This document shows, piece after piece, positions 1-61,068 of a stretch of DNA of 61,068 bases. Numbering within the stretch: the stretch's first letter is position 1; each line of letters begins with the position of its first letter. Where the stretch lies: positions 1 through 61,068 of the forward strand of contig JAWLCZ010000001.1 of NCBI GenBank assembly GCA_041686835.1, read 5' to 3'. This DNA comes from Paenibacillaceae bacterium (GTDB taxonomy: Bacteria; Bacillota; Bacilli; Paenibacillales; JAWLCZ01). The translations under genes and the position numbers were made by a program. The notes beneath the pieces were generated by a model. The model was not told the origin of the DNA. It saw nothing but the letters and a program-made list of their open reading frames with translations, and ran no database searches.

Positions 1-2
1 TG

Positions 3-1259
3 GAGGCATTATTTCATCAAGATTTGGGCACGAAAGAAAAACGAAGATGTTTATATATTCCATTAAATCCTGGAACATTTATTAAACCGCCGAGGAAGGG
101 TGAAGTATGGAGTTTTAACGAACTTAGAGAAAATATTTTTAATAACATAACCAACACAAATAGGGAGCAACTTCTTCAACTGCTGAGAAAGAAATATAAA
201 ATGAATCAACATATTGAACACTTAATTCTGTCTTTAGAGATTGAACCCAATAAGAAAGCGTTATTTGGGGTAATCATTCACTATCCTGATGGTATGGTGC
301 AAAACCGTAAAGCGGGAATTGTACTTCATCCATTAATTCTATCGCCTGCCAACATCAGTGTTATTCCATTTGAAATAAAACGTCATCATAAAGACTTCTT
401 GTTGTCAAGAACAGGAGGTAACTTGGAGTTTGCCTCTAAACACGCGGCAGTAATTGGGGTCGGTGCGATCGGAAGTATTGTAGCAGTGGGACTTGCAAAA
501 GCAGGATTTAAAACTCTAACGCTCATTGATCATGATTGGCTGGATATAGAAAATGTGTATCGTCATGAACTAGGAATTGATCAGGTATTTGCAGATAATG
601 ACCCCACAAAATTCCTACCTCAGAAAAAAGTGTATGCAATGAAAAAGGAAATCGAGCGTAAATATCCGTTCACGCAGGTTTATTCTTTTGGTAAAAGGAT
701 TAGCGAAGTGTTTAATAATAGTGAAGTAAATTGGTCGGATGTAGATGTGGTCGTTGTATGTATTGGGGCCCCCAATGTAGAGATGTTAATCAATCGTTTT
801 ATGCATAAACTTCCTGATCCACCTCCAGTAATTCATGCTTGGGTTGAACCTTTTGGGATAGGTGGGCATGTACTTGTTACTTTGAATAAGGAAAAACAAG
901 GATGTTATCAATGCCTTTTTAGACCTATCAGTGATGAGGACCCTATAACCAATTTATCGGCATTTGCAGCAACCGGTCAAACATTTACCAAATCACTTGG
1001 TGGCTGTGGTACTTACTTTACTCCCTACAGTTTTTTGGATAGTGAGGAGACAGCTCTTCTGGTTTTAAGAACAGTTTTTAATGTGATGCGTAATCAAATT
1101 CAAGGGAATCCAATATTCTCTTGGAAGGGTGACCCTACACAATTCTTACAGGCAGGTTATAAGTTAAGTGACAGATTTAGGATGTCCAACGAGGAATTGT
1201 ACTCAAATAAGATGAAGTACATTAATCCAGCATGTCCTGTTTGTTCAATCGAAGGGTAG
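3..1259 (+). CDS. cap2: CBASS Cap2-like E2/E1 fusion (ThiF/MoeB-type adenylation domain), 5'-truncated by the window edge
   Basis: The frame is open from nt 3, with no stop before the listed TTG at 24, so the N-terminus is off-window. E1 nucleotide-binding loop AVIGVGAIGSIVAVGLAKAG..LIDHDWLDIENVYRHELG and two CxxC pairs (CYQC, CPVC). JAB and HNH-SAVED genes follow directly. Confidence 0.75.
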   Translation, partial: EALFHQDLGTKEKRRCLYIPLNPGTFIKPPRKGEVWSFNELRENIFNNITNTNREQLLQLLRKKYKMNQHIEHLILSLEIEPNKKALFGVIIHYPDGMVQNRKAGIVLHPLILSPANISVIPFEIKRHHKDFLLSRTGGNLEFASKHAAVIGVGAIGSIVAVGLAKAGFKTLTLIDHDWLDIENVYRHELGIDQVFADNDPTKFLPQKKVYAMKKEIERKYPFTQVYSFGKRISEVFNNSEVNWSDVDVVVVCIGAPNVEMLINRFMHKLPDPPPVIHAWVEPFGIGGHVLVTLNKEKQGCYQCLFRPISDEDPITNLSAFAATGQTFTKSLGGCGTYFTPYSFLDSEETALLVLRTVFNVMRNQIQGNPIFSWKGDPTQFLQAGYKLSDRFRMSNEELYSNKMKYINPACPVCSIEG

Positions 1260-1267
1260 AAGAATCG

Positions 1268-1762
1268 ATGGTAAATTCACTTTTTATCTTACCAGATAAG
1301 CGCAAGCTTAAATTGGCTACAAGCGCAATTTCTAAAATGTTTTCATATGCTCAGGATGATATGACCTCTCTTGAATCGGGCGGAATTTTAGTAGGTAGAA
1401 TTTTAGAGGAAAATTCAAGTAGTATGATAGATGATGTTTCAACACCAATGTCAGATGATGTCCAAACTAGAACTCGTTTTTTTAGAAGGCCAAAGGGACA
1501 CCAGGAGTTCTTTAACTTAAAGTGGGAAGAAAGTACAGGTAGATGTTTTTATTTAGGAGAATGGCACACTCATCCAGAAATGGTGCCAGTCCCCTCATCA
1601 GTAGATCTGCGTAATTGGAAAAAAATACTGAAAAGACCGCCACAAGATCAGTCTAGCTTATTTTTTATAATTGTTGGTATTGAACAGTTAAATATATGGA
1701 TTGGTAATAATCAGAACGGTCTTATTACATTTGAATATGTGGGAGGTATCGCTCGGTTATGA
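1268..1762 (+). CDS. cap3: CBASS Cap3-like JAB/JAMM (MPN+) isopeptidase
   Basis: JAMM motif: upstream Glu (LESGGILVG), then EWHTHPEMVPVPSSVDLRNW (HxHx7Sx2D). I prefer the ATG at 1268 (MVNSLF..) to the listed 1232 start, which overlaps the cap2 end. Confidence 0.8.
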   Translation: MVNSLFILPDKRKLKLATSAISKMFSYAQDDMTSLESGGILVGRILEENSSSMIDDVSTPMSDDVQTRTRFFRRPKGHQEFFNLKWEESTGRCFYLGEWHTHPEMVPVPSSVDLRNWKKILKRPPQDQSSLFFIIVGIEQLNIWIGNNQNGLITFEYVGGIARL

Positions 1763-2877
1763 CAAATGAAGACGAAAGAGAGAGACGTCCCTTGAGAGCA
1801 GCCGAGAATTATTATTTATGGACAGTTTCTGGTGGACGATGTTCATTTAGGGGATGCAACAAATTACTAATCTTAAACGATGATGGAAACTTTACAAATA
1901 TCGCAGAAAAGGCTCACATTATTGGACATAAGGGACCGCGATATAATTTTGCTCAGGAGTATGGCTTTACAGACGATGATTTGGAAAATGTACGCAATTT
2001 AATGATGATGTGCAAGGACCATCACAAACTTATTGATGACCATCCAGATAAATACCCTCCGGATCTTCTGTTTGAAATGAAGCGAGAGCACGAAGAAAAA
2101 GTATTGTCATGGGGTGAAATTAAGAGGAAATCAATAGCAATTATTCATAAACGAATGGCTCCGCCGATACGATCAATTGAGTTTTTGGAAACGCCAAACA
2201 AACTACTAATTGAAGCTATAGATATGCAAGAGGAATTTACTGATTTTTCACCAGAAGGTTGGCAAGAAGCTAAAAAACAGAATATTGCTTTACATGAACA
2301 GTTTATCAATTGTATGAAACAATATTCTGATATTGACGCTGAAATTTTCCCTCTATCTCAAATCCCTTTGCTCATTCATATTGGAACTCTCATTTCTGAT
2401 ACTGTTCCTGCCACTGTCTATCAGTATGACAGGGAGAATCAAGTATGGGTTACAAATGCGCCATCGGATAAGGAAAATTTATTTGTATCTCCCCAAATAC
2501 AAACACAGTTTAGATCAGAAACTGAAACGTCGAAATTGGTAGTGTCATTATCGGTAAGTGCATTAATTAATATTAAAGATATCGAAGATGTTGTCACTCA
2601 ACCATTTGACTTACTCGAGATAAAAATTGACGGCCCGAGGATTAATCGAATATTATACCGTGAAGATGTTCTTGCGATCCAGAAGTCATTCAAATATTCA
2701 ACAGAATCACATATACAAAGCGGTCGTTATAATGAGATTCATTTGTTTTACAGTGGTCCTGCAGGATTAGCAGTTGAAATTGGGAGAAGTATTAACCCGA
2801 GAATGTGGCCAGAGGTTTTTTTGTACCATTTTAATATTCGCAATACTCCACGATATCAATTGGCGTTTAGTGTATAG
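1759..2877 (+). CDS. cap5: CBASS effector Cap5-like: N-terminal HNH endonuclease fused to a C-terminal SAVED sensor domain
   Basis: The HNH region has CSFRGC..AHIIGHKGPRYNF..NLMMMCKDHHKLID. The C-terminal ~240 aa are SAVED-like (..EIHLFYSGPAGLAVEIGRSINPRMWPEV..). The start overlaps the cap3 stop (ATGA). The 372 aa size is typical of Cap5. Confidence 0.75.
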   Translation: MTNEDERERRPLRAAENYYLWTVSGGRCSFRGCNKLLILNDDGNFTNIAEKAHIIGHKGPRYNFAQEYGFTDDDLENVRNLMMMCKDHHKLIDDHPDKYPPDLLFEMKREHEEKVLSWGEIKRKSIAIIHKRMAPPIRSIEFLETPNKLLIEAIDMQEEFTDFSPEGWQEAKKQNIALHEQFINCMKQYSDIDAEIFPLSQIPLLIHIGTLISDTVPATVYQYDRENQVWVTNAPSDKENLFVSPQIQTQFRSETETSKLVVSLSVSALINIKDIEDVVTQPFDLLEIKIDGPRINRILYREDVLAIQKSFKYSTESHIQSGRYNEIHLFYSGPAGLAVEIGRSINPRMWPEVFLYHFNIRNTPRYQLAFSV

Positions 2878-3300
2878 AGGAGGCTTAAAGTGCTGGGATG
2901 AATTTGCCAATAGACGCGGATGTGGTTTCAGTTTTCTTGGCTACGATTGAAGATAAGTTAGTAAGTCCGAAGGAAATTATACTGACAATGGCATTTGCAG
3001 ACGAAACCGCGTGTTATAAGATTGCGTAAATTAAAAACTCGATTTTATCGACAGTTCAGCCGATCCATTGTCCCGTGCGAGTAAATGTCAATTAGAAACC
3101 AACTTTAGTGTAAATAAAAGGTACAAACTTTTATGTAATCCTGTGAATGGTGAACTTCTATCGGACACTAACTATAATGTAACTTAATATTGAGACGAAC
3201 ATCTCTAAAAAGCTTTATGTTACTGGTTTTTCAGAAACCAACATTAATGTCACTGGACAGGTGATTTTCAGAAGTCATCGGGACTTTCTTTTTAATTGGG

Positions 3301-3600
3301 GTGATACATACCGAGACAATAGGCAGTCGAATTAGAGCGATTCGAAAGCTCAATAAGATTAACCAAGTTGATTTCTCTAATCGAATTGGAATATTGCAGG
3401 CTACGCTTAGCGAGTTGGAACAAGACAAGTATAAGCCCTCAGTCGATACCATACTCGCAATTGTCAAAGGATTCGGTGCGGATGTTGAATGGATTCTTCT
3501 TGGATCGAAGAGCTCTGCAAGTAAGTTTTGTGGATTAGCGGGAATTAATGAAAAAGAAGCTGACTTACTGTTAAAGACTGCTGACTTATTGAGTTCATAA
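3301..3600 (+). CDS. XRE-family helix-turn-helix transcriptional regulator
   Basis: HTH_3-like sequence IGSRIRAIRKLNKINQVDFSNRIGILQATLSELEQDKYKPSVDTILAIVKGFG. Small (99 aa), and sits between CBASS and the type I R-M system. The GTG start is uncertain. Confidence 0.75.
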   Translation: MIHTETIGSRIRAIRKLNKINQVDFSNRIGILQATLSELEQDKYKPSVDTILAIVKGFGADVEWILLGSKSSASKFCGLAGINEKEADLLLKTADLLSS

Positions 3601-3861
3601 AATTGAAAATAAGTCGATATTAGCGCTTTTTAATATTGTTCTCTTCTTCCTCACCGTTCCGCAGTGGGGACTTTTCTGTGCGAACATATATTCACTGACA
3701 GACTAATGACTATGCTGATTTGTAAAATGGTGTGTAGATTGGTGTCGAAAAAGGAGATTTCATTTGGTTTGTAGAATAAGTCTAATGCACTAATAAGGAA
3801 AATGGCGCATGTTGGATGCACTAAACAACTTGGAGTTTACAGAAGGGCAGGGACTACATAG

Positions 3862-5331
3862 ATGCTGACAGGAGAAATTCGCAATAAGGTTGATAAAATT
3901 TGGACGGATATGTGGGCTGGCGGGATTACTAACCCACTGACGGTTATAGAGCAGCTTACCTATTTAATGTTTATTCGTTCATTGGACGAGAAGGAACTGG
4001 AGAACGAGAGCTTCGAAGCGCTAAGCGGTGAAACGATGCCGAAGATCTTTCCGCAAGACGAAGAAGGTCAGTCGATGCGATGGAGCAAGTTTAAGTTGAA
4101 AGATCCTCGCATCATTTACGATATTGTCGGGACGAAGGTATTTCCTTTCATTAAATCTTTGAATGGAGAGAACACGACCGCCTTCTCTCGCTATATGCAG
4201 GATGCGATGTTTCTGATCCCAACTCCGCAGGTGTTACAGAAGATAATTACAGGCTTGGATGAGCTGTACGAGCATGATATTAAGGATTTGGACATGCAGG
4301 GGGACCTCTATGAGTACATGTTAAGTAAGCTGTCGACAGCGGGACAAAACGGCCAATTCCGAACGCCAAAGCATATCCGTGACATGATGGTGCGTCTACT
4401 TGCTCCAACACCGAAAGATAAAATTTGCGACCCGGCTTGCGGAACAGCGGGATTCCTTGTATCCGCTGCCGAGTATATCCGGGAAACCTATGAAGCGGAT
4501 ATGACCAGCGAACAGTGGGAGCATTTTTCCGGGGACATGTTTACAGGGTTTGATACCGACAGGACGATGCTGCGCCTTTCGGCGATGAACCTTATGCTTC
4601 ATTCTATTACGCGGCCGCGGATTGACTATGTGGACAGTGTATCCAAGCAGAATAATATTTCCTCCGAGTATGATATTATTTTGGCCAATCCTCCGTTTAC
4701 CGGCACGATAGATGCCGAGAGTATTCACGATAATTTGAAGACCGTTTGCAATACCAAGAAGACTGAGCTTCTGTTTGTGGCGCTTTTCTTGAGAATGCTC
4801 CGTAAAGGTGGACGTTGTGCTTGTATCGTGCCGGATGGGGTTTTGTTTGGCACTACCAAAGCACACAAGGCTTTGCGCAAAGAATTGGTCGAAAACCATC
4901 AACTCCAAGCGGTTATTTCAATGCCCAGCGGAGTGTTCAAGCCGTATGCAGGCGTTAGCACGGCTGTTCTGGTGTTTACCAAAACAGGTGCAGGCGGCAC
5001 GGACAAGGTTTGGTTTTACGATATGAAGGCCGACGGCTTTTCTTTGGACGATAAACGTTCTCCGATTGAAGCGAATGATATTCCGGACATCCTAGCTCGT
5101 TTCCACAATCTTGAGGGTGAAGCAGACCGTAAGACTACGGATCAGAGCTTTTTTGTGGAGAAGTCTGCGATCGAAGCGAATGACTACGACTTATCGATAA
5201 ACCGTTATAAAGAGGTTGTCCACGAAAAAGTGGAGTATGATCCGCCGGCGGTGATTTTGGAACGTCTTGATCAACTGAACCTTGACATTACTTCTAAGAT
5301 GGAGGAGTTAAGGGGGCTTATTGGTGAGTAA
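3862..5331 (+). CDS. hsdM: Type I restriction-modification system, N6-adenine DNA methyltransferase subunit HsdM
   Basis: AdoMet motif I DPACGTAGFL and catalytic motif IV ILANPPFTG. 489 aa. hsdS and hsdR follow with overlapping junctions. Confidence 0.9.
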   Translation: MLTGEIRNKVDKIWTDMWAGGITNPLTVIEQLTYLMFIRSLDEKELENESFEALSGETMPKIFPQDEEGQSMRWSKFKLKDPRIIYDIVGTKVFPFIKSLNGENTTAFSRYMQDAMFLIPTPQVLQKIITGLDELYEHDIKDLDMQGDLYEYMLSKLSTAGQNGQFRTPKHIRDMMVRLLAPTPKDKICDPACGTAGFLVSAAEYIRETYEADMTSEQWEHFSGDMFTGFDTDRTMLRLSAMNLMLHSITRPRIDYVDSVSKQNNISSEYDIILANPPFTGTIDAESIHDNLKTVCNTKKTELLFVALFLRMLRKGGRCACIVPDGVLFGTTKAHKALRKELVENHQLQAVISMPSGVFKPYAGVSTAVLVFTKTGAGGTDKVWFYDMKADGFSLDDKRSPIEANDIPDILARFHNLEGEADRKTTDQSFFVEKSAIEANDYDLSINRYKEVVHEKVEYDPPAVILERLDQLNLDITSKMEELRGLIGE

Positions 5332-6514
5332 GTGGGAAAAGGTGAAGTTAGGAGAAGTTGCTACGATACAAGGTGGTTATGCTTTTAAAAGTGATCAATT
5401 TATTAAAAATGAAGTGCCTATTATTCGTATTGGGAATTTGGATGGAGAGAATGTAGTTTTAGATTACAACATCTGTTACCCATACGACTTTTGGGAACGA
5501 TATGATGCCTATCGTATTAAAAAAGGAGATATATTAATAGCTATGTCGGGCGCGACCGTTGGAAAAGTCGGTCGGTACGCTCACTCAGAACCTGCTTTGT
5601 TAAATCAACGTGTTGGAATGTTACGGGTAAATGTTAAAATCATTTTTCCTGACTATGTTTATTGGTACGTAAAATCCGGATTGTTTTATAAGCAAATACA
5701 ACAACTATCAATAGGATGTGCTCAACCAAATATTAGTGCAAGGCAAATAGAAGATATATATGTTCCTTTGCCCCCGTATGAAGTACAAAAGCATGTCGCC
5801 CAAACCCTAGGTACCGCCGCAGAACTGCTTGCAATGCGCAGGCAGCAGCTTGCTGAGTTGGATAACCTTATCAAGTCCGTCTTTTGCGATATGTTTGGCG
5901 ATCCTGTATCCAATGAGATGGGTTGGAATAAATATTTCCTTTCAGATGTTTTTGATATCATAGACGGAGACAGGGGGGGAAACTATCCCAAACAGGAGGA
6001 TTTCTCCGAAGAAGGATATTGCTTGTTTTTAAATACCGGAAATGTAACAAAGGAAGGGTTTTCTTTTGAGAGCGTTAAATTCATTTCCAAAGAGAAAGAT
6101 CATCAACTACGAAAAGGAAGATTAGAACGCGGCGATATTGTTTTGACCACAAGAGGGACAGTTGGGAATATTGCTTATTATAATGATGCCGTTCCATACG
6201 ACGTTGTTAGGATAAATTCCGGAATGGTTATCCTTCGCAAGAAAGATCGTTCCATATCTCAAGAATTCTTTTGTGAGTTATTTAAAAGCAAAGAGATGGT
6301 AAGAGAAATCACATCTTTCATGTCCGGGACGGCCCAACCACAACTTCCAATAAGTAATATGAAAAAGATAATGATTATATTGCCTCCAATTGAGTTGCAA
6401 TGTCAATTTGTCCAAACCCTCACCAAAATCGAAGAACAAAAAGCCCTGGTAAAAAAGGCTATCGACGAAACACAACACCTGCTCGATAGCCTAATGAATC
6501 AATATTTTGATTGA
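5321..6514 (+). CDS. hsdS: Type I R-M specificity subunit HsdS
   Basis: Two very AT-rich variable target-recognition halves, separated by a conserved central helix (AQTLGTAAELLAMRRQQLAELDNLIKSVF) and a C-terminal helix (IEEQKALVKKAIDETQHLLDSLMNQYF). The start is TTG 5321 or GTG 5324 and overlaps the hsdM stop. Confidence 0.85.
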   Translation: MVSKWEKVKLGEVATIQGGYAFKSDQFIKNEVPIIRIGNLDGENVVLDYNICYPYDFWERYDAYRIKKGDILIAMSGATVGKVGRYAHSEPALLNQRVGMLRVNVKIIFPDYVYWYVKSGLFYKQIQQLSIGCAQPNISARQIEDIYVPLPPYEVQKHVAQTLGTAAELLAMRRQQLAELDNLIKSVFCDMFGDPVSNEMGWNKYFLSDVFDIIDGDRGGNYPKQEDFSEEGYCLFLNTGNVTKEGFSFESVKFISKEKDHQLRKGRLERGDIVLTTRGTVGNIAYYNDAVPYDVVRINSGMVILRKKDRSISQEFFCELFKSKEMVREITSFMSGTAQPQLPISNMKKIMIILPPIELQCQFVQTLTKIEEQKALVKKAIDETQHLLDSLMNQYFD

Positions 6515-6534
6515 TTTCAACCGAGGTGAATGAA

Positions 6535-9500
6535 ATGGCTGCAAACTTTGATTTCTTACAGGGACAAACCGAATATGCGCTGTTCGCTGCAGCCTGCATC
6601 GAGGCGGAGCGTGTGCTCGCCACCTCGCCCGCCATGGCGGCGGTGGGCTGCCGGAAGGCGCTGGAGCTTGCGGTGAAATGGGTCTATTCCGCCGACAACA
6701 CCATCACCATGCCCTATAAGGACAATTTGCAGTCGCTCATTCACGAGCCGTCGTTCCGTTTTGCCATGGAACATCAGACGTGGAGCAAGCTGCCCTATAT
6801 CGTCAAGTTGGGCAATCTCGCGGTGCATACGGACAAGGCGATCAACCGCAGCGAGGCAGTGCTGTCGCTCTCCGCGTTGTTCGAGTTTATCCAGTGGCTG
6901 GATTACTGTTACGGCTCCAACTACGAGGAACGCCAATTCGATGAAGCCCTAATCCCGACGGGGAAAGTGCTTCTGGACGAATCGGCCGTCAAGGAGCAAC
7001 ACAGTTTGCTTCAGCAAAAGGATGCCGAAATCGAGGCGTTGCGCGCCCAAATCGAGGCAATGAGCGAACGGCTTACTGCCGATAAGGCAAAGCACCAAGA
7101 AGAGCGTAGCTTTACTCCGGTAAACATCTCGGAATATCTTACCCGTAAGAAGTATATTGACGTGGACCTGAAGCTCCTCGGCTGGACGTTCGGCGACGAC
7201 GTCCGCGAAGAGGTTCCGCTGACCGGTATGCCCACCCCGGAGGGGAAAGGCTACGCCGATTACGTGCTGTACGGCAAGGACGGTCTGCCTCTTGCTGTCA
7301 TCGAAGCAAAACGCTCCTCCAAGGATCCGAAAATCGGCACCCAACAAGCGAAGCTGTATGCCGATTGCTTGGAACGAATGACGGGCCAGCGCCCGATGAT
7401 GTTTATCACGAACGGCTTTGAAACGTATCTGTGGGACGACGTGACGTCGCCGCAGCGCAAGGTTAGCGGCATCTTCGGCAAGGCCGACCTGGAGAAACTG
7501 ATGCAGCGCCGCAAAGATCGCAAGCCGCTCGCGGAAATACCAATCGATGACAAAATAACTGACCGGTATTACCAGAAGGAAGCGATTCGGGCGGTGTGCG
7601 AGCATATCGAGTCGGGACACCGGAGAGCGCTGCTGGTTATGGCGACCGGAACAGGCAAAACGAGAACGGCGTCGAGCTTGACCGATGTGCTGTCCCGTGG
7701 CGGGCATGTGACCAACGTGTTGTTTCTGGCGGACCGGACCGCGCTGGTAAAGCAGGCGAAGGACGATTTCAAGAATTACCTTCCGGATATGTCGCTCTGC
7801 AACCTGTTGAGCAACAAGGACGATAAAACGGCGCGCATTGTCTTTTCCACCTATCCGACGATGTTGAATGCGATCGACTCGGTGAAAAGCGAGGACGGAC
7901 GAAGGCTGTTTACTCCGGCCCATTTCGACCTCATCATTATTGACGAGGCGCATCGTAGCATTTTCAAGAAATACCGGGCCATCTTCGAATATTTCGACGC
8001 AATTTTGGTTGGGCTGACCGCAACACCCAAGACCGAAGTGGATCGCAACACGTACGAATTTTTCGAGATGGAAAAAGGCGTGCCCACCTACGCATACGAT
8101 TACGAAACAGCCGTGGAGAAGGACCATGTGCTGGTGCCTTATTACAATATTGAAGTCACCACGAAGTTTTTGGAGCAGGGTATTACATACGATGACCTGT
8201 CAGAAGAAGACAAGGAGCGTTACGAGGAAGACTTTACGGACGAAGACGGAACGATGCCGGATTCGATTCCGGCACCAGCGGTCAACGAATTTATTTTCAA
8301 CCAGTCTACCGTCGATATGGTGCTGGAAGATCTGATGACAAAAGGCATCAAGGTGGCGGGCGGGGATCGCATCGGAAAGACAATCATTTTTGCGCAAAAT
8401 AAAAGGCATGCGGAATACATCGTGGAACGGTTCAACAAACTGTACCCGCAATATAAAGGCACGTTTGCGAAACGCGTTACATATGAGGATAACTATGCGC
8501 TTACGATCATCGACGACTTTAAAGTGCCCGAGAGAGAACCGCATATCGCCGTTTCGGTAGATATGATGGATACCGGCATCGATGTGCCGCAAATTGTGAA
8601 TCTTGTGTTCTTCAAGCGTGTCCGCTCCAAAGCGAAGTTCTGGCAGATGATCGGCCGCGGTACAAGGCTCTGCAAGAATTTGTTCGGCGAAGGGCAGCAT
8701 AAGACGCATTTTGTGATCTTTGACTATTTGGGCAATTTCGAGTTTTTCCGGCAAAATAAAGAAGGTTTGCAAGGGAACGAAACGTTGAGTTTATCCGAAG
8801 CGATCTTCGCAAAACGGATCCGGCTGATTCATCATATGCAGCATGCCCAATTTGCGGACGAGCCTTGCCAAAAGCTGCGTACGGAGCTAATCGAAACCGT
8901 CGTGCGCCAGATTCGCCAGTTGAATCCGGAACTCGTGTCGGTCAAGATGAAGCTGCAGTATATTGAGAAATACAAGCATGCGGATGCCTTCGTGAGCCTG
9001 TCTGATACGGATAAACATCACCTCATCGAACACTTGAGCCCGATCGTGTATATGGAAGAGACGGACGAGTTCGCCAAACGGTTCGATAATCTGATGTACG
9101 GCCTCATGCTTGGTTCGATTGAAGGGACGCCGCAGTTCAAGATAAGCAGGAAACAACTTAACGATATCTGCACGAACTTAGCGAAGCGGGCGACGATTCC
9201 GCAAATTAAACAGAAACTGGAATTGATCCATGCGGTTCAGACGGAGCTATTTTGGCAGGATGCCGGTCTATTGGATTATGAGAAAATAAGGGTCGAGCTA
9301 AGGCATCTCATCAAATTTACTGTCGATGAAGACGGTGGGAAAAATCCGGTGTACACCAACCTGACCGACGAGGTACTCGAAATCAAGGAAGGTGAAGCGA
9401 TCTATCGGGCGTACGATTTCGAGGATTACAGGCTGAAGGTGAACCGCTATATTGAGGAACACCGCGATCATCTGGCGATTCACAAGCTGCGCAACAACAT

Positions 9501-9885
9501 CCCATTGACTGCGTCCGATTACGAAAGCCTGGAGCGGATTTTCACTGGAGAGTTGGGTACGGTGGAGGATTACCAGCGGGAGTTCAAGGACACGCCTTTT
9601 GGCTTGCTGGTTCGTAAAATCGCCAAGCTGGAATATGAGGCGGCGCTTGCAGCTTTTTCAGAATTTATCAACGACCAGTCGCTAACCCAGGCGCAGATCG
9701 TCTTTGTCAAAAAAGTGATCGATTACATCGCACAGAACGGCTATATCGAGAGCGTATCCGAACTGACGAAGCCGCCTTTCGACAAACCGCAGAGCTTTAT
9801 CAAGCTGTTCGACGGCTCCAAGCAAAAACGGCTCGTTGAAGTGATCAATCAGATCAAGGAAAATGCGGTGAAAGTTGTTGGATGA
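6535..9885 (+). CDS. hsdR: Type I R-M restriction/helicase subunit HsdR (DEAD/DEAH box; DUF4145-like N-terminus; EcoEI-R-C-like C-terminus, tentative)
   Basis: Walker A LLVMATGTGKTRT, DEAH box LIIIDEAHRS and helicase motif VI QMIGRGTRL. I prefer the ATG at 6535, which follows RBS GAGGTGA, to the listed TTG at 6511. Confidence 0.9.
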   Translation: MAANFDFLQGQTEYALFAAACIEAERVLATSPAMAAVGCRKALELAVKWVYSADNTITMPYKDNLQSLIHEPSFRFAMEHQTWSKLPYIVKLGNLAVHTDKAINRSEAVLSLSALFEFIQWLDYCYGSNYEERQFDEALIPTGKVLLDESAVKEQHSLLQQKDAEIEALRAQIEAMSERLTADKAKHQEERSFTPVNISEYLTRKKYIDVDLKLLGWTFGDDVREEVPLTGMPTPEGKGYADYVLYGKDGLPLAVIEAKRSSKDPKIGTQQAKLYADCLERMTGQRPMMFITNGFETYLWDDVTSPQRKVSGIFGKADLEKLMQRRKDRKPLAEIPIDDKITDRYYQKEAIRAVCEHIESGHRRALLVMATGTGKTRTASSLTDVLSRGGHVTNVLFLADRTALVKQAKDDFKNYLPDMSLCNLLSNKDDKTARIVFSTYPTMLNAIDSVKSEDGRRLFTPAHFDLIIIDEAHRSIFKKYRAIFEYFDAILVGLTATPKTEVDRNTYEFFEMEKGVPTYAYDYETAVEKDHVLVPYYNIEVTTKFLEQGITYDDLSEEDKERYEEDFTDEDGTMPDSIPAPAVNEFIFNQSTVDMVLEDLMTKGIKVAGGDRIGKTIIFAQNKRHAEYIVERFNKLYPQYKGTFAKRVTYEDNYALTIIDDFKVPEREPHIAVSVDMMDTGIDVPQIVNLVFFKRVRSKAKFWQMIGRGTRLCKNLFGEGQHKTHFVIFDYLGNFEFFRQNKEGLQGNETLSLSEAIFAKRIRLIHHMQHAQFADEPCQKLRTELIETVVRQIRQLNPELVSVKMKLQYIEKYKHADAFVSLSDTDKHHLIEHLSPIVYMEETDEFAKRFDNLMYGLMLGSIEGTPQFKISRKQLNDICTNLAKRATIPQIKQKLELIHAVQTELFWQDAGLLDYEKIRVELRHLIKFTVDEDGGKNPVYTNLTDEVLEIKEGEAIYRAYDFEDYRLKVNRYIEEHRDHLAIHKLRNNIPLTASDYESLERIFTGELGTVEDYQREFKDTPFGLLVRKIAKLEYEAALAAFSEFINDQSLTQAQIVFVKKVIDYIAQNGYIESVSELTKPPFDKPQSFIKLFDGSKQKRLVEVINQIKENAVKVVG

Positions 9886-9986
9886 TAATACACCGCGTCA
9901 GTCTAATACTTTATTTTCACGATTTTTGCGATAATCATTTTGGGACGATTCTTCAGTCTAAAACTTATTTTTCAAAAGCTGACGAA

Positions 9987-10010
9987 GCCGCCGGCATAGA
10001 AGCCGGCGGC
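9987..10010 (-). terminator. GC-rich perfect hairpin downstream of the convergent hsdR and BNR-protein genes
   Basis: GCCGCCGGC-ATAGAA-GCCGGCGGC, a 9-bp perfect stem. On the minus strand it is followed by TTCGTCAGCTTTTG, so the U-tract is weak and displaced. Confidence 0.5.
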
Positions 10011-10101
10011 CGTGCTAATGTATTCAATCATCACATGTACCGTCGTATCAAAAAGACACCGCATCGAATCCCGAATCATTTCCATATGCGTGAATCCTGA
10101 A

Positions 10102-11874
10102 TTAATCTTTTACAGTCAGCACTTTCCACGTTTTTCCGCCGTCATCCGTGCGAATCAGTTTTGTGCCGGATTGATTTTCCGACATGTCAAGCAGCCAGCC
10201 GGATTGATCGTCGGCAAATTGAAATTGAAGAATGACCGGGTTCTCGGCAACCGTTTGCGTAAACGTTGAATCCGTACGCACTTTGTTCCAGCTCTTCCCG
10301 CCGTCTTCCGTTTGATACAAACTTCCGTCCGATACCAGCCATCCGGAGTTGACGTCGGCGAAAACAAGGTTTTCCATTCTTTCCACTTTTATATTGCCGG
10401 GGAAAGCGGTGCCGCTCCACGTATCCCCGCCGTCATTCGTATGGTAGGCAGCCAGTTTCACCTTGTCATCGTAACCGAACTTGACAACCACAACTCCGTC
10501 GGTGTTATGGTCTCCGGAAAATACCGGCGCCGAGATGGAAGAGTATACATAGTCCCGATCAATCGACTGCGGAACGTTCAAAGATACGGCTTTCCACGTT
10601 TTCCCGCCGTCTGCGGTTTTATAAAGCAGCAGCTTGGAACTGACCGGATTATCCATCGAGACAAAGCCTTCTTGGTCGTTAATGAATACGAGGCCCGTCG
10701 AATGGCCTTCCTGGGGCAGCGCATCTTTCGTAGGCGAATCCCCTGGAATATAGCCGGTATTGCTGGATACGACTTTCCAGGATTGTCCGCCGTCCACAGT
10801 ACGGTAAACTTTCTTCTGGCTGTGATGCATGGCTGCCTCGCCGGACGTTAATATCCACCCGTGACGTTCATCGGTAAAACAGAGGCTCACGGGATGATCG
10901 TATCCGGGAAATGTAACCTTGCTCCAATGTTTCCCCGCATCCGTCGTGCGGGCAACCGTCATTTTTTTATCATCGGACCAGCTCATCCATCCGGTATTCT
11001 CATCCGCGAAATATAGAGTGGGATGAAAATATTCATTGACGGCTCCGGCGCCCAGATTTTCCGACGGGACCTGCTTCCAATGCGCTCCACCGTCGGTCGT
11101 CCGCATAAGTACGAGTTTGTTCTGCTGAATTCCCCAAGCCCAACCGTTTCGATTGTCGATCATTTGCACCCCTTGCGGTTTTTGCAGCACCACCCGGGAG
11201 GAATCCTCATCCGAAGCCGACGGAATGACGGTGATGCCCAAGTCGCCGCCGGTTCCGGCTTGAATACCGGACAGGCTCCATTGGTCATCCGATTGCCGAA
11301 CGGTAACTTTTAGGGTACCTTCACCCGCGCTGCCCGTAGAAGTCGCCAGCTTGAATAAAACGTCAAAAGCCCGTTCGCCTACGCCGGTTTGAACGCCTTC
11401 GGACACGGTATAGCTGTCCACCCAGGGACTCGAGACGCCGGTGACCCAGTTCAATTCCTCGAACTGCTTGCGGGTTTTCTTCTGAAGTGCCGGTGAAAGG
11501 ACGGCATACTGAACCGCTCCGTTCCTTGCCTTTATGGCTTCAGCCCATGTCTGTACAGCTTCTTCCGGGGATTGGGGGGCTATCCAATGCTGCAACAGTT
11601 CGATTTGCCGCTGCAGCGATTTTTGCTGGTCCGGCGTGTCGATCGTGACCGTCCGCTCCTTTCCATTCCAAGCGACTTGAGCCCCTAATGCCTCACCTAC
11701 CCAACGTATAGGCACCATAGTCCGGTCGTTTATGATTTGCGGCGGGACATCGGGAGCAAGCACCATTCCGTTGACAACCAACTTGATCGTATTAGAAGCA
11801 AACGAAACTCCGGCTGCTGAGAAAACGGTGACGATGGACAGAATCAGGAATACCCATTTCTTTCGCATACACAT
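10102..11874 (-). CDS. Secreted protein: copper-amine-oxidase N-terminal (stalk) domain plus BNR/Asp-box (Ycf48-like) beta-propeller
   Basis: Signal peptide MCMRKKWVFLILSIVTVFSAAGVSFA, placed after RBS AAAGGAGG. Stalk motif LVVNGMVLAPDVPPQIINDRTMVPIRWVGEALGAQVAW. Seven Asp-box repeats (TTDGGAHWKQV, TTDAGKHWSKV, TVDGGQSWKVV, TADGGKTWKAV, TNDGGDTWSG, TEDGGKSWNKV, TDDGGKTWKVL). Confidence 0.8.
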   Translation of the reverse strand: MCMRKKWVFLILSIVTVFSAAGVSFASNTIKLVVNGMVLAPDVPPQIINDRTMVPIRWVGEALGAQVAWNGKERTVTIDTPDQQKSLQRQIELLQHWIAPQSPEEAVQTWAEAIKARNGAVQYAVLSPALQKKTRKQFEELNWVTGVSSPWVDSYTVSEGVQTGVGERAFDVLFKLATSTGSAGEGTLKVTVRQSDDQWSLSGIQAGTGGDLGITVIPSASDEDSSRVVLQKPQGVQMIDNRNGWAWGIQQNKLVLMRTTDGGAHWKQVPSENLGAGAVNEYFHPTLYFADENTGWMSWSDDKKMTVARTTDAGKHWSKVTFPGYDHPVSLCFTDERHGWILTSGEAAMHHSQKKVYRTVDGGQSWKVVSSNTGYIPGDSPTKDALPQEGHSTGLVFINDQEGFVSMDNPVSSKLLLYKTADGGKTWKAVSLNVPQSIDRDYVYSSISAPVFSGDHNTDGVVVVKFGYDDKVKLAAYHTNDGGDTWSGTAFPGNIKVERMENLVFADVNSGWLVSDGSLYQTEDGGKSWNKVRTDSTFTQTVAENPVILQFQFADDQSGWLLDMSENQSGTKLIRTDDGGKTWKVLTVKD

Positions 11875-12088
11875 GCTGCCTCCTTTGTTTTTTGATCGAT
11901 AGATCGATACCTTGCAATCGGATCGATACCCAATAGACGAAACCAAAAACCAAAAAGTTCCAAATGATTTGAAAAATGATGCGAACGCAACTTTCTCCTC
12001 GTCTCAGGGGTTGTAGTTGTATGGCATAGATGGCATGGGTATGGATCGTCTAAAATGGATGTCATGCGACGGTATTTCATGATTAGAG

Positions 12089-12117
12089 TTTACAAATCAT
12101 TGTCAATCATTTATGAT
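12089..12117 (+). promoter_or_regulatory. Candidate sigma-A promoter upstream of the VOC gene
   Basis: TTTACA, 17 nt, TATGAT. It is embedded in four copies of AATCAT/ATGATT. Confidence 0.3.
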
Positions 12118-12242
12118 TTATGGAATGAAATCGGGAAGTGCGGAATAGGCAATCATGAGTGCAATAAGAAGATTACCGATGGCACTTATTTGGAAAGATT
12201 CATTCCAGATGCAATGGGATGAATACGGAGGAGGATTTCGGA

Positions 12243-12641
12243 ATGACCGGTAATGAAACAACGGGGAAGTATAATTTGTTTGAGTGCAGCATTCCCATTT
12301 TAAGTGTGAGAGATCTCTCTGCCAGTATCGATTATTATGTAAATATACTCGGTTTCCAGAAAGACTGGGCCGATCAAAGTATGGCATCCGTATCGCGCGA
12401 TCGCGCAGCCGTCTATTTGTGCCAAGGCGAGCAAGGACAACCCGGCACATGGATTTGGATCGGCGTTAATGATGTGCAATCGCTCTTTGAAGAATATAAG
12501 TCGAAAGGCGCATTGATCCGGATGGAACCGGTCAACTTTTCATGGGCCTATGAAATGAGAATAGAAGATCCGGATGGACACGTCTTACGTATAGGCTCAG
12601 AACCCAAGGAGAATGAACCGTACAGCGATCAAAACGGGTAA
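12243..12641 (+). CDS. VOC (glyoxalase/bleomycin-resistance) family protein
   Basis: IPILSVRDLSASIDYYVNILGFQKDW ... MRIEDPDGHVLRIGS. The ATG at 12243 lies 7 nt after GGAGGAGGA. Confidence 0.7.
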   Translation: MTGNETTGKYNLFECSIPILSVRDLSASIDYYVNILGFQKDWADQSMASVSRDRAAVYLCQGEQGQPGTWIWIGVNDVQSLFEEYKSKGALIRMEPVNFSWAYEMRIEDPDGHVLRIGSEPKENEPYSDQNG

Positions 12642-12797
12642 AACGATGATAAGCGCCGGCAGGTCGGTCATGGATAGGTAAGAAATCATTCGAAAAAAGC
12701 CGATGCGGTATCGGGCATTTCGTCATGCTTTCCGCTCGGCTTTTTTTTCCAGGGACAAAGGATGCGAAAGGGGACTCCATGGAGTCCCTCTTGTCGC

Positions 12798-13724
12798 TTA
12801 AGCCGATTTGCCTTTTTCGGCCTGATTGTTGCGGGTAATGCTGCGGCGGCCGTCGACGCTTACGGGCACTTCGCCTTTGACCGTCACCCTGCGGACTACA
12901 CGGTGCTGATTGCCGTAATCGTTGATGGCATAATGTTGCGTCGCCCGATTGTCCCAGATGACCACGTCGCCCACTTCCCAACGCCAGCGCACGGTATTTT
13001 CCAACCGGGTAATATAGTCCTGGAAGATGGAGAAGAGACGGGCCGAATCGGCGGCCGACACGCCTAATATTTTCTTGACAAAGTGTCCGAGCAGCAAGGT
13101 TCGCTCCCCGGTCTCCGGAAGGACCTGCACGACCGGATGCTCCGTTTCGTACACCTGTGAGGCAAATACTTCTTTGTGGCGGCGCAGCGCTCCCTCCGAA
13201 GCATCCTGATGATAAGCCGCGTAGTCGTAATCATTGGTATGCAGAGCCCAGAGCCGGTCGGCAAGGTTGCGCAAATCGGCGGGGAGGCTTTCGTACGCGG
13301 CGGCGGTATTGGCCCACACGGTATCGCCGCCTGCGGGTGGTATAACGACGGCGCGAAGGATGGACGCCTTAGGATAAGCGTCAATAAAGGTTATATCGGT
13401 GTGCCAGGAGTTGGCGCGTCCTCCGTGAGAAGCGGAATCGAGCTCAAGGATATAATCGGTGCCTGTTCTGACAGGTACGGTCGGATGTGCAATCGGATCG
13501 CCCAGCAGGCGGGCGACGGCTTCCTGCCCGGCATCGTCCAGATGATGTTGTCCGCGGAAAAAAAGGACTTTATATTTCAGTAAAGCGTCTCGAATCGCAT
13601 GGGCTGCGGCGGCATCAAGATTCGCGGATAGACGGATTCCTTTGATTTCGGCTCCGATTCTTCCGGCAACCGGACGCACCTCGATTTCTGTGCTGTTAGG
13701 TTGATTGCTGACGGATTGGCTCAT
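12798..13724 (-). CDS. TauD/TfdA-family Fe(II)/2-oxoglutarate dioxygenase (taurine/alkylsulfate-type)
   Basis: Facial-triad region [22 protein letters not shown] and C-terminal [24 protein letters not shown]. Confidence 0.8.
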
Positions 13725-13750
13725 AGGTATTCCTCCTTGTTTGGTTTGAT

Positions 13751-14677
13751 TTAAAACGGACGGTCACCGCTAATGGCGACGCGTTCGGCTACCCGGCGGT
13801 GGGGATAATAATCGGATACCGCGTAATGCTGGGTGGCGCGGTTATCCCAGAAGGCTACCGTGTTCGGTTCCCAATGAAAACGCACCTGGTATTCGGGAAT
13901 CTGCACTTGTCTGAACAGATATTGCAGCAGACTCTCGCTTTCCTCGGGGTCAAGCCCGACGATTCGCGAAGTAAACGAAGAATTCACGAACAAGGTTTTC
14001 CGTCCGGTTTCCGGATGCGTGCGGACCACCGGATGTTCGGCTGCCGGAAATTCCTTTTGTCTGGCGGCCAATTCCTCGGGCGACATATTACGGCCGAAAT
14101 TGTGCGTAAAGTCATGGATTGCGGTGAGACCGTCAATCCGCTCCTTAATATCGTCTGGCAGATTGTCGTAAACGGCTGCCATATCCGCCCAAAGTGTATC
14201 GCCGCCGAGCGGCGGAACTTCGATCACCCGCAGCACGGCACCCATTGCCGGCTTCAGCCGCCAAGTCACGTCGGTATGCCAGTTGTTCTCTCTTCCCTGG
14301 TTCTTTTCATCCTTGGCGAAACGGACGACTTCATGGCTGTCGCCCCGAGGCAAAAAAGGATGGGTCTCCAGTTCGCCCCACAGCCGGGCAAAATCCCGCT
14401 GCTGTTCGCTGGTGATCACTTGATTACGGAAGAAGATCACCTTCCATTCCAGCAGCGCCCTGTTCAGCTCATCCCGCAGCTCCGGGGAGACGGGCCGGCT
14501 CAGGTCCACTCCTTCGATTTCAGCGCCGATGATCGGGCTGAGCGGTTTGACTTTGAAAAGCGTATAAGGACGTTCTTCGACGCCTTCGGGGAGGCGGCGC
14601 AGGATGCGCGCTCCGGACCGGTACCCCCGGTCGGGGAGCTGCAGCGGACGGACGATTTCGGTGGTGCTTTCGGACAT
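13751..14677 (-). CDS. TauD/TfdA-family Fe(II)/2-oxoglutarate dioxygenase, tandem paralog
   Basis: [21 protein letters not shown] and [17 protein letters not shown] prefer the ATG at 14677 (MSESTTEIV), preceded by AAAGGAG. The listed 59-codon upstream extension runs through a leader. Confidence 0.8.
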
Positions 14678-14811
14678 TGGGCATACTCCTTTCGGCAATG
14701 AAAATGATTGGGTAAGGCCGGCGCTTCGCGGCGGGAGGGCCGCTGCAAATCCGCCAGGCCGATTACACGATGCAGGAATAGTGGAATCTCGCGGGCGATC
14801 GTTCGAATAAA

Positions 14812-14860
14812 CAAAAAACACCATTACGGGCTTGAAAATTTCAAAGCCGGTCATGGCGTT
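14812..14860 (-). terminator. Intrinsic terminator-like long hairpin plus U-run inside the tauD-side leader (attenuator or 3' end of a small RNA)
   Basis: Minus strand AACGCCATGACCGGCTTTGAAATTTTCAAGCCCGTAATGGTGTTTTTTG. About 18 pairs including one GU, with one bulge and two mismatches, then T6. Confidence 0.55.
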
Positions 14861-14936
14861 TCTAGCGGTCTAGTCAACACGATACTTATATGCGAGAAAT
14901 CCAAGTGAAAAACTTGGTTTTCGATTTGTCAATAAC

Positions 14937-14965
14937 ATCATACGGCGCAAGTTTTTTTTCGTCAA
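14937..14965 (-). promoter_or_regulatory. Sigma-A-type promoter firing leftward toward the tauD genes
   Basis: Minus strand TTGACG, 17 nt, TATGAT. Confidence 0.55.
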
Positions 14966-14988
14966 CCCTTTTTTTTGAAATTTTTGTA

Positions 14989-15019
14989 TTGACACCTGCC
15001 CAGATGTTCGTAATATAAT
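14989..15019 (+). promoter_or_regulatory. Sigma-A-type promoter firing rightward toward the ABC/sulfatase operon
   Basis: TTGACA followed by TAATATAAT. The -10 is readable as TAATAT with a 16-nt spacer or TATAAT with a 19-nt spacer. Confidence 0.6.
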
Positions 15020-15158
15020 ACAAAGTAATCTAATCGGATTAATTGAAAATTCGATGAATCAAAGAGCATTCCGGACAGGAAAGAGGTGGGAATCCGCATT
15101 TCCTCACTTGCCAAGTATTCAAATAAATTGGGAATCAACAGACGTCGACCGGACCACT

Positions 15159-15199
15159 GGAGACACAAACGCAACGCATGTTGCCTGTGTCTTTTTTTA
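15159..15199 (+). terminator. Leader intrinsic terminator 35 nt upstream of the first permease start codon (attenuator / riboswitch expression platform candidate)
   Basis: AGACACAAAC-GCAAC-GCAT-GTTGC-C-TGTGTCT followed by TTTTTTT. Confidence 0.6.
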
Positions 15200-15234
15200 T
15201 TTCATTTTTTTACGACTGGAGGTTTTAGCGGAAG

Positions 15235-16209
15235 ATGGCGTTAACCAAAGACAATTACGAATTGACCGTTCCGGAAATCACTGACGTCGTCTCGGGTTAC
15301 AAGAAGAAGACGATCTGGAACGATCTGTGGCGTCATCGTTATTTGTATTTCATGATTTTGCCGGCGCTCGTTTACTATGCCCTATTCCATTATTTACCGC
15401 TGTACGGCGCGGTGATTGCATTTAAGGATTTCAATATTACCAAAGGAATATTGGGAAGCCCTTGGGCGGGCCTGAAGCATTTTGAGTATTTGTTTTCGCT
15501 GGACAAATTTTGGCAGGTGCTGAACAATACCGTCGTCATCAGCCTGTACAGGTTCGTTTTCGGTTTTCCGTTTCCGTTAATTGTCGCTCTGCTTCTGAAT
15601 GAGGTCAGACTTGCGCTGTTTAAAAGAAGCGTTCAAACCGTCATTTACCTGCCGCATTTCATTTCGTGGGTCATCCTGGGAGGCTTGATGATCAATTTCC
15701 TGGCGATCGATAACGGTGTGATCAACAATGTGATCCAGTTTTTCGGCGGAGCGCCTATCGGATTTATGAGCGATGAGAATGTTTTTCGCCACACGCTTGT
15801 ATTTTCGATGATTTGGAAGGAATTCGGCTGGAATTCCATCATCTATATGGCCGCTTTGGCAGGGGTCAGTCCGCACTTGTACGAGGCCGCCATGATCGAC
15901 GGGGCGAACCGCTGGCATCGGATGTGGCATATTACGCTGCCGTGCATACGAAGCACGATTATCATTCTGTTGATTCTGAGACTGGGGAACATTATGGAAG
16001 CCGGGTTCGAGCAAATCTTCGTGCTTTATCATCCGGGGGTTTATTCGGTAGCCGATATCATTGACACCTATGTTTACAGAACCGGTCTGGCAGAAGGGCG
16101 TTTCAGCCTTGCGGCGGCGGTAGGGCTGTTTAAATCCCTGATCAATTTTATGCTGCTGGTGATTGCCAATAAACTGGCAAGGATGATGGGCGAACAGGGT
16201 GTTTACTAA
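15235..16209 (+). CDS. Carbohydrate ABC transporter permease (LplB-like)
   Basis: Multi-TM protein with EAA-loop YEAAMIDGANRWHRMWHITLPCI. Confidence 0.85.
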   Translation: MALTKDNYELTVPEITDVVSGYKKKTIWNDLWRHRYLYFMILPALVYYALFHYLPLYGAVIAFKDFNITKGILGSPWAGLKHFEYLFSLDKFWQVLNNTVVISLYRFVFGFPFPLIVALLLNEVRLALFKRSVQTVIYLPHFISWVILGGLMINFLAIDNGVINNVIQFFGGAPIGFMSDENVFRHTLVFSMIWKEFGWNSIIYMAALAGVSPHLYEAAMIDGANRWHRMWHITLPCIRSTIIILLILRLGNIMEAGFEQIFVLYHPGVYSVADIIDTYVYRTGLAEGRFSLAAAVGLFKSLINFMLLVIANKLARMMGEQGVY

Positions 16210-16222
16210 GGAGAGATACAGG

Positions 16223-17089
16223 ATGAAATTTAAAGGTAGAGCCAGCCTGGCATTCGATGTATTCAACTATACCTTTCTTAGTCTTCTGGCTTTCGCCACA
16301 TTGTATCCGTTTTGGGATACGTTCGTCGTTTCCATCATTCCCATGGATGAATATTTGAAATCCGCCGTTCATCTATGGCCGAAGACCGTCACTTTCGAAG
16401 CCTATACGTATTTGTTGTCCATGAAGGAATTATGGAATTCTTACACAGTGACCTTTTTTATTACTGCGGTGGGCACGGCGATTAACATGCTGCTTACCGT
16501 GATGGCCGCCTATGCTTTATCGAAAAAGGATTTAAAAGGCCATCGGGTGATCATGTTCCTCATCCTTTTCACGATGTTGTTCAGCGGCGGAGTCATTCCG
16601 TCCTACATCATTGTGAAAAATTTGGGCTTGATGAATTCGTTGTGGGCCCTAATGATTCCGAACGCCATCAATACGTACAACTTGATCGTGATGAGGAATT
16701 TTTTCGCGTCGATTCCCGACGGGCTTGAAGATTCGGCCAAAATCGACGGGTGCAACGATATGGGAGTGCTGTTTCGGATCGTCATCCCGTTGTCTATGCC
16801 CGGAATAGCCACCATAACGTTGTTTTATGCGGTTGCGCACTGGAATGAGTTTTTCAACGCCATTTTTTATATCACGGATAAAAATCTTTGGCCGCTTCAG
16901 TTGTTCCTGAGAGGGATGCTGTTTGAGAACGAATCCGCGTATTCAGGCGGAGGGGACAGTCCTTTTCTGCTGGGACCCGCCATTAAGATGGCTACGGTCA
17001 TGGTCGCGACGATTCCGGTCATGCTGGTCTATCCCTTTTTCCAAAAATATTTCGCAAAAGGGGCTCTCTTGGGAGCGGTCAAAGAATAA
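16223..17089 (+). CDS. Carbohydrate ABC transporter permease (LplC-like)
   Basis: EAA-loop LEDSAKIDGCNDMGVLFRIVIPLSMP. ATG at 16223, after GGAGAGA. Confidence 0.85.
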   Translation: MKFKGRASLAFDVFNYTFLSLLAFATLYPFWDTFVVSIIPMDEYLKSAVHLWPKTVTFEAYTYLLSMKELWNSYTVTFFITAVGTAINMLLTVMAAYALSKKDLKGHRVIMFLILFTMLFSGGVIPSYIIVKNLGLMNSLWALMIPNAINTYNLIVMRNFFASIPDGLEDSAKIDGCNDMGVLFRIVIPLSMPGIATITLFYAVAHWNEFFNAIFYITDKNLWPLQLFLRGMLFENESAYSGGGDSPFLLGPAIKMATVMVATIPVMLVYPFFQKYFAKGALLGAVKE

Positions 17090-17151
17090 ATCCGCTCGAT
17101 TCACGCGCAAGTCAACCAAAATTCAAACATAACTATGGGGGAGTTTCAACG

Positions 17152-18684
17152 ATGAAAAGAATGTTGCGAATGGTTTCCTTACTTACAATCATTTCCATGC
17201 TCGCTGCCATTGCGGCAGCTTGCACGAAGGACGCGTCTTCGCAGTCCGAGGGGGGAGACTCTGCCTATGAATTGACCTACTTGACGACAGGCGATCAGGC
17301 CGCGAAACCGCTGCAGCCGAACGACCGCATTATTGCCGAGATTAACAAGCGGCTTGGAATCAAATTAAATGTGCAAATCGTACCCGAAGGGGCTGTGGAT
17401 AAAATCAATGCCGCTTTTGCATCCGGCGATCTGCCCGATGTGGTCACGACGAAGTTTCCTTCGGAAGCCGTTTCCCAGTGGATTAACGAAGGCATTATTA
17501 TTCCCATCGACGATTATTTGGACGTGATGCCTACGGTGAAACAGAAAATCGAGAATAACGGTCTTCAGTGGACCTCGGTGAATGGCAAATATTACGGATA
17601 TCCGTTTATAAGTCAAATGACCCGATCCAATTACACCGTGCAATTTCGGGCGGATTGGCTTGAAAAGCTGGGCATTCAGCCGCCACAAACATTGGACGAG
17701 TTCTACGAAGCCTTAAAAGCGGTAACGACGCGGGATCCCGACGGCAACGGAAAAAACGACACGTATGGATTCTCTACCAACAAACCTAATGCCGGAGAGG
17801 CGATCAGTGCGTTTAATTTCGTGTTTTTCGCCTACGGATTGCCTTATGGAGACTGGGCTCTGGACGATAAAGGAAACGTGATCCCCACTTTTGAACATCC
17901 CGCCTTTAAGCAAGGTATGGCGTATTTGCGTAAGCTAATGGATGAAAAGCTGATCGAACCCGAGTTTATGGTGAACGATCGGCCGATGAAAGAACAGAAA
18001 TTTTTCCAGGGCAAAGTCGGCTTTATGGAAGGTCCGTTGTTCAGACACGTCAATCGAATTGAGAGCGGCTTGCAGAAAGTGAATCCGGAAGGCAAGCTGG
18101 GTTGGGCCGCACCTCCTGCCGGACCGGACGGAAAACGCGGTATGCCGAGGAAGCCCAAAGGCGGATTTTTAACAGCTATTACCAAAGAAGCCAAGAATCC
18201 CAAGAAAGCAGCCGAGTTTATTGAATTTCTTCTTTCCAAGGAAGGCCGCGATTTGCTTCAGTTGGGTATTGAGGGCATCCACTATACCCGAGAAGGCGAC
18301 AAGATTATCTACAATGAAGCGGAACGCGAAAAAGACGGATTTGCCGCTAACGGATGGGCCCACCCTTTGGCATGGGGCAACGTGACATGGCCGATCGACG
18401 AAAATTATTTGCCGCAAACCGAACCGCAGTTGGAGCGCGCCAAACAATCCGTAGAACTGGCTTCCAAGTATATCATGCCAAACCTGGTGGCTACCATGAC
18501 GCCGGCAGAAATCAAGTACGGTTCGGCGTTGAACGATCTGTACAACCAATATTTCCTGAATATGCTGAACGGCAAGATCGATATCGACAAGGGCGTAGAG
18601 GAACTCGGACAAAAATGGCGGCAGCAAGGGGGAGACGAAGTATTGAAGCAAGTTACGGAAGCTTACAAGAAACAAAAGAAATAA
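17152..18684 (+). CDS. Extracellular solute-binding lipoprotein (LplA-like, ~510 aa class)
   Basis: Signal peptide with lipobox MLAAIAAAC. Size and position after the two permeases fit this class. Confidence 0.8.
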   Translation: MKRMLRMVSLLTIISMLAAIAAACTKDASSQSEGGDSAYELTYLTTGDQAAKPLQPNDRIIAEINKRLGIKLNVQIVPEGAVDKINAAFASGDLPDVVTTKFPSEAVSQWINEGIIIPIDDYLDVMPTVKQKIENNGLQWTSVNGKYYGYPFISQMTRSNYTVQFRADWLEKLGIQPPQTLDEFYEALKAVTTRDPDGNGKNDTYGFSTNKPNAGEAISAFNFVFFAYGLPYGDWALDDKGNVIPTFEHPAFKQGMAYLRKLMDEKLIEPEFMVNDRPMKEQKFFQGKVGFMEGPLFRHVNRIESGLQKVNPEGKLGWAAPPAGPDGKRGMPRKPKGGFLTAITKEAKNPKKAAEFIEFLLSKEGRDLLQLGIEGIHYTREGDKIIYNEAEREKDGFAANGWAHPLAWGNVTWPIDENYLPQTEPQLERAKQSVELASKYIMPNLVATMTPAEIKYGSALNDLYNQYFLNMLNGKIDIDKGVEELGQKWRQQGGDEVLKQVTEAYKKQKK

Positions 18685-18903
18685 ACCGCGGGGATAGAGA
18701 ACAATGAAAAAGGGCAGCCGTGCAACCGACATTATCGAAATCCTGTTTGCGATCTATTGCTTGGTGGCGGGGATTTATCTGTTAATGAAATAACATGTTC
18801 AGAAGCCGGGCGGAACTTTACGTTCTATCTTGTTTTTCGCCGGCTTCTTTTCTACGATTGGAGGAGAATGGAAAATGAAGGCGATACCGAAGGAGGGTTA
18901 CAT

Positions 18904-20322
18904 ATGGCGGGTAGCCATGCAGGAAAACCGAATATCGTGTTCATTTTGGCGGACGATCTGGGTCCTTGGGCGATGGGCTGCGCCGGGAATAAAGAAATCC
19001 GCACGCCAAGCTTGGATCGCCTGGCGGCGGAAGGCGTACGCTTTGACAACTTTTTCTGCGCTTCGCCGGTATGTTCGCCCGCCCGCGCTACCCTTCTGAC
19101 GGGAAGGATCCCTTCGCAGCATGGCGTGCTTGACTGGATAAGGGAAGGGAACGTGGGGGAGAAAACGGTGGAATATTTGCAGGGGCAAACCGCCTACACC
19201 GATTTATTGGCACAGGACGGGTATGATTGCGGCATCAGCGGAAAATGGCATCTGGGCGACAGCCTGAAGCCGCAAAAAAGCTTCTCGCACTGGTACGTGC
19301 ATCAAACCGGGGGCGGCTCTTATTACAACGCCCCCATGATCCGCGACGGAAAGCCGATCAACGAACCGGGGTATATTACCGACGCGATCACCGACGACGC
19401 ACTGCATTTTCTCGAGCAGCAGAGCCGCGGCGATCGGCCGTTTTACCTGAGCGTCCACTATACTGCGCCTCACAGCCCTTGGATCGACAATCATCCGAAG
19501 GAAATCGTCGATTCCTACGACGACTGCCCGTTTGCATCGTGCCCGCAGGAGCCCGAGCATCCATGGATTCTCCCCAGCACCGTTCCGGGCGATGTGCGGT
19601 CAAATCCGCGCGAAAATCTGAAAGGGTACTTTGCTGCGGTCACGGCCATGGATCGGAATATCGGGCGCATCCTTGACAAGCTGGAACGGTTGGGCTTGAG
19701 GGAAAACACTCTCGTAGTCTTTACCAGCGACAATGGGTTTAACTGCGGGCACTACGGCATATGGGGAAAAGGCAACGGTACGTTCCCGCAAAACATGTAC
19801 GACGAATCCGTGAAAGTTCCGTTTCTGATCAGCCATCCCGGACGAATCCGGCAAAACGCCGTATGCGATGCGCTGCTCAGCGCTTATGATTTTATGCCGA
19901 CGCTGCTGGACTACGTCGGGATCGAAAATCCGGAAGCGGAACGACTGCCGGGAAGATCGTTCGTTCCGCTGCTGCACGGGAGCGGGACGGACAGGGCCTT
20001 CGAAGAGCCGATCGTCGTTTATGATGAGTACGGACCGGTGAGGATGGTGAGGACAAAAGATTGGAAGTATATTCACCGCTATCCCTACGGACCGCATGAG
20101 CTTTACGATCTGGCGCGCGATCCCGGCGAACGAACGAATCTGATAGACCGTCCCGATTGCCGTGAAGAGGCGATAAGGCTGAAAGCGCTGCTTGAAGATT
20201 GGTTCGTCAAATATGCCGATCCCGGTTTCGACGGTACACGCGAACCGGTAACCGGCAAAGGCCAGTTGGATATGGCGGGACCGGCCGGAAAAGGAGTAAA
20301 GGCGTTTCACGAGCTGGAGTAG
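18904..20322 (+). CDS. Cys-type (formylglycine) sulfatase, no signal peptide
   Basis: NIVFILADDLGPW, and the FGly motif CSPARATLLTGR inside FFCASPVCSPARATLLTGRIP. I prefer the ATG at 18904, after AAGGAGGG, to 18757 or 18868. Confidence 0.85.
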   Translation: MAGSHAGKPNIVFILADDLGPWAMGCAGNKEIRTPSLDRLAAEGVRFDNFFCASPVCSPARATLLTGRIPSQHGVLDWIREGNVGEKTVEYLQGQTAYTDLLAQDGYDCGISGKWHLGDSLKPQKSFSHWYVHQTGGGSYYNAPMIRDGKPINEPGYITDAITDDALHFLEQQSRGDRPFYLSVHYTAPHSPWIDNHPKEIVDSYDDCPFASCPQEPEHPWILPSTVPGDVRSNPRENLKGYFAAVTAMDRNIGRILDKLERLGLRENTLVVFTSDNGFNCGHYGIWGKGNGTFPQNMYDESVKVPFLISHPGRIRQNAVCDALLSAYDFMPTLLDYVGIENPEAERLPGRSFVPLLHGSGTDRAFEEPIVVYDEYGPVRMVRTKDWKYIHRYPYGPHELYDLARDPGERTNLIDRPDCREEAIRLKALLEDWFVKYADPGFDGTREPVTGKGQLDMAGPAGKGVKAFHELE

Positions 20323-20369
20323 ACAACAACGGTATACGTGCTCATATTTCTGTATGATATTGAAAGGAA

Positions 20370-21734
20370 GTGGATCGATTGAAAGAAGGAAGACGCCCGA
20401 ACGTCATTGTTTTCTTTACGGATCAACAGCGCTGGGACACCACTGGGGTGCACGGCAATCCGCTGGATCTAACGCCGAATTTCGACCGGATGGCCCGCGA
20501 AGGAACGCACGTGTACTATTCGCTTACGTGCCAACCGGTTTGCGGACCGGCGCGTTCCTGCCTGCAGACCGGCTTGTACGCCACAACAACCGGTTGTTAC
20601 CGCAACGGCATTCCCCTTCCGCAGGAATCGAAGACGCTCGCCCACTATTTCCGCGAAGCGGGATATCAAACCGGGTACATCGGCAAATGGCATCTGGCGA
20701 AGGAAGAACCGGTCCCCCAAGAGCAAAGGGGGGGCTATGAATATTGGCTTGCCGCCAATCAGCTCGAGTATTCTTCCGACGCGTACGATACGGTCATGTA
20801 CGACCACGATAACCGGGAGGTCAGGCTTCCCGGATACCGGGTGGACGCCCAAACCGACGCAGCCATCCGGTATATTGACGGGCACAAGCATTCGCCGTTC
20901 TTTTTGTTTTTATCCTACATAGAACCGCATCATCAAAACCATCTGGACAACTATCCCGCACCGGTCGGGTATGAAGAAAAATATACCGGCAGGTGGACGC
21001 CCCCGGATTTGGCGGCGCTGAGAGGAACGGCCCATCAGCATCTGGGCGGTTATTACGGGATGGTCAAAAGGCTCGATGAAGCGCTGGGCCGGTTGTTAGA
21101 CGCCTTGAGAAGCCTGAAGCTGCTGGACAATACGATTGTCCTGTTCACCTCCGATCATGGCTGCCATTTTAAAACGAGGAATTCGGAGTATAAACGATCG
21201 TGCCATGACAGTTCCATCCGGGTGCCTACTGCATTGATTGGGCCAGGCTTTGATTCGGGCGGACAGATCCGCGAACTGGTCAGCCTGATCGACCTGCCGC
21301 CCACTCTGCTGGATGCCGCCGGCATTCCGGTGCCGGAAGTCATGCAGGGCCGATCGATCCTGCCCTTGCTGAAAGGCGAGAAGCAGAACTGGCCGAAAGA
21401 AGTGTTCGTGCAGATCAGCGAATCCCAGGTTGGGCGCGCCATCCGCACGCACCGCTGGAAGTACGGCGTTACCGCGCCGGATAAAAGCGGTTGGGACGAT
21501 TCCGCTTCGGACGTATATGTGGAGGAATATTTGTACGATCTGCATGCCGATCCGCACGAATTAAACAACTTGATCGGCATAGAATCGTATCGGGATGTCG
21601 TACGCGATCTTCGGGCGCGGCTTATCGAGCGGATGGTTCAGGCCGGGGAAACGGCTCCCGAAATCCGGCCGGCGCCGGAGAAAGAGAAAGGACAGCGTCG
21701 TGTTTCGATAGAGGAGATTCGCGTGAAGCTATAA
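20370..21734 (+). CDS. Cys-type sulfatase, second copy, no signal peptide
   Basis: NVIVFFTDQQRWD and motif CGPARSCLQTG. The start codon is uncertain (GTG 20370 or a nearby TTG). Confidence 0.8.
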   Translation: MDRLKEGRRPNVIVFFTDQQRWDTTGVHGNPLDLTPNFDRMAREGTHVYYSLTCQPVCGPARSCLQTGLYATTTGCYRNGIPLPQESKTLAHYFREAGYQTGYIGKWHLAKEEPVPQEQRGGYEYWLAANQLEYSSDAYDTVMYDHDNREVRLPGYRVDAQTDAAIRYIDGHKHSPFFLFLSYIEPHHQNHLDNYPAPVGYEEKYTGRWTPPDLAALRGTAHQHLGGYYGMVKRLDEALGRLLDALRSLKLLDNTIVLFTSDHGCHFKTRNSEYKRSCHDSSIRVPTALIGPGFDSGGQIRELVSLIDLPPTLLDAAGIPVPEVMQGRSILPLLKGEKQNWPKEVFVQISESQVGRAIRTHRWKYGVTAPDKSGWDDSASDVYVEEYLYDLHADPHELNNLIGIESYRDVVRDLRARLIERMVQAGETAPEIRPAPEKEKGQRRVSIEEIRVKL

Positions 21735-21761
21735 AGCGCCATGCCTGAGGGAGGGATATTC

Positions 21762-23027
21762 ATGGCACAAGCTTGTTTGACCGCCGCGGAACACGGAACG
21801 ATTGGGGTCATGTGGAAAACCGTGTCCGAGGACTGCAATTTGGCCTGCGATTATTGTTACTACAGCACATGCGGAGGGAAGCCGGGCCCCAGAATCAACC
21901 GTATCCGCCGTGACATCCTGGAAAAATTTATAAAGGAATATATGGCGAAGTCCAAAGGCGCGGCCTCTTTTGTCTGGCAAGGCGGGGAGCCGCTGCTTGC
22001 CGGTCTCGATTTCTTCGAAGAAGTGGTGGAATTGCAGGCGAAATACGCTCCCCCGCATACGGTCATCGGCAACGCGCTGCAGACGAACGGCACGCTCATT
22101 GATGAGAAGTGGGCCCGTTTTTTTAAAACATACCGTTTCTTAATCGGCGTCAGTGTGGACGGACCGAAAGAAATTCATGACGCCAGGCGTGTGACCGGTT
22201 CCGGAAAAGGCAGCTACGATCGGGTCATGCGCGGCATTGGTCATCTTCGCGAGGCGGGTGTCGAATTCAACATTTTAACGGTCGTTCATGAAGGTAATGT
22301 GCATAAAGCGAAAGAGCTTATGGCCTATTACATGCGGGAAGGATTCGATTATGTGCAGTTCATTCCTTGCATGGATTTTCGGGCGCAGCAGACGGATAAG
22401 CCGGGCAAGTATTTGATCACGCCCGAACAATACGGGCGTTTTCTGTGTGAAGCTTTCGACATTTGGTACAACGATGGCGATCCGAAAATATCCGTGCGCT
22501 TCTTTGATAACATGCTGAGCGTTTACCTTCATCGGGAGGCCGAATTGTGCATTCACCGCAAATCGTGTCCGAAAATGCTGGTGCTCGAGCAGAACGGCGA
22601 CGCTTATCCGTGCGATTTCTATATCAGCGACCCATTCAAACTGGGAAATGTCGGGACGGATTCTCTGGATGATATTCTGGGCAACCCGCTCTATCGGGAA
22701 TTTTTAAGCTTGAAACCGAATTTGCCGGACAAATGCGTTCATTGCCCCTACTTGCGTCTATGCCACGGAGGATGTCCAAGGAATCGCAATTGGAGCGGTA
22801 TCGGCGAAAAACCGGATGCGGACTACTTTTGCCGGAGCTATATGCAAATCTATGAGTATGCGCATGAACGGATGGAAAAAGTGGCCCGGAACATTCGCGC
22901 CCGCTGGTTGAGAGAGTACGTCAAAAGCGGTCTCAAACTGCCGGGAAGAAACGAGAGTTGTGTTTGCGGCAGCGGAAAGAAATTCAAGAAGTGCTGCGAC
23001 GGTTTGCTTCCGGCGGCGGCCCAATAA
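21762..23027 (+). CDS. Anaerobic sulfatase-maturating enzyme (radical SAM/SPASM) with C-terminal SEC-C motif
   Basis: CNLACDYCYY (CxxxCxxC). SPASM cysteine clusters (CPKMLVLEQNGDAYPCDFY, CVHCPYLRLCHGGCPRNR). Terminal CVCGSGKKFKKCC. ATG at 21762, after GAGGGAGGGA. Confidence 0.85.
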   Translation: MAQACLTAAEHGTIGVMWKTVSEDCNLACDYCYYSTCGGKPGPRINRIRRDILEKFIKEYMAKSKGAASFVWQGGEPLLAGLDFFEEVVELQAKYAPPHTVIGNALQTNGTLIDEKWARFFKTYRFLIGVSVDGPKEIHDARRVTGSGKGSYDRVMRGIGHLREAGVEFNILTVVHEGNVHKAKELMAYYMREGFDYVQFIPCMDFRAQQTDKPGKYLITPEQYGRFLCEAFDIWYNDGDPKISVRFFDNMLSVYLHREAELCIHRKSCPKMLVLEQNGDAYPCDFYISDPFKLGNVGTDSLDDILGNPLYREFLSLKPNLPDKCVHCPYLRLCHGGCPRNRNWSGIGEKPDADYFCRSYMQIYEYAHERMEKVARNIRARWLREYVKSGLKLPGRNESCVCGSGKKFKKCCDGLLPAAAQ

Positions 23028-23151
23028 AGCGTCTATCCGACCACGAACATCCCGCAATTAGAAGTATTGCCAAAAAAATTTTTTGGGCCGCATGATAGAT
23101 CCGCATGCTGTACGGCATTAAAATAGCAGGGAAGCGAAAGGAGTATGGCAT

Positions 23152-24027
23152 GTGCGGAAATGGTCAAACGAAGCGTACAACGAATATCGCCGAGGCAGCG
23201 TTTCGGTCGGCAGTGACGATGGGCGCGCCGAAGAACGATACGCCGGCTTCACCGAATCCGGCCCGCTCGAGTCGCTGCTGGAGGAGCAATTGACCCGGAT
23301 GGCACGGGAAGGCGACCGGCAGGCATTCGGCGAGCTTGTGCGGCGAAGCCGCGCCAAAATGTACGGCTGGGCGCGTTCGCTGACGCAGGACCACTACATG
23401 GCGGAGGACATCGTGCAGGAAGCGCTCATTCGCGCGTTTCTGAATATCGGCCGGCTATGGGAGAACAGCCGGTTCACGCCGTGGCTCGCGCGGATCGTGC
23501 GCAATCAGGCGTATATGAAATTGCGCCGCGGCGGACCGTTCGCGAAGGAGCGGCCGTTCTCCGGGCTCGAGACCGGGGCCGCCGCCGTATCTGGCCCTGT
23601 CGAACGAACGGCGGCGGTCGGCATAGGTGAAAGGGCGGCAGACGACTGGCGCGATATCGACCGCATATTGTTTCACCTCAGCCGCCAAACGGAATATACC
23701 GCCCGGCCAATGCAGGATCCGGCCGCCGCTCTCCTGCGCAAAGAATTGGTGGACGGTATCCGGCAGCTGCTCGCTTGTTTGAGCCCGCGGGAGAAGGACA
23801 TCGTCGAAGCGTATTTTTTCCGGCATGTCACGCCGCATGAAATCGCTCTCGTGCTGGATACGTCGGTCGCGAACGTGTACAACAGCATCTCCCGCGCCCG
23901 CAGCAAGCTGCAGCGCGAACGGATCCGCCTGCACGTCAGCATGTACGTCAAGCGGCGGCGGGACGCCGGCAAGCCGAAAGCCAGACTCCTCGCTCCTCCA
24001 ATCCTGTACCAGCCAAAGGAGTGTTAG
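23152..24027 (+). CDS. ECF/sigma-70-family RNA polymerase sigma factor with extended sigma2-sigma4 linker
   Basis: Region 2 DIVQEALIRAFLNIGRLWENSRFTPWLARIVRNQAYMKLRR. Region 4 LSPREKDIVEAYFFRHVTPHEIALVLDTSVANVYNSISRARSKLQRE. GTG start is uncertain. Confidence 0.75.
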   Translation: MRKWSNEAYNEYRRGSVSVGSDDGRAEERYAGFTESGPLESLLEEQLTRMAREGDRQAFGELVRRSRAKMYGWARSLTQDHYMAEDIVQEALIRAFLNIGRLWENSRFTPWLARIVRNQAYMKLRRGGPFAKERPFSGLETGAAAVSGPVERTAAVGIGERAADDWRDIDRILFHLSRQTEYTARPMQDPAAALLRKELVDGIRQLLACLSPREKDIVEAYFFRHVTPHEIALVLDTSVANVYNSISRARSKLQRERIRLHVSMYVKRRRDAGKPKARLLAPPILYQPKEC

Positions 24028-24030
24028 CGA

Positions 24031-25026
24031 ATGGGACAACGCCCCGATTACACGAACAACTTTACGCACACGAATGTGACCGATACCGGCTCGATCTATT
24101 CGATCCTGCAATATACGGAGCGAAAAGATCTCTCCCTCGTTGAAGTCGCCGGATACACCACGAACGCGTTCCGGATCATCATCGACCGCGAACGGGTGAA
24201 CGTCGCCGGGTACTCGGCGTTCGAATGGCCGCTTCACCACCAGGAGCAGTTCGCGAATTTGGGCTTCCGCACCCGGTACGAAGGCGGCCCGACCGAAATT
24301 CCTCCTACGCAGGAGGAGCTGGAACGCGCGCTCGAGTTGATTCACTGGAGTCTCGATCGCGGCATTCCCGTTCTGGCCTGGGATCTGTTCGTGCCGGAGT
24401 TCGGCATCATCTACGGTTACGACGATGAGGCCCGCACGCTTCGCTGCCGCGACATTACGAAGGACGGCGAGCTGCCGTACGAGAAACTGGGACGCGGCCA
24501 AGTGCACGAGCTGTACGTGATGGCCATTACCGATACGCTGCCGGCCGACAAATGGACGATGCTGCACGGCGCGCTCCGGATGGCGGTTCGGCACGCGCGC
24601 GAGCAAGGGTATAAGCGGGAACATTCGCAATACCGAAACGGTCTGGCCGGCTACGACGCATGGATTGAGGCGTTTGAAAAGCGGAACGTCGAAGTGTACG
24701 GCAACACGCTCCACGGTCTGTATGTGTACGATCAGCGCCTGTTTGCCGCACAATTCCTGAAACAAATTGCCGCGGAGCTTCAAGGCGAATCGGCTGCGGC
24801 GAAACGGCTGCGCTTGCTGGCGGGCCAAGCCGCCGTCCATTACGATAACGTTGCGGACCGATTGGGCGAGTTCGTGGTCCGCTTCCCGTTTCCAAAGGGC
24901 GGCGATCCGAACGATGCGGAGCAAGCGGCTGCGGCCATCCGGCTTTTGGCGGAAGCCAGAGCCGAAGAGGAGCAAGGGGTCGAACTGCTGGAAGAGATGC
25001 TGACGGTGCTCGACAATACTGTATAA
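24031..25026 (+). CDS. Hypothetical cytoplasmic protein (tentatively BtrH_N/DUF4872-like fold), coupled to the sigma factor
   Basis: Begins 4 nt after the sigma gene. No TM segment or zinc anti-sigma motif. Clear paralog of the ORF at 49504-50535 (AFRIIIDRERV / LFRIDDRIDI; DRGIPVLAWDL..IIYGYDDE / DRGCPCFGRGI..LVYGYDKE). Confidence 0.5.
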   Translation: MGQRPDYTNNFTHTNVTDTGSIYSILQYTERKDLSLVEVAGYTTNAFRIIIDRERVNVAGYSAFEWPLHHQEQFANLGFRTRYEGGPTEIPPTQEELERALELIHWSLDRGIPVLAWDLFVPEFGIIYGYDDEARTLRCRDITKDGELPYEKLGRGQVHELYVMAITDTLPADKWTMLHGALRMAVRHAREQGYKREHSQYRNGLAGYDAWIEAFEKRNVEVYGNTLHGLYVYDQRLFAAQFLKQIAAELQGESAAAKRLRLLAGQAAVHYDNVADRLGEFVVRFPFPKGGDPNDAEQAAAAIRLLAEARAEEEQGVELLEEMLTVLDNTV

Positions 25027-25060
25027 TAATGCATCGGGATTATATGCTGCATAAGGAAAC

Positions 25061-25097
25061 GGTTGCAAGCTGCCGGTAAATTCGGCGGCTTGCAACC
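25061..25097 (+). terminator. Long GC hairpin after the sigma-module operon (no clear U-tract)
   Basis: GGTTGCAAGCTGCCG-gtaaatt-CGGCGGCTTGCAACC. Confidence 0.4.
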
Positions 25098-25268
25098 GTG
25101 CTGTGCAAGATTGGCTTTACGTATAAAAAAGCAGTGTCGGCATATCGCGATAAGTTGTTTCCGAGAAGTTGCCGTTTGTGCGTTCTGCTATCATTTTTCG
25201 CCAGAAGGACTCGGCTGCTTTGTTCTTTTTCAGGTACGACTGACCTAAGGAAAGGCGGACAACAGTTC

Positions 25269-25514
25269 ATGGAAATTCGAAAGTTCCAGGATTCGGACAT
25301 TGATCAGATCGTTTCACTTTTCTACGAAACAGTACATTCGGTAAACGCACAAGATTATTCACCAGAGCAACTCGAGGCTTGGGCGCCAAAAAACGAAAAA
25401 GACATCATCATAGAAAATTGGAAAAAATCTATGAGTCGCAACATTACCTATGTTGCAGAAATTAACGGCAAAATCGTTGGTTTTAGTGACATGACTCATG
25501 ATGAAAAATATTGA
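25269..25514 (+). pseudogene. GNAT N-acetyltransferase remnant (N-terminal ~80 aa only)
   Basis: MEIRKFQDSDIDQIVSLFYETVHSVNAQDYSPEQLEAWAP...VAEINGKIVGFSDMTHDEKY then stop. The acetyl-CoA-binding (Q/R-x-x-G-x-G/A) half is missing. Confidence 0.6.
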
Positions 25515-25572
25515 ACGGACAACCCCTTATCAGCAAAGAAACACCATGATTCGGGTGTTCTTGCTGCTTAGT

Positions 25573-26541
25573 TTAAGTGCACGATTCGTGTTTCGCGCCT
25601 TTACCGCTTATCGCCAATCCGTTCTCTGTTTCTTCCAACGGCAGAAACAACGGTCTTTCCCGTCCGTGCGGAGTGTCAGGATAATGCGTACAGATCCACA
25701 ATTTACCGTGCAGGTCGCGGAACAAACTGGGATGCCCCGCATTGCAGTCCAAGAACAGTTTTTCATCATGGGTCCAGGGACCCTCTATTCTTCCGCTGGC
25801 GGAACGGGCAATCGCCACCGTGTAACCTCCCAAGCCGGTCTCGCTGTAGTTCGGTACGGAATAGCTGGACCACAGCAGCAGAAGTTCCCCGTTTTTCGCC
25901 TTATACAGGAACGGCGCATCCGTCAAATAACCCTGCTTCTCGATCCGGGGATCGCCGAACAACCGGATCCATTTCATGTCCGCAGCATTCAGGATCGTAA
26001 CAGCCTCGCCGTAGGACGATTTCAGATCGCGCTGCAGGCGAAGCGCCTTGATTTTGCCTTCATACAGCTCCGTCCACTCATGGCAGAACACGATCCACCG
26101 CTGTCCGCTGTCGTCCTCATAATAAGTGCCGTCCAAACATTCGCAGCCTTTCAGGGTTACAGGGCCGTCACTGTGCGGACGATACGGGCCGGCCGGATGA
26201 TCGGCGACCAGGATTCCGGTTCCTCTGTTTTCCCCGATTCCTCCCTTAAAGGAGGCGAACATATAAAATTTTCCGTCCACCGCAAACACTTCCGGCGCCC
26301 AATAATGCCGCACTCCCCAAAATCCCTTCGGAGGCTGGAAGGCGACATACGGGCCCGTCCAATATTCCAAATTCTCGCTAACGTAAACTTCAAAAATCGG
26401 ATCTTTGTCTCCGCATCCGTTGGCGAACGTTGTGCCGAACAAATAGTATTTTTGTTCTTGCTGGTAGGGAAACACAAAAGGATCGCGCATATGAATCTCG
26501 TTCGTCCGCACCGTTTTGATCGTTCGAAACCCGACTTGCAT
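25573..26541 (-). CDS. Glycoside hydrolase family 43 (beta-xylosidase/arabinofuranosidase-like), no signal peptide
   Basis: HMRDPFVFPYQQEQKYYLFGT, YWAPEVFAVDGKFYMFASF, DAPFLYKAKNGELLLLWS. RBS AAGAGGGGGG. Confidence 0.8.
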   Translation of the reverse strand: MQVGFRTIKTVRTNEIHMRDPFVFPYQQEQKYYLFGTTFANGCGDKDPIFEVYVSENLEYWTGPYVAFQPPKGFWGVRHYWAPEVFAVDGKFYMFASFKGGIGENRGTGILVADHPAGPYRPHSDGPVTLKGCECLDGTYYEDDSGQRWIVFCHEWTELYEGKIKALRLQRDLKSSYGEAVTILNAADMKWIRLFGDPRIEKQGYLTDAPFLYKAKNGELLLLWSSYSVPNYSETGLGGYTVAIARSASGRIEGPWTHDEKLFLDCNAGHPSLFRDLHGKLWICTHYPDTPHGRERPLFLPLEETENGLAISGKGAKHESCT

Positions 26542-26740
26542 TCTTTTGCCCCCCTCTTTGGTTCACGCACTAATTTATTTATTTGATTCCTGAGCTCGTT
26601 TTACCTCTTTCATCCGCATCATTTTTCTCCGGAAAATTCAGTCCGGCGGCGGAAGATTGAACATTTCGCAAATCCGCAATACAATAGTACTATCCGCAAG
26701 GCAAAGCATGTTTGCCAATAGGAAAGGAATTTCGCAGGTC

Positions 26741-27715
26741 ATGTCCAAAGCTGATAACATGCTGTCCATTTTGTGGCTGCTGAAGACGGGAAAACGGATG
26801 ACGGCCAAGCAGCTGGCCGAGGCGCTGGAAATCAACGTCCGGACCGTTTACCGGTATATTGACGCGCTTTGCGCCAGCGGAGTGCCCATCCTATCCGATT
26901 CGGGACATAACGGCGGGTACAGCTTGCCCGAGTCTTTCACCGAAGTTCCGCTGTTTTTTGATCTGGATGAACAGAAACCGCTCATTCATGCGGCCATGTT
27001 TGCCCGGGAAGCGGGGTATCCGTTCGGAGATTCGTTGAACCGGGCCATCGCCAAATTAAAAATGTACGCCAACGAGGAACAATTGGACAACATCAACCGC
27101 CATGTCATCGGCTTCGACGTCATCATTCCGCCATCCGATGCTTCCTTGGAATCGCTTCTCAAGGAACTGGAAACGTCGGTGGCGGACAGCCGCACCCTCT
27201 TCATCGAGTATCAAAAGGCATATGGAACTTCCGCCCAACCCCGCCGCATCGATCCCTACGGACTCATTTATTGGAAAAGCAGGTGGTACGTTGTCGCCTT
27301 CTGCCATCTTCGCCGTGAAATCCGCAGCTTCCGCGCGGATCGCATCCGGTCTTTATCCCGCACGGATTCCGTGTTCCAACGGCCGCCCGGGTTTTCCGCC
27401 CGTCAATTTTTTCTCGGCAGTATTCTTCCCGACACGGACAATGCCGATCAACCCGTTTCCGTACGCATCCAGGGAAAAGAGCAGGCGATCAATGACTTGT
27501 GCGGGCATTGGTTGTTCGGACATGCCCTTACGGAACGTTGCGGGAATGAAGCCCGGTTCAGGTTCGACGAGCAGGCGATTCGCACCTATGTGCCTTACTT
27601 TCTCCTGACGTACGGAAAATCGATTCGGGTGCTGGAACCGTCTTTGCTGCAGGAAAAATTGGCGGCAGTCGCTTCGGAATTGCTGGATTATTATCGGACG
27701 TTTTCACTTCACTGA
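26741..27715 (+). CDS. YafY-type HTH + WYL-domain transcriptional regulator
   Basis: HTH MTAKQLAEALEINVRTVYRYIDALCASGVPI. WYL region IDPYGLIYWKSRWYVVAFCHLRREIRSFRADRI. Confidence 0.8.
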   Translation: MSKADNMLSILWLLKTGKRMTAKQLAEALEINVRTVYRYIDALCASGVPILSDSGHNGGYSLPESFTEVPLFFDLDEQKPLIHAAMFAREAGYPFGDSLNRAIAKLKMYANEEQLDNINRHVIGFDVIIPPSDASLESLLKELETSVADSRTLFIEYQKAYGTSAQPRRIDPYGLIYWKSRWYVVAFCHLRREIRSFRADRIRSLSRTDSVFQRPPGFSARQFFLGSILPDTDNADQPVSVRIQGKEQAINDLCGHWLFGHALTERCGNEARFRFDEQAIRTYVPYFLLTYGKSIRVLEPSLLQEKLAAVASELLDYYRTFSLH

Positions 27716-27740
27716 CCGTAAATGTCAGTGAAGTTTTTTT
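27707..27740 (+). terminator. Rho-independent terminator of the WYL regulator gene
   Basis: CTTCACTGAC-cgtaaat-GTCAGTGAAG followed by TTTTTTT. The stop codon lies inside the stem. Confidence 0.8.
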
Positions 27741-27839
27741 ATAATGAATACAAGCCGATGATTGGAGGTTTTTTATTCCATCGCTGGAATTGCGGTTAGT
27801 CTGAAGTCAAGGCGATCATTTTAACGGAGGTGTCTTGGG

Positions 27840-28229
27840 ATGAAGTTGAAGCAAATCAGGCTGCTGGTCAAAGATTTTAAAAAGAGCGCGGCGTTTTACC
27901 GGGACGTGTTGGAGTTTCCGATCGGATGGTATCTGGAAGACGTGGAGTACGCGCTGTTTGACACCGGGGAAACGAAGCTTGAAATGTTGTCGCGAAAAGC
28001 GATGGCCGAAGTGATCGATGAAGGGAACAAGCCTGCAGAAGCCGACACCCCATCCAATTTTCTGCTCGATTTTGAGGTTGAAGATATTGATGCAGTTTTC
28101 CGTCGTTTGCGCGAGAAGGGAATCGTTTTCGTCACGGAACCGCACGATCGCCTGGACTGGAATTCGCGCGTCGCCCACTTCCGCGATCCGGAAGGAAACT
28201 TGATTGAAATTTACAAACATCCCTTATAA
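27840..28229 (+). CDS. VOC/glyoxalase family protein
   Basis: IRLLVKDFKKSAAFYRDVLEFPI ... AHFRDPEGNLIEIY. RBS GGAGGTG. Confidence 0.75.
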   Translation: MKLKQIRLLVKDFKKSAAFYRDVLEFPIGWYLEDVEYALFDTGETKLEMLSRKAMAEVIDEGNKPAEADTPSNFLLDFEVEDIDAVFRRLREKGIVFVTEPHDRLDWNSRVAHFRDPEGNLIEIYKHPL

Positions 28230-28245
28230 AAAGGAGGAATTCCGA

Positions 28246-28749
28246 GTGAAGCATTACGCGCTGCAATTGTACGATTATCATGTATGGGCCAACGAAAGAG
28301 TGTTCAATCACTTAGAAGATCTGCCGCGGGACATTGTCCGCAAAGAGGTGCAAAGCGTGTTTTCTTCCTTGTTTGACGTGCTGGTTCACCTGTACCGGGT
28401 AGATAACGTTTGGCTGCTCGCCATGTCCGGCAAGTTTGACGAAATTGCGCCGACGGTTGGCAGAATCATGGAGGAGACCCGAGATATCGGCCTGGAAGAA
28501 CTCGAATCGATGTTTAACCGGTTATACGAAAGGTACAGGGCGTTCTTCGGCACCATCGATATGGAAGCCGTGACTTCTTACGATCATCCCCATTATGGTA
28601 CATTGAACGCCCGATATTGCGATATCGTTCAGCATGTCGTCAATCACGGCACGTATCACCGCGGGAATATAACGGCGATGCTGCGGCAGATGGGACATCC
28701 CGGTGCCGCGACGGATTATGTTTTTTACTTGTATCATTTGAATTCATAA
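28246..28749 (+). CDS. DinB-family metal-dependent protein
   Basis: YDYHVWANERVFNHL ... IVQHVVNHGTYHRGNITAMLRQMG. GTG at 28246, after AAGGAGGAA. Confidence 0.75.
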   Translation: MKHYALQLYDYHVWANERVFNHLEDLPRDIVRKEVQSVFSSLFDVLVHLYRVDNVWLLAMSGKFDEIAPTVGRIMEETRDIGLEELESMFNRLYERYRAFFGTIDMEAVTSYDHPHYGTLNARYCDIVQHVVNHGTYHRGNITAMLRQMGHPGAATDYVFYLYHLNS

Positions 28750-28996
28750 TTATCATATTATCAAGTGGGCCGTCCCGTAAGCAGCAATTTAGCTGCATGG
28801 GGAGGCTCCTTTTTTTGCCCGGCATAGGTCATCGGGTTTATTCGCTATAACGAACATTTTCCTACATAATTGAGAACATTTTTCTATTTGAAAAGGAAAT
28901 GAAAGTAAGTAAATTGGACTATTTACTTAGATTACATTATTTGACAGAATGTTATAAAATCATGGAAATTTGTCGTTTGACTTTGGAGTGGAACGA

Positions 28997-29449
28997 ATGC
29001 ATCCCTTAGTATGGCTCCCTTTGGTTTGTCTGCTCACCGTCGCCGTCATCACCGACCTTAAAAACCGCATGATTTACGATTGGATGACCTTACCCGGTCT
29101 TGTTTATTTTTTAACGGTTCATTTGATTCTTCGCGATTTGAGTTGGCTCGAGACGTTCGGCGGCTTGTTCGGACTCGGGGGAGTATCGCTCCTCATGGCC
29201 GCTGTAAGCCGAGGTCAATTCGGCGGCGGGGATATCAAGCTTTTTGCCGCGATAGGGGCTGGTTTGGGCTGGTCTGCGGGCATCTGGGTCTTCCTGCTTA
29301 CATTTCTTACCGCCGCTCTTGCTGCATGGCCGATCCTCCTGATCCGAAAGCTGCTTCCGGGAAAAGGAGAAGGGGTGAGGGAGCTTCCGATGGCACCTTT
29401 TATGGGCGCAAGCACAATGGTTATTCTCTTCACAGTCCAAACGTTTTGA
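28997..29449 (+). CDS. tadV: Prepilin peptidase, A24 family (TadV/CpaA)
   Basis: Polytopic membrane protein with the two catalytic Asp contexts VITDLKNRMIYDW and FGGGDIKLFAAIG. Confidence 0.8.
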   Translation: MHPLVWLPLVCLLTVAVITDLKNRMIYDWMTLPGLVYFLTVHLILRDLSWLETFGGLFGLGGVSLLMAAVSRGQFGGGDIKLFAAIGAGLGWSAGIWVFLLTFLTAALAAWPILLIRKLLPGKGEGVRELPMAPFMGASTMVILFTVQTF

Positions 29450-29461
29450 GGTGTAGCGGCT

Positions 29462-30355
29462 ATGTTCGAATCGAAACGGCGGGCCTTCATTTTCATGCTG
29501 GCTTCCATTTTTCTGGCGCTGGTCGCCGTGATCTTGTTTTCCGACTATATCGCGCAAACGAAAGCAAGTTTGGGTGAGATGACGACGGTGCTGGTGGCGA
29601 AAGAAGATATTGGAGCGGGCAAGCCGATTGCCGACAATATGGTAACCGAGAAAGAAATTCCGAAGAAATATATGCTCGATTCGCTCATTCAATCGAGATC
29701 CGATCTCAAAGGCAAAATCTCGATGGTGCCCATTCCCAGAGGATCGGCCATCACTTCACCCATGCTCCGCAAGAACACGATTGTCACCGGGGAGAACAGG
29801 CAGGTGATGCTGCGTGCGCCTTTGGCGATTTTTGACGATCAAATCGATACGCTGGATAAAGTGGATCTAGTTGCATCTTTCGATGCGCAGCCAGGCCCCG
29901 GCGAACCGTCAAAGCAGGATAAACGGACGACGAAAGTGCTGTTCAGAGATGTTACGGTGAGCAGAGTGGACAAAAAAGGGGACGAAATTGTCGCGATAGG
30001 CGTGGTTTTGTCTTTGGCGGATGCGAAGGAGGCCATATGGGCCCTCAACTACGGGAAAGAGATTCGGGTCCTGAAAAGCGGCAGCGCCAAAGCGCCGTTG
30101 GATACGGCAAATGCGGAAGACAACAAGACCGAGGGGACAGAACAGACACAAATGCCAACGCCGCAGCCGCAGTCCCAGGCAAAGCAGCAGGCTCCGGCAA
30201 AGCAGCAGGCTAAAGATGCGAAAAACAGCACAGCCCCGAAGGCAGGACAGTCACAAAAACAAACGCCGCAGTCTCGGCCTCCGGCTGGGAAGCAGGCTCC
30301 GGCTCCATCGCCCGCCAAACCGAAAGGAGGGCAGCAAGGAAATGGCGGCTCCTAA
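29462..30355 (+). CDS. cpaB: Flp pilus assembly protein CpaB/RcpC (SAF domain) with Q/P/A-rich C-terminal tail
   Basis: N-terminal TM (FIFMLASIFLALVAVILF), then VLVAKEDIGAGKPIADNMV (SAF-like). The tail is QPQSQAKQQAPAKQQAKDAKN... Confidence 0.7.
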   Translation: MFESKRRAFIFMLASIFLALVAVILFSDYIAQTKASLGEMTTVLVAKEDIGAGKPIADNMVTEKEIPKKYMLDSLIQSRSDLKGKISMVPIPRGSAITSPMLRKNTIVTGENRQVMLRAPLAIFDDQIDTLDKVDLVASFDAQPGPGEPSKQDKRTTKVLFRDVTVSRVDKKGDEIVAIGVVLSLADAKEAIWALNYGKEIRVLKSGSAKAPLDTANAEDNKTEGTEQTQMPTPQPQSQAKQQAPAKQQAKDAKNSTAPKAGQSQKQTPQSRPPAGKQAPAPSPAKPKGGQQGNGGS

Positions 30356-31547
30356 AATCTCGATTGTTTGCGACGATGCACAGCTCGCGCGGAAGCTGAT
30401 TCAAAGCATTCATTTTATGGATATGCCTCTGGGAGAGATCATCGACCGTCCGAGAGAAGCCTACATGCACGTGGATCCGAACGAACCCCGCATTGTGCTG
30501 CTGGCGGAACCTTCCGAGCCGGTCCATGTCACGCCAATCATTCAGCAGCTGAAGAAAGTGAACGAAACGGCACCTGTCATCTACTTGAGCAAAACGACGG
30601 AGTTCGCTTCGCTCCGGGAGATTTACCGCGCCGGCGTTACGGACATTCTGCGCGTCCCGGATGAGCTCGATCAGCTCGCTCCGATGCTGGGCAAAGCGGT
30701 TCAGCAGCTGCAGCATAACCGCCACAGGCTCGAGCTGCAGGCCGCCGCTTCCCCGGCGAACCCGGGTACGGTCATTGCCGTTTACAGCGGCAAAGGCGGA
30801 GCGGGAACGACGATGATCAGCGCCAATTTGGCGCAGGCGATCGCCTTAAACACCGGCGCGCGGACGCTGCTGATCGATTTGAACCTGCAGTTCGGCGGCA
30901 TTCATCATCTGTTCGACATCCGCTTCGACCGGAATTTGGGGGATCTCAAATCCGTGCTGCACGAGCTTACGTTCAGCCAACTGAGCAACGTTCTCTACAG
31001 AATGGAAACGTCCGGGCTCTGCATCCTGCTGTCGCCTAATCATCCGCAGGAAGCGGAAAACTTCAAAAGCGAGGATGTCGAACTGCTGCTGTCGGCCTGC
31101 CGCCAGCATTTTGATTACATCGTCATGGATCTTCCGATGGAACTCAACGAAATTTCGATCAGCGCGATCAGCCGGTGCGACCGTCTTCTGTACGTCATCA
31201 ATCTGGAGCGCCCGGCGATCCTTCGCATGCAGAGCGTTCTGGACATCTTGGACCGGTATCATCTGGTGAAAGAGGAGAATCTTTACCTCGTGATCAACAA
31301 GTACAGCAAGACGCAGGACGTTACGCGCGGCGATCTGGAGAAAATGACGACGCTGCCCATTATCGGCGCCATCTCGGATGACCGGAAAGGGATTCTGCAG
31401 ACGAATATCAATCTGGGCCGGCCTCTGTTAACCAAGCCGAAGGATAAAGGCGGCAAAGGACCGCCCCGCGATATGTATCAACTGATGACAGACTTGCTTG
31501 CGCGAACGGGAGGCGAGAAACATGTCCATCTTCCAAAAGCTCAGTAG
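30342..31547 (+). CDS. tadZ: TadZ/CpaE: atypical receiver domain plus ParA/MinD-type ATPase
   Basis: Deviant Walker A VIAVYSGKGGAGTTMISANLA. The N-terminal ~110 aa are CheY-like. ATG at 30342, after GAAAGGAGGG. The listed longer ORF is an out-of-frame overlap with the cpaB tail. Confidence 0.8.
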   Translation: MAAPKISIVCDDAQLARKLIQSIHFMDMPLGEIIDRPREAYMHVDPNEPRIVLLAEPSEPVHVTPIIQQLKKVNETAPVIYLSKTTEFASLREIYRAGVTDILRVPDELDQLAPMLGKAVQQLQHNRHRLELQAAASPANPGTVIAVYSGKGGAGTTMISANLAQAIALNTGARTLLIDLNLQFGGIHHLFDIRFDRNLGDLKSVLHELTFSQLSNVLYRMETSGLCILLSPNHPQEAENFKSEDVELLLSACRQHFDYIVMDLPMELNEISISAISRCDRLLYVINLERPAILRMQSVLDILDRYHLVKEENLYLVINKYSKTQDVTRGDLEKMTTLPIIGAISDDRKGILQTNINLGRPLLTKPKDKGGKGPPRDMYQLMTDLLARTGGEKHVHLPKAQ

Positions 31548-32868
31548 CCGGTTGGACGATCCGCAGGAGGCGCAGAAAACGTCTCACGATTACCTCGATT
31601 ACCTGTTCAATCACTACAAAGACCGGCTGCTGAAAGAAACGAATTTGGACCAGCTCATCAAACTGCCGAACTACCAGAAGCGAAAAACGATCGAGAAGAT
31701 GATCCACGATATGCTGGAGCAGGATAAGGTGATCATTACCCAGGTGGACAAGGCGAAGCTGCTCGAGATGATTTTGAACGATTCCGTCGGGTATGGGCCT
31801 TTGGAACCGCTGCTTCACGATGACGAGATAACGGAAATCATGGTGAACGGGCCGGATGAAGTGTACATCGAGCGGAACGGGAATATTTCGCTTTCGAACG
31901 TTTCCTTTAAAAATCATGAACATATACGCCATATTATCGACCGTATCGTCGCCCCGATCGGCCGGCGCATCGACGAAAGCTCGCCGCTCGTGGACGGACG
32001 GCTGGATGACGGTAGCCGGATCAATGCGGCGATCCCGCCGATTGCCCTGCACGGTCCGGTCCTGACCATCCGAAAATTCAAGAAAGACCCTTACACGATG
32101 AAAGATTTGATCGGGTTCCGGACCTTATCGGAAAAGATGGCTCTTTTCTTGCAGGCGGCCGCCGCTTCGAAAATGAACATCATCATCTCCGGGGGGACCG
32201 GCAGCGGGAAGACGACGCTCTTGAACGTCGTTTCGGCGGCCATTCCGCCCGGTGAACGCATTATTACGATCGAGGACATGGCCGAATTGCGGCTCAACCG
32301 CAAAAACACCGTCTCCTTGGAAGCCCGTCCCGCCAACATGGAAGGCACCGGCGAAATCACGATTCGCCAATTGGTGCGCAACGCGCTCCGCATGAGGCCT
32401 GACCGGATTATTGTCGGCGAGGTGCGCGGCGGAGAAGCGCTCGATATGCTGCAGGCGATGAATACCGGCCACGAAGGATCGCTGACCACCATCCACGCCA
32501 ACAGCCCGCAAGACGCGATGTCCCGGCTGGAGGCGATGATTCTGATGAGCAATCCTTCGATGACGGCTGAAGTCATCCGGCCGTTCATCTCCGCGGCGAT
32601 TCATCTCGTCGTTCAAGCCCTGCGTCTATCGGACGGCACAAGAAAGATCGTCTCCATTGCCGAAGCCGTAACGGAAGGCGGCGAGCTCAAGCTGAAGGAG
32701 ATCTTCCGTTTCAACCGCCAAGGTGTCGAGATCACCGGCAAAGTTATCGGCGATTTCGTTACGACCGGTTATGTGCCGAATTGCGCGCAGCGGCTGAAAA
32801 CATACGGGCACGAGCTTCCCGCCGATTTCTTCGCTTCGGAAGGGAGCGCGGTGGCCCGTGTCGTCTGA
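31522..32868 (+). CDS. tadA: TadA/CpaF secretion ATPase (VirB11/GspE superfamily)
   Basis: Walker A IIISGGTGSGKTTLLN, Asp/His boxes (RIITIEDMAEL, TGHEGSLTTIHAN), and RPDRIIVGEVRGGEA. Confidence 0.9.
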   Translation: MSIFQKLSSRLDDPQEAQKTSHDYLDYLFNHYKDRLLKETNLDQLIKLPNYQKRKTIEKMIHDMLEQDKVIITQVDKAKLLEMILNDSVGYGPLEPLLHDDEITEIMVNGPDEVYIERNGNISLSNVSFKNHEHIRHIIDRIVAPIGRRIDESSPLVDGRLDDGSRINAAIPPIALHGPVLTIRKFKKDPYTMKDLIGFRTLSEKMALFLQAAAASKMNIIISGGTGSGKTTLLNVVSAAIPPGERIITIEDMAELRLNRKNTVSLEARPANMEGTGEITIRQLVRNALRMRPDRIIVGEVRGGEALDMLQAMNTGHEGSLTTIHANSPQDAMSRLEAMILMSNPSMTAEVIRPFISAAIHLVVQALRLSDGTRKIVSIAEAVTEGGELKLKEIFRFNRQGVEITGKVIGDFVTTGYVPNCAQRLKTYGHELPADFFASEGSAVARVV

Positions 32869-33799
32869 ATTTCTTCTGTATGTCTTTATCTTCCTGGCCG
32901 TAAGTTTGGGGACGATCGGCGCAATCGAAATGGTATCGGTCCGCAAAAAGATTAATGCGTTGAACAAGAAGCTCAGGCAGCTCCATACGGAGGAAGCGCG
33001 CCGGAAGAAGAGCCTGTACCAGCGGCTCGCCGTCCGGCTTAACCAATCCGAATACGGCAAGGAATGGGAAGAAAAGCTGAAAAGCGCCAATATGAAGCTC
33101 GGCCTGTTCGATTGGACGCTGATTCGGGCCGCCGCCCTGTTGATCATTACGATTTTGCTGTACTCATTGGTCGGCCTGAACTTTCCGTATAATGTGACGG
33201 CCGCCTATTTTCTGATGAATCTCGGCAGCAAGCGGTGGCTGAAAATGCGCAGCGGAAAGTATGCGCAGCTGATTAACCGGCAGCTTCCCGAAGTGTGCCG
33301 CATGATGGCGAGCTGCATACGCGCGGGGCTCAGCGTGCAGCAGGCGATCGAGATGGTGGCCAGGGAGCTCAAACCGCCGGCCGGGCCGCTGTTTCAGGCG
33401 ATGTCCAGCGAACTGAGGATGGGGACGACCATTGACGCCGTGCTGGAGAGGCTGCATGAACGGTTTACAAGTAAAGATATCCGGCTCATGACGCAGACGA
33501 TTCTCGTCCAGCGCCGGGCCGGAGGCAACCTGAGCCAGGCGCTCGATCATCTCGCCAAGACGCTGGAGGATCGCGAACGGATGAACCAGGAGCTGAGCAA
33601 CCAGACGGCGGAGTCGCGGTATATTGCCTTCACGCTGGCGCTCATGCCGATTTTTCTGATCATCGCGTTCAATATGGTGTTCAAAGGATTTGTTACGCCG
33701 ATTTTCACCTTGCCGGGCTTGATTCTGCTCGCCGTCGTTCTGGCGCTGATGATTACGGGCTTTCTGCTCATTCGCAAAGTTTCCAACATAAAGGCGTGA
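32858..33799 (+). CDS. tadB: TadB (T2SS-F family inner-membrane platform protein)
   Basis: N-terminal TM, cytoplasmic helical domain (LPEVCRMMASCIRAGLSVQQAIEMVAREL) and C-terminal TMs. Overlaps the tadA stop. Confidence 0.75.
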   Translation: MSSEFLLYVFIFLAVSLGTIGAIEMVSVRKKINALNKKLRQLHTEEARRKKSLYQRLAVRLNQSEYGKEWEEKLKSANMKLGLFDWTLIRAAALLIITILLYSLVGLNFPYNVTAAYFLMNLGSKRWLKMRSGKYAQLINRQLPEVCRMMASCIRAGLSVQQAIEMVARELKPPAGPLFQAMSSELRMGTTIDAVLERLHERFTSKDIRLMTQTILVQRRAGGNLSQALDHLAKTLEDRERMNQELSNQTAESRYIAFTLALMPIFLIIAFNMVFKGFVTPIFTLPGLILLAVVLALMITGFLLIRKVSNIKA

Positions 33800-33803
33800 T
33801 ACG

Positions 33804-34730
33804 ATGATCCCGTGGATTTATTCGATTGCGATTGCCGCTTTCGTATGCTGGGCCTTCTCCATGGTCGCCTTCTGGCGTTACCAGGTACGGCGGATCAGCT
33901 TGCTCCGACAGCTGGAGATCATCCGGACGGAAAAAAAGAAGAAGAAAACATGGACCGACGACGTCAAGGAAAAAGTGTTCCGCTGGTCGCACCGGCTGGC
34001 TCCGCTCGGCAAACGGTTTCGGATATTCGTCAACGAGCAGGATCTGTCGCGTACCATCGCCCTGGCCGGACATCCGAACGGACTGGATGTGGAATCGTTC
34101 CACGGCTTCCGGTTTTTGTGCCTGTTTGCCGGCCTGTTCGTGGGAACGGTGCTGTCCTGGCTCGGTTTCGGGAGCGTGGTGCAAATCGGATTTCTCCTTG
34201 GAGGGCTTTTTTTCCCCCAGATCTGGATTCGTTCCGCCGCCGCCCGCAGGCAGGAACAAATCGGCATCGAACTCCCGGAATTTATGGATGCCATGAGCGT
34301 GACACTGCAGGCCGGGGTGCCGATGGATCCCGCGATCAAACAAATCGTGAATCATATGGACGGGCCGCTCAGCGAGGAACTGAACCGATTTCAGCAGGAG
34401 CTGGATATCGGCGTGCCGAGGGAGGAAGCCTATCTGCGGCTGATGAACCGGAACCAGTGCAAAGAGCTGGAGACGCTCATTCTTTCGCTTGTTCAAGGGA
34501 GCAAGCTGGGAGTCCCTATCGCCAATACGTTCAAGGTGCTGGCCGAGGATATGCGCGAATCGCGAGTCGGCAAGATTAAGGAAAAAGCGGCCAAAGCCGG
34601 ACCCAAGGTGACCCTGATTACGACGTTCGTCATCCTGCCGGCCGTCATCCTCTGCGTGGTAGGACTTCTCGTTCTCAATTTCATCTATAACCCGGAAGGC
34701 ATCGGGATATCGTGGGAGGAGTTCAAATGA
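33804..34730 (+). CDS. tadC: TadC (T2SS-F family platform protein)
   Basis: ELPEFMDAMSVTLQAGVPMDPAIKQIV ... TFVILPAVILCVVGLLVL. Confidence 0.75.
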   Translation: MIPWIYSIAIAAFVCWAFSMVAFWRYQVRRISLLRQLEIIRTEKKKKKTWTDDVKEKVFRWSHRLAPLGKRFRIFVNEQDLSRTIALAGHPNGLDVESFHGFRFLCLFAGLFVGTVLSWLGFGSVVQIGFLLGGLFFPQIWIRSAAARRQEQIGIELPEFMDAMSVTLQAGVPMDPAIKQIVNHMDGPLSEELNRFQQELDIGVPREEAYLRLMNRNQCKELETLILSLVQGSKLGVPIANTFKVLAEDMRESRVGKIKEKAAKAGPKVTLITTFVILPAVILCVVGLLVLNFIYNPEGIGISWEEFK

Positions 34731-34975
34731 TCCGATGGAAGGGAGGTGAGCTCTTGCTGAGAAAAGCAAGCATCTCGTTGTACTGCAATGCAGGTCGGCT
34801 GCTACGTTATGCAAGAAATCAAAGAGGAGCCCAGGCGATCGAATACATCGGCGTCGCCGCGCTCGTGATCGTGCTAATCCTTGCCCTGATCAAGCTGTTT
34901 GGAAGTGAAGGCGATGGAATCGCAAAGAAATTGGTGGATAAACTTAAAGGCTTCATCGATAAGATCAGTATTTAA
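34727..34975 (+). CDS. flp: Flp-family prepilin
   Basis: RNQRG|AQAIEYIGVAALVIVLILALIKLF, i.e. the G-x4-EY processing motif plus a hydrophobic helix. The mature part is ~52 aa. The start is ambiguous: ATG 34727 after GGGAGGAG, or TTG 34754 after GGGAGGTG. Confidence 0.8.
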   Translation: MIRWKGGELLLRKASISLYCNAGRLLRYARNQRGAQAIEYIGVAALVIVLILALIKLFGSEGDGIAKKLVDKLKGFIDKISI

Positions 34976-34997
34976 TATCCGATCTTGGACCGGGAAC

Positions 34998-35381
34998 ATG
35001 CAATGGCTTCGCAACGAAAAAGGTTCCCAGGCGATCGAATTCATCGGGGTGCTGCCGCTCTTTTTGCTCATGATCCTCATTGTATGGCAGTTTGCCCTTG
35101 CCGCCGCGGCGGCGGTTACCGCCAAACAGGCCGCGATGGAAGGTGCCAGGGCAGCGATGGTGGAAGAGGTTCAGGAAACGAGCTACGAAACCGCGGTCCG
35201 CAATGCCGCTTCCGGTTATAAGGTCAGCAAAGTGGCCAAACAAGAGACTTCCGACGGCTATGTGAAAGTATCCGTCACTTTGAATGCCCCGCTTCTGTCG
35301 AACGCGAAGCTGTTTAATACAAAAGGCCTGGAGCTTCCCGTCACGGCGGAAGCGACCGTCCGGAAGGAAAAAAAGAGATGA
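34998..35381 (+). CDS. tadE: TadE-like pseudopilin
   Basis: MQWLRNEKG|SQAIEFIGVLPLFLLMILIVWQFALAAAAAVTAKQAAMEGARAA. Confidence 0.75.
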   Translation: MQWLRNEKGSQAIEFIGVLPLFLLMILIVWQFALAAAAAVTAKQAAMEGARAAMVEEVQETSYETAVRNAASGYKVSKVAKQETSDGYVKVSVTLNAPLLSNAKLFNTKGLELPVTAEATVRKEKKR

Positions 35382-35442
35382 TCGGGGTCTCTGTCGGTGG
35401 TTTTTTGGGACGGAGGCTTCTGTTTATCGTTAGGATGATGCT

Positions 35443-37014
35443 ATGATGAGAAAGCAAAGCCTTCTGGCCCTTGTCACGATTTTTTGTCTGGCTTTCGTTT
35501 ATGGGACTTGGGCTTTTGCGGAAGAACCGGCGGTTGACTATCATTTGGATTCCCACCACATTCCGGCGAAGAACGGGACTCCGGAAACGACGATTACCGT
35601 GGAGACGGCCGAACCGGATCCGGATGCGGCCAATCCGAACGATCCGAACGGCGGGAACAAGACCGGGAATCCTTCCGCCCATCCCGGAGATGCTTCGAAC
35701 AACGGGGGAAACTCCCCAGGCGGCGGCACCTCTCCCGGCGGGACGAGACAAGACGGGAAAACGAATTCGCCGCAGGCCGCCAATCCGGAGGCGAATCCGC
35801 AGACGGGAACGCAGTCGCCGGGCACGAACTCCACCTCGGAAACGAACTCGCCGGGTACCGGGTCGCCTGATGCGAACCCGTCCGGAGAACCGGCGCCGGG
35901 GAACGCCAACCCTTCGTCCGCGAACCCCGGGAGCACGAACCCCGGAGACGCTCATCCCGGCGATGCCAAGCCGGGGGAGGCGAAGCCCAACAAGCCAAAG
36001 ACCCCGTGGTACGAATCGTTGTGGAACAAAGCGAAGCAGGCCGGCAAGGGAGCGCTTGCCGGAGCGATCGGAGCCGGTATCGTGATCGGCATCGTTGTGG
36101 TCGGCGCCTTGGTGCTGGGGGCCGCAATCAGCGCACCGCTTCTTCTTACCGCATTGGCGGTCGGCGTGTTGGCGGGGGTAGTCTATGGACTCATGGCCGG
36201 AGATCAATTCAGTTGGATCAAAGGCATCGGTATCGGCGGTATGGCTGCCCTGGCCGTCATTACCATCGGGGAACTCGGGGTCGGGGCGGCGTTGCGCGGT
36301 GCGATCCAAGTCGTCCGCAGCGCCGGGATGCGCGGTGCTCTAAGGGCGGCGGGAAGCCGATCGCTCGGTTTGCTGAGAGGAGCCTTTGGAGGCCTCCAAT
36401 CTTTTGTCCGGGGGCTGGGAAGTGCGCCTTTGCAAACGCTCAAGAAGGCGGTTTTCAACAAAGTGTTCGGTGTGACGTTCGGCACGAACCTGGGAGCGAA
36501 CTATCTCGGTCATTTGGCTTTTACCGGAAAAGTTCCGGGTGTGGGAGATACGGCCAAAATTTTGGCGGAAAGCTTCGTAAGCACGCTGATCCTCAACAGA
36601 GCCTTCAAATTTAGACTGCCGACGGGCAAATCGGCTCTCGGAACGGGCAAGGTCGGCGATTTTACGAAAGTGAAAAACTTGAAAGATTTTCGCTCCAGAA
36701 TCCCGAAACATGCAGATCAGCTGCCGTGGAAAAAGATTCCCGGAGGCGCCGAGAAAGGCGTTAAATACAGATGGACCGATACGAACGGGGATGTATACAA
36801 TGTGCGGGCTCACAGCCCGGACCCCTCCGCCCCGCCGGGCAGCAATGCCGCAGAAGGTTGGATCTACAGGGTGGAAGTCCGTTTCGGCGGCCAGGGAAAA
36901 ACGTACTTTATGGATTCGAGCGGCAACTTTCACCCGCAGAATGTGATGAAACCCACCAGCCCGATGTATAACGAAGCGATAGCCAACGACACGCATATTC
37001 CTTTTGCGAAATAA
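35443..37014 (+). CDS. Unassigned 523-aa secreted/membrane protein with polymorphic-toxin-like layout
   Basis: Layout by residue:
- aa 1-26: signal peptide MMRKQSLLALVTIFCLAFVYGTWAFA.
- aa ~55-187: N/P/G/S low-complexity region.
- aa ~203-283: three predicted Gly-zipper TM helices.
- aa ~284-400: Gly/Arg-rich amphipathic region containing FTGKVPGVGDTAKILAESF.
- aa ~405-523: compact globular domain (..GVKYRWTDTNGDVYNVRAHSPDPSAPPGSNAAEGWIYRVEVRFGGQGKTYFMDSSGNFHPQN..THIPFAK).
I recognise no family. Confidence 0.6.
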   Translation: MMRKQSLLALVTIFCLAFVYGTWAFAEEPAVDYHLDSHHIPAKNGTPETTITVETAEPDPDAANPNDPNGGNKTGNPSAHPGDASNNGGNSPGGGTSPGGTRQDGKTNSPQAANPEANPQTGTQSPGTNSTSETNSPGTGSPDANPSGEPAPGNANPSSANPGSTNPGDAHPGDAKPGEAKPNKPKTPWYESLWNKAKQAGKGALAGAIGAGIVIGIVVVGALVLGAAISAPLLLTALAVGVLAGVVYGLMAGDQFSWIKGIGIGGMAALAVITIGELGVGAALRGAIQVVRSAGMRGALRAAGSRSLGLLRGAFGGLQSFVRGLGSAPLQTLKKAVFNKVFGVTFGTNLGANYLGHLAFTGKVPGVGDTAKILAESFVSTLILNRAFKFRLPTGKSALGTGKVGDFTKVKNLKDFRSRIPKHADQLPWKKIPGGAEKGVKYRWTDTNGDVYNVRAHSPDPSAPPGSNAAEGWIYRVEVRFGGQGKTYFMDSSGNFHPQNVMKPTSPMYNEAIANDTHIPFAK

Positions 37015-37042
37015 GGAAAAAGCCCGATAAGAGGTGACCGGA

Positions 37043-37459
37043 ATGCGATTCGCAAAGTTGACCAAACAGTTAACGCAAGGCCGTGACAAAGACAAGATAA
37101 ATACGCTCAGCTATCTGTGCGACGTGTTCGAATCTTACAACAAGAACATCGAGCACTTCGACGAAATTGTTCGATTGCTGATCGACGGCGCGATTGCCGA
37201 GGAGAATTTGGAAATCAAGGGCGAATTTTTCGAGGCATTGTCCAAAGCCGCGGTATTTCATGACGTGGAGCATATCGATTTTGACAAAATCGCACAGAAT
37301 CTGGACAGCTTGCCGATTGCATGCCTTGTCAGAGGCATCGACATTTTAAGCTTTACGCACAATTTGAAGTATCTTCCGACTATCGAGAAATACCGCAACC
37401 ATGAAAATGAGTATGTCCGGGAAGCCGTGGAGACCGCCATCAAGGAAATGACGGGCTGA
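37043..37459 (+). CDS. Unassigned 138-aa cytoplasmic all-helical (HEAT/ARM-like) protein; immunity-protein candidate
   Basis: Starts 29 nt after the 523-aa gene, behind RBS AAGAGGTG. No signal peptide. Helical repeat-like sequence (IVRLLIDGAIAEENLEIKGEFFEALSKAAVF.., ..NEYVREAVETAIKEM). Confidence 0.5.
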   Translation: MRFAKLTKQLTQGRDKDKINTLSYLCDVFESYNKNIEHFDEIVRLLIDGAIAEENLEIKGEFFEALSKAAVFHDVEHIDFDKIAQNLDSLPIACLVRGIDILSFTHNLKYLPTIEKYRNHENEYVREAVETAIKEMTG

Positions 37460-37487
37460 TCTCTCTTTCGCTTCGGGAACAAGGGAA

Positions 37488-37793
37488 GTGAGAAGTTTGG
37501 GCAGACCATGGATCGAGTATTGGAAACAAAAGCCGCTGCTGCATTGGTTATGGTGGAGCATCGGATTTTTCGCCGCCACCGTTTTGGTTGTCGGTTTTCT
37601 TGGCGGGGACCGCGACTATATATCCTTCCGGGCCGGAGTGACGGTGGCCGTGATCGCTGCGATTCCCCTGATCGGCGTAACGGCGCTCATGTACATCATT
37701 GCCGACCGGGAAACCCGCAGGGCGTATAACTTGCGCCTTCTGCTGGTCGCTCTCCTCATCGTCATCAAATATACTTGGGAGTATGTTTCATGA
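37488..37793 (+). CDS. Unassigned 101-aa membrane protein with an N-terminal G-x4-EY motif
   Basis: M/V-RSLG-RPWI-EY-W.., then three hydrophobic segments. The stop overlaps the tadG start (ATGA). The start is uncertain (GTG 37488 or TTG 37497). Confidence 0.5.
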   Translation: MRSLGRPWIEYWKQKPLLHWLWWSIGFFAATVLVVGFLGGDRDYISFRAGVTVAVIAAIPLIGVTALMYIIADRETRRAYNLRLLLVALLIVIKYTWEYVS

Positions 37794-38509
37794 CGATGAA
37801 AAAATACCTTCGCAACGAGAAGGGGAGCATGTCCATCGTTGCTCTGTTTACGCTCGCGGCAGTCATCATCGGAAGCGTGTTTCTGTTTTATTTTTTCACC
37901 GCCTTCGTCGAGAAGCGGCAGGCGCAAAATATCGCCGATGCCGCGGCCCTGGCCGCCGCCCAAGTCCTGAGGGACAAGTTTGAGGAAGCGATGAAGAACA
38001 AAACCGAAGAAACGTTGAACCGTTTTCTGAATGCGACTCTTCCTTCGGAATATGACAAGCTGAGCGAGGATCCCAAGCCTGAATTCGAAGACTTCAGGAA
38101 AAAATTTATCGACGCGAATATTCGCTCGGAAGAGTTGAAGCAGAAGCTCCTCTCCGAAACGTACCGTAACGACGAGGATTGGCCGCTGGTGGTGAAAGAG
38201 CCTTTTTTCCAGAGCGAATACGACGCGCAGCAAAACGGGGATATTCTGTATCAAGCCTTCGTTCAGAACGGTCCGGCGATCGGTGATGCGGCACGCACCG
38301 CGATAGAGCTTAATCACGGCAAACCAACGGGCATCATCACGTTCCCCGACGAAGGGAAACCCAAATTGCTGGTGGAAGCCGCCCGGACCGTCCGCATCGA
38401 CAACATCGGTCTTGAGAAAGATATATCCACCGTTGCGGCCGCCGGAGTCAGCTCCAAAGAATTTGATATCGACGTGGGCAGCAAGACGCCAAGGTCAATC
38501 CGATGGTGA
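37790..38509 (+). CDS. tadG: TadG-like pseudopilin / Flp pilus-assembly protein
   Basis: MTMKKYLRNEKG|SMSIVALFTLAAVIIGSVFLFYFFTAFVEKRQAQNIADAAALAAAQ (TadG N-terminal signature). Confidence 0.7.
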   Translation: MTMKKYLRNEKGSMSIVALFTLAAVIIGSVFLFYFFTAFVEKRQAQNIADAAALAAAQVLRDKFEEAMKNKTEETLNRFLNATLPSEYDKLSEDPKPEFEDFRKKFIDANIRSEELKQKLLSETYRNDEDWPLVVKEPFFQSEYDAQQNGDILYQAFVQNGPAIGDAARTAIELNHGKPTGIITFPDEGKPKLLVEAARTVRIDNIGLEKDISTVAAAGVSSKEFDIDVGSKTPRSIRW

Positions 38510-38588
38510 CTGAGGTTTTGTACGAACCTTCGGGACCATACTTGGATGAAAGTCGAATCAAGCGAAAACGCAACTGGAAAATTATTTC

Positions 38589-38640
38589 TTTACAAACGAA
38601 TCGAAGGGCATTATAATTAGGAACAGGTTAAACGATTAAC
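38589..38640 (+). promoter_or_regulatory. Promoter of the LacI-family gene with an overlapping LacI-type operator
   Basis: TTTACA (38589-38594), 17 nt, TATAAT (38612-38617). Operator GTTAAACGATTAAC at 38627-38640. Confidence 0.65.
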
Positions 38641-38671
38641 AAACAAACATGATTGAAATGAAGGTTGAGAG

Positions 38672-39691
38672 ATGAAAAAAAGGAAGGCAACCATTAAAGA
38701 TGTCGCCAGTTTGTCGGGGGTGTCGACGGCGACCGTATCGCACGTGTTGAACGGCACGAAAAACATCAGCGCAAAAGTGCAGGAGCAAGTTTACCGTGCG
38801 ATCGATCAGCTTCAATATCAACCTAACAATATAGCGAAAAGTTTACGGGTGCAGAAGACGAGAACGATTGGCGTCATGATCTCCGATATCACGAACCCGT
38901 TCTTTTCTCTCGTTGTGAAGGCGATAGAGAACGAGTTCGCCCTGTACAAATACAATGTGCTGTTGTGCAATACCGATCAGAACTCGGCCAAAGAAAAAAT
39001 GTATCTCGATATTTTGCTTGGCAAAAGAGTCGATGGTCTGATCGTATCCTCGGCAAGCGGTGAAGGGGAGCATTTCCAAAATCTGAATGGAGTTGACATT
39101 CCTGTCGTATTTCTCAACCGGTATCCGGATAAAGTGTATTCCGCCAGTATAGTGACCGACAACTTTAAAGGGGCGTACATGGCCACGGCGCATTTAATCG
39201 ATCACGGATACTCCTCTATTGCAGTAATTGCCGGACCGCAGAACATTATGACCGGCCGGGACCGTCTGTCCGGCTATACAAAAGCGTTGGAGGATCATGG
39301 TCTGCCGTACCGGGAACAATGGGTTGTGATCGGCGACTTTGAGATTGAAAGCGGGTATAAGGCAATGGAGACGCTGCTCCGCTCGGATCCGAAGCCTCAG
39401 GCCGTGTTTGTGTCGAACAACCAGATGACATTGGGAGCATACAAATATTTGAAGGAAAACGGGGTGGCGATCCCCCGGGATCTGGCAGTTGTCGGATACG
39501 ACGATGCGGTATGGGGAACGGTCGTCGAACCGCCGTTGACGACGATTCGCCAACCGTCCGAGGAGTTGGGGAAGTGTGCGGCCAAGCATATCATGGACTA
39601 TATCAATGGCGAAAAAACTATAGAAAAAGGAATCACTTACCTCGAACCGGAACTTATTCTGCGTCAATCATGCGGCTGCCCCAAATCATAA
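38672..39691 (+). CDS. LacI/GalR-family transcriptional repressor
   Basis: ATIKDVASLSGVSTATVSHVLNGTKNISAKVQEQVYRAIDQLQYQPNNIAKSL plus a periplasmic-binding-fold core. Confidence 0.9.
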   Translation: MKKRKATIKDVASLSGVSTATVSHVLNGTKNISAKVQEQVYRAIDQLQYQPNNIAKSLRVQKTRTIGVMISDITNPFFSLVVKAIENEFALYKYNVLLCNTDQNSAKEKMYLDILLGKRVDGLIVSSASGEGEHFQNLNGVDIPVVFLNRYPDKVYSASIVTDNFKGAYMATAHLIDHGYSSIAVIAGPQNIMTGRDRLSGYTKALEDHGLPYREQWVVIGDFEIESGYKAMETLLRSDPKPQAVFVSNNQMTLGAYKYLKENGVAIPRDLAVVGYDDAVWGTVVEPPLTTIRQPSEELGKCAAKHIMDYINGEKTIEKGITYLEPELILRQSCGCPKS

Positions 39692-39708
39692 TTTTTTTTA
39701 TCGCGAAA

Positions 39709-39722
39709 GTTAATCGTTTAAC
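39709..39722 (+). promoter_or_regulatory. Second copy of the LacI-type operator, upstream of rpiB
   Basis: GTTAATCGTTTAAC is the exact reverse complement of the 38627 site. Each 14-mer is palindromic at 12 of 14 positions around a central CG. Confidence 0.65.
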
Positions 39723-39754
39723 CAAAACTGAATTCTGTAAAGGCTGGTGTTTAC

Positions 39755-40198
39755 GTGTTCGTTGCATTAGGAAATGATCATGCGGGATTTCCTCTCAAGT
39801 CGAACGTGGTTCATATTCTGAATTCGTTGGGAGTGCAAATTATCGATCATGGCTGTTTTGACGACAATCCGGTTGATTTCCCCGATATTGCAAAGTTGGT
39901 TTGCGATTCGGTACTTGCCGGCAAGGCGGAGCGTGGAATTCTAGTTTGCGGCACCGGTGTAGGCGCTTGCATAGCGGCCAATAAAATAAAAGGTATACGG
40001 GCAGCCGTCTGTCATGACATTTATTCAGCCAGGCAGTGTGTCGAGCATGACAATGTCAACGTCATGTGCCTCGGCGCTGAAATTATCGGGCCCACTTTGG
40101 CGAAGGAATTCATCGGGGCCTTCTTAAAGGCGGAATTCAGTACGGAAGAACATTTTAGAAGGAGAGTAGCCAAATTGTCCGAGTTGGAGCGGACTTAA
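39755..40198 (+). CDS. rpiB: RpiB/LacA/LacB-family sugar-phosphate isomerase
   Basis: VALGNDHAGFPLK ... ERGILVCGTGVGACIAANKIKGIRAAVCHD. GTG start. Confidence 0.85.
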   Translation: MFVALGNDHAGFPLKSNVVHILNSLGVQIIDHGCFDDNPVDFPDIAKLVCDSVLAGKAERGILVCGTGVGACIAANKIKGIRAAVCHDIYSARQCVEHDNVNVMCLGAEIIGPTLAKEFIGAFLKAEFSTEEHFRRRVAKLSELERT

Positions 40199-40333
40199 CC
40201 GCTCAGATTCATTAAACGTCAACCTCGGGTCCACACGCCAAATAATGAATCCAATCTTGTGGATGCGGGGAGGGTCCAATAACCGTGGATATTATTTGGC
40301 AGTTATTATTCAAATTTAAGGAAAGGGAAGGTC

Positions 40334-41671
40334 ATGATGAAACGCTTGATGCTTTGGAAAAGTTATTGTGTTGTACTGGCTTGCATGCTTCTTTTAAGCG
40401 CTTGCTCCATTCCATCTAAAGAGAGTGAATCTGCCGAAACGGCCGGCACGGGGGAAGAGGCCTCATCTCAGGTCAAAGAAATCACATTTTGGCACAACTG
40501 GTCCACAGGTCCGAGCGGGGAATCGATTACCAAATCAGTGGAAGCGTTTAACCGATCCCATCCGAATATTAAAGTCAAACCGGTATATGTCGCGACGGAT
40601 GGCGGCGATTCCATCACCTCCAAATTGCTGACGGCGGTAGCAGGAGGGAATCCGCCGGATGTAGTGCTGGCCAGCCGGTACGGTGTAGCCGAGTATATGG
40701 CAGCGGTCACTCCGTTGAATGAGTTGGCCGAAAGAGACAACATCAATGAATCGATGTTTTACAAGTGGGCTTGGCAAGAATCCGTATATGACGGCAAATT
40801 GTTGGGGCTTCCTTACGACGGCACGGCCAGGGCGCTCTTCTACAACAAGGATCATTTCAAGGAAGCGGGACTGGACCCGGAAAAACCGCCGTTGACGATC
40901 GCCGAACTGGAAGCCGCGGCTAAAAAGCTGACTAAAAAAGAAGGCAACCAATATACGAGATTCGGTCTGATTCCCTGGTACGGAGAAGGCTGGCTCTATA
41001 CTTGGGGTTGGGCTTTCGGGGGCTCGTTCCTGGATCAAAGCACCGGCAAGGTGACCGCTAATGATCCGAATATCGTAAAGGCTCTGGAATGGGAGACCGA
41101 ATTTGCCAAACAATTCGGCATCCAGGATGTCACCAGCTTCACAAGCTCCGCAGGTTCGAACGCGACCAATCCATTTATTACCGGACAGCTGTCGATGATG
41201 ATTAACGGCAACTGGATGATATCGCAAATCGAGCAGTACAATCCGAACTTGAATTACGGAATCAGCTATATACCGACTCCTTCCGGAAAAGATTTCAACA
41301 CGTTTGTAGGGGGAAGAGTGCTGATCATCCCGACAGGCGCGAAAAATTTGGAGGAGGCCTGGGAGTTCGTCAAATGGATGTGCACGAGTGAAGAAGGCCA
41401 GAGCATGAAGAAGATAACGGGCGAATTTGCGGCGAATCCGGAAATTAACGAAAAGCTCTACGCGGATGATCGCCGGCAGGATAAATTTATTGAAGTGTTG
41501 CCCAACGGAAGAAACCGACCCGTTATTCTGGCGGGCAATATGATGTGGGACGAACTCGCCAAGGCTCCCGATTTGGTCAACAATGGAGTGGGGACTCCTA
41601 AAGATATTCTCGACCAAATCACGAAAAAGGTCAACGACGAAATCGAGAAGAAAAAAGCCCAACAAAAGTGA
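40334..41671 (+). CDS. Sugar ABC transporter substrate-binding lipoprotein
   Basis: Lipobox MLLLSAC. SBP family-1-like sequence (ITFWHNWSTG.., GLPYDGTARALFYNKDHFKEAGLDPEKPP). Confidence 0.85.
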   Translation: MMKRLMLWKSYCVVLACMLLLSACSIPSKESESAETAGTGEEASSQVKEITFWHNWSTGPSGESITKSVEAFNRSHPNIKVKPVYVATDGGDSITSKLLTAVAGGNPPDVVLASRYGVAEYMAAVTPLNELAERDNINESMFYKWAWQESVYDGKLLGLPYDGTARALFYNKDHFKEAGLDPEKPPLTIAELEAAAKKLTKKEGNQYTRFGLIPWYGEGWLYTWGWAFGGSFLDQSTGKVTANDPNIVKALEWETEFAKQFGIQDVTSFTSSAGSNATNPFITGQLSMMINGNWMISQIEQYNPNLNYGISYIPTPSGKDFNTFVGGRVLIIPTGAKNLEEAWEFVKWMCTSEEGQSMKKITGEFAANPEINEKLYADDRRQDKFIEVLPNGRNRPVILAGNMMWDELAKAPDLVNNGVGTPKDILDQITKKVNDEIEKKKAQQK

Positions 41672-41695
41672 TACCGGATGGGGGCATGAAACGAC

Positions 41696-42607
41696 ATGGC
41701 ACAATTATCAACGATACGCAGCAGGATTGAAAGGAAAAGGGCCAAGTTTGCCTACTTGTTTGCGGCGCCCTGGATCGTCGGGCTGCTGGTGTTCTATGCG
41801 TATCCGTTGTTCGGTTCCATCTACTACAGTTTTACAAACTACAGCGTCATCGGAAAAACGTCTTGGACCGGTTTGCAAAACTACATAGACTTGTTCCGGG
41901 ATCATCTGTTCTGGACCGGCATTAAAAATACGTTGATCTACGCCGCTTTAGAGGTTCCATTAAGCGTAATCGTCGGAGTTCTGCTCGCTCTGCTCCTAAA
42001 TATGCGGATTAAAGGCCGCGGAATGTTCCGAACCGTATTTTTTTTACCGACACTGGTTCCTGTCGTTGCGACTTCCATCGTATGGGAATGGCTGTTGAAC
42101 CCGCAGTTCGGTCTGGTCAATGCCGCATTGAACGAAATCGGTATTAAGGGACCGGGATGGTTGGGCGATCCGTTATGGTCCAAGCCGTCGCTCATTCTCA
42201 TGTCGCTGTGGGGGATTGGCAACGCGATGATTATTTATTTGGCCGGTCTTCAAGATATATCCAAAGATTACTACGAAGCCGCTGAAATCGACGGAGCCAA
42301 TTCTCTGAAGAAAGCGTGGCATATTACGCTCCCGTTATTAACGCCGGTCATCTTTTTCAATATGGTTATGGGCATCATCAATGCGCTGCAGGTGTTCACG
42401 CTTCCTTACGCGATTACGTACGGAACGGGGAAACCGGCTGACTCGCTTCTATTCTACAGCATGTATTTGTACAACAACGCATTCCTGTATATGAAAATGG
42501 GGTACGCTTCCGCGATGGCGTGGATCATGTTCATCATCATCATTTCCGTCACGCTGCTCATATTCCGATCATCGAGCAGGTGGGTGTACTACCAAGGAGA
42601 CGATTGA
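41696..42607 (+). CDS. Sugar ABC transporter permease
   Basis: EAA-loop YEAAEIDGANSLKKAWHITLPLLTP. Confidence 0.85.
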   Translation: MAQLSTIRSRIERKRAKFAYLFAAPWIVGLLVFYAYPLFGSIYYSFTNYSVIGKTSWTGLQNYIDLFRDHLFWTGIKNTLIYAALEVPLSVIVGVLLALLLNMRIKGRGMFRTVFFLPTLVPVVATSIVWEWLLNPQFGLVNAALNEIGIKGPGWLGDPLWSKPSLILMSLWGIGNAMIIYLAGLQDISKDYYEAAEIDGANSLKKAWHITLPLLTPVIFFNMVMGIINALQVFTLPYAITYGTGKPADSLLFYSMYLYNNAFLYMKMGYASAMAWIMFIIIISVTLLIFRSSSRWVYYQGDD

Positions 42608-42622
42608 TAAGGAGGGAGTAAT

Positions 42623-43456
42623 TTGAAGAAATCCCTGGCATCTTTGCCCACATTATTCACCTATGTATTGCTTGCCGTATCAGGGTTTCTGTTTTTGCTT
42701 CCGTTCCTTTGGATGGTTTCGACATCGTTAAAGCCGAGCACGCAGCTGTTTGTTTATCCGCCGGTTTGGATTCCCAAGCCGTTGGAATGGGTGAATTATT
42801 ATAACGCGGTAACGTCCATACCTTTTTTCCTGTATTTAAAAAACACGTTAGTTGTGGCTTCCTGCGCTACACTAGGGATTATACTCTCCTGTCCGTTGGT
42901 CGGGTACAGTCTGGCGCGTTTGCACTGGAGGGGCAGAGATACGCTGTTTATCATTACTCTCGCCGTAATGATGGTGCCGGGGCAAGTCACAATGGTATCG
43001 CTGTTCATTGTATTTTCCAAGCTGAATTTGGTAGGGACGTTCTATCCGTTGATACTTCCGGCATTTTTTGGTGCCCCGTTCTACATCTTTCTAATGCGGC
43101 AATTTTTTAAACAGCTGCCGAAAAGCCTGGAAGATGCCGCCCGCATAGACGGGTGCTCCGAGTTCGGAATATATATGCGCGTCATGCTGCCCTTGTGCCA
43201 GCCGGCCCTGTTAACAATCGCGCTCTTTCAATTCATGCATTCCTGGAACGACTTTGTCGGACCGCTCATTTATTTGAGCGACGAAAAGCTGTATACGCTG
43301 CAGCTGGGGCTGCAGCAGTTCAAGCAGGCCTATAATACGGAATGGAGCCAATTAATGGCCGCTTCCGTGCTGGTGGCGGTACCGATTATCATTTTTTACT
43401 TCTTTGTTCAACGCTCTTTTATCCAAGGGATTACTTTTGGAGGCGTTAAAGGATAA
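42623..43456 (+). CDS. Sugar ABC transporter permease
   Basis: EAA-loop LEDAARIDGCSEFGIYMRVMLPLCQP. Confidence 0.85.
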   Translation: MKKSLASLPTLFTYVLLAVSGFLFLLPFLWMVSTSLKPSTQLFVYPPVWIPKPLEWVNYYNAVTSIPFFLYLKNTLVVASCATLGIILSCPLVGYSLARLHWRGRDTLFIITLAVMMVPGQVTMVSLFIVFSKLNLVGTFYPLILPAFFGAPFYIFLMRQFFKQLPKSLEDAARIDGCSEFGIYMRVMLPLCQPALLTIALFQFMHSWNDFVGPLIYLSDEKLYTLQLGLQQFKQAYNTEWSQLMAASVLVAVPIIIFYFFVQRSFIQGITFGGVKG

Positions 43457-43487
43457 TCCATCATTTCCATTAAGGAGGGTATTTGCT

Positions 43488-44552
43488 ATGAGCAATCAAG
43501 TCAGTTTGCGTGAAAAGTTCTACGGATGCCTTGTAGGGGCACATGTCGGATCCGCCATGGGAGCGGCTGTCGAGGGTTGGAGTTACCAGGAGATTGAGGA
43601 AAAGTACGGAACGCTGCAGGAACTGCTCCCGTACCATCATTACAATAACGGCTGGATTCGCGAACCGGGGACGACCGAAGACGGCATCGAAAGGCAGAAG
43701 CTGATGATTACCGCCATTATCGAGAAAAAGGATCGGGTCAATGCCGAGGATGTACGGAAAATTTGGCTGAGAGACATCAAACCGATTTCGGCGGGGATGG
43801 TGTCCGAACCGTTCGAAGCTACGCTTCTGGCTATGGCCAAAAGCGGAATTCCGGCCAGAGATCTGGGGAAATATTGCGATTATGCCGGGTTGAACAGCTT
43901 TTCCCGTTCCTGCCACCCGATTGGTCTCATTAATGCGGGAGATGAAGAAGGAGCAGTCAACGATGTTTTGGAAGTCGGACAATTATACCAGACTTCCAAC
44001 AGCCGCGGTCTCAAATGGGCCTGCGTAACCGCAGTTGCGATCGCGGCGGCGACCAAGCCGACGGCCACCGTTGACAGTGTGCTGGGAGCCATCTTCGATC
44101 ATTGCGATGAAGACCAGGTGCTGAAAGAATTGGACAGGGAACTGAAAAGGACGCAATCGTGCACGGATTTCCGGCAATTAAGGGAAGCGTTTGACAGCGT
44201 ATACAGCGGCTGCGGGATGCCATATGCGTTCAGTTCGGCGAACGAAGTCGTCACCAAGGCGGTGTGCATTTTCCGGATGGTGAAAGGAAATTTGAAGGAA
44301 GCGATGATTTCCGCCGTCAATATGGGCCGGGACGTCGACTGCATTACAGCGGTTTCCTCGGGAATATCCGGTGCCCTGACCGGGGCGGCTTCTGTTCCGA
44401 AAGAGTGGATCGATCAAACGGATTATGCCACAAGCATCAATATCTATACGAATTCGCAGAGGACGATCAGAGAACATGCGGATGGTTTGTATGAAGCTTA
44501 TAAGGCAAGATACGAAAAGATGAAAAAGATTTACGAAAGTATGGGCGTTTAA
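43488..44552 (+). CDS. ADP-ribosylglycohydrolase (ARH/DraG) family protein
   Basis: N-terminal FYGCLVGAHVGSAMGAAVEGW and C-terminal NMGRDVDCITAVSSGISGALTG (metal-site contexts). ATG at 43488, after AAGGAGGG. Confidence 0.75.
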   Translation: MSNQVSLREKFYGCLVGAHVGSAMGAAVEGWSYQEIEEKYGTLQELLPYHHYNNGWIREPGTTEDGIERQKLMITAIIEKKDRVNAEDVRKIWLRDIKPISAGMVSEPFEATLLAMAKSGIPARDLGKYCDYAGLNSFSRSCHPIGLINAGDEEGAVNDVLEVGQLYQTSNSRGLKWACVTAVAIAAATKPTATVDSVLGAIFDHCDEDQVLKELDRELKRTQSCTDFRQLREAFDSVYSGCGMPYAFSSANEVVTKAVCIFRMVKGNLKEAMISAVNMGRDVDCITAVSSGISGALTGAASVPKEWIDQTDYATSINIYTNSQRTIREHADGLYEAYKARYEKMKKIYESMGV

Positions 44553-44587
44553 CATTTATCGTTTACGGCATAAAGGATTCATGTGCT

Positions 44588-44625
44588 GCAATCGTCCCCT
44601 GATCGCTGTATCAGGGGATGATTGC
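44588..44625 (+). terminator. Hairpin after the ARH gene (weak U-tract)
   Basis: GCAATC-GT-CCCCTGAT-cgctgt-ATCAGGGG-AT-GATTGC. Confidence 0.4.
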
Positions 44626-44683
44626 TGTGATGCGGCTAATGGGAAAGCACGTGCCACGCTGGAATTCGTCAGGAAAATAAGGC

Positions 44684-44731
44684 TTGCAAAAACTAATATC
44701 ATTAGTTATTATAAAACTAATGTAATTAGTT
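44684..44731 (+). promoter_or_regulatory. Promoter with twin palindromic operators (putative TetR sites)
   Basis: TTGCAA (44684-44689), 17 nt, TATTAT (44707-44712). Operators AACTAATATCATTAGTT at 44691-44707 and AACTAATGTAATTAGTT at 44715-44731. Confidence 0.7.
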
Positions 44732-44759
44732 TACATACTAATGGAAAGTGGGTATTCTA

Positions 44760-45479
44760 ATGAAAATCGTACGCCATAAATCGATTTTCCAAGTGACCTT
44801 TCTGCCGCGGTTTTTTCCCGTCAATTGTTATTTGGTGGAGGAAGACGACGGTTTGACACTGATTGATGCGGCGCTCTCTTACAGTTCGAAAGGAATTTTG
44901 CGGGCGGCCGGCATGATCGGCAAACCGATTGTCCGGATTGTTCTAACCCACCTGCACGTCGATCATGTCGGCGCCCTCGATGCGCTCAAACAAGCGCTTC
45001 CGGATGTTCCTGTCTATATTTCCCGACGGGAATCGCGGTTGCTGGACGGGGATTTCTCGCTGGATCCGGACGAACCGGACACCCCGATTCAAGGCGGGGT
45101 GCCCAAGACGTTAAAGACGCGGGCGGATGTGCTGCTCCAGGAGGGCGATCGGATCGGATCGCTAATGGCCGTGGCCGCTCCGGGACACAGCCCAGGTTCG
45201 TTTGCCTATCTCGACACGCGCAATCGTGCGCTGATTGCCGGAGACGCTTTTCAAACAAGAGGCGGTATCGCGGTGGCGGGACAAATTCGGCCGTTGTTTC
45301 CGTTCCCCGCGATGGGCACATGGGACAAGCGGATGTCACTGGAAAGCGCGCGCAAGCTGCGGGAGATCCGTCCTTCCTTGCTTGCCGTGGGGCACGGGCG
45401 AATGCTGGAACAACCGGGAACCGCGATCGATCGCGCCATTGCCGCAGCCGAGCGGAACCTCGAACAGATTATGCGTTAA
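44760..45479 (+). CDS. MBL-fold metallo-hydrolase
   Basis: VLTHLHVDHVGALD (HxHxDH) and later AAPGHSPGS. Confidence 0.85.
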   Translation: MKIVRHKSIFQVTFLPRFFPVNCYLVEEDDGLTLIDAALSYSSKGILRAAGMIGKPIVRIVLTHLHVDHVGALDALKQALPDVPVYISRRESRLLDGDFSLDPDEPDTPIQGGVPKTLKTRADVLLQEGDRIGSLMAVAAPGHSPGSFAYLDTRNRALIAGDAFQTRGGIAVAGQIRPLFPFPAMGTWDKRMSLESARKLREIRPSLLAVGHGRMLEQPGTAIDRAIAAAERNLEQIMR

Positions 45480-45492
45480 AGGAGCTAAGGAC

Positions 45493-46101
45493 ATGTCACC
45501 GAGAATCGGCCTTGATTTGCAAACGATTGTTCAAGCCGCAGCGGAAATTGCCGACACGAAAGGCGTCGACGAAGTGACGTTGGCCTCGTTGGCCAAAAAA
45601 CTGAATATTCGTACTCCCTCGTTATATAACCATGTGGACGGATTGCATGGGCTGCGCAATAAGCTCGCTGTCTATGGTATCCGGCAGCTTCACGGCATTC
45701 TGACCCGTGCGGCCGTCGGCCGGTCCGGGGACGATGCGGTTCGTGCGATAGCGGAAGCGTATGTTGCTTTTGCCCGCGCCCATCCCGGATTGTATGAAGC
45801 CACCCTTCGCGCCCCCGATCCGCACGATTCGGAATACCGGCGGGCGGGGGAAGAGGTGGTTGATCTCGTCGTTCGCGTGTTGAACGCTTACGGTCTGGAA
45901 GGCGATATGGCGCTTCATGCCGTTCGCGGCCTGCGCAGCATCATCCACGGCTTCGCTTCGCTCGAACAGAAAGGCGGGTTCGGACTTCCGCTCGATCTGG
46001 ATACAAGTTTCCGCTTGCTGGTCCATTCGTTTCTGGCGGGAATTCAAACGATGAAGCGGAAGGCGAAAACGGATTCGGATTCCGATTCAGGTTCGGAATG
46101 A
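45493..46101 (+). CDS. TetR/AcrR-family transcriptional regulator
   Basis: HTH VTLASLAKKLNIRTPSLYNHV. ATG at 45493, after AAAGGAG. The listed longer ORF (45235) overlaps the MBL gene out of frame. Confidence 0.85.
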   Translation: MSPRIGLDLQTIVQAAAEIADTKGVDEVTLASLAKKLNIRTPSLYNHVDGLHGLRNKLAVYGIRQLHGILTRAAVGRSGDDAVRAIAEAYVAFARAHPGLYEATLRAPDPHDSEYRRAGEEVVDLVVRVLNAYGLEGDMALHAVRGLRSIIHGFASLEQKGGFGLPLDLDTSFRLLVHSFLAGIQTMKRKAKTDSDSDSGSE

Positions 46102-46215
46102 AACAAAAAGGAGAAGAGACGGATGAATTTTTTGCTGTTTCTCATTTTATTTACGGCAGGGTGCGGCTTTCTGGATGCTAAAGTGGATTCTGCGAAGCGG
46201 AAAGGAGGGAGATGA

Positions 46216-46788
46216 ATGTTTGCAGGACATTTTGCATTAGCTGCGGCGGTCAAAGCGAAGGCGCCGAAGGTTCCGTTATGGGCGCTCATGTTGAGCACAC
46301 AATTGCTCGATGTGGTGTTTGTACCCTTATATTTGTCCGGAGTAGAGACCATGGAGTCAGTGGAAGGCGGCGGATACGGCGGGAATTTGATCCATGCCGA
46401 CTACTCGCATTCCCTGGCGGGAGCTTTGGCCATCGCTCTAATTGCCGGGCTTTTGGCCCGGCGCTTCTGGGGTATGAGGGGTGGAATCGTGATTGCATCG
46501 GTAGTTTTCAGCCATTGGCTGCTTGATCTAATGGTGCACCGAGCGGACCTGCCGATATTGCCGGGAAATCTCGGTCATCTTCCGCTGCTCGGATTGGGAT
46601 GGTGGAAAGTTCCGGCCGTCAGCATCGGATTGGAATCCGTTTTAATTACAGCCGGATTCGTACTGTATTTTCGTTCCGTCATTTCGGGAACCGCCCGCAA
46701 AAGCAAGGTTTTAGCGGTAACGGCCGGCGGCGTCTTGGGGATTTTGCTCCTTCTGGCGCTGGTTACAGATGTGCTCGGCGTCGCATAA
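46216..46788 (+). CDS. Hypothetical polytopic membrane protein (possibly DUF457/YdjM-like metal-dependent hydrolase)
   Basis: Five or six hydrophobic segments. His-rich loops (LIHADYSHSLAG, FSHWLLDLMVHRADL). Confidence 0.5.
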   Translation: MFAGHFALAAAVKAKAPKVPLWALMLSTQLLDVVFVPLYLSGVETMESVEGGGYGGNLIHADYSHSLAGALAIALIAGLLARRFWGMRGGIVIASVVFSHWLLDLMVHRADLPILPGNLGHLPLLGLGWWKVPAVSIGLESVLITAGFVLYFRSVISGTARKSKVLAVTAGGVLGILLLLALVTDVLGVA

Positions 46789-46814
46789 CGATTTGATTAT
46801 ATACAGGGGGAAAA

Positions 46815-46928
46815 ATGTTGTTATCCCATAAGTCCGGAGATGTTGTAATAGGGATTGACGGCGGAGGCCCCCACACTCGCGTCATGGTTGCAGACTTGTC
46901 AGGAAATGTTCTTTCTGTCGGCGTCTGA
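46815..46928 (+). pseudogene. N-terminal fragment of a BadF/BadG/BcrA/BcrD-type ATPase (N-acetylglucosamine-kinase-like)
   Basis: MLLSHKSGDVVIGIDGGGPHTRVMVADLSGNVLSVGV then stop. This is the phosphate-1 loop (IGIDGGG-T) only, and no continuation appears in any frame. Confidence 0.5.
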
Positions 46929-47065
46929 AGCGCTGCTTTTCAGCGGTTGAATTGAACGGTTGAGAAAAACAGAGGAATGGAGCGGAATCCCATGATCACC
47001 GAAAATGAAAGCGCTATTTTGATACGGAGATCGATAATTCGCATCGCTTTCAATCAACAGCCCGC

Positions 47066-47094
47066 TTTACACATCTTCTCCTGAGGCGTAATAT
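47066..47094 (+). promoter_or_regulatory. Candidate sigma-A promoter of the riboswitch transcript
   Basis: TTTACA, 17 nt, TAATAT. Confidence 0.5.
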
Positions 47095-47119
47095 ACATTG
47101 CATAATTCAAAAAGGTGAA

Positions 47120-47303
47120 TCGATTCCTGATCGCTGAATTTCTGAATAGGAAACGGGGGAACCAAAGTGTGGCGGTTCGTCGGTGTGAGAGCCGGCTGAG
47201 CTTGCCGCATGGGGTGAATCCCGGAACGAAAGCACATGGAATTTCGTTTCGGGTAGGGCGACTCTCAAACGCCCGAATCCGTCAGCTAACCTCGTAAGCG
47301 TGG
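47120..47303 (+). promoter_or_regulatory. c-di-AMP riboswitch aptamer (ydaO/yuaA class)
   Basis: All hallmark blocks appear in order: TCGCTGAAT.., ACGGGGGAACCA, GGGGTGAATCC, GGTAGGGCGA, CCCGAATCCGTCAGCTAACCTCGTAAGCG. Confidence 0.9.
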
Positions 47304-47342
47304 ATGAAGAGAGGAGTTGAAGAGTGCGATCGAAACATTCGA

Positions 47343-47374
47343 CCACAGAGTTCACACCTCTGTGGTTTTCTATT
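47343..47374 (+). terminator. Riboswitch expression-platform terminator
   Basis: CCACAGAG-ttcacac-CTCTGTGG followed by TTTTCTATT. Confidence 0.75.
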
Positions 47375-47425
47375 GGGTAAATCGGACCGAACGCATAATA
47401 AAAACAAATGATAAGGAGAATAACA

Positions 47426-47605
47426 GTGGGTATCGTCTTGTTTTTATTTATAAATTTGTTTATTCTCGGGCTCCTTTTCATGAAAATAACGGGATTCCGG
47501 TTTCAAGCCCCGTTTGCCAGGAACCGGTTCCGCAAAGAAATATGGATTTCGTTCACCCAAGCGATCGTGTTCTCGGTTTTAATCAAGTGGGCGTTCTTTT
47601 CATGA
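47426..47605 (+). CDS. 59-aa two-TM small membrane protein downstream of the c-di-AMP riboswitch
   Basis: GTG at 47426, 7 nt after AAGGAG. Sequence VGIVLFLFINLFILGLLFMKITGFRFQAPFARNRFRKEIWISFTQAIVFSVLIKWAFFS. A hairpin follows: GGGCGTTC-ttttcat-GAACGCCC, then ..GGTTTTT. Confidence 0.45.
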   Translation: MGIVLFLFINLFILGLLFMKITGFRFQAPFARNRFRKEIWISFTQAIVFSVLIKWAFFS

Positions 47606-47619
47606 ACGCCCGCCGGTTT

Positions 47620-48495
47620 TTACAGGTCGGACGGAAGTTCAGAAGGAACCCAAAGGTTCGTCACATCGATTCCTCTTTCATCGCTTGCCTTAAGATCGCG
47701 AAGGAAGTCGAGAAAACCGACAGCCGGTTTCCAGCCGAGTACGCGTGCCGCTTCCGACAGGTCGTGCTGTTCCACCTTCTCGGGAAGCGGGATCGCATAT
47801 TTCTCCAGCAGCCGGCTTGCTCCGGGAACATGCTCCTCGCACCAGCCGATCCCGAGATCGCGGAAGTTATGAACGACTTCAGGCGGCATGCCGTGATCGG
47901 TATGCACGATCGTCTTGAAAAGACCGACCTTGCGCTCCAATGCCGCTTGAACGGATGCCACAGTGGCCGCCGCAATATCTCTCCGATCCACTCCGTTTCG
48001 CAGGAGGCGCGCCCCGAATTCCAAATATGGCCGTGGAATAAACTCATGATAGCGGAGCATGACGATGGAAGCGCCTGTCATTTCATGATAAGCTTTGCAT
48101 AAATCTTCGCCGATCACTTTGGTCACCCCGTAAACGGAACCCCATCCGTAAGCCATGGACGAAGCATAAACGATTGACTTGACGCCAGCTTGTCTGCAGG
48201 CTTCCAATACGTGAAACGTCCCGACCACATTGACCGCAAAGATCGTGTCGTCACTCACAGGAGGATGATGGGCGCAATGCCAGGCGGCAAGGTGCACGAC
48301 GGCGTCCATTCCTTCCACTGCGCGTTGAACATCCGCCGGAGTGCGGGTGTCACAGCGGATAAACTCGACCTGCTTTAAATCATCTGCGGAAGGCGGAACT
48401 ACATCTGCCATACGAACCGCAAGTCCCGCCTTCAGAAGCGCCCTACAGACGGCTTGCCCGCCATTTCCGGAAGCGCCGGTTACAAGAACTTTCAC
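47620..48495 (-). CDS. NAD-dependent epimerase/dehydratase (extended SDR)
   Basis: VLVTGASGNGGQAV (Rossmann) and YGVTKVIGE (YxxxK). GTG at 48495, after AAAGGAG. Confidence 0.8.
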   Translation of the reverse strand: MKVLVTGASGNGGQAVCRALLKAGLAVRMADVVPPSADDLKQVEFIRCDTRTPADVQRAVEGMDAVVHLAAWHCAHHPPVSDDTIFAVNVVGTFHVLEACRQAGVKSIVYASSMAYGWGSVYGVTKVIGEDLCKAYHEMTGASIVMLRYHEFIPRPYLEFGARLLRNGVDRRDIAAATVASVQAALERKVGLFKTIVHTDHGMPPEVVHNFRDLGIGWCEEHVPGASRLLEKYAIPLPEKVEQHDLSEAARVLGWKPAVGFLDFLRDLKASDERGIDVTNLWVPSELPSDL

Positions 48496-48745
48496 GTTTA
48501 AATACTCCTTTCTTATTCTCATATTGTAGAGAGCTGCATCCGTCTGTCAGCTGAATCGGAAACCCTCCGCGAAGAGTCAATTTCATTATAGCGGCAGAAA
48601 TCGCTTCTTATAAGAGCTGAAAAGTTTATTAGTTAGTTACCGAAACGTAAGCATACGTTTATTTTGCTTGGTCCAAAGTCTTAAGCCCATGTTATGACGA
48701 ATTCATCCGGGTGATCCGATATAGTAGGCTTGAGAGGAGTCGATC

Positions 48746-49246
48746 ATGATGAAATTGCATACAGAAGGCGTTTCCGAATTAGTATTGGAAGTGCGGTCCA
48801 TGGAAAGAGCGGTTGATTTCTGGTCAACTCAATTGGGTTTTCCGATTGTCGCGCAGTGGGGATATAAGGACGGGCAATTTGATAAAAACGGTTCAGGCGA
48901 GATTTGGGCGACATGGCTGTATATCGGCGGAAACACAAGGCTGGGGCTTTGGCTCCCCAGAAACTTTTCCGAACATCAATTACAGATAAAGCATCGTCCG
49001 GTGTCGGAATGGGATAACGGTTTATATGACGAAGGCGGTGTTCATGTCCATTTTGCTCTGTATATCCGACCGGAACGATTCGATGAAACGGTGACGTTGC
49101 TGCAGTCGCTTAACATCGATGTAACGGTCAGGGTTCCCGATAGCGGCCGTGACGAGCGCTCCGTTTATTTTAAAGACACAGAGGGTAACCTTGTTGAGTT
49201 TTATACGAAAAATATGATGCAATGTTATGCAAGTGAAAAGAATTGA
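48746..49246 (+). CDS. VOC/glyoxalase family protein
   Basis: VSELVLEVRSMERAVDFWSTQLGFPI ... VYFKDTEGNLVEFY. Confidence 0.7.
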   Translation: MMKLHTEGVSELVLEVRSMERAVDFWSTQLGFPIVAQWGYKDGQFDKNGSGEIWATWLYIGGNTRLGLWLPRNFSEHQLQIKHRPVSEWDNGLYDEGGVHVHFALYIRPERFDETVTLLQSLNIDVTVRVPDSGRDERSVYFKDTEGNLVEFYTKNMMQCYASEKN

Positions 49247-49503
49247 ATTTCCCCGAATCAAGCATGAAACTTGATAAAAACGGACACAATTCCGGCGCCT
49301 CCGTCTGTTATAATGGGTTTGACACATTCTGCCAGGCAGGCGTAAGCGTGAGCGAGCCGCCCGCAATACGGCTTGCATCATAAGCAGGAAAGGAGAGCAC
49401 ATCCGCTTTGAAAACCGCTGCAAACCAGGAAAATTATAAGCCGGGCAGTGTCCCGGCCGCTTTGAAATTCATTCGCGGCCATGCGCGAGATAGGGAGGTA
49501 ACG

Positions 49504-50535
49504 ATGTCCAGCATCGCACATGAAAAACAACTTCAGGACCTGCAATTCAGTTTTCCTGACGGAAGCATGCATTCTCAAATCAACAGCTTGCTCGGCAGTC
49601 TCCGGTTTCTCGGAATCCCGGTGAAGAAACATTGGTTATTCGGCGCCTCCGGTCTCAGTTTTCTGTTTCGTATCGATGACCGAATCGATATCGCCCCCGA
49701 AATGCACGAACTCCCGTATTCCCGCATGTATGAGCTGGTTCAAAATCTGGGAGTTCGGATCGGAGGGGTGAGCGGATATGGAGAAGGCGGATCGTATGTG
49801 GAACTGGCCGCCGCCGCATGGGAACAAGCGAGAATGGCGATTGACCGAGGCTGCCCCTGTTTTGGCCGTGGCATTCAGTACGGGCTAAACGAAACGGCTC
49901 TCGTTTACGGCTACGATAAAGAAGGATACTTTTCCGACTGCTGGAGAAACAGGGGGAAACACACTCCGTGGGATCGAATCGGGGAAGGGCTCAGTTTAGC
50001 GGAGTATTCTTTACAAGATCATGCTGAAAAACAGCATAAAGGGTACGTCGATCTACATTGGATGGAACCGGCGCCCGCCGCCGGCGACAAAAAGACAGTG
50101 AGGGAGGCGTTGGAATTGGCCGTTAGCTTCGCCGAGGAGCCGGAACGATGGGTGCGGCCGACAACCAAGACCGGCGTGGCGGCTTTGAACGCTTTAACGG
50201 CAGCTCTCGCCGATAATAAGGTGGACGGGTGGCTGTTCAGTTGGAGTGCGGGAATGTGGCGAGAAAGTTTCAGTAACGGCGCGGAGTTTCTGCAGGAAGC
50301 CCGGAGCCGGCTCGGGATGGATTCCAGCGCTTCCTTTCACGAAGCCATCGAGAGTTACCGGTTGCTGGCCCAACGGTTCAAGAAATTAACGGAACTTTAT
50401 CCATTCCCGGCTGCGGAAGGCATCATCGCGGATACGGAACAGCGGCGGATGGCGGTCGAAACATTACAGGAAGCCGTACCGGTCATGGCTGCGTCTGTCC
50501 AAGCGCTGGCGGGCGTCGTTGAGGAATTGAGATAA
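49504..50535 (+). CDS. Hypothetical protein, paralog of the ORF at 24031-25026 (tentatively BtrH_N/DUF4872-like)
   Basis: ATG at 49504, after GGGAGG. Shared blocks with the sigma-linked paralog are listed under that feature. Confidence 0.5.
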   Translation: MSSIAHEKQLQDLQFSFPDGSMHSQINSLLGSLRFLGIPVKKHWLFGASGLSFLFRIDDRIDIAPEMHELPYSRMYELVQNLGVRIGGVSGYGEGGSYVELAAAAWEQARMAIDRGCPCFGRGIQYGLNETALVYGYDKEGYFSDCWRNRGKHTPWDRIGEGLSLAEYSLQDHAEKQHKGYVDLHWMEPAPAAGDKKTVREALELAVSFAEEPERWVRPTTKTGVAALNALTAALADNKVDGWLFSWSAGMWRESFSNGAEFLQEARSRLGMDSSASFHEAIESYRLLAQRFKKLTELYPFPAAEGIIADTEQRRMAVETLQEAVPVMAASVQALAGVVEELR

Positions 50536-50548
50536 GCAGGATCAATCA

Positions 50549-50574
50549 AGCCGAGGCGCAAGCCCGGCTTTTTG
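50549..50574 (+). terminator. Rho-independent terminator
   Basis: AGCCGAGG-cgcaag-CCCGGCT followed by TTTTT (one bulge). Confidence 0.55.
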
Positions 50575-50585
50575 ACATGTCCGTT

Positions 50586-51110
50586 TCATTTGTTGATATA
50601 AACAAGAACCTCTCCAATGTAATCGTTGATGGGTTGCGAGGTGTCCACTTTCATACATTCGCGGTCAGCAGGCTTTTTGCTGCGAAGAATCACCTCTTTG
50701 AAACGTTCTTCAGGGATCTCGACTGGACCAATCTGACTCATCATACGCTCACGGTTTTTCAGCCTATGATTAATCTCGTGGATATCTTCTACTATACATT
50801 CAACATACTTATATTTTGCCTTATGCTTTTCCGCCAAAGAAGTTCCTAGTTTCACCATTTCTTCGTAAAGGCAGGGGCTGTCGAGTATGACATTATGTCC
50901 TTGTGATAAGAAAAAATCGATCAATGACCATTCGATGTTGTAGGAAATTCCCCCAACACGCTTTGGATCCATATCGCTATCCAATGACTCCAACAATGCC
51001 GTTTTTACAACATCGTGATCTATGACTATCGCATGAGTGGACTTAGCAATCAATCTGGCAAGAGTCGACTTTCCAGAGCCAGGGAATCCCGACATTTGTA
51101 AAAAAAACAT
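50586..51110 (-). CDS. P-loop ATPase/kinase (AAA_33-like)
   Basis: Walker A MSGFPGSGKSTLA. ATG at 51110, after GGAGG. 174 aa. Confidence 0.65.
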   Translation of the reverse strand: MFFLQMSGFPGSGKSTLARLIAKSTHAIVIDHDVVKTALLESLDSDMDPKRVGGISYNIEWSLIDFFLSQGHNVILDSPCLYEEMVKLGTSLAEKHKAKYKYVECIVEDIHEINHRLKNRERMMSQIGPVEIPEERFKEVILRSKKPADRECMKVDTSQPINDYIGEVLVYINK

Positions 51111-51359
51111 AGTAACGCCTCCATTGGTATACCAGAATGTGTATATATACCACATGAACAACAAATTTCCTGCTTATCGCGTGAAAATGTCTTTTCCAGC
51201 TTGAACTCTTCTGCCCGTGCGGGGCGAAGGGCTGCCACGCGGCAGCCCTTTCGGTACTGCCGATTGTGACCGTAAAGGCGAGTGACCTAACGTGAATGAA
51301 AGGTGTTTTTTCCCTTTTCGAAGAAAATAGTTAGAAAACCTTTGGGGAGGGATATTATT

Positions 51360-52289
51360 TTGCGTGAGATGATAGAGATACGGGGAAAACGGCTTTACGT
51401 TGAAATGCATGGATCTGAACAGAATCCGGCTTTACTTTATTTGCACGGTGGACCTGGTTCCAGCTGTTACGATTTTATTTATTTTCAAAAAGAAAGACTT
51501 ATGCAAAATCTCAGAGTTATCGCTATGGACCAACGGGGTGTCCTGAGATCGGAGGCAATCCGTCCGAACGAACCGTTTGGTTTAAAAGATTTGGTAGAAG
51601 ATTGCGAAGCCCTGCGGAAATATGTGGGTGCTAAAACATGGTCTGTTTCGGGGCATTCTTTTGGCGGAGCATTGGCGGTTCATTATGCTCTTTCTTATCC
51701 CGAATCGATCGATCGTCTTATACTGGAGTGTCCGGGGCTTGACTTGGATTTGACATTACGATCACACTTGAGAGCCATGTCGTTAGAATACCTTTCCATC
51801 GGCAAATATGATGAAGCCAAAGCGTGTTTGAAAGCTGCCAACGAATGTAACAAAAAAGATGCCTTCGATGCCTTCAATACACTTCGCGATTCCCTCGGGG
51901 ATCGCTGGGAGCCCATGCACATTCATGGATCGGAGAAGCGGGTATTCAGCCGAATTTTTGGGGAAGCTTCGTTTACAGAAGAACATTGGAAGCGATCGGG
52001 TACCCATATCAGGAGGTTGTTTGAAGACGGCGTAATCTTTGAATCCCTACTTCCTTTACTGCATCAAATCAAACACCCGACACTATTGATAAAAGGAAAA
52101 TATGATCTTGTAACGACCGATGTTCAGATTTTTTCATTCTTAGAGAATGTGGTCAACGGTAAGGTAGAGATCTTTGATCAAAGCGGACACTTTCCCCGTA
52201 TTGATGAACCCGACCGTTATGCTCATGTTGTCACTCATTTTATAAAATCGTCCCCTTGCGGGGAACCGTCATGCTTATCATTTCGGTAA
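51360..52289 (+). CDS. Alpha/beta hydrolase (proline-iminopeptidase/S33-like)
   Basis: LYLHGGPGSSCYDF and nucleophile elbow VSGHSFGG. TTG at 51360, after GGGGAGGG (alternatively ATG 51369). Confidence 0.75.
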   Translation: MREMIEIRGKRLYVEMHGSEQNPALLYLHGGPGSSCYDFIYFQKERLMQNLRVIAMDQRGVLRSEAIRPNEPFGLKDLVEDCEALRKYVGAKTWSVSGHSFGGALAVHYALSYPESIDRLILECPGLDLDLTLRSHLRAMSLEYLSIGKYDEAKACLKAANECNKKDAFDAFNTLRDSLGDRWEPMHIHGSEKRVFSRIFGEASFTEEHWKRSGTHIRRLFEDGVIFESLLPLLHQIKHPTLLIKGKYDLVTTDVQIFSFLENVVNGKVEIFDQSGHFPRIDEPDRYAHVVTHFIKSSPCGEPSCLSFR

Positions 52290-52380
52290 CGGAAGCAGGC
52301 GTGATCGTCTCATACGTCCACCAACCGATCCGGCCTGATTCATACTTATTAAGATGAAACCAGCTTTAAAGGGGAGCCCA

Positions 52381-54024
52381 ATGCGAACGACCGGTCTGTT
52401 CGATGAAACCTTAATTCAGGAATATTCCAAAAAAATATTCGGCTTTGCGCTTTCCAAAACCGGCCACTATCATAACGCCGAAGATTTGGCGCAGGAAATC
52501 GTACTGTCGCTGCTCCGTTCGTTACGTGCTGGAAAAGAGATTGGCAATATGGACGCGTGGGTGCATAAAATTTGCTGCTACACATGGACCAATTATTTGG
52601 CGAAAGAGAAGCGGCATTGGAGAAGCGTCGATATTGACGGTCAAAATCTGCACAGCGACGCGGTAAGCATGGATGAACAGTTGGAAACGATGGAAAGCCT
52701 GCAGCTTTTGAAGCGCGAGGTTGCGTATTTGGGCAGGCTGCATCGCGAAATCTCCGTTATGTATTATTATGACGGCAGGAGCATCGGCAGCATAGCCGAA
52801 CGTTTGAATATTCCCCAGGGTACGGTAAAGTGGCACCTCTTTGAAGCGCGCAAAAAAATCAGGGAGGGTATGAACATGGTGGAAAGCACGGAAAGGTTGA
52901 GCTACAAGCCAATCCAAATGACAGTGGGACATAGCGGTATACCCGGTCCAAACGGTGAGCCGAACAGCTACTTTAATTCGCTCTTAAGCGTCAATATTTT
53001 CGCAGCAGCTTACGAGCATCCCGTCGCCATAGAGGACATCGCCCGCAAACTTGGCGTTGCCAGCGCGTATATCGAAGACTATGTCGCGAAATTCGAGCAT
53101 TTCGAGCTGATCAGGAAGATCGGCGGAGGGAAATACCAGACCAACTTTGTGATCGACAACATCGAGAGCAAAAAAAGGGAATATGCATATCTGAAAGCGA
53201 AAGGAGAGGAGCTGGCGGACGACTTTCACGATGTTATCGCTTCAAGATTGGGGGATATGAAAGCGATTGGTTTTTACGGCAGCCATGTCAACGATTCTTT
53301 TTTGCTGTGGGCTTTCATCCCTTATTCGATCCATTATCAGTATTGGCGGGTAAAAGACAGCCGCTATTATCTGCAGTACGAGCCGGATGAAAAGAAAGAC
53401 GGGGGCAAATATATTGTTGAGGCGAGCATCCGCTACGAGCAAAGCGAATATGAACGGCAAATTCCCGATTATGCCATCGTGCGAAAATATGAAACTAACG
53501 GGATAAAGACACGCATGAACGGGAAATATGCCGGGCTGCAGATGGAAACGTGGTGGTCGGGAAGGAAGTGGCGCGACTTTAACGCTCCGGACATTATGGA
53601 GATGAGCCGGATCGCAGATTTAATCGAAAACGGGGCCGAGCACAACGAATACGACAAAGTGCTGATCAGCAGAATGGTTGAAAAGGGATTTGTATCGTAC
53701 CGTCACGGCAGGTTGGAATGCTTAGTTCCGTTTTTTAAAGAAGAGCAGTATCGTCAATTCGTCCACATTCTTGAAGAAGGACTGCGGCAGATAGGCGCCA
53801 AAGAAAAGCTGGAGCGGGTGCACGACGATTTTGTGGCGATGTGGGAAAGCATGGCGCCGCCTTTTGTGGCAAAGAAGGACATTGTATATAAGGCAATGAA
53901 CCGCGGGACTTCTATCATTTTTGCGATCATGGAATATTTGGAACGAACGGGGAAGCTGCCGCTGCCGGTCGAGTCCGAAAAGGACCGTCTGACAACGGTG
54001 ATGTGGCTGCGGGATGAAATGTGA
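52381..54024 (+). CDS. Sigma-70/ECF-like sigma factor fused to a ~370-aa C-terminal domain of unknown function
   Basis: Region 2 EDLAQEIVLSLLRSL..DAWVHKICCYTWTNYLAKEKR. Region 4 ISVMYYYDGRSIGSIAERLNIPQGTVKWHLFEARKKIREGM. A soluble extension with no TM segment follows. Confidence 0.7.
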   Translation: MRTTGLFDETLIQEYSKKIFGFALSKTGHYHNAEDLAQEIVLSLLRSLRAGKEIGNMDAWVHKICCYTWTNYLAKEKRHWRSVDIDGQNLHSDAVSMDEQLETMESLQLLKREVAYLGRLHREISVMYYYDGRSIGSIAERLNIPQGTVKWHLFEARKKIREGMNMVESTERLSYKPIQMTVGHSGIPGPNGEPNSYFNSLLSVNIFAAAYEHPVAIEDIARKLGVASAYIEDYVAKFEHFELIRKIGGGKYQTNFVIDNIESKKREYAYLKAKGEELADDFHDVIASRLGDMKAIGFYGSHVNDSFLLWAFIPYSIHYQYWRVKDSRYYLQYEPDEKKDGGKYIVEASIRYEQSEYERQIPDYAIVRKYETNGIKTRMNGKYAGLQMETWWSGRKWRDFNAPDIMEMSRIADLIENGAEHNEYDKVLISRMVEKGFVSYRHGRLECLVPFFKEEQYRQFVHILEEGLRQIGAKEKLERVHDDFVAMWESMAPPFVAKKDIVYKAMNRGTSIIFAIMEYLERTGKLPLPVESEKDRLTTVMWLRDEM

Positions 54025-54028
54025 GATG

Positions 54029-54061
54029 GCAAAAACCAAAGGTTGTGAACCTTTGGTTTTT
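54029..54061 (+). terminator. Strong Rho-independent terminator
   Basis: CAAAAACCAAAGG-ttgtgaa-CCTTTGGTTTTTG. Confidence 0.85.
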
Positions 54062-54268
54062 GCACGATCTATTTTATGTCTTTTGTCATCTCAAATCTCC
54101 CATTTCGACTAACTAACCTTCCAATTTCCGTTGCTGTAAAATTTCGGTATTTGTAATCATTTTCCACTTATGGGAGCTTTAATGCCTGTTCAAAAAACGT
54201 TTCACATTATAGAGCTCCCCAAAGTCTCACTTCATTTCTTAGCCCTTTGCAGAATTATGATTTTCTTT

Positions 54269-55018
54269 TTACTGGAAGTATGTTTCAACCGATTCAAGTT
54301 CAAATAATCCACTCTCTCTAATAAACTGTTTGAGAAGATAATTATGTCCTGAACCGTAAATAATCAAAATCCTGTCGTTTGCATCTGTTGCCATTCTTGT
54401 GATATTTGAATACACAATCAAATTGCGTTGGTACCACCACCGAAGCCACCAAGGACCAAAGTAATCCGGAAATTCCCCTAAACGGGCTCTGTAACGAATG
54501 TAGCCCTGGTGGTCCAAAGCATTTAATTCATCGTTATTTTGAATACGAATCCTCTCCGACAGCGTGCCTGAACCACTCATTTTTTGGTTCAAACGGGCCC
54601 ACCAAGCTTTTTCTTCTTCAAGCAATTCGGGCTGGCGTTTCTCAACTCGTTCATAAGCCTTTTCCAAAATTTCTTTATCCTTATCAGGGAATTCCATCCA
54701 ATCGGTCGCATAAATTCTTTCGTGACCCATTTCCCGTGCTATACGAAACCCCAATTGATATACTTCGTTTCCTGCCGAACCCATAAGAAGCCTCTCATCA
54801 CCGGTTAGTTTCACATGACCGGCGAGAAATTTCTGATACTCATCATTGAGAGTCTCGTCTTCTTCCACCACGACTTCAACACCTACCTTGGTGGGACGAA
54901 AAGACTTGATCCGATCAACCAATTCTTGAATCTCACTCTGACATTGAGGTTCAAATACATCTTCTAAATAGCGAAAATGAAAGACTCCAAGAATCATCAC
55001 AACCGGTTTCCTAGACAT
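54269..55018 (-). CDS. Hypothetical protein (tentatively DUF5694 / TraB-GumN-like)
   Basis: VVMILGVFHFRY...SEIQELVDRIKSFRPTKVGVEV ... ILIIYGSGHNYLLKQFI. The family call is from memory of the pattern only. Confidence 0.4.
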   Translation of the reverse strand: MSRKPVVMILGVFHFRYLEDVFEPQCQSEIQELVDRIKSFRPTKVGVEVVVEEDETLNDEYQKFLAGHVKLTGDERLLMGSAGNEVYQLGFRIAREMGHERIYATDWMEFPDKDKEILEKAYERVEKRQPELLEEEKAWWARLNQKMSGSGTLSERIRIQNNDELNALDHQGYIRYRARLGEFPDYFGPWWLRWWYQRNLIVYSNITRMATDANDRILIIYGSGHNYLLKQFIRESGLFELESVETYFQ

Positions 55019-55141
55019 ACTCAGTCCTCCTAAGACAAGCCAATTTAGAATTAACGTATCATAAAATGGTTAAATTTACCATAAGAATGTAGTCAATCCG
55101 CGCTTGCGGGAATCCGGTAATTTGTTACGCCAGAACCACAA

Positions 55142-55894
55142 TCACGATCTTTGTTCCATCATATTTTCAATCCGTTCCAGCTCCCGCAGCGGAAAGTCGT
55201 CCCTGAAATCGTGTTGCTCCATAAACTCTACAATTTTCCCCCATTCCCGCGCCGCCTCTTCAAGACGCTTTTCCCGTTCGAGCAGGTAAGCCTTCATGAA
55301 CCGACCGTCGATCAACAGCGGGTCAAGCTGCGCCGATCGTTCCCACGCTTGCAGCGCTTCTTCCGTGCGACCGTTCCGCGAATGAACTTCGCCGTCGTTA
55401 TATACGAGCATGGCGTGAGTGGGGAACAGTTTCAACCCGGCCTTAACGACTTTCTCCGCTTCATGAATCTGATCCGCTTTCAGGTAGCACTGGGCCAAGT
55501 AACAATAAATTTTGGGTTCGTCAGGGGTTTTTCTTAATTGTTCCTTGTAAAATTCAATCGATTTGTTGATTTCTAAAAGCTGTGCGCGGACATGGATAAG
55601 CTGGGCATGTAGTTTGCCGCTGACCCAATCATAGTCTCGCTTTATCATTTCGCTTTCCAGACCTTTTTCGTAGCATTCCGCCGCTTTCCGAAGAAATTGG
55701 TTTGCTTGCGTCTCCAGAAGAGAACCGTATAAGAACAAGTATTCCGGGTTGTTCGGTTGCTCGTTTAATGCTTCTTCATAAAGTCGAATCGCTTCGGCCC
55801 AAGCGGTTTCATCATTTCCCGCCCGCTCCATCAAACGGAATTTTTTATCCTTTTCCCATTTGAATTCAACTTCTTCCCGCCGCATGTTTTTCAC
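55142..55894 (-). CDS. Tetratricopeptide-repeat protein
   Basis: Multiple 34-aa TPR-like units (AIRLYEEALNEQPNNPEYLF.., YCYLAQCYLKADQIHEAEKVVKAGLKLFP.., EEALQAWERSAQLDP..). Confidence 0.7.
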   Translation of the reverse strand: MKNMRREEVEFKWEKDKKFRLMERAGNDETAWAEAIRLYEEALNEQPNNPEYLFLYGSLLETQANQFLRKAAECYEKGLESEMIKRDYDWVSGKLHAQLIHVRAQLLEINKSIEFYKEQLRKTPDEPKIYCYLAQCYLKADQIHEAEKVVKAGLKLFPTHAMLVYNDGEVHSRNGRTEEALQAWERSAQLDPLLIDGRFMKAYLLEREKRLEEAAREWGKIVEFMEQHDFRDDFPLRELERIENMMEQRS

Positions 55895-56097
55895 GCTCCC
55901 TGGTTCAATATGTTTTGTTTTACATGGTCCCGCATTTCCGCCAAAAGTCTTCCTTGGGGCGAAGGCAAACCGTCGAGCTCACACAGAAGGCGTTCGGCGA
56001 TCTGTTTCGCCAGCTGCCGCTTAATCGGTACCCATACATCGGGAGTGGCGGCGATGAATTCATCTTTCAACCGGAAAATAAGACGATCGTGCTCCAT
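55891..56097 (-). CDS. Small (68 aa) hypothetical protein between the ECF sigma and TPR genes
   Basis: ATG at 56097, after GGGAGGTGAAGAGG. Overlaps the sigma-gene 3' end by 38 nt and the TPR start by 4 nt. Confidence 0.4.
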   Translation of the reverse strand: MEHDRLIFRLKDEFIAATPDVWVPIKRQLAKQIAERLLCELDGLPSPQGRLLAEMRDHVKQNILNQGA

Positions 56098-56611
56098 CCT
56101 CTTCACCTCCCATGAATCTGGCCAACTGCGCCAAACTTTTCCGGTACTTCCACCGCACCGTGCCTGCGGGCATTCCGAGCAGAACGCCAATTTCACGGTG
56201 TTTCAATCCGCCGATGACATGCATGACGACAATTTGACGTTCGATGTCCGACAATTGGAACAGCGCCTCCATCAGTTCCAATCTCAACGCCGGTATGTTG
56301 GTCTTAGGATCGGAAATACGATCAACTTCAGCGTCAAAAACGGCATGGTTTTGTCTCTGGCGCAGAGCATCGTAAGCAAGGTGGCGGGCTATGGATGTGA
56401 CCCACGCTTTAGGATGGGTACCGGGACGGTAGCTGCCCGCTTTTTCATAAATACGCACAAACGTTTCCTGTAATACGTCTTCCGCCGCCGCACGATTCCC
56501 GACAATGGCGAATGCTACCGCATAAACGGGCACCCGCAGCTCTTCGTAAAGAGTCTGAAGCGATTCGATATTTCCGTCAGCGGCAGCCTTTAACAATTCA
56601 TCCAGCTCCAT
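56060..56611 (-). CDS. ECF-type RNA polymerase sigma factor
   Basis: Region 2 AEDVLQETFVRIYEKAGSYRPGTHPKAWVTSIARHLAYDALRQ. Region 4 IERQIVVMHVIGGLKHREIGVLLGMPAGTVRWKYRKSLAQL. Confidence 0.85.
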   Translation of the reverse strand: MELDELLKAAADGNIESLQTLYEELRVPVYAVAFAIVGNRAAAEDVLQETFVRIYEKAGSYRPGTHPKAWVTSIARHLAYDALRQRQNHAVFDAEVDRISDPKTNIPALRLELMEALFQLSDIERQIVVMHVIGGLKHREIGVLLGMPAGTVRWKYRKSLAQLARFMGGEEDGARSSYFPVER

Positions 56612-56754
56612 TTCGCACCTCCCTTGCAAATATAACGCCGCTACGATTCATTTTGTTGGAAATAAGTTGAATTTTTTTGCAGGACAGCAGCTGTCAGCGT
56701 CGAAATCGAAGTATGTTGAGGGAAAAATTGGAGCCCAAACAGAGGGGAATATCC

Positions 56755-61068: not shown

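Follow-up and report, generated by a model that had tools for sequence, protein, structure and literature searches.

A swappable Ntox30 toxin module and a candidate immunity gene on a resident membrane carrier in a Paenibacillaceae Tad pilus locus

Results

The window analysed here, a stretch of 61,068 nucleotides from a Paenibacillaceae bacterium (contig JAWLCZ010000001.1), contains a complete Tad locus with all genes on one (+) strand, as established by combined analysis of open reading frames and Pfam and NCBIfam matches. All expected components of a Tad/Flp type IVc pilus locus were found in one cluster using the same two profile collections. The core genes, TadV to TadC (28970..34730), are contiguous or overlapping and encode the TadV prepilin peptidase (28970-29449; Pfam Peptidase_A24), CpaB/SAF (29462-30355; Pfam SAF), a TadZ-like ParA ATPase (30339-31547; Pfam AAA_31/CbiA), TadA (31498-32868; Pfam T2SSE, E 2.7e-62), TadB (32858-33799; Pfam T2SSF) and TadC (33804-34730; Pfam T2SSF). 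These are followed by the Flp pilin (34712-34975; motif G/AQAIEY, weak Flp_Fap match at E 0.0024) and the TadE minor pilin (34899-35381; motif G/SQAIEF; PF07811, E 5.6e-9; NCBIfam TadE_Rv3655c). The final gene of the operon encodes a TadG-like pseudopilin (37790..38509; PF13400 Tad, E 3.7e-8; TIGR03816), for which an alternative TTG start is present at 37775. Three genes lie between TadE and the TadG-like gene, in agreement with the order proposed in the initial annotation and now confirmed from open reading frames and Pfam. They encode proteins of 523, 138 and 101 aa, referred to here as ORF523 (35443-37014, ATG start), ORF138 (37043-37459, 138 aa from its ATG or 141 aa from an in-frame GTG at 37034) and ORF101 (37488-37793, GTG start), and syntenic loci encode conserved homologues of all three.

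The ORF523 stop codon (TAA, 37012-37014) is followed by a Shine-Dalgarno-like AAGAGGTGA and by the ORF138 ATG at 37043, so that the gap read from the sequence is 28 nt rather than the 29 nt first reported. At the other end of the trio, the ORF101 stop and the TadG-like start overlap within ATGA (37790-37793), consistent with the translational coupling that had been proposed for this pair. A consensus scan of the + strand from tadE to the end of tadG found no convincing terminator, and terminator-like sites were overall fewer than in shuffled sequence.

ORF523 begins with a Sec-type signal peptide (residues 1-26, 35443..35520, + strand; cleavage at ...WAFA/EE) in which an n-region (MMRKQS) and an h-region precede an AxA cleavage motif, with A26 invariant in alignment A1. 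The protein does not contain the G/XXXXEY prepilin motif. Downstream of the cleavage site (35521..35997, + strand) lie a head at about residues 27-60 (PAVDYHLDSHHIP..ITVETAEPD) and a 126-aa low-complexity spacer rich in Pro (23), Gly (22), Asn (19), Ala (14) and Ser (14), which probably spans the cell wall. Alignments across 19 homologues show that the head is conserved and that the spacer varies in length. The next part, a membrane scaffold delimited by hydropathy, charge and alignments A2, A5 and A8 (residues ~186-392, 35998..36618, + strand), carries a PWYxxLW motif, three Gly-rich hydrophobic or TM segments (about 204-229, 233-253 and 262-284), and two further helices ending in ESFVxxLxLxRxF. 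Six strict GxxxG motifs fall in the hydrophobic segments, and residues 284-345 form an Arg/Gly amphipathic stretch with a net charge of +10. An AlphaFold2 model of the scaffold was all-helical; its pLDDT averaged 62 and reached 73-78 in the TM helices. The signal peptide, the three TM helices and the +10 segment together predict a topology with the C-terminus on the cytoplasmic side; this prediction from hydropathy and charge agrees with the earlier suggestion that the toxin domain would face the producer cytoplasm.

No relatives of the scaffold were found in Pfam, NCBIfam or the PDB, and its HMM found only 20 matches among 1.84 billion representative proteins. The signal peptide, the spacer of ~130 aa, the three TM helices and a C-terminal domain devoid of Cys, all listed in the initial annotation, are features of ORF523, with no Cys in its last ~130 aa. 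One detail of that description did not hold, namely the likening of FTGKVPGVGDTAKIL to a pre-toxin linker (PT-TG). No Pfam pre-toxin domain matches ORF523, the sole Pfam match at E <= 0.1 being Ntox30, and FTGKVPGVGDTAKIL is a conserved scaffold motif shared with toxin-less homologues, in a region where G362 is invariant in A1 and P365 nearly invariant in A5.

The C-terminal part of ORF523 (residues ~393-523, 36619..37014, + strand) is a variable toxin module, delimited by a break in homology in loci L005 and L010 and by its Ntox30 domain (residues 417-521, 36691-37005, + strand; PF15532, E 7.9e-29). The match scores 100.4 bits against a gathering cut-off of 25 and covers profile positions 3-102 of 103. 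Ntox30 is characterised by the motifs RxH, R and THIP (Table 2 of Zhang et al. 2012, PMC3482391) and is counted among the experimentally characterised antibacterial toxin domains (PMC9635880). All signature residues are present in ORF523 (R455-A-H457, R476 and T517-H518-I-P520), and in an alignment of nine sequences R455, R476 and H518 were invariant, with H457 conserved in eight. The module starts with KVGDF, as it does in unrelated proteins. AlphaFold2 gave a confident, mainly beta-strand model of the domain (pLDDT 94), but a Foldseek comparison of this model with the PDB yielded no fold match (best E 0.41), so that the structural check proposed initially succeeded in modelling the domain and not in placing its fold. 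Ntox30 of ORF523 is predicted to be a two-histidine, metal-independent RNase, a mechanism that remains a prediction because the fold has no solved structural relative. The GC3 of the toxin module and of ORF138 was not deviant, and there is therefore no compositional sign of recent acquisition.

Comparison of homologous loci shows how this module relates to the rest of the protein. Homologues share residues 1 to ~392 of ORF523, after which homology breaks off (alignments A1 and A5), ending exactly at the module start in L005 and L010. The domains that follow are Ntox30 in the window and in the homologues P0002 and P0003, Tox-REase-3 in P0004 and P0005 (Tad-locus homologues; E 2e-20) and EndoU in P0006 (likewise at a Tad locus; E 2e-25). 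The downstream gene changes with them: behind Tox-REase-3 lies Imm7 (E 2e-43), a pairing already tabulated by Zhang et al. 2012 (PMC3482391), and behind EndoU an unrelated 116-aa gene. Most family members are toxin-less, having instead a conserved non-toxin C-terminal domain of ~170 aa and no immunity gene. Flanking Tad genes are 65-89% identical to those of relatives (TadE orthologues, taken with Flp, 67-89% in L007, L005, L010 and L012; the TadG-like gene 81% to L007 and 65% to L005), while the module and immunity gene have no homology in L005 and L010. Between the window and L007, the C-terminal domain (85%) and the immunity protein (80%) are more similar than the carrier (71%). The orthologous tad loci therefore display the conserved N-termini, swapped C-termini and co-varying downstream genes expected of a toxin/immunity module, and the view of the first gene as built like a polymorphic toxin is borne out by its Ntox30 C-terminus and by this swapping. 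Its domain content marks ORF523 as a polymorphic toxin whose carrier part is native to this Tad subtype.

Beyond the window, eleven distinct loci carry a family member at the same position (L005/6, L007, L008/9, L010/11, L012, L013, L014, L024, L025, L033 and L032), with identity to the window as low as ~25%. They come from Paenibacillus, Ammoniphilus, Gorillibacterium and metagenomes; the toxin-less carrier is found in all three genera and in the complete-genome record CP034541.1. TadE lies upstream of the scaffold gene in 10/11 loci, with an SLH gene intervening in L025; the contig of L032 begins at the scaffold gene, and only downstream genes of 92 aa and 260 aa are visible there. A TadG-like gene lies downstream wherever the contig continues. 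The scaffold and ORF101 are not a core of all monoderm tad loci, as HMMs for either found no match in the Bacillales Tad loci L028-L031 (Heyndrickxia, Salipaludibacillus and an uncultured Bacillales MAG), whose TadC is ~40% identical. In the Heyndrickxia Tad locus, a vWA protein follows Flp.

ORF101 is a small membrane protein with three TM segments. Homologues of 96-112 aa follow the scaffold or immunity gene in L005, L007, L012-14, L024 and L025; in L033 no such gene was called, and the TadG-like gene comes directly after the scaffold gene. An ORF101 homologue is also absent from an orphan toxin/immunity locus (L001-L004), which indicates that ORF101 goes with Tad and the scaffold and not with the toxin. 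By this distribution, ORF101 is usually a resident partner of the carrier and lies outside the toxin module. At the orphan locus, a full-length scaffold paralogue (P0003) carries Ntox30 and is followed by an immunity gene, with no Tad genes or ORF101 found within 10 kb on the contig-extended side(s); co-location with Tad is thus not obligatory. The initial annotation had described a three-gene cassette wedged into the Tad locus. We rejected this, because the carrier is present without a toxin in relatives and ORF101 is present in most loci: the first ~392 residues of ORF523, and usually ORF101, are resident in this Tad subtype. Read from these alignments, the mobile or variable module consists only of residues ~393-523 (the C-terminal ~130 aa) and the ORF138 gene. 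In one subclade that includes the window, the native C-terminal domain of ~170 aa would have been replaced by interchangeable toxin modules.

ORF138 is a cytoplasmic, all-helical and probably HEAT/armadillo-like protein without a signal peptide or TM segment. The protein itself gave only sub-threshold Pfam HEAT matches (CNOT1_HEAT, E 0.08), its L001 homologue passes the HEAT_2 threshold (34.1 bits versus a cut-off of 27.7), and the family profile matched designed armadillo repeats in the PDB (E 0.003). Homologues of ORF138 lie directly after Ntox30 in L007 (80% identity), in L001-4 (51%), in a Bacillus PrsW-Ntox30 locus (L018; 46%, E 8e-44) and in a Lysinibacillus locus (L019; 24%, E 1e-6). 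In each of the five independent architectures analysed, Ntox30 is accompanied by a member of this family. The N-terminal contexts are of three kinds: the Tad scaffold, PrsW, and that of a locus in which VgrG-/PAAR-like genes occur. Since homologues follow Ntox30 throughout, ORF138, first singled out by its immunity position, behaves as a cognate immunity protein would, and it likely neutralises Ntox30 in the producer. Zhang et al. 2012 (PMC3482391) list no immunity family for Ntox30.

Discussion

The best explanation of the locus, to which we assign a probability of about 0.5, is an Ntox30 toxin built on the carrier, with ORF138 as immunity protein, ORF101 as partner and Tad-aided deployment. 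Sec would export the head and spacer, and the TM cluster would stop transfer, so that the toxin stays on the cytoplasmic side of the membrane with the immunity protein bound. The Tad machine encoded in the same transcript (TadA/B/C, Flp, TadE and TadG, together with the carrier's resident 3-TM partner ORF101) would then extract, release or present the carrier, whereby the toxin would reach neighbouring non-immune bacteria, and the Gly-zipper helices may aid its entry into the target membrane. We infer the Tad dependence of delivery from synteny, which suggests that a Gram-positive Tad machine helps to deploy antibacterial toxins; we know of no Tad activity that moves a cytoplasm-facing, TM-tethered protein. 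A bolder version, which we put forward only tentatively, is that Paenibacillus-type Tad machines, in some lineages or generally, are an unrecognised Gram-positive route of polymorphic-toxin delivery. The Gly-zipper scaffold would then be a dedicated carrier, extracted by TadA/B/C and presented or injected on pilus contact, and evolution would have filled the cargo slot at its C-terminus with Ntox30, Tox-REase-3 or EndoU.

Delivery could also proceed independently of Tad, a reading that we regard as somewhat unlikely. Here Sec alone would export the carrier, which would be anchored in the membrane until proteolysis, autolysis or a transfer on contact freed the toxin to enter the target via the Gly-zipper helices; the place in the Tad operon would reflect a pilus-associated or envelope-anchoring ancestral carrier, or a useful co-expression with adhesion pili. 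ORF523 has a canonical Sec signal peptide of its own and would accordingly count as Sec/T2SS-dependent, the class to which Zhang et al. 2012 (PMC3482391) assign signal-peptide toxins. The orphan locus, with scaffold, Ntox30 and immunity gene and neither Tad genes nor ORF101 nearby, and the recurrence of the same Ntox30/immunity module behind unrelated N-termini are also consistent with such a route. However, all other family loci with upstream sequence are in a Tad locus after TadE, over a range of ~25-75% identity, and a cytoplasm-facing toxin tethered by three TM helices cannot exit via Sec alone. The orphan, moreover, retains the entire carrier, in the way that dispersed T6SS and T7SS effectors retain their trafficking domains.

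It is improbable, in our view, that the toxin acts on its own cell. In that case the carrier would span the envelope as a sensor of the Tad pilus, responding for example to attachment of a pilus-specific phage or to envelope damage, and the nuclease would be unleashed inside the cell on loss of immunity or cleavage of the toxin, as part of an abortive-infection-like or addiction module. The predicted topology, with toxin and immunity protein in the cytoplasm and the head outside, would suit such a role, the window also contains a defence island, whose genes include those for a CBASS-type HNH-SAVED effector and type I restriction-modification, and anti-phage systems re-use polymorphic-toxin nuclease domains. 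Against this, the swapping of Ntox30, Tox-REase-3 and EndoU with downstream Imm7 or HEAT-like genes is the hallmark of interbacterial polymorphic toxins, the same modules also occur behind a PrsW domain and beside VgrG-like genes, and most family members lack a toxin altogether. That the Ntox30-like domain has decayed, or has been co-opted for a structural or adhesive role in a Tad accessory protein next to an unrelated helical ORF138, seems to us very improbable indeed: the lack of a structural match to known RNases and of a significant Pfam match for ORF138 itself would fit, yet the Ntox30 match spans the whole profile with its signature residues all intact, toxin domain and immunity protein have diverged less from L007 than the carrier has, and an immunity homologue accompanies Ntox30 in five of five architectures.

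The system resembles the polymorphic toxin systems of Zhang et al. 2012 (PMC3482391), whose conserved N-terminal parts serve trafficking, whose C-terminal toxins (Ntox30, Tox-REase-3 and EndoU among them) recombine, and whose immunity genes come next downstream. Unlike the systems described there, the ORF523 carrier belongs to an undescribed family that has no Pfam, NCBIfam or PDB match and is tied to Tad loci, and a HEAT-like family would fill the place of the missing Ntox30 immunity family. Tad is absent from the eight toxin delivery routes of Zhang et al. 2012 (Sec/T2SS, T5SS, T6SS, T7SS, PVC, PrsW, MuF and TcdB/TcaC; PMC3482391). The PrsW-fused toxins of Gram-positive bacteria offer a parallel. 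P0008 from Bacillus sp. Marseille-Q3570 consists of PrsW, Gly-rich hydrophobic segments and Ntox30; like ORF523, it has a multi-TM N-terminus with Gly-rich segments just before the same Ntox30 module, and its immunity homologue is that with 46% identity to ORF138. The two toxins presumably both start on the cytoplasmic side, and membrane extrusion has been proposed for the PrsW-toxin class (Zhang et al. 2012, PMC3482391). In contrast to PrsW-fused toxins, ORF523 lies inside a Tad operon and carries both a cleavable signal peptide and a long extracellular spacer, and it has no PrsW peptidase domain and hence no obvious self-processing activity.

Two further analogies may be drawn. Specialised ('evolved') T6SS effectors are toxin domains fused to VgrG, PAAR or Hcp, and ORF523 would resemble them as a normally toxin-less resident of a secretion cluster that has gained alternative C-terminal toxins with immunity genes and has extra copies elsewhere; unlike them, it would work with a type IV filament instead of a contractile tail, and its carrier is no more than a candidate structural or exported part of the Tad apparatus. 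CdiA (T5SS) would be similar in displaying its N-terminus outward with the toxin held in the producer, and in its swappable toxin/immunity modules behind a conserved junction (KVGDF here), but no two-partner secretion, FHA repeats or outer membrane are involved here, and retention would be via TM helices.

To our knowledge, the Kil apparatus is the only Tad-like machine linked to killing, and we found no description of this toxin-bearing Tad arrangement in the literature searched, in keeping with the initial statement that no Firmicute equivalent had been described. Kil is a Tad-like apparatus of Myxococcus xanthus that is needed for contact-dependent killing of prey, and its toxin was not identified (Seef et al. 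2021, PMC8460266). Both cases would link a Tad-type machine with killing of bacteria, with homology only among generic Tad components; unlike Kil, which belongs to a diderm predator and has no named toxin, the monoderm locus described here has an explicit toxin/immunity pair, known from its genes.

A resident Tad membrane protein with a swappable nuclease toxin and an immunity gene makes Tad toxin deployment directly testable with defined genes and mutants. If Tad delivery is correct, this would be the first Tad system whose toxin can be named, playing the part of evolved T6SS effectors in Gram-positive bacteria; if delivery is Tad-independent, the finding would come down to known toxin domains on a new family of Sec-dependent carriers, useful but ordinary. 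The analysis also provides a candidate immunity family for Ntox30, and the toxin-less and toxin-bearing orthologues form a natural series for studying how structural proteins turn into effectors. Finally, the scaffold and the 3-TM protein that accompanies it in most loci are an accessory pair not described before, and they mark a Tad subtype seen so far in Paenibacillus, Ammoniphilus and Gorillibacterium.

An Ntox30 toxin gene within a complete Tad/Flp locus

Pfam and NCBIfam matches define a complete Tad/Flp locus on the + strand of the window, running from TadV (Peptidase_A24; 28970-29449) through CpaB (SAF; 29462-30355), a TadZ-like ParA protein (AAA_31/CbiA; 30339-31547), TadA (T2SSE, E 2.7e-62; 31498-32868), TadB and TadC (both T2SSF; 32858-33799 and 33804-34730), Flp (motif G/AQAIEY; 34712-34975) and TadE (PF07811; 34899-35381) to a TadG-like protein (PF13400; 37790-38509). 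As claimed in the initial annotation, exactly three ORFs lie between TadE and TadG, all on the + strand: ORF523 (523 aa; 35443-37014), ORF138 (138 aa; 37043-37459) and ORF101 (101 aa; 37488-37793). Their junctions were also as described, except that the gap between ORF523 and ORF138 had been given one base too long; it measures 28 nt and holds AAGAGGTGA. The stop of ORF101 and the start of TadG share an ATGA overlap. A simple scan of the + strand from tadE to the end of tadG found no convincing terminator, and the best promoter-like sites in such a scan lay upstream of tadV and downstream of tadG; the tad locus therefore looks like one operon. A WYL-domain HTH regulator is encoded ~1-1.3 kb from tadV both in the window (26657-27715) and in the distant scaffold-bearing locus L033 of CP034541.1 (positions 1-384 of L033), and may be a regulator conserved in this Tad subtype.

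The domain layout of ORF523 is as first described. A signal peptide ending in AFA at residue 26 is accompanied by a P/G/N/S/A-rich spacer of 126 aa, three hydrophobic Gly-rich segments carrying six GxxxG motifs (residues ~204-229, 233-253 and 262-284), a stretch of net charge +10 (residues 284-345) and a Cys-free C-terminal domain. One motif that had been likened to a pre-toxin linker was reassigned: no Pfam pre-toxin domain was matched, and the motif belongs to the conserved scaffold, being present in toxin-less homologues as well. The CpaB/SAF protein (29462-30355) has a long K/Q/A/P-rich low-complexity tail at its C-terminus (~residues 215-297), which, like the ORF523 spacer, suggests that this monoderm Tad system has several wall-spanning low-complexity regions.

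Residues 417-521 of ORF523 match Pfam PF15532 (Ntox30, "Bacterial toxin 30"; E 7.9e-29) over the whole profile, at 100 bits versus a cut-off of 25. Ntox30 has been described as all-beta and marked by RxH, R and THIP motifs, and predicted to be a metal-independent, two-histidine endoRNase (Zhang et al. 2012, PMC3482391). All three motifs are present in ORF523 (R455-A-H457, R476 and T517-H518-I-P520). The domain has since been counted among those already characterised in T6SS effectors (PMC9635880), and its RNase activity was still termed "expected" in a 2023 review. From nine Ntox30 sequences, AlphaFold2 gave a confident model (pLDDT 94) that was mostly beta-strand, yet Foldseek returned nothing significant from the PDB (best E 0.41, TM-score ~0.26) and a PDB sequence search was empty. 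Fold-level proof of an RNase was thus not obtained, and the catalytic mechanism of ORF523 stays a prediction from the literature.

C-terminal domains and downstream genes are exchanged together

A homologue search with the whole of ORF523 recovered six proteins that share its N-terminal part and two more that share the Ntox30 domain alone. P0002 (69% identity) and P0003 (55%) end in Ntox30; P0004 and P0005 align over just the first 74%, their C-terminal domain being Tox-REase-3; P0006 ends in EndoU; and P0007 keeps the N-terminal part with no known C-terminal domain. Conservation extends up to ESFVxxLxLDxIFR, at ~residue 392 of ORF523, beyond which the C-termini are unrelated. The gene order TadB-TadC-Flp-TadE-[ORF523 homologue] is common to the swapped loci. 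Directly after the Tox-REase-3 version comes an Imm7 gene (E 2.4e-43 in our own scan), the immunity family with which Tox-REase-3 pairs (Zhang et al. 2012, PMC3482391); the Ntox30 version in L007 is followed by an ORF138 homologue (80% identical), and the EndoU version by an unrelated 116-aa gene. Swapped C-termini with co-varying downstream genes, which the initial annotation had predicted for orthologous tad loci, were thus seen for Ntox30, Tox-REase-3 and EndoU.

Gene-by-gene identities make the module boundary explicit. Between the window and two of the orthologous loci (L005 and L010), identity is 65-84% for the flanking Tad genes and 52% for the carrier, and the C-terminal domain and the next gene have no homology. 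Base composition yielded no evidence for a recent insertion: the GC3 of the toxin module and of the immunity gene (0.63 each) does not deviate from that of the neighbouring genes (0.62-0.75). By tblastn, the scaffold, toxin, immunity gene and ORF101 each occur only once in the window. The central reading of the initial annotation, a toxin and its immunity gene inside a Tad locus, is borne out, and we regard ORF523 and ORF138 as very probably a toxin/immunity pair.

ORF138 as the candidate immunity protein for Ntox30

ORF138 has neither a signal peptide nor a TM segment. Its homologues, gathered from the loci of Ntox30 proteins, lie directly downstream of toxins with quite different N-termini: a Tad scaffold inside a Tad locus (L007, 80%), a Tad-type scaffold at orphan loci (L001-4, 51%) and a PrsW peptidase in Bacillus (L018, 46%, E 8e-44). 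At 24% identity (E 1e-6), a homologue also occurs in Lysinibacillus (L019), where the Ntox30 gene stands beside PAAR-like and VgrG-like genes. Among the loci examined, an HMM of the ORF138 family matched in every Ntox30 locus and nowhere else; word-indexed searches that used ORF138 or the isolated C-terminal domain as query gave very few proteins. The L001 homologue scores above the Pfam HEAT_2 threshold, and the family profile has a weak armadillo-repeat structure match (E 0.003). Zhang et al. 2012 (PMC3482391) gave no immunity family for Ntox30 and recognised an Imm-HEAT class. From gene adjacency, we infer that ORF138 binds and neutralises Ntox30.

In the Lysinibacillus sp. FSL L8-0312 locus (L019, 3034-6759), the toxin and ORF138 homologue come directly after DUF4280 (PAAR-like) and Phage_GPD/Phage_base_V (VgrG-like) genes, an arrangement suggestive of a Firmicute phage-tail-like injection locus that employs the same Ntox30 module.

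The carrier is resident in this Tad subtype

Only 20 of 1.84 billion representative proteins were matched by a membrane-scaffold profile. All 11 matches of 547-668 aa are without a Pfam domain and possess, in place of the toxin, a conserved C-terminal domain of their own of ~170 aa. Named members come from several Paenibacillus species, Ammoniphilus and Gorillibacterium, and are always annotated as hypothetical protein. The scaffold profile had no match in the PDB, the ancestral C-terminal domain of the toxin-less members had no PDB relative, and the AlphaFold2 model of the scaffold (18 sequences) reached a pLDDT of only 62, which did not justify a fold search. The scaffold alignment was also used in pattern scans, which yielded no new kind of locus in metagenomes and, in genomes, three Paenibacillus species only.

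Contexts were compared for distant members, comprising P0018, P0022, three isolate genomes and the weakest match, P0028 (E 1e-4). In these, TadE precedes the scaffold gene and a TadG-like gene comes after it, and SLH-domain genes are often close by (L025 has one separating TadE from the scaffold). The positional homologue of ORF101, a small membrane gene, is found 3' of the scaffold except in L033, and an immunity gene is absent throughout. P0024 (L032) is the first gene of its contig, followed by 92-aa and 260-aa genes. ORF101 is also missing from the orphan toxin/immunity locus. Since homologues of the scaffold and of ORF101 occur in toxin-less Tad loci, the first ~392 residues of ORF523 are a resident part of this Tad subtype, as is ORF101 in most of its loci. 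The variable module consists of residues ~393-523 and ORF138 only; the three-gene cassette of the initial annotation must therefore be reduced. The module is smaller than first proposed, and the carrier more interesting.

The scaffold and ORF101 were also considered as a universal monoderm Tad core, and this was rejected: neither gene occurs in the Tad loci examined from other Bacillales, namely Heyndrickxia, Salipaludibacillus and an uncultured Bacillales MAG. These loci, in which TadC is ~40% identical, represent a different subtype; in Heyndrickxia shackletonii (L028, 8192-9583), Flp is followed by a vWA-domain protein and several genes without a Pfam match. One or two SLH-domain (cell-wall-anchoring) proteins are encoded in toxin-less loci (L012 12202-13852, L014 9431-10918, L024 10910-12259 and L025 6435-7943), and none in the Tad locus of the window. 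Residues 5-11 of ORF101 (37500-37520) read G-RPWI-EY, resembling the Flp prepilin motif G/XXXXEY; homologues do not conserve this sequence and no hydrophobic helix directly follows it, so that the resemblance is probably due to chance.

Models for delivery of the toxin

With the exception of one locus type, the carrier family is always found within a Tad locus, and toxin modules have apparently been grafted onto its C-terminus repeatedly. Alongside the computed Ntox30 membership, module swapping, immunity co-variation, strict Tad synteny and operon-like organisation, we propose a model in which Sec would export the head of ORF523 and its spacer, which may span the wall, judging from its composition. 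Owing to the three TM helices and the +10 segment, the C-terminus would stay at the cytoplasmic face, with ORF138 keeping the predicted RNase in check. On the simplest reading, the carrier C-terminus would finally lie where a toxin has access to competitors, with the co-expressed Tad machine and ORF101 involved. We give Tad-coupled interbacterial delivery a probability of about 0.5.

Export by Sec only, with the toxin hitch-hiking in the Tad operon, is possible though somewhat doubtful. It is consistent with the signal peptide of ORF523 and with the orphan P0003 and its immunity gene, whose flanking sequence contains no Tad gene over 10 kb in the direction(s) the contig extends; the metagenome sample of this pair also contains a scaffold-bearing Tad locus, which may or may not come from the same genome. 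The predicted cytoplasmic topology of the toxin would suggest a producer-directed, abortive-infection-like role, which we consider improbable: the toxin and immunity families are classic interbacterial ones, and the same modules are re-used behind PrsW and beside VgrG-like genes. That the Ntox30 domain is inactive or co-opted is very unlikely given its intact motifs and the comparison of the window with L007, in which identity is higher for the C-terminal domain (85%) and the immunity protein (80%) than for the carrier (71%).

The orphan P0003 (55% identical) and its immunity gene occupy L001 10001-11998 and recur in L002-L004 and L020; contigs with the orphan pair include Ga0373397_000890 and Ga0310828_1000468. 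Their neighbours are a glyoxalase and an aldo-keto reductase gene, surrounded by sugar-utilisation genes; no Tad gene or ORF101 homologue lies within 10 kb on the side(s) where the contig extends.

Relation to known systems

The carrier logic proposed for Tad-coupled delivery would, by analogy, be like that of evolved VgrG, PAAR and Hcp effectors. The closest Gram-positive mechanistic parallel is the class of PrsW-fused toxins, for which extrusion of the toxin through the membrane domain has been proposed (Zhang et al. 2012, PMC3482391). One PrsW protein, P0008 of Bacillus sp. Marseille-Q3570, has the same Ntox30 module behind Gly-rich hydrophobic segments. Tad is none of the eight trafficking routes listed for polymorphic toxins (Zhang et al. 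2012, PMC3482391), and the toxin of the Kil apparatus was stated to be unknown (Seef et al. 2021, PMC8460266). A full-text literature search, with most subscription journals outside its reach, found no report tying Tad systems to polymorphic toxins in Gram-positive bacteria and no account of this arrangement. Ntox30, Tox-REase-3, EndoU, Imm7, the Tad genes and the polymorphic-toxin principle are already known. The carrier family itself appears undescribed, as do its fixed place in the Tad operon with toxin-less and toxin-bearing orthologues and the assignment of a HEAT-like putative immunity family to Ntox30.

Other features of the window

The left end of the window is occupied by a defence island (24-9885). 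A ThiF/E1-like protein is encoded at 24-1259 and a CBASS-type effector with HNH + SAVED at 1759-2877; the island also has a type I restriction-modification system comprising HsdM (3862-5331), HsdS (5321-6514) and HsdR (6511-9885).

Follow-up and report, generated by a model that had tools for sequence, protein, structure and literature searches.

The c-di-AMP riboswitch considered here, taken from a Paenibacillaceae genome, is probably, though by no means certainly, an intact 'off' module that belonged to the leader of a K+-uptake operon and now stands ahead of a lineage-specific open reading frame (ORF) of 59 codons. It lies within the window of this study, the first 61,068 nucleotides of contig JAWLCZ010000001.1 (assembly GCA_041686835.1). 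The RNA family itself is known, and what is new, as judged from sequence comparison, is the origin of the leader: one of the kdp type, outside its operon. For a riboswitch of a known class the setting is uncommon, and I judge it moderately interesting. The features of the unit and its neighbors are listed in Table 1.

Table 1. Features of the riboswitch unit and of the genes on either side of it, with positions counted from the first nucleotide of the window.
Feature	Position	Strand	Basis
Remnant of BadF/BadG-type sugar-kinase gene, ~40 codons, then stop	46806-46928	+	tblastn
Sigma-70-like promoter, TTTACA-17-TAATAT	47066-47094	+	Consensus scan
c-di-AMP riboswitch aptamer, full length	47122-47315	+	RF00379, model positions 1-134
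Linker of expression platform	47316-47340	+	Kept in kdp leaders, alignment A1
Intrinsic terminator 1, putative switchable terminator	47341-47375	+	Helix GACCACAGAG / CTCTGTGGTT, then TTTTCTATT
Ribosome-binding site AAGGAGA	47413-47419	+	Read from sequence; 7 nt ahead of GTG
Orphan ORF, 59 aa, GTG start	47426-47605 (stop 47603-47605)	+	ORF list
Terminator 2, 10-bp hairpin then CGGTTTTT, end of unit	47587-47623	+	Folding and end of X1 RNA contig
Convergent SDR/epimerase gene	47620-48522	-	ORF list and Pfam

The first-pass annotation, made from the letters of the sequence, had called a riboswitch of the ydaO class and expected a match to RF00379 at about 47120-47303. The call is borne out by a strong match at nearly those positions: the Rfam covariance model covers the aptamer over its whole length with 93.1 bits (E = 1.2e-20; gathering score 38), and this is the only Rfam match within the window. 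The leader shows no sign of decay. All 69 of the core columns that are invariant across 21 aligned leaders are kept, and four of 90 near-invariant columns deviate, compared with 0 to 7 in 20 orthologues. The terminal branch of the window aptamer in a tree of aptamers is 0.17, as against a median of 0.35, in a tree so poorly resolved that orthology to kdp leaders is not provable from it alone; the alignment of the expression platform (A1) is more informative. Two genes for cyclases with the DAC domain are encoded in the genome and are candidate sources of the ligand.

The same annotation had given the riboswitch its own promoter and an expression platform of the terminator type, and both are found. 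Terminator 1 begins 26 nt after the aptamer, as a 10-bp hairpin (47341-47367) followed by TTTTCTATT (-14.9 kcal/mol, z = -3.1). The kdp leaders in alignment A1 carry the same terminator helix, GACCACAGGG...CCTCTGTGG, and then a T-tract, while the linker preceding it reads GTTGAAGAGTGCGATCGAAACATTC in the window and GATGATGAAGCTTGTGATCG in the relatives. At the other end, the stretch 47065-47113 is 78-88% identical to that directly 5' of the aptamer in several kdp leaders. The second hairpin that had been noted before the convergent SDR gene is also present (47587-47613, with a run of five T's; -19.4 kcal/mol, z = -4.95). The stop codon of the ORF sits in its loop, and terminator 2 reaches a few nucleotides into the convergent SDR gene, overlapping its 3' end so as to stop 3 nt within it.

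Promoter, aptamer and terminator together (~47065-47375) make up a module homologous to leaders of K+-uptake genes elsewhere in the order. When nucleotides 47100-47425 were compared by blastn with 400 genomes of the order, the best match was 79% identical along 241 aligned nt and took in the variable inserts as well as the terminator, and 26 of the 29 best-matching loci were leaders of kdp operons. The usual counterpart in the relatives is the first aptamer of a tandem c-di-AMP pair, two RF00379 aptamers on the same strand being found in 18 of 20 related loci; in relatives that lack kdp, similar single leaders precede ktrAB genes. Homology spans the promoter to the T-tract only, ending at terminator 1, and a relaxed cmscan of 46900-47750 found no second aptamer, not even a degenerate one. 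These comparisons suggest, with the same measured confidence as the explanation as a whole, that the module had its origin in a K+-uptake leader, and that it is closest to the first aptamers of tandem kdp(F)ABC leaders.

The genome itself offers no operon for such a leader. KdpA, KdpC, KdpD, a KTN-like gene and KimA were all sought and not found in it, the KdpA profile (PF03814) matches nothing in the genome at E <= 1, and no remnants of kdpB, kdpC or kdpD were found around the riboswitch unit. With KdpA, KdpC and KdpD missing from the genome, and a second aptamer from the window, the switch appears to have lost its transporter operon. Orphaning by a deletion was one of two readings in the first-pass annotation, and as an account of origin it is supported, because the module is homologous to K+-uptake leaders and the genome is without kdp. 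The loss is inferred from the homology of the leader rather than seen directly, since kdp is patchy across the order (KdpA was found in 18 of 61 relatives) and the flanking genes have no synteny with kdp loci. It could be old or recent: the genome stands alone in its GTDB genus and family, and the leader would be free of decay after a recent loss as well. For annotation, the lesson would be that a riboswitch need not be accompanied by its usual regulon, and that the leader of a K+ pump can outlive its operon, intact and transcribed.

Seven other copies of RF00379 in the genome precede genes for KtrB, KamA-like proteins or cell-wall hydrolases, and the window copy is the only one of the eight without such a gene downstream. 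The usual gene for K+ or osmolyte transport or the cell wall is absent there, leaving the orphan ORF alone; that association is typical of RF00379 and does not define the family. The leader of ktrB in this genome is a different, clearly separated copy. I rejected the idea that the window riboswitch is a recent duplicate of another genomic copy, for only the conserved cores match. No other copies of the tail or of the upstream spacer, such as a repeat or mobile element would have, were found in the genome.

The kinase-gene remnant upstream had been offered as evidence for the deletion. The remnant is real: it occupies 46815-46928, with similarity from 46806 on, and in tblastn it shares 62% identity (E = 1e-9) with residues 6-40 of a full-length paralogue of 344 aa on another contig (C98:9630-10664). 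Nothing more of the kinase gene was found around the unit. The support for an orphaned riboswitch comes from elsewhere; the fragment only marks a rearranged neighborhood and is not part of the riboswitch unit. On the other side, the SDR gene has orthologues elsewhere (80-87%) whose neighborhoods differ and contain neither the riboswitch nor a homologue of the ORF. The suggested comparison of synteny in relatives showed no shared order, either around the SDR orthologues or around the kdp loci.

The 59-codon ORF with its good ribosome-binding site is, as had been described, the only coding potential downstream; an alternative in-frame ATG at 47408 would extend it to 65 aa. Its in-frame coding score, 0.271 bits per codon, is one that real genes typically have, and its third-position GC is raised (GC1/2/3 = 0.36/0.32/0.59); its choice of synonymous codons is intermediate between that of genes and a random one. 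The product is predicted to form a helical hairpin, two hydrophobic helices joined by a strongly basic loop (residues 2-26 and 31-58 in an AlphaFold2 model, pLDDT 79), a prediction that carries no weight because T-rich sequence yields hydrophobic, helix-like ORFs by chance. Conservation of the peptide, which tblastn was to reveal, was not found: the product has no match in Pfam, no homologue besides itself in an index of 5.8e9 proteins or in an exhaustive phmmer search of 1.84e9 representative proteins, and none in scans of genome and metagenome contigs, in a six-frame search at the family level or by tblastn in its own genome. Two large matches in these searches were discarded as tandem-repeat artefacts. 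As far as these searches reach, the ORF is lineage-specific, unique to this genome.

The other first-pass reading, an uncharacterised small membrane protein under c-di-AMP control, gains from the unit being intact and transcribed and loses from the ORF having no homologue anywhere. I put forward only tentatively, as somewhat short of an even chance, that the ORF is translated into a membrane peptide of two helices. The further suggestion of a transporter accessory subunit has no support, since there is no adjacent transporter and the ORF does not resemble KdpF. KdpF, taken as a single-TM peptide of ~25 aa ending YAL(I/L)xPE(K/R)F, ends in PEKF or PERF in all of 26 relatives; the ORF lacks that ending and is twice as long, and I rejected it as KdpF. 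Among the papers of the library that was searched, none links a c-di-AMP riboswitch to a small membrane protein.

RNA from the locus is found in two sludge metatranscriptomes, in the form of assembled contigs, which are strandless and may include some DNA carry-over. A 351-nt contig from run X1 matches 47273-47623 with 2 mismatches, crossing terminator 1 and the ORF and stopping at terminator 2 (47623). A 269-nt contig from run X2 matches 47412-47680, passing across the ORF and extending 60 nt beyond terminator 2 into the SDR gene. Of the 61 kb, ~2.6% (X1) and ~1.8% (X2) is covered, and the riboswitch-ORF locus alone is seen in both. Strandless as they are, these contigs show that the unit is transcribed, with read-through RNA, in two environmental samples.

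A close counterpart is the kdpFABC leader of B. thuringiensis BMB171. There, according to Wang et al. (2019, PMC6488665), intrinsic termination is promoted when c-di-AMP binds, and transcription reads through when c-di-AMP is low under K+ limitation. The window unit shares with it the RF00379 aptamer, the succession of promoter, aptamer and intrinsic terminator, and the type of leader, tied to high-affinity K+ uptake; it differs in having no kdp downstream or anywhere in the genome, an orphan ORF in its place, and in being known from sequence. I infer the response to c-di-AMP, and its direction, from this tested riboswitch, and by that analogy the switch most likely continues to operate in the manner of kdp leaders. 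The leader of an ancestral K+-uptake operon would have remained in this lineage when the second aptamer and the transporter genes were lost, to give the present unit of promoter, aptamer, terminator 1, and ORF with its own ribosome-binding site and terminator. At high c-di-AMP, terminator 1 would form and leave a dead-end RNA of ~270 nt, and at low c-di-AMP (under K+ limitation or osmotic upshift) read-through would give a transcript of ~520 nt that includes the ORF and stops at terminator 2.

On balance I think it somewhat probable that the unit is still kept by selection. If it is, the c-di-AMP regulon would gain a small membrane peptide (or an RNA), and the locus would show in a concrete instance how a regulatory RNA module is put to use for a new gene.

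The unit may instead be a dead relic, the kdp or ktr operon having been recently deleted and the leader, the ORF (a chance frame in T-rich DNA) and hairpin 2 all being without function, an explanation I count as unlikely, yet one to be taken seriously. It accords with the failure to find a homologue of the ORF anywhere, with synonymous codon usage that is only intermediate, with the frequency with which kdp is lost in this order, and with the truncated kinase pseudogene directly upstream, because of which the region must have suffered deletions; by my estimate, moreover, a frame of 59 codons stays open by chance about 5% of the time per frame at this composition. A relic would not be expected, however, to have a leader conserved like its functional orthologues, with a branch below the median, nor to present a complete gene-like unit of promoter, ideally spaced ribosome-binding site, ORF and strong terminator overlapping the stop codon, nor to give read-through RNA in both metatranscriptomes. 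There is also no trace at the DNA level of the second aptamer or of kdp, which suggests that the loss is not very recent. Four strain differences lie within 47273-47680, and none of them falls inside the ORF (weak evidence, P about 0.1). If the unit is a relic after all, it would serve as a natural example for gauging how long orphaned riboswitches persist.

The ORF may, alternatively, be all that remains, in highly diverged form, of the first ~55 codons of kdpA, encoding its first TM hairpin, trimmed on both sides and then re-used or drifting; this too I consider unlikely. Among 282 small ORFs from the kdp leaders of relatives, the best blastp match was a KdpA N-terminus, at 21.9 bits, against 20.4 for the 95th percentile of shuffles. 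Against a profile of 22 KdpA N-termini the ORF reaches 4.9 bits in an alignment that is collinear with the profile from the start codon onward (profile 4-49, ORF 5-51), with empirical p of 0.005 from shuffles, 0.023 from shuffles preserving the TM segments, and 0.021 from 568 real TM-loop-TM windows, values that are uncorrected and come after several comparisons had been tried; the match is in register as well in only 1 of the 568 windows. The start, GTG GGT ATC GTC after AGGAG, resembles the ATG GGC ATT GTA of kdpA. The score is nonetheless tiny, the criterion of register was picked after the data had been seen, the Pfam model of KdpA finds nothing, there is no homology at the DNA level, and two separate deletions are required. 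A match to the KdpA C-terminus, equally 'good' (30% identity over 56 aa), is noise, in that 7-14% of shuffles score as well, and I rejected a C-terminal relic on that ground.

The most specific form of the preferred explanation, in which the module was kept by selection after the loss of the K+ pump so as to drive a new micro-membrane protein, arisen de novo or from the first KdpA TM hairpin, seems to me unlikely as a whole. If true, it would add a previously unknown small protein regulated by c-di-AMP, which might, for example, modulate the Ktr K+ uptake that remains, or membrane or osmotic homeostasis, and it would be riboswitch re-use caught in the act.

Small RNAs that contain a riboswitch have precedent in EutX and Rli55, with AdoCbl (B12) riboswitches, and in SreA and SreB of Listeria, with SAM riboswitches; the tails of these RNAs are conserved and act as RNA. 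The tail here (47376-47623) could likewise be a trans-acting sRNA, or act on the SDR gene as antisense or by transcriptional interference, the ORF being irrelevant; as a variant, the terminated leader could be a c-di-AMP-binding RNA. As in those systems, the riboswitch has its own promoter and terminators and no conventional target gene after it; the unit is aimed at the 3' end of a convergent gene, and the X2 contig enters that gene by 60 nt. I find this improbable nevertheless. Unlike the tails of EutX, Rli55, SreA and SreB, that of the window is unstructured (z = +0.24, no greater structure than shuffled sequence, so that a structured sRNA was rejected) and is exactly filled by an open frame with a strong ribosome-binding site, and there is no conserved tail for comparison. 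Given the strength of terminator 2 (-19.4 kcal/mol), at which the X1 contig stops, little transcription should enter the SDR gene.

Least probable by far is a false-positive aptamer or a chimeric assembly joined at the conserved core, which has eight copies (up to 96% identical over 48 nt) in a draft of 286 contigs: the Rfam match stands 55 bits above the gathering score, a single continuous alignment matches both flanks of the core to the same kdp-type leader, and the arrangement is not an assembly artefact because independent contigs from three other public runs (47273-47623, 47307-47457 and 47412-47680) confirm the junctions in 47273-47680.

Two further groups of leaders may be compared with the one in the window. 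The Bacillus subtilis leaders of kimA (ydaO) and ktrAB (yuaA) have the same aptamer family and a terminator-type platform, acting in B. subtilis as off switches of K+-uptake genes, and they differ from it in having a transporter downstream. Tandem c-di-AMP riboswitches, of which Sherlock et al. (2022, PMC9481103) counted 77 doublets, have in most cases a terminator separating one aptamer from the other, as do the kdp relatives examined here. The window module, terminator included, is homologous to the first unit upstream of kdp in Paenibacillus-type genomes, but it has a single aptamer, the second having gone without trace. Across the order, kdp operons are as a rule preceded by c-di-AMP leaders in tandem, and a third copy, divergent from the others, is often present too.

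The first-pass annotation had read this locus as a c-di-AMP riboswitch with its own promoter and a terminator-type expression platform, followed by a 59-codon ORF with a good RBS, a second hairpin and a convergent SDR gene, and preceded by a kinase-gene remnant. All of these parts are present and are listed in the table; the aptamer is the sole Rfam match in a scan of the entire 61-kb window. Every position of the terminator 1 helix is paired, and an AT-rich spacer of 35 nt separates it from the AAGGAGA. Terminator 2 is the stronger of the two, and its loop contains the stop codon of the small ORF. With the in-frame ATG at 47408 as an alternative start, the ORF would be 65 aa long. Over 46806-46916 the kinase remnant shares 62% identity (E = 1e-9) with the N-terminal ~40 residues of a BadF/BadG-type paralogue that is full-length (344 aa) and lies on another contig (C98:9630-10664); nothing is left of the gene beyond those ~40 N-terminal codons. 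The SDR/epimerase ORF, listed at 300 aa, is longer than its 80-87% orthologues (288-291 aa), and its real start is probably an internal ATG ~9 codons further in.

Features of the riboswitch locus and its flanks
Feature	Position	Strand	Details
BadF/BadG-type kinase remnant (N-acetylglucosamine-kinase-like)	46806-46928		with RBS and start codon
Sigma-70-like promoter, TTTACA-17-TAATAT	47066-47094		
c-di-AMP riboswitch aptamer, RF00379	47122-47315	+	93.1 bits (gathering score 38); model 1-134
Terminator 1, 10-bp hairpin, then TTTTCTATT	47341-47367		-14.9 kcal/mol; z = -3.1
RBS, AAGGAGA	47413-47419		7 nt before GTG
Small ORF, 59 codons	GTG 47426 to TGA 47603-47605	+	
Terminator 2, hairpin, then CGGTTTTT	47587-47613		-19.4 kcal/mol; z = -4.95
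SDR/epimerase gene, convergent	47620-48522	-	3' end at 47620

The genome (3.98 Mb in 286 contigs, estimated complete) contains eight copies of RF00379. Seven precede genes of the textbook c-di-AMP riboswitch regulon: one KtrB/TrkH-type K+ transporter, one KamA-like aminomutase and five cell-wall enzymes of the DUF348/G5, NlpC/P60 and LysM types. The window copy alone has no gene of this kind. A recent origin by duplication of another copy is rejected, since the matches between them are confined to the conserved cores. Two DAC-domain diadenylate cyclases are encoded, so the ligand is made. The copy preceding the KamA-like gene (lysine 2,3-aminomutase family), at C36:17417-17565 on the minus strand of another contig, suggests that synthesis of a beta-lysine-type osmolyte is under c-di-AMP control.

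When 47100-47425 was compared by blastn to 400 genomes of the same order, matches reached well past the conserved cores. The best of them (genome G035) shares 79% identity across 241 aligned nt (query 32-270), taking in the variable aptamer inserts and the terminator. Of the 29 best loci, 26 have the matching element within the leader of a kdp operon, usually laid out as aptamer 1 with its terminator, aptamer 2, a ~130-aa KTN/TrkA-N-like gene, kdpF, kdpA, kdpB, kdpC and a ~780-aa KdpD N-terminal-domain-type gene. Rfam finds two full-length aptamers on the same strand in 18 of 20 related loci. A published catalogue counts 77 tandem c-di-AMP doublets, mostly with a terminator separating the two aptamers (PMC9481103), and work in B. 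thuringiensis has characterised a c-di-AMP riboswitch that controls kdp (PMC6488665). Aligning the window leader with 20 of these first aptamers reveals a common expression platform: GAGAGAGGATGATGAAGCTTGTGATCG, then GACCACAGGG...CCTCTGTGG, then a T-tract. Homology extends from the promoter (~47065) to just past the T-tract (~47375); the kdp loci contain no counterpart of 46900-47064 or 47368-47640. Because similar single leaders precede ktrAB genes in two kdp-lacking relatives, the safest name for the element is "K+-uptake leader, most often kdp". Resolution is poor in a maximum-likelihood tree of 60 aptamers, yet the window copy sits among the K+ leaders, and a split with 98/93 support sets it apart from four other copies in the genome.

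The operon itself is gone. Queries from relatives for KdpA, KdpC, KdpD, the KTN-like protein and KimA found nothing in the genome by tblastn, a KdpB query met only other P-type ATPases (~30% identity), and Pfam KdpA (PF03814) has no match in the genome at E <= 1. Even at E <= 10, nothing in the window matches a second aptamer. KdpA occurs in 18 of 61 relatives and in 8 of 33 genera of the order, a patchy distribution that makes kdp loss common. The suggestion that the riboswitch had been orphaned by a deletion is therefore supported as to its origin, by homology to K+-uptake leaders and the absence of kdp, and loss of the K+-uptake operon it once controlled largely explains its odd context. 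The kinase fragment, on which that suggestion had leaned, is only a circumstantial sign of a rearranged neighborhood. Synteny was no help: SDR orthologues (80-87%) in Paenibacillus and Cohnella have unrelated neighbors, so no ancestral state can be read from the flanks.

The leader shows no decay in its sequence. In a leave-one-out count over columns invariant or nearly so in the other 20 leaders, it deviates at 4 of 90, as compared to 0-7 (median 2) in functional kdp leaders. Its Rfam score falls in the upper part of the relatives' range (69-97), and the terminal branch of the aptamer is half the median length.

The unit is also expressed. Near-identical sequence is present in two public sludge metatranscriptomes, X1 and X2. 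The X1 contig (351 nt, 47273-47623, depth 4.8, two mismatches) spans terminator 1, the RBS and the complete ORF and stops where the T-tract of terminator 2 ends; the assembly graph breaks at 47273 because the conserved core there is common to riboswitches of other organisms. X2 supplies a 269-nt contig (47412-47680) and a DNA run another (47307-47457). Chimeric assembly at the repeated core is ruled out, as contigs from other runs verify the junctions independently. Short contigs from the RNA runs cover ~2.6% (X1) and ~1.8% (X2) of the 61-kb window, and no locus but the small-ORF unit is represented in both; its contig is the longest in X1. The unit is transcribed and read-through RNA exists, with contigs that are strandless, of crude depth and open to DNA carry-over. 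Four strain differences within 47273-47680 all fall outside the ORF, which does not reach significance (P about 0.1).

Searches for conservation of the small ORF, a check proposed by the first-pass annotation, found no homologue outside this genome. Its only relative in an index of 5.8 billion proteins is itself; exhaustive HMMER against 1.84 billion representatives gave nothing, two "hits" being tandem-repeat proteins in which weak matches sum up; and scans with the back-translated ORF, over 185,000 species genomes and JGI metagenomes, were equally empty. It has no Pfam family and no paralogue in its own genome. The genome is the sole representative of its GTDB genus and family, so missing homologues weigh less than they would in a well-sampled group. 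The in-frame codon score, 0.271 bits per codon, falls in the range seen for 59-codon windows of real genes (0.312 +/- 0.158) and exceeds the 95th percentile for off-frame windows. GC at codon positions 1/2/3 (0.36, 0.32, 0.59; genes: 0.60, 0.40, 0.64) follows the pattern that a hydrophobic protein of this genome should have. Synonymous usage is intermediate: 2.7% of uniform-null recodings reach it, and 2.6% of those at genome usage are as low. AlphaFold2 without an alignment predicts a helical hairpin (helices 2-26 and 31-58, pLDDT 79) whose loop has six basic residues, compatible with an N-out/C-out topology. The prediction is no evidence of function, since T-rich sequence readily gives such peptides.

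By homology to the tested kdp leader (PMC6488665), c-di-AMP would most likely stabilize the aptamer and terminator 1 would form; a drop in c-di-AMP, upon K+ limitation or osmotic upshift, would let RNA polymerase read past it, producing a transcript of ~520 nt with its 3' end at terminator 2. The ORF may be translated from this RNA, and its peptide may have a function. The evidence leans slightly towards a unit still maintained and operating; that the peptide is overall the output that matters is a tentative proposal, short of an even chance. The riboswitch itself is an ordinary representative of a well-known family and the case, as it stands, no new kind of system. What is unusual is an orphaned module, undecayed and expressed, coupled to a complete-looking, lineage-specific micro-ORF, a combination of moderate interest that can be tested by simple reporter and probing experiments.

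I consider it rather unlikely that this undecayed, transcribed unit is a pure, recent relic. It is also doubtful that the small ORF is what remains of the KdpA N-terminus, though that is the best blastp match among 282 small ORFs from relatives' leaders (21.9 bits; 95th percentile of shuffles, 20.4). A profile of 22 KdpA N-termini scores 4.9 bits, collinear from the start codon (profile 4-49, ORF 5-51), with empirical p values of 0.005 against shuffles, 0.023 against shuffles keeping TM-loop-TM and 0.021 against 568 real TM-loop-TM windows of the genome. Of those 568, just 1 matches in register as well, by a criterion picked post hoc, and the first codons after the RBS are like kdpA starts. 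Several comparisons were made, however, and the resemblance is suggestive only. If true, a nearly erased coding relic beside an intact leader would speak for a leader long kept by selection. Similarity to the last two helices of KdpA (30% over 56 aa) is noise, equaled by 7-14% of shuffles, and KdpF is not similar. An RNA-level or antisense role is improbable: the read-through tail is no more structured than shuffled sequence (z = +0.24), which fits an mRNA rather than a structured sRNA.

Some further features of the relatives' loci deserve mention. GTGAGAG, in an insert 3' of the first conserved block, is invariant in all 21 aligned K+-uptake-type leaders and complementary to CTCTCAC, the invariant loop of the GGGCGACTCTCACCGCCC hairpin (in the window, 47185-47191 and 47262-47268, with CTCTCAA leaving 6 bp). 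The pair may be a subtype-specific long-range contact additional to the Rfam consensus structure. Ten of the 20 kdp leaders checked (L037, L041-L043, L046-L048, L051, L052 and L054) have a third, divergent RF00379 aptamer, which lies 300-500 nt upstream of the leader and on the other strand; nine of them also have the tandem pair, hence three c-di-AMP riboswitches in ~1.2 kb. In most kdp operons of the Paenibacillus type, the conserved KTN/TrkA-N-like ORF (~130-150 aa, motif "...LVSAPNKAGE.FIR.L...") separates the tandem riboswitch from kdpF-kdpA (e.g., L037:2103-2504, L044:2128-2535, L065:9692-9240). Its product may be a Kdp subunit of the RCK type that senses c-di-AMP or K+. Finally, a metagenome contig with an 87% SDR orthologue carries, 3' of that gene (L070:5220-5383), what by eye resembles a TPP (THI-box) riboswitch, CTGAGAGG...ACCTGATCTGGGTAATGCCAGC.
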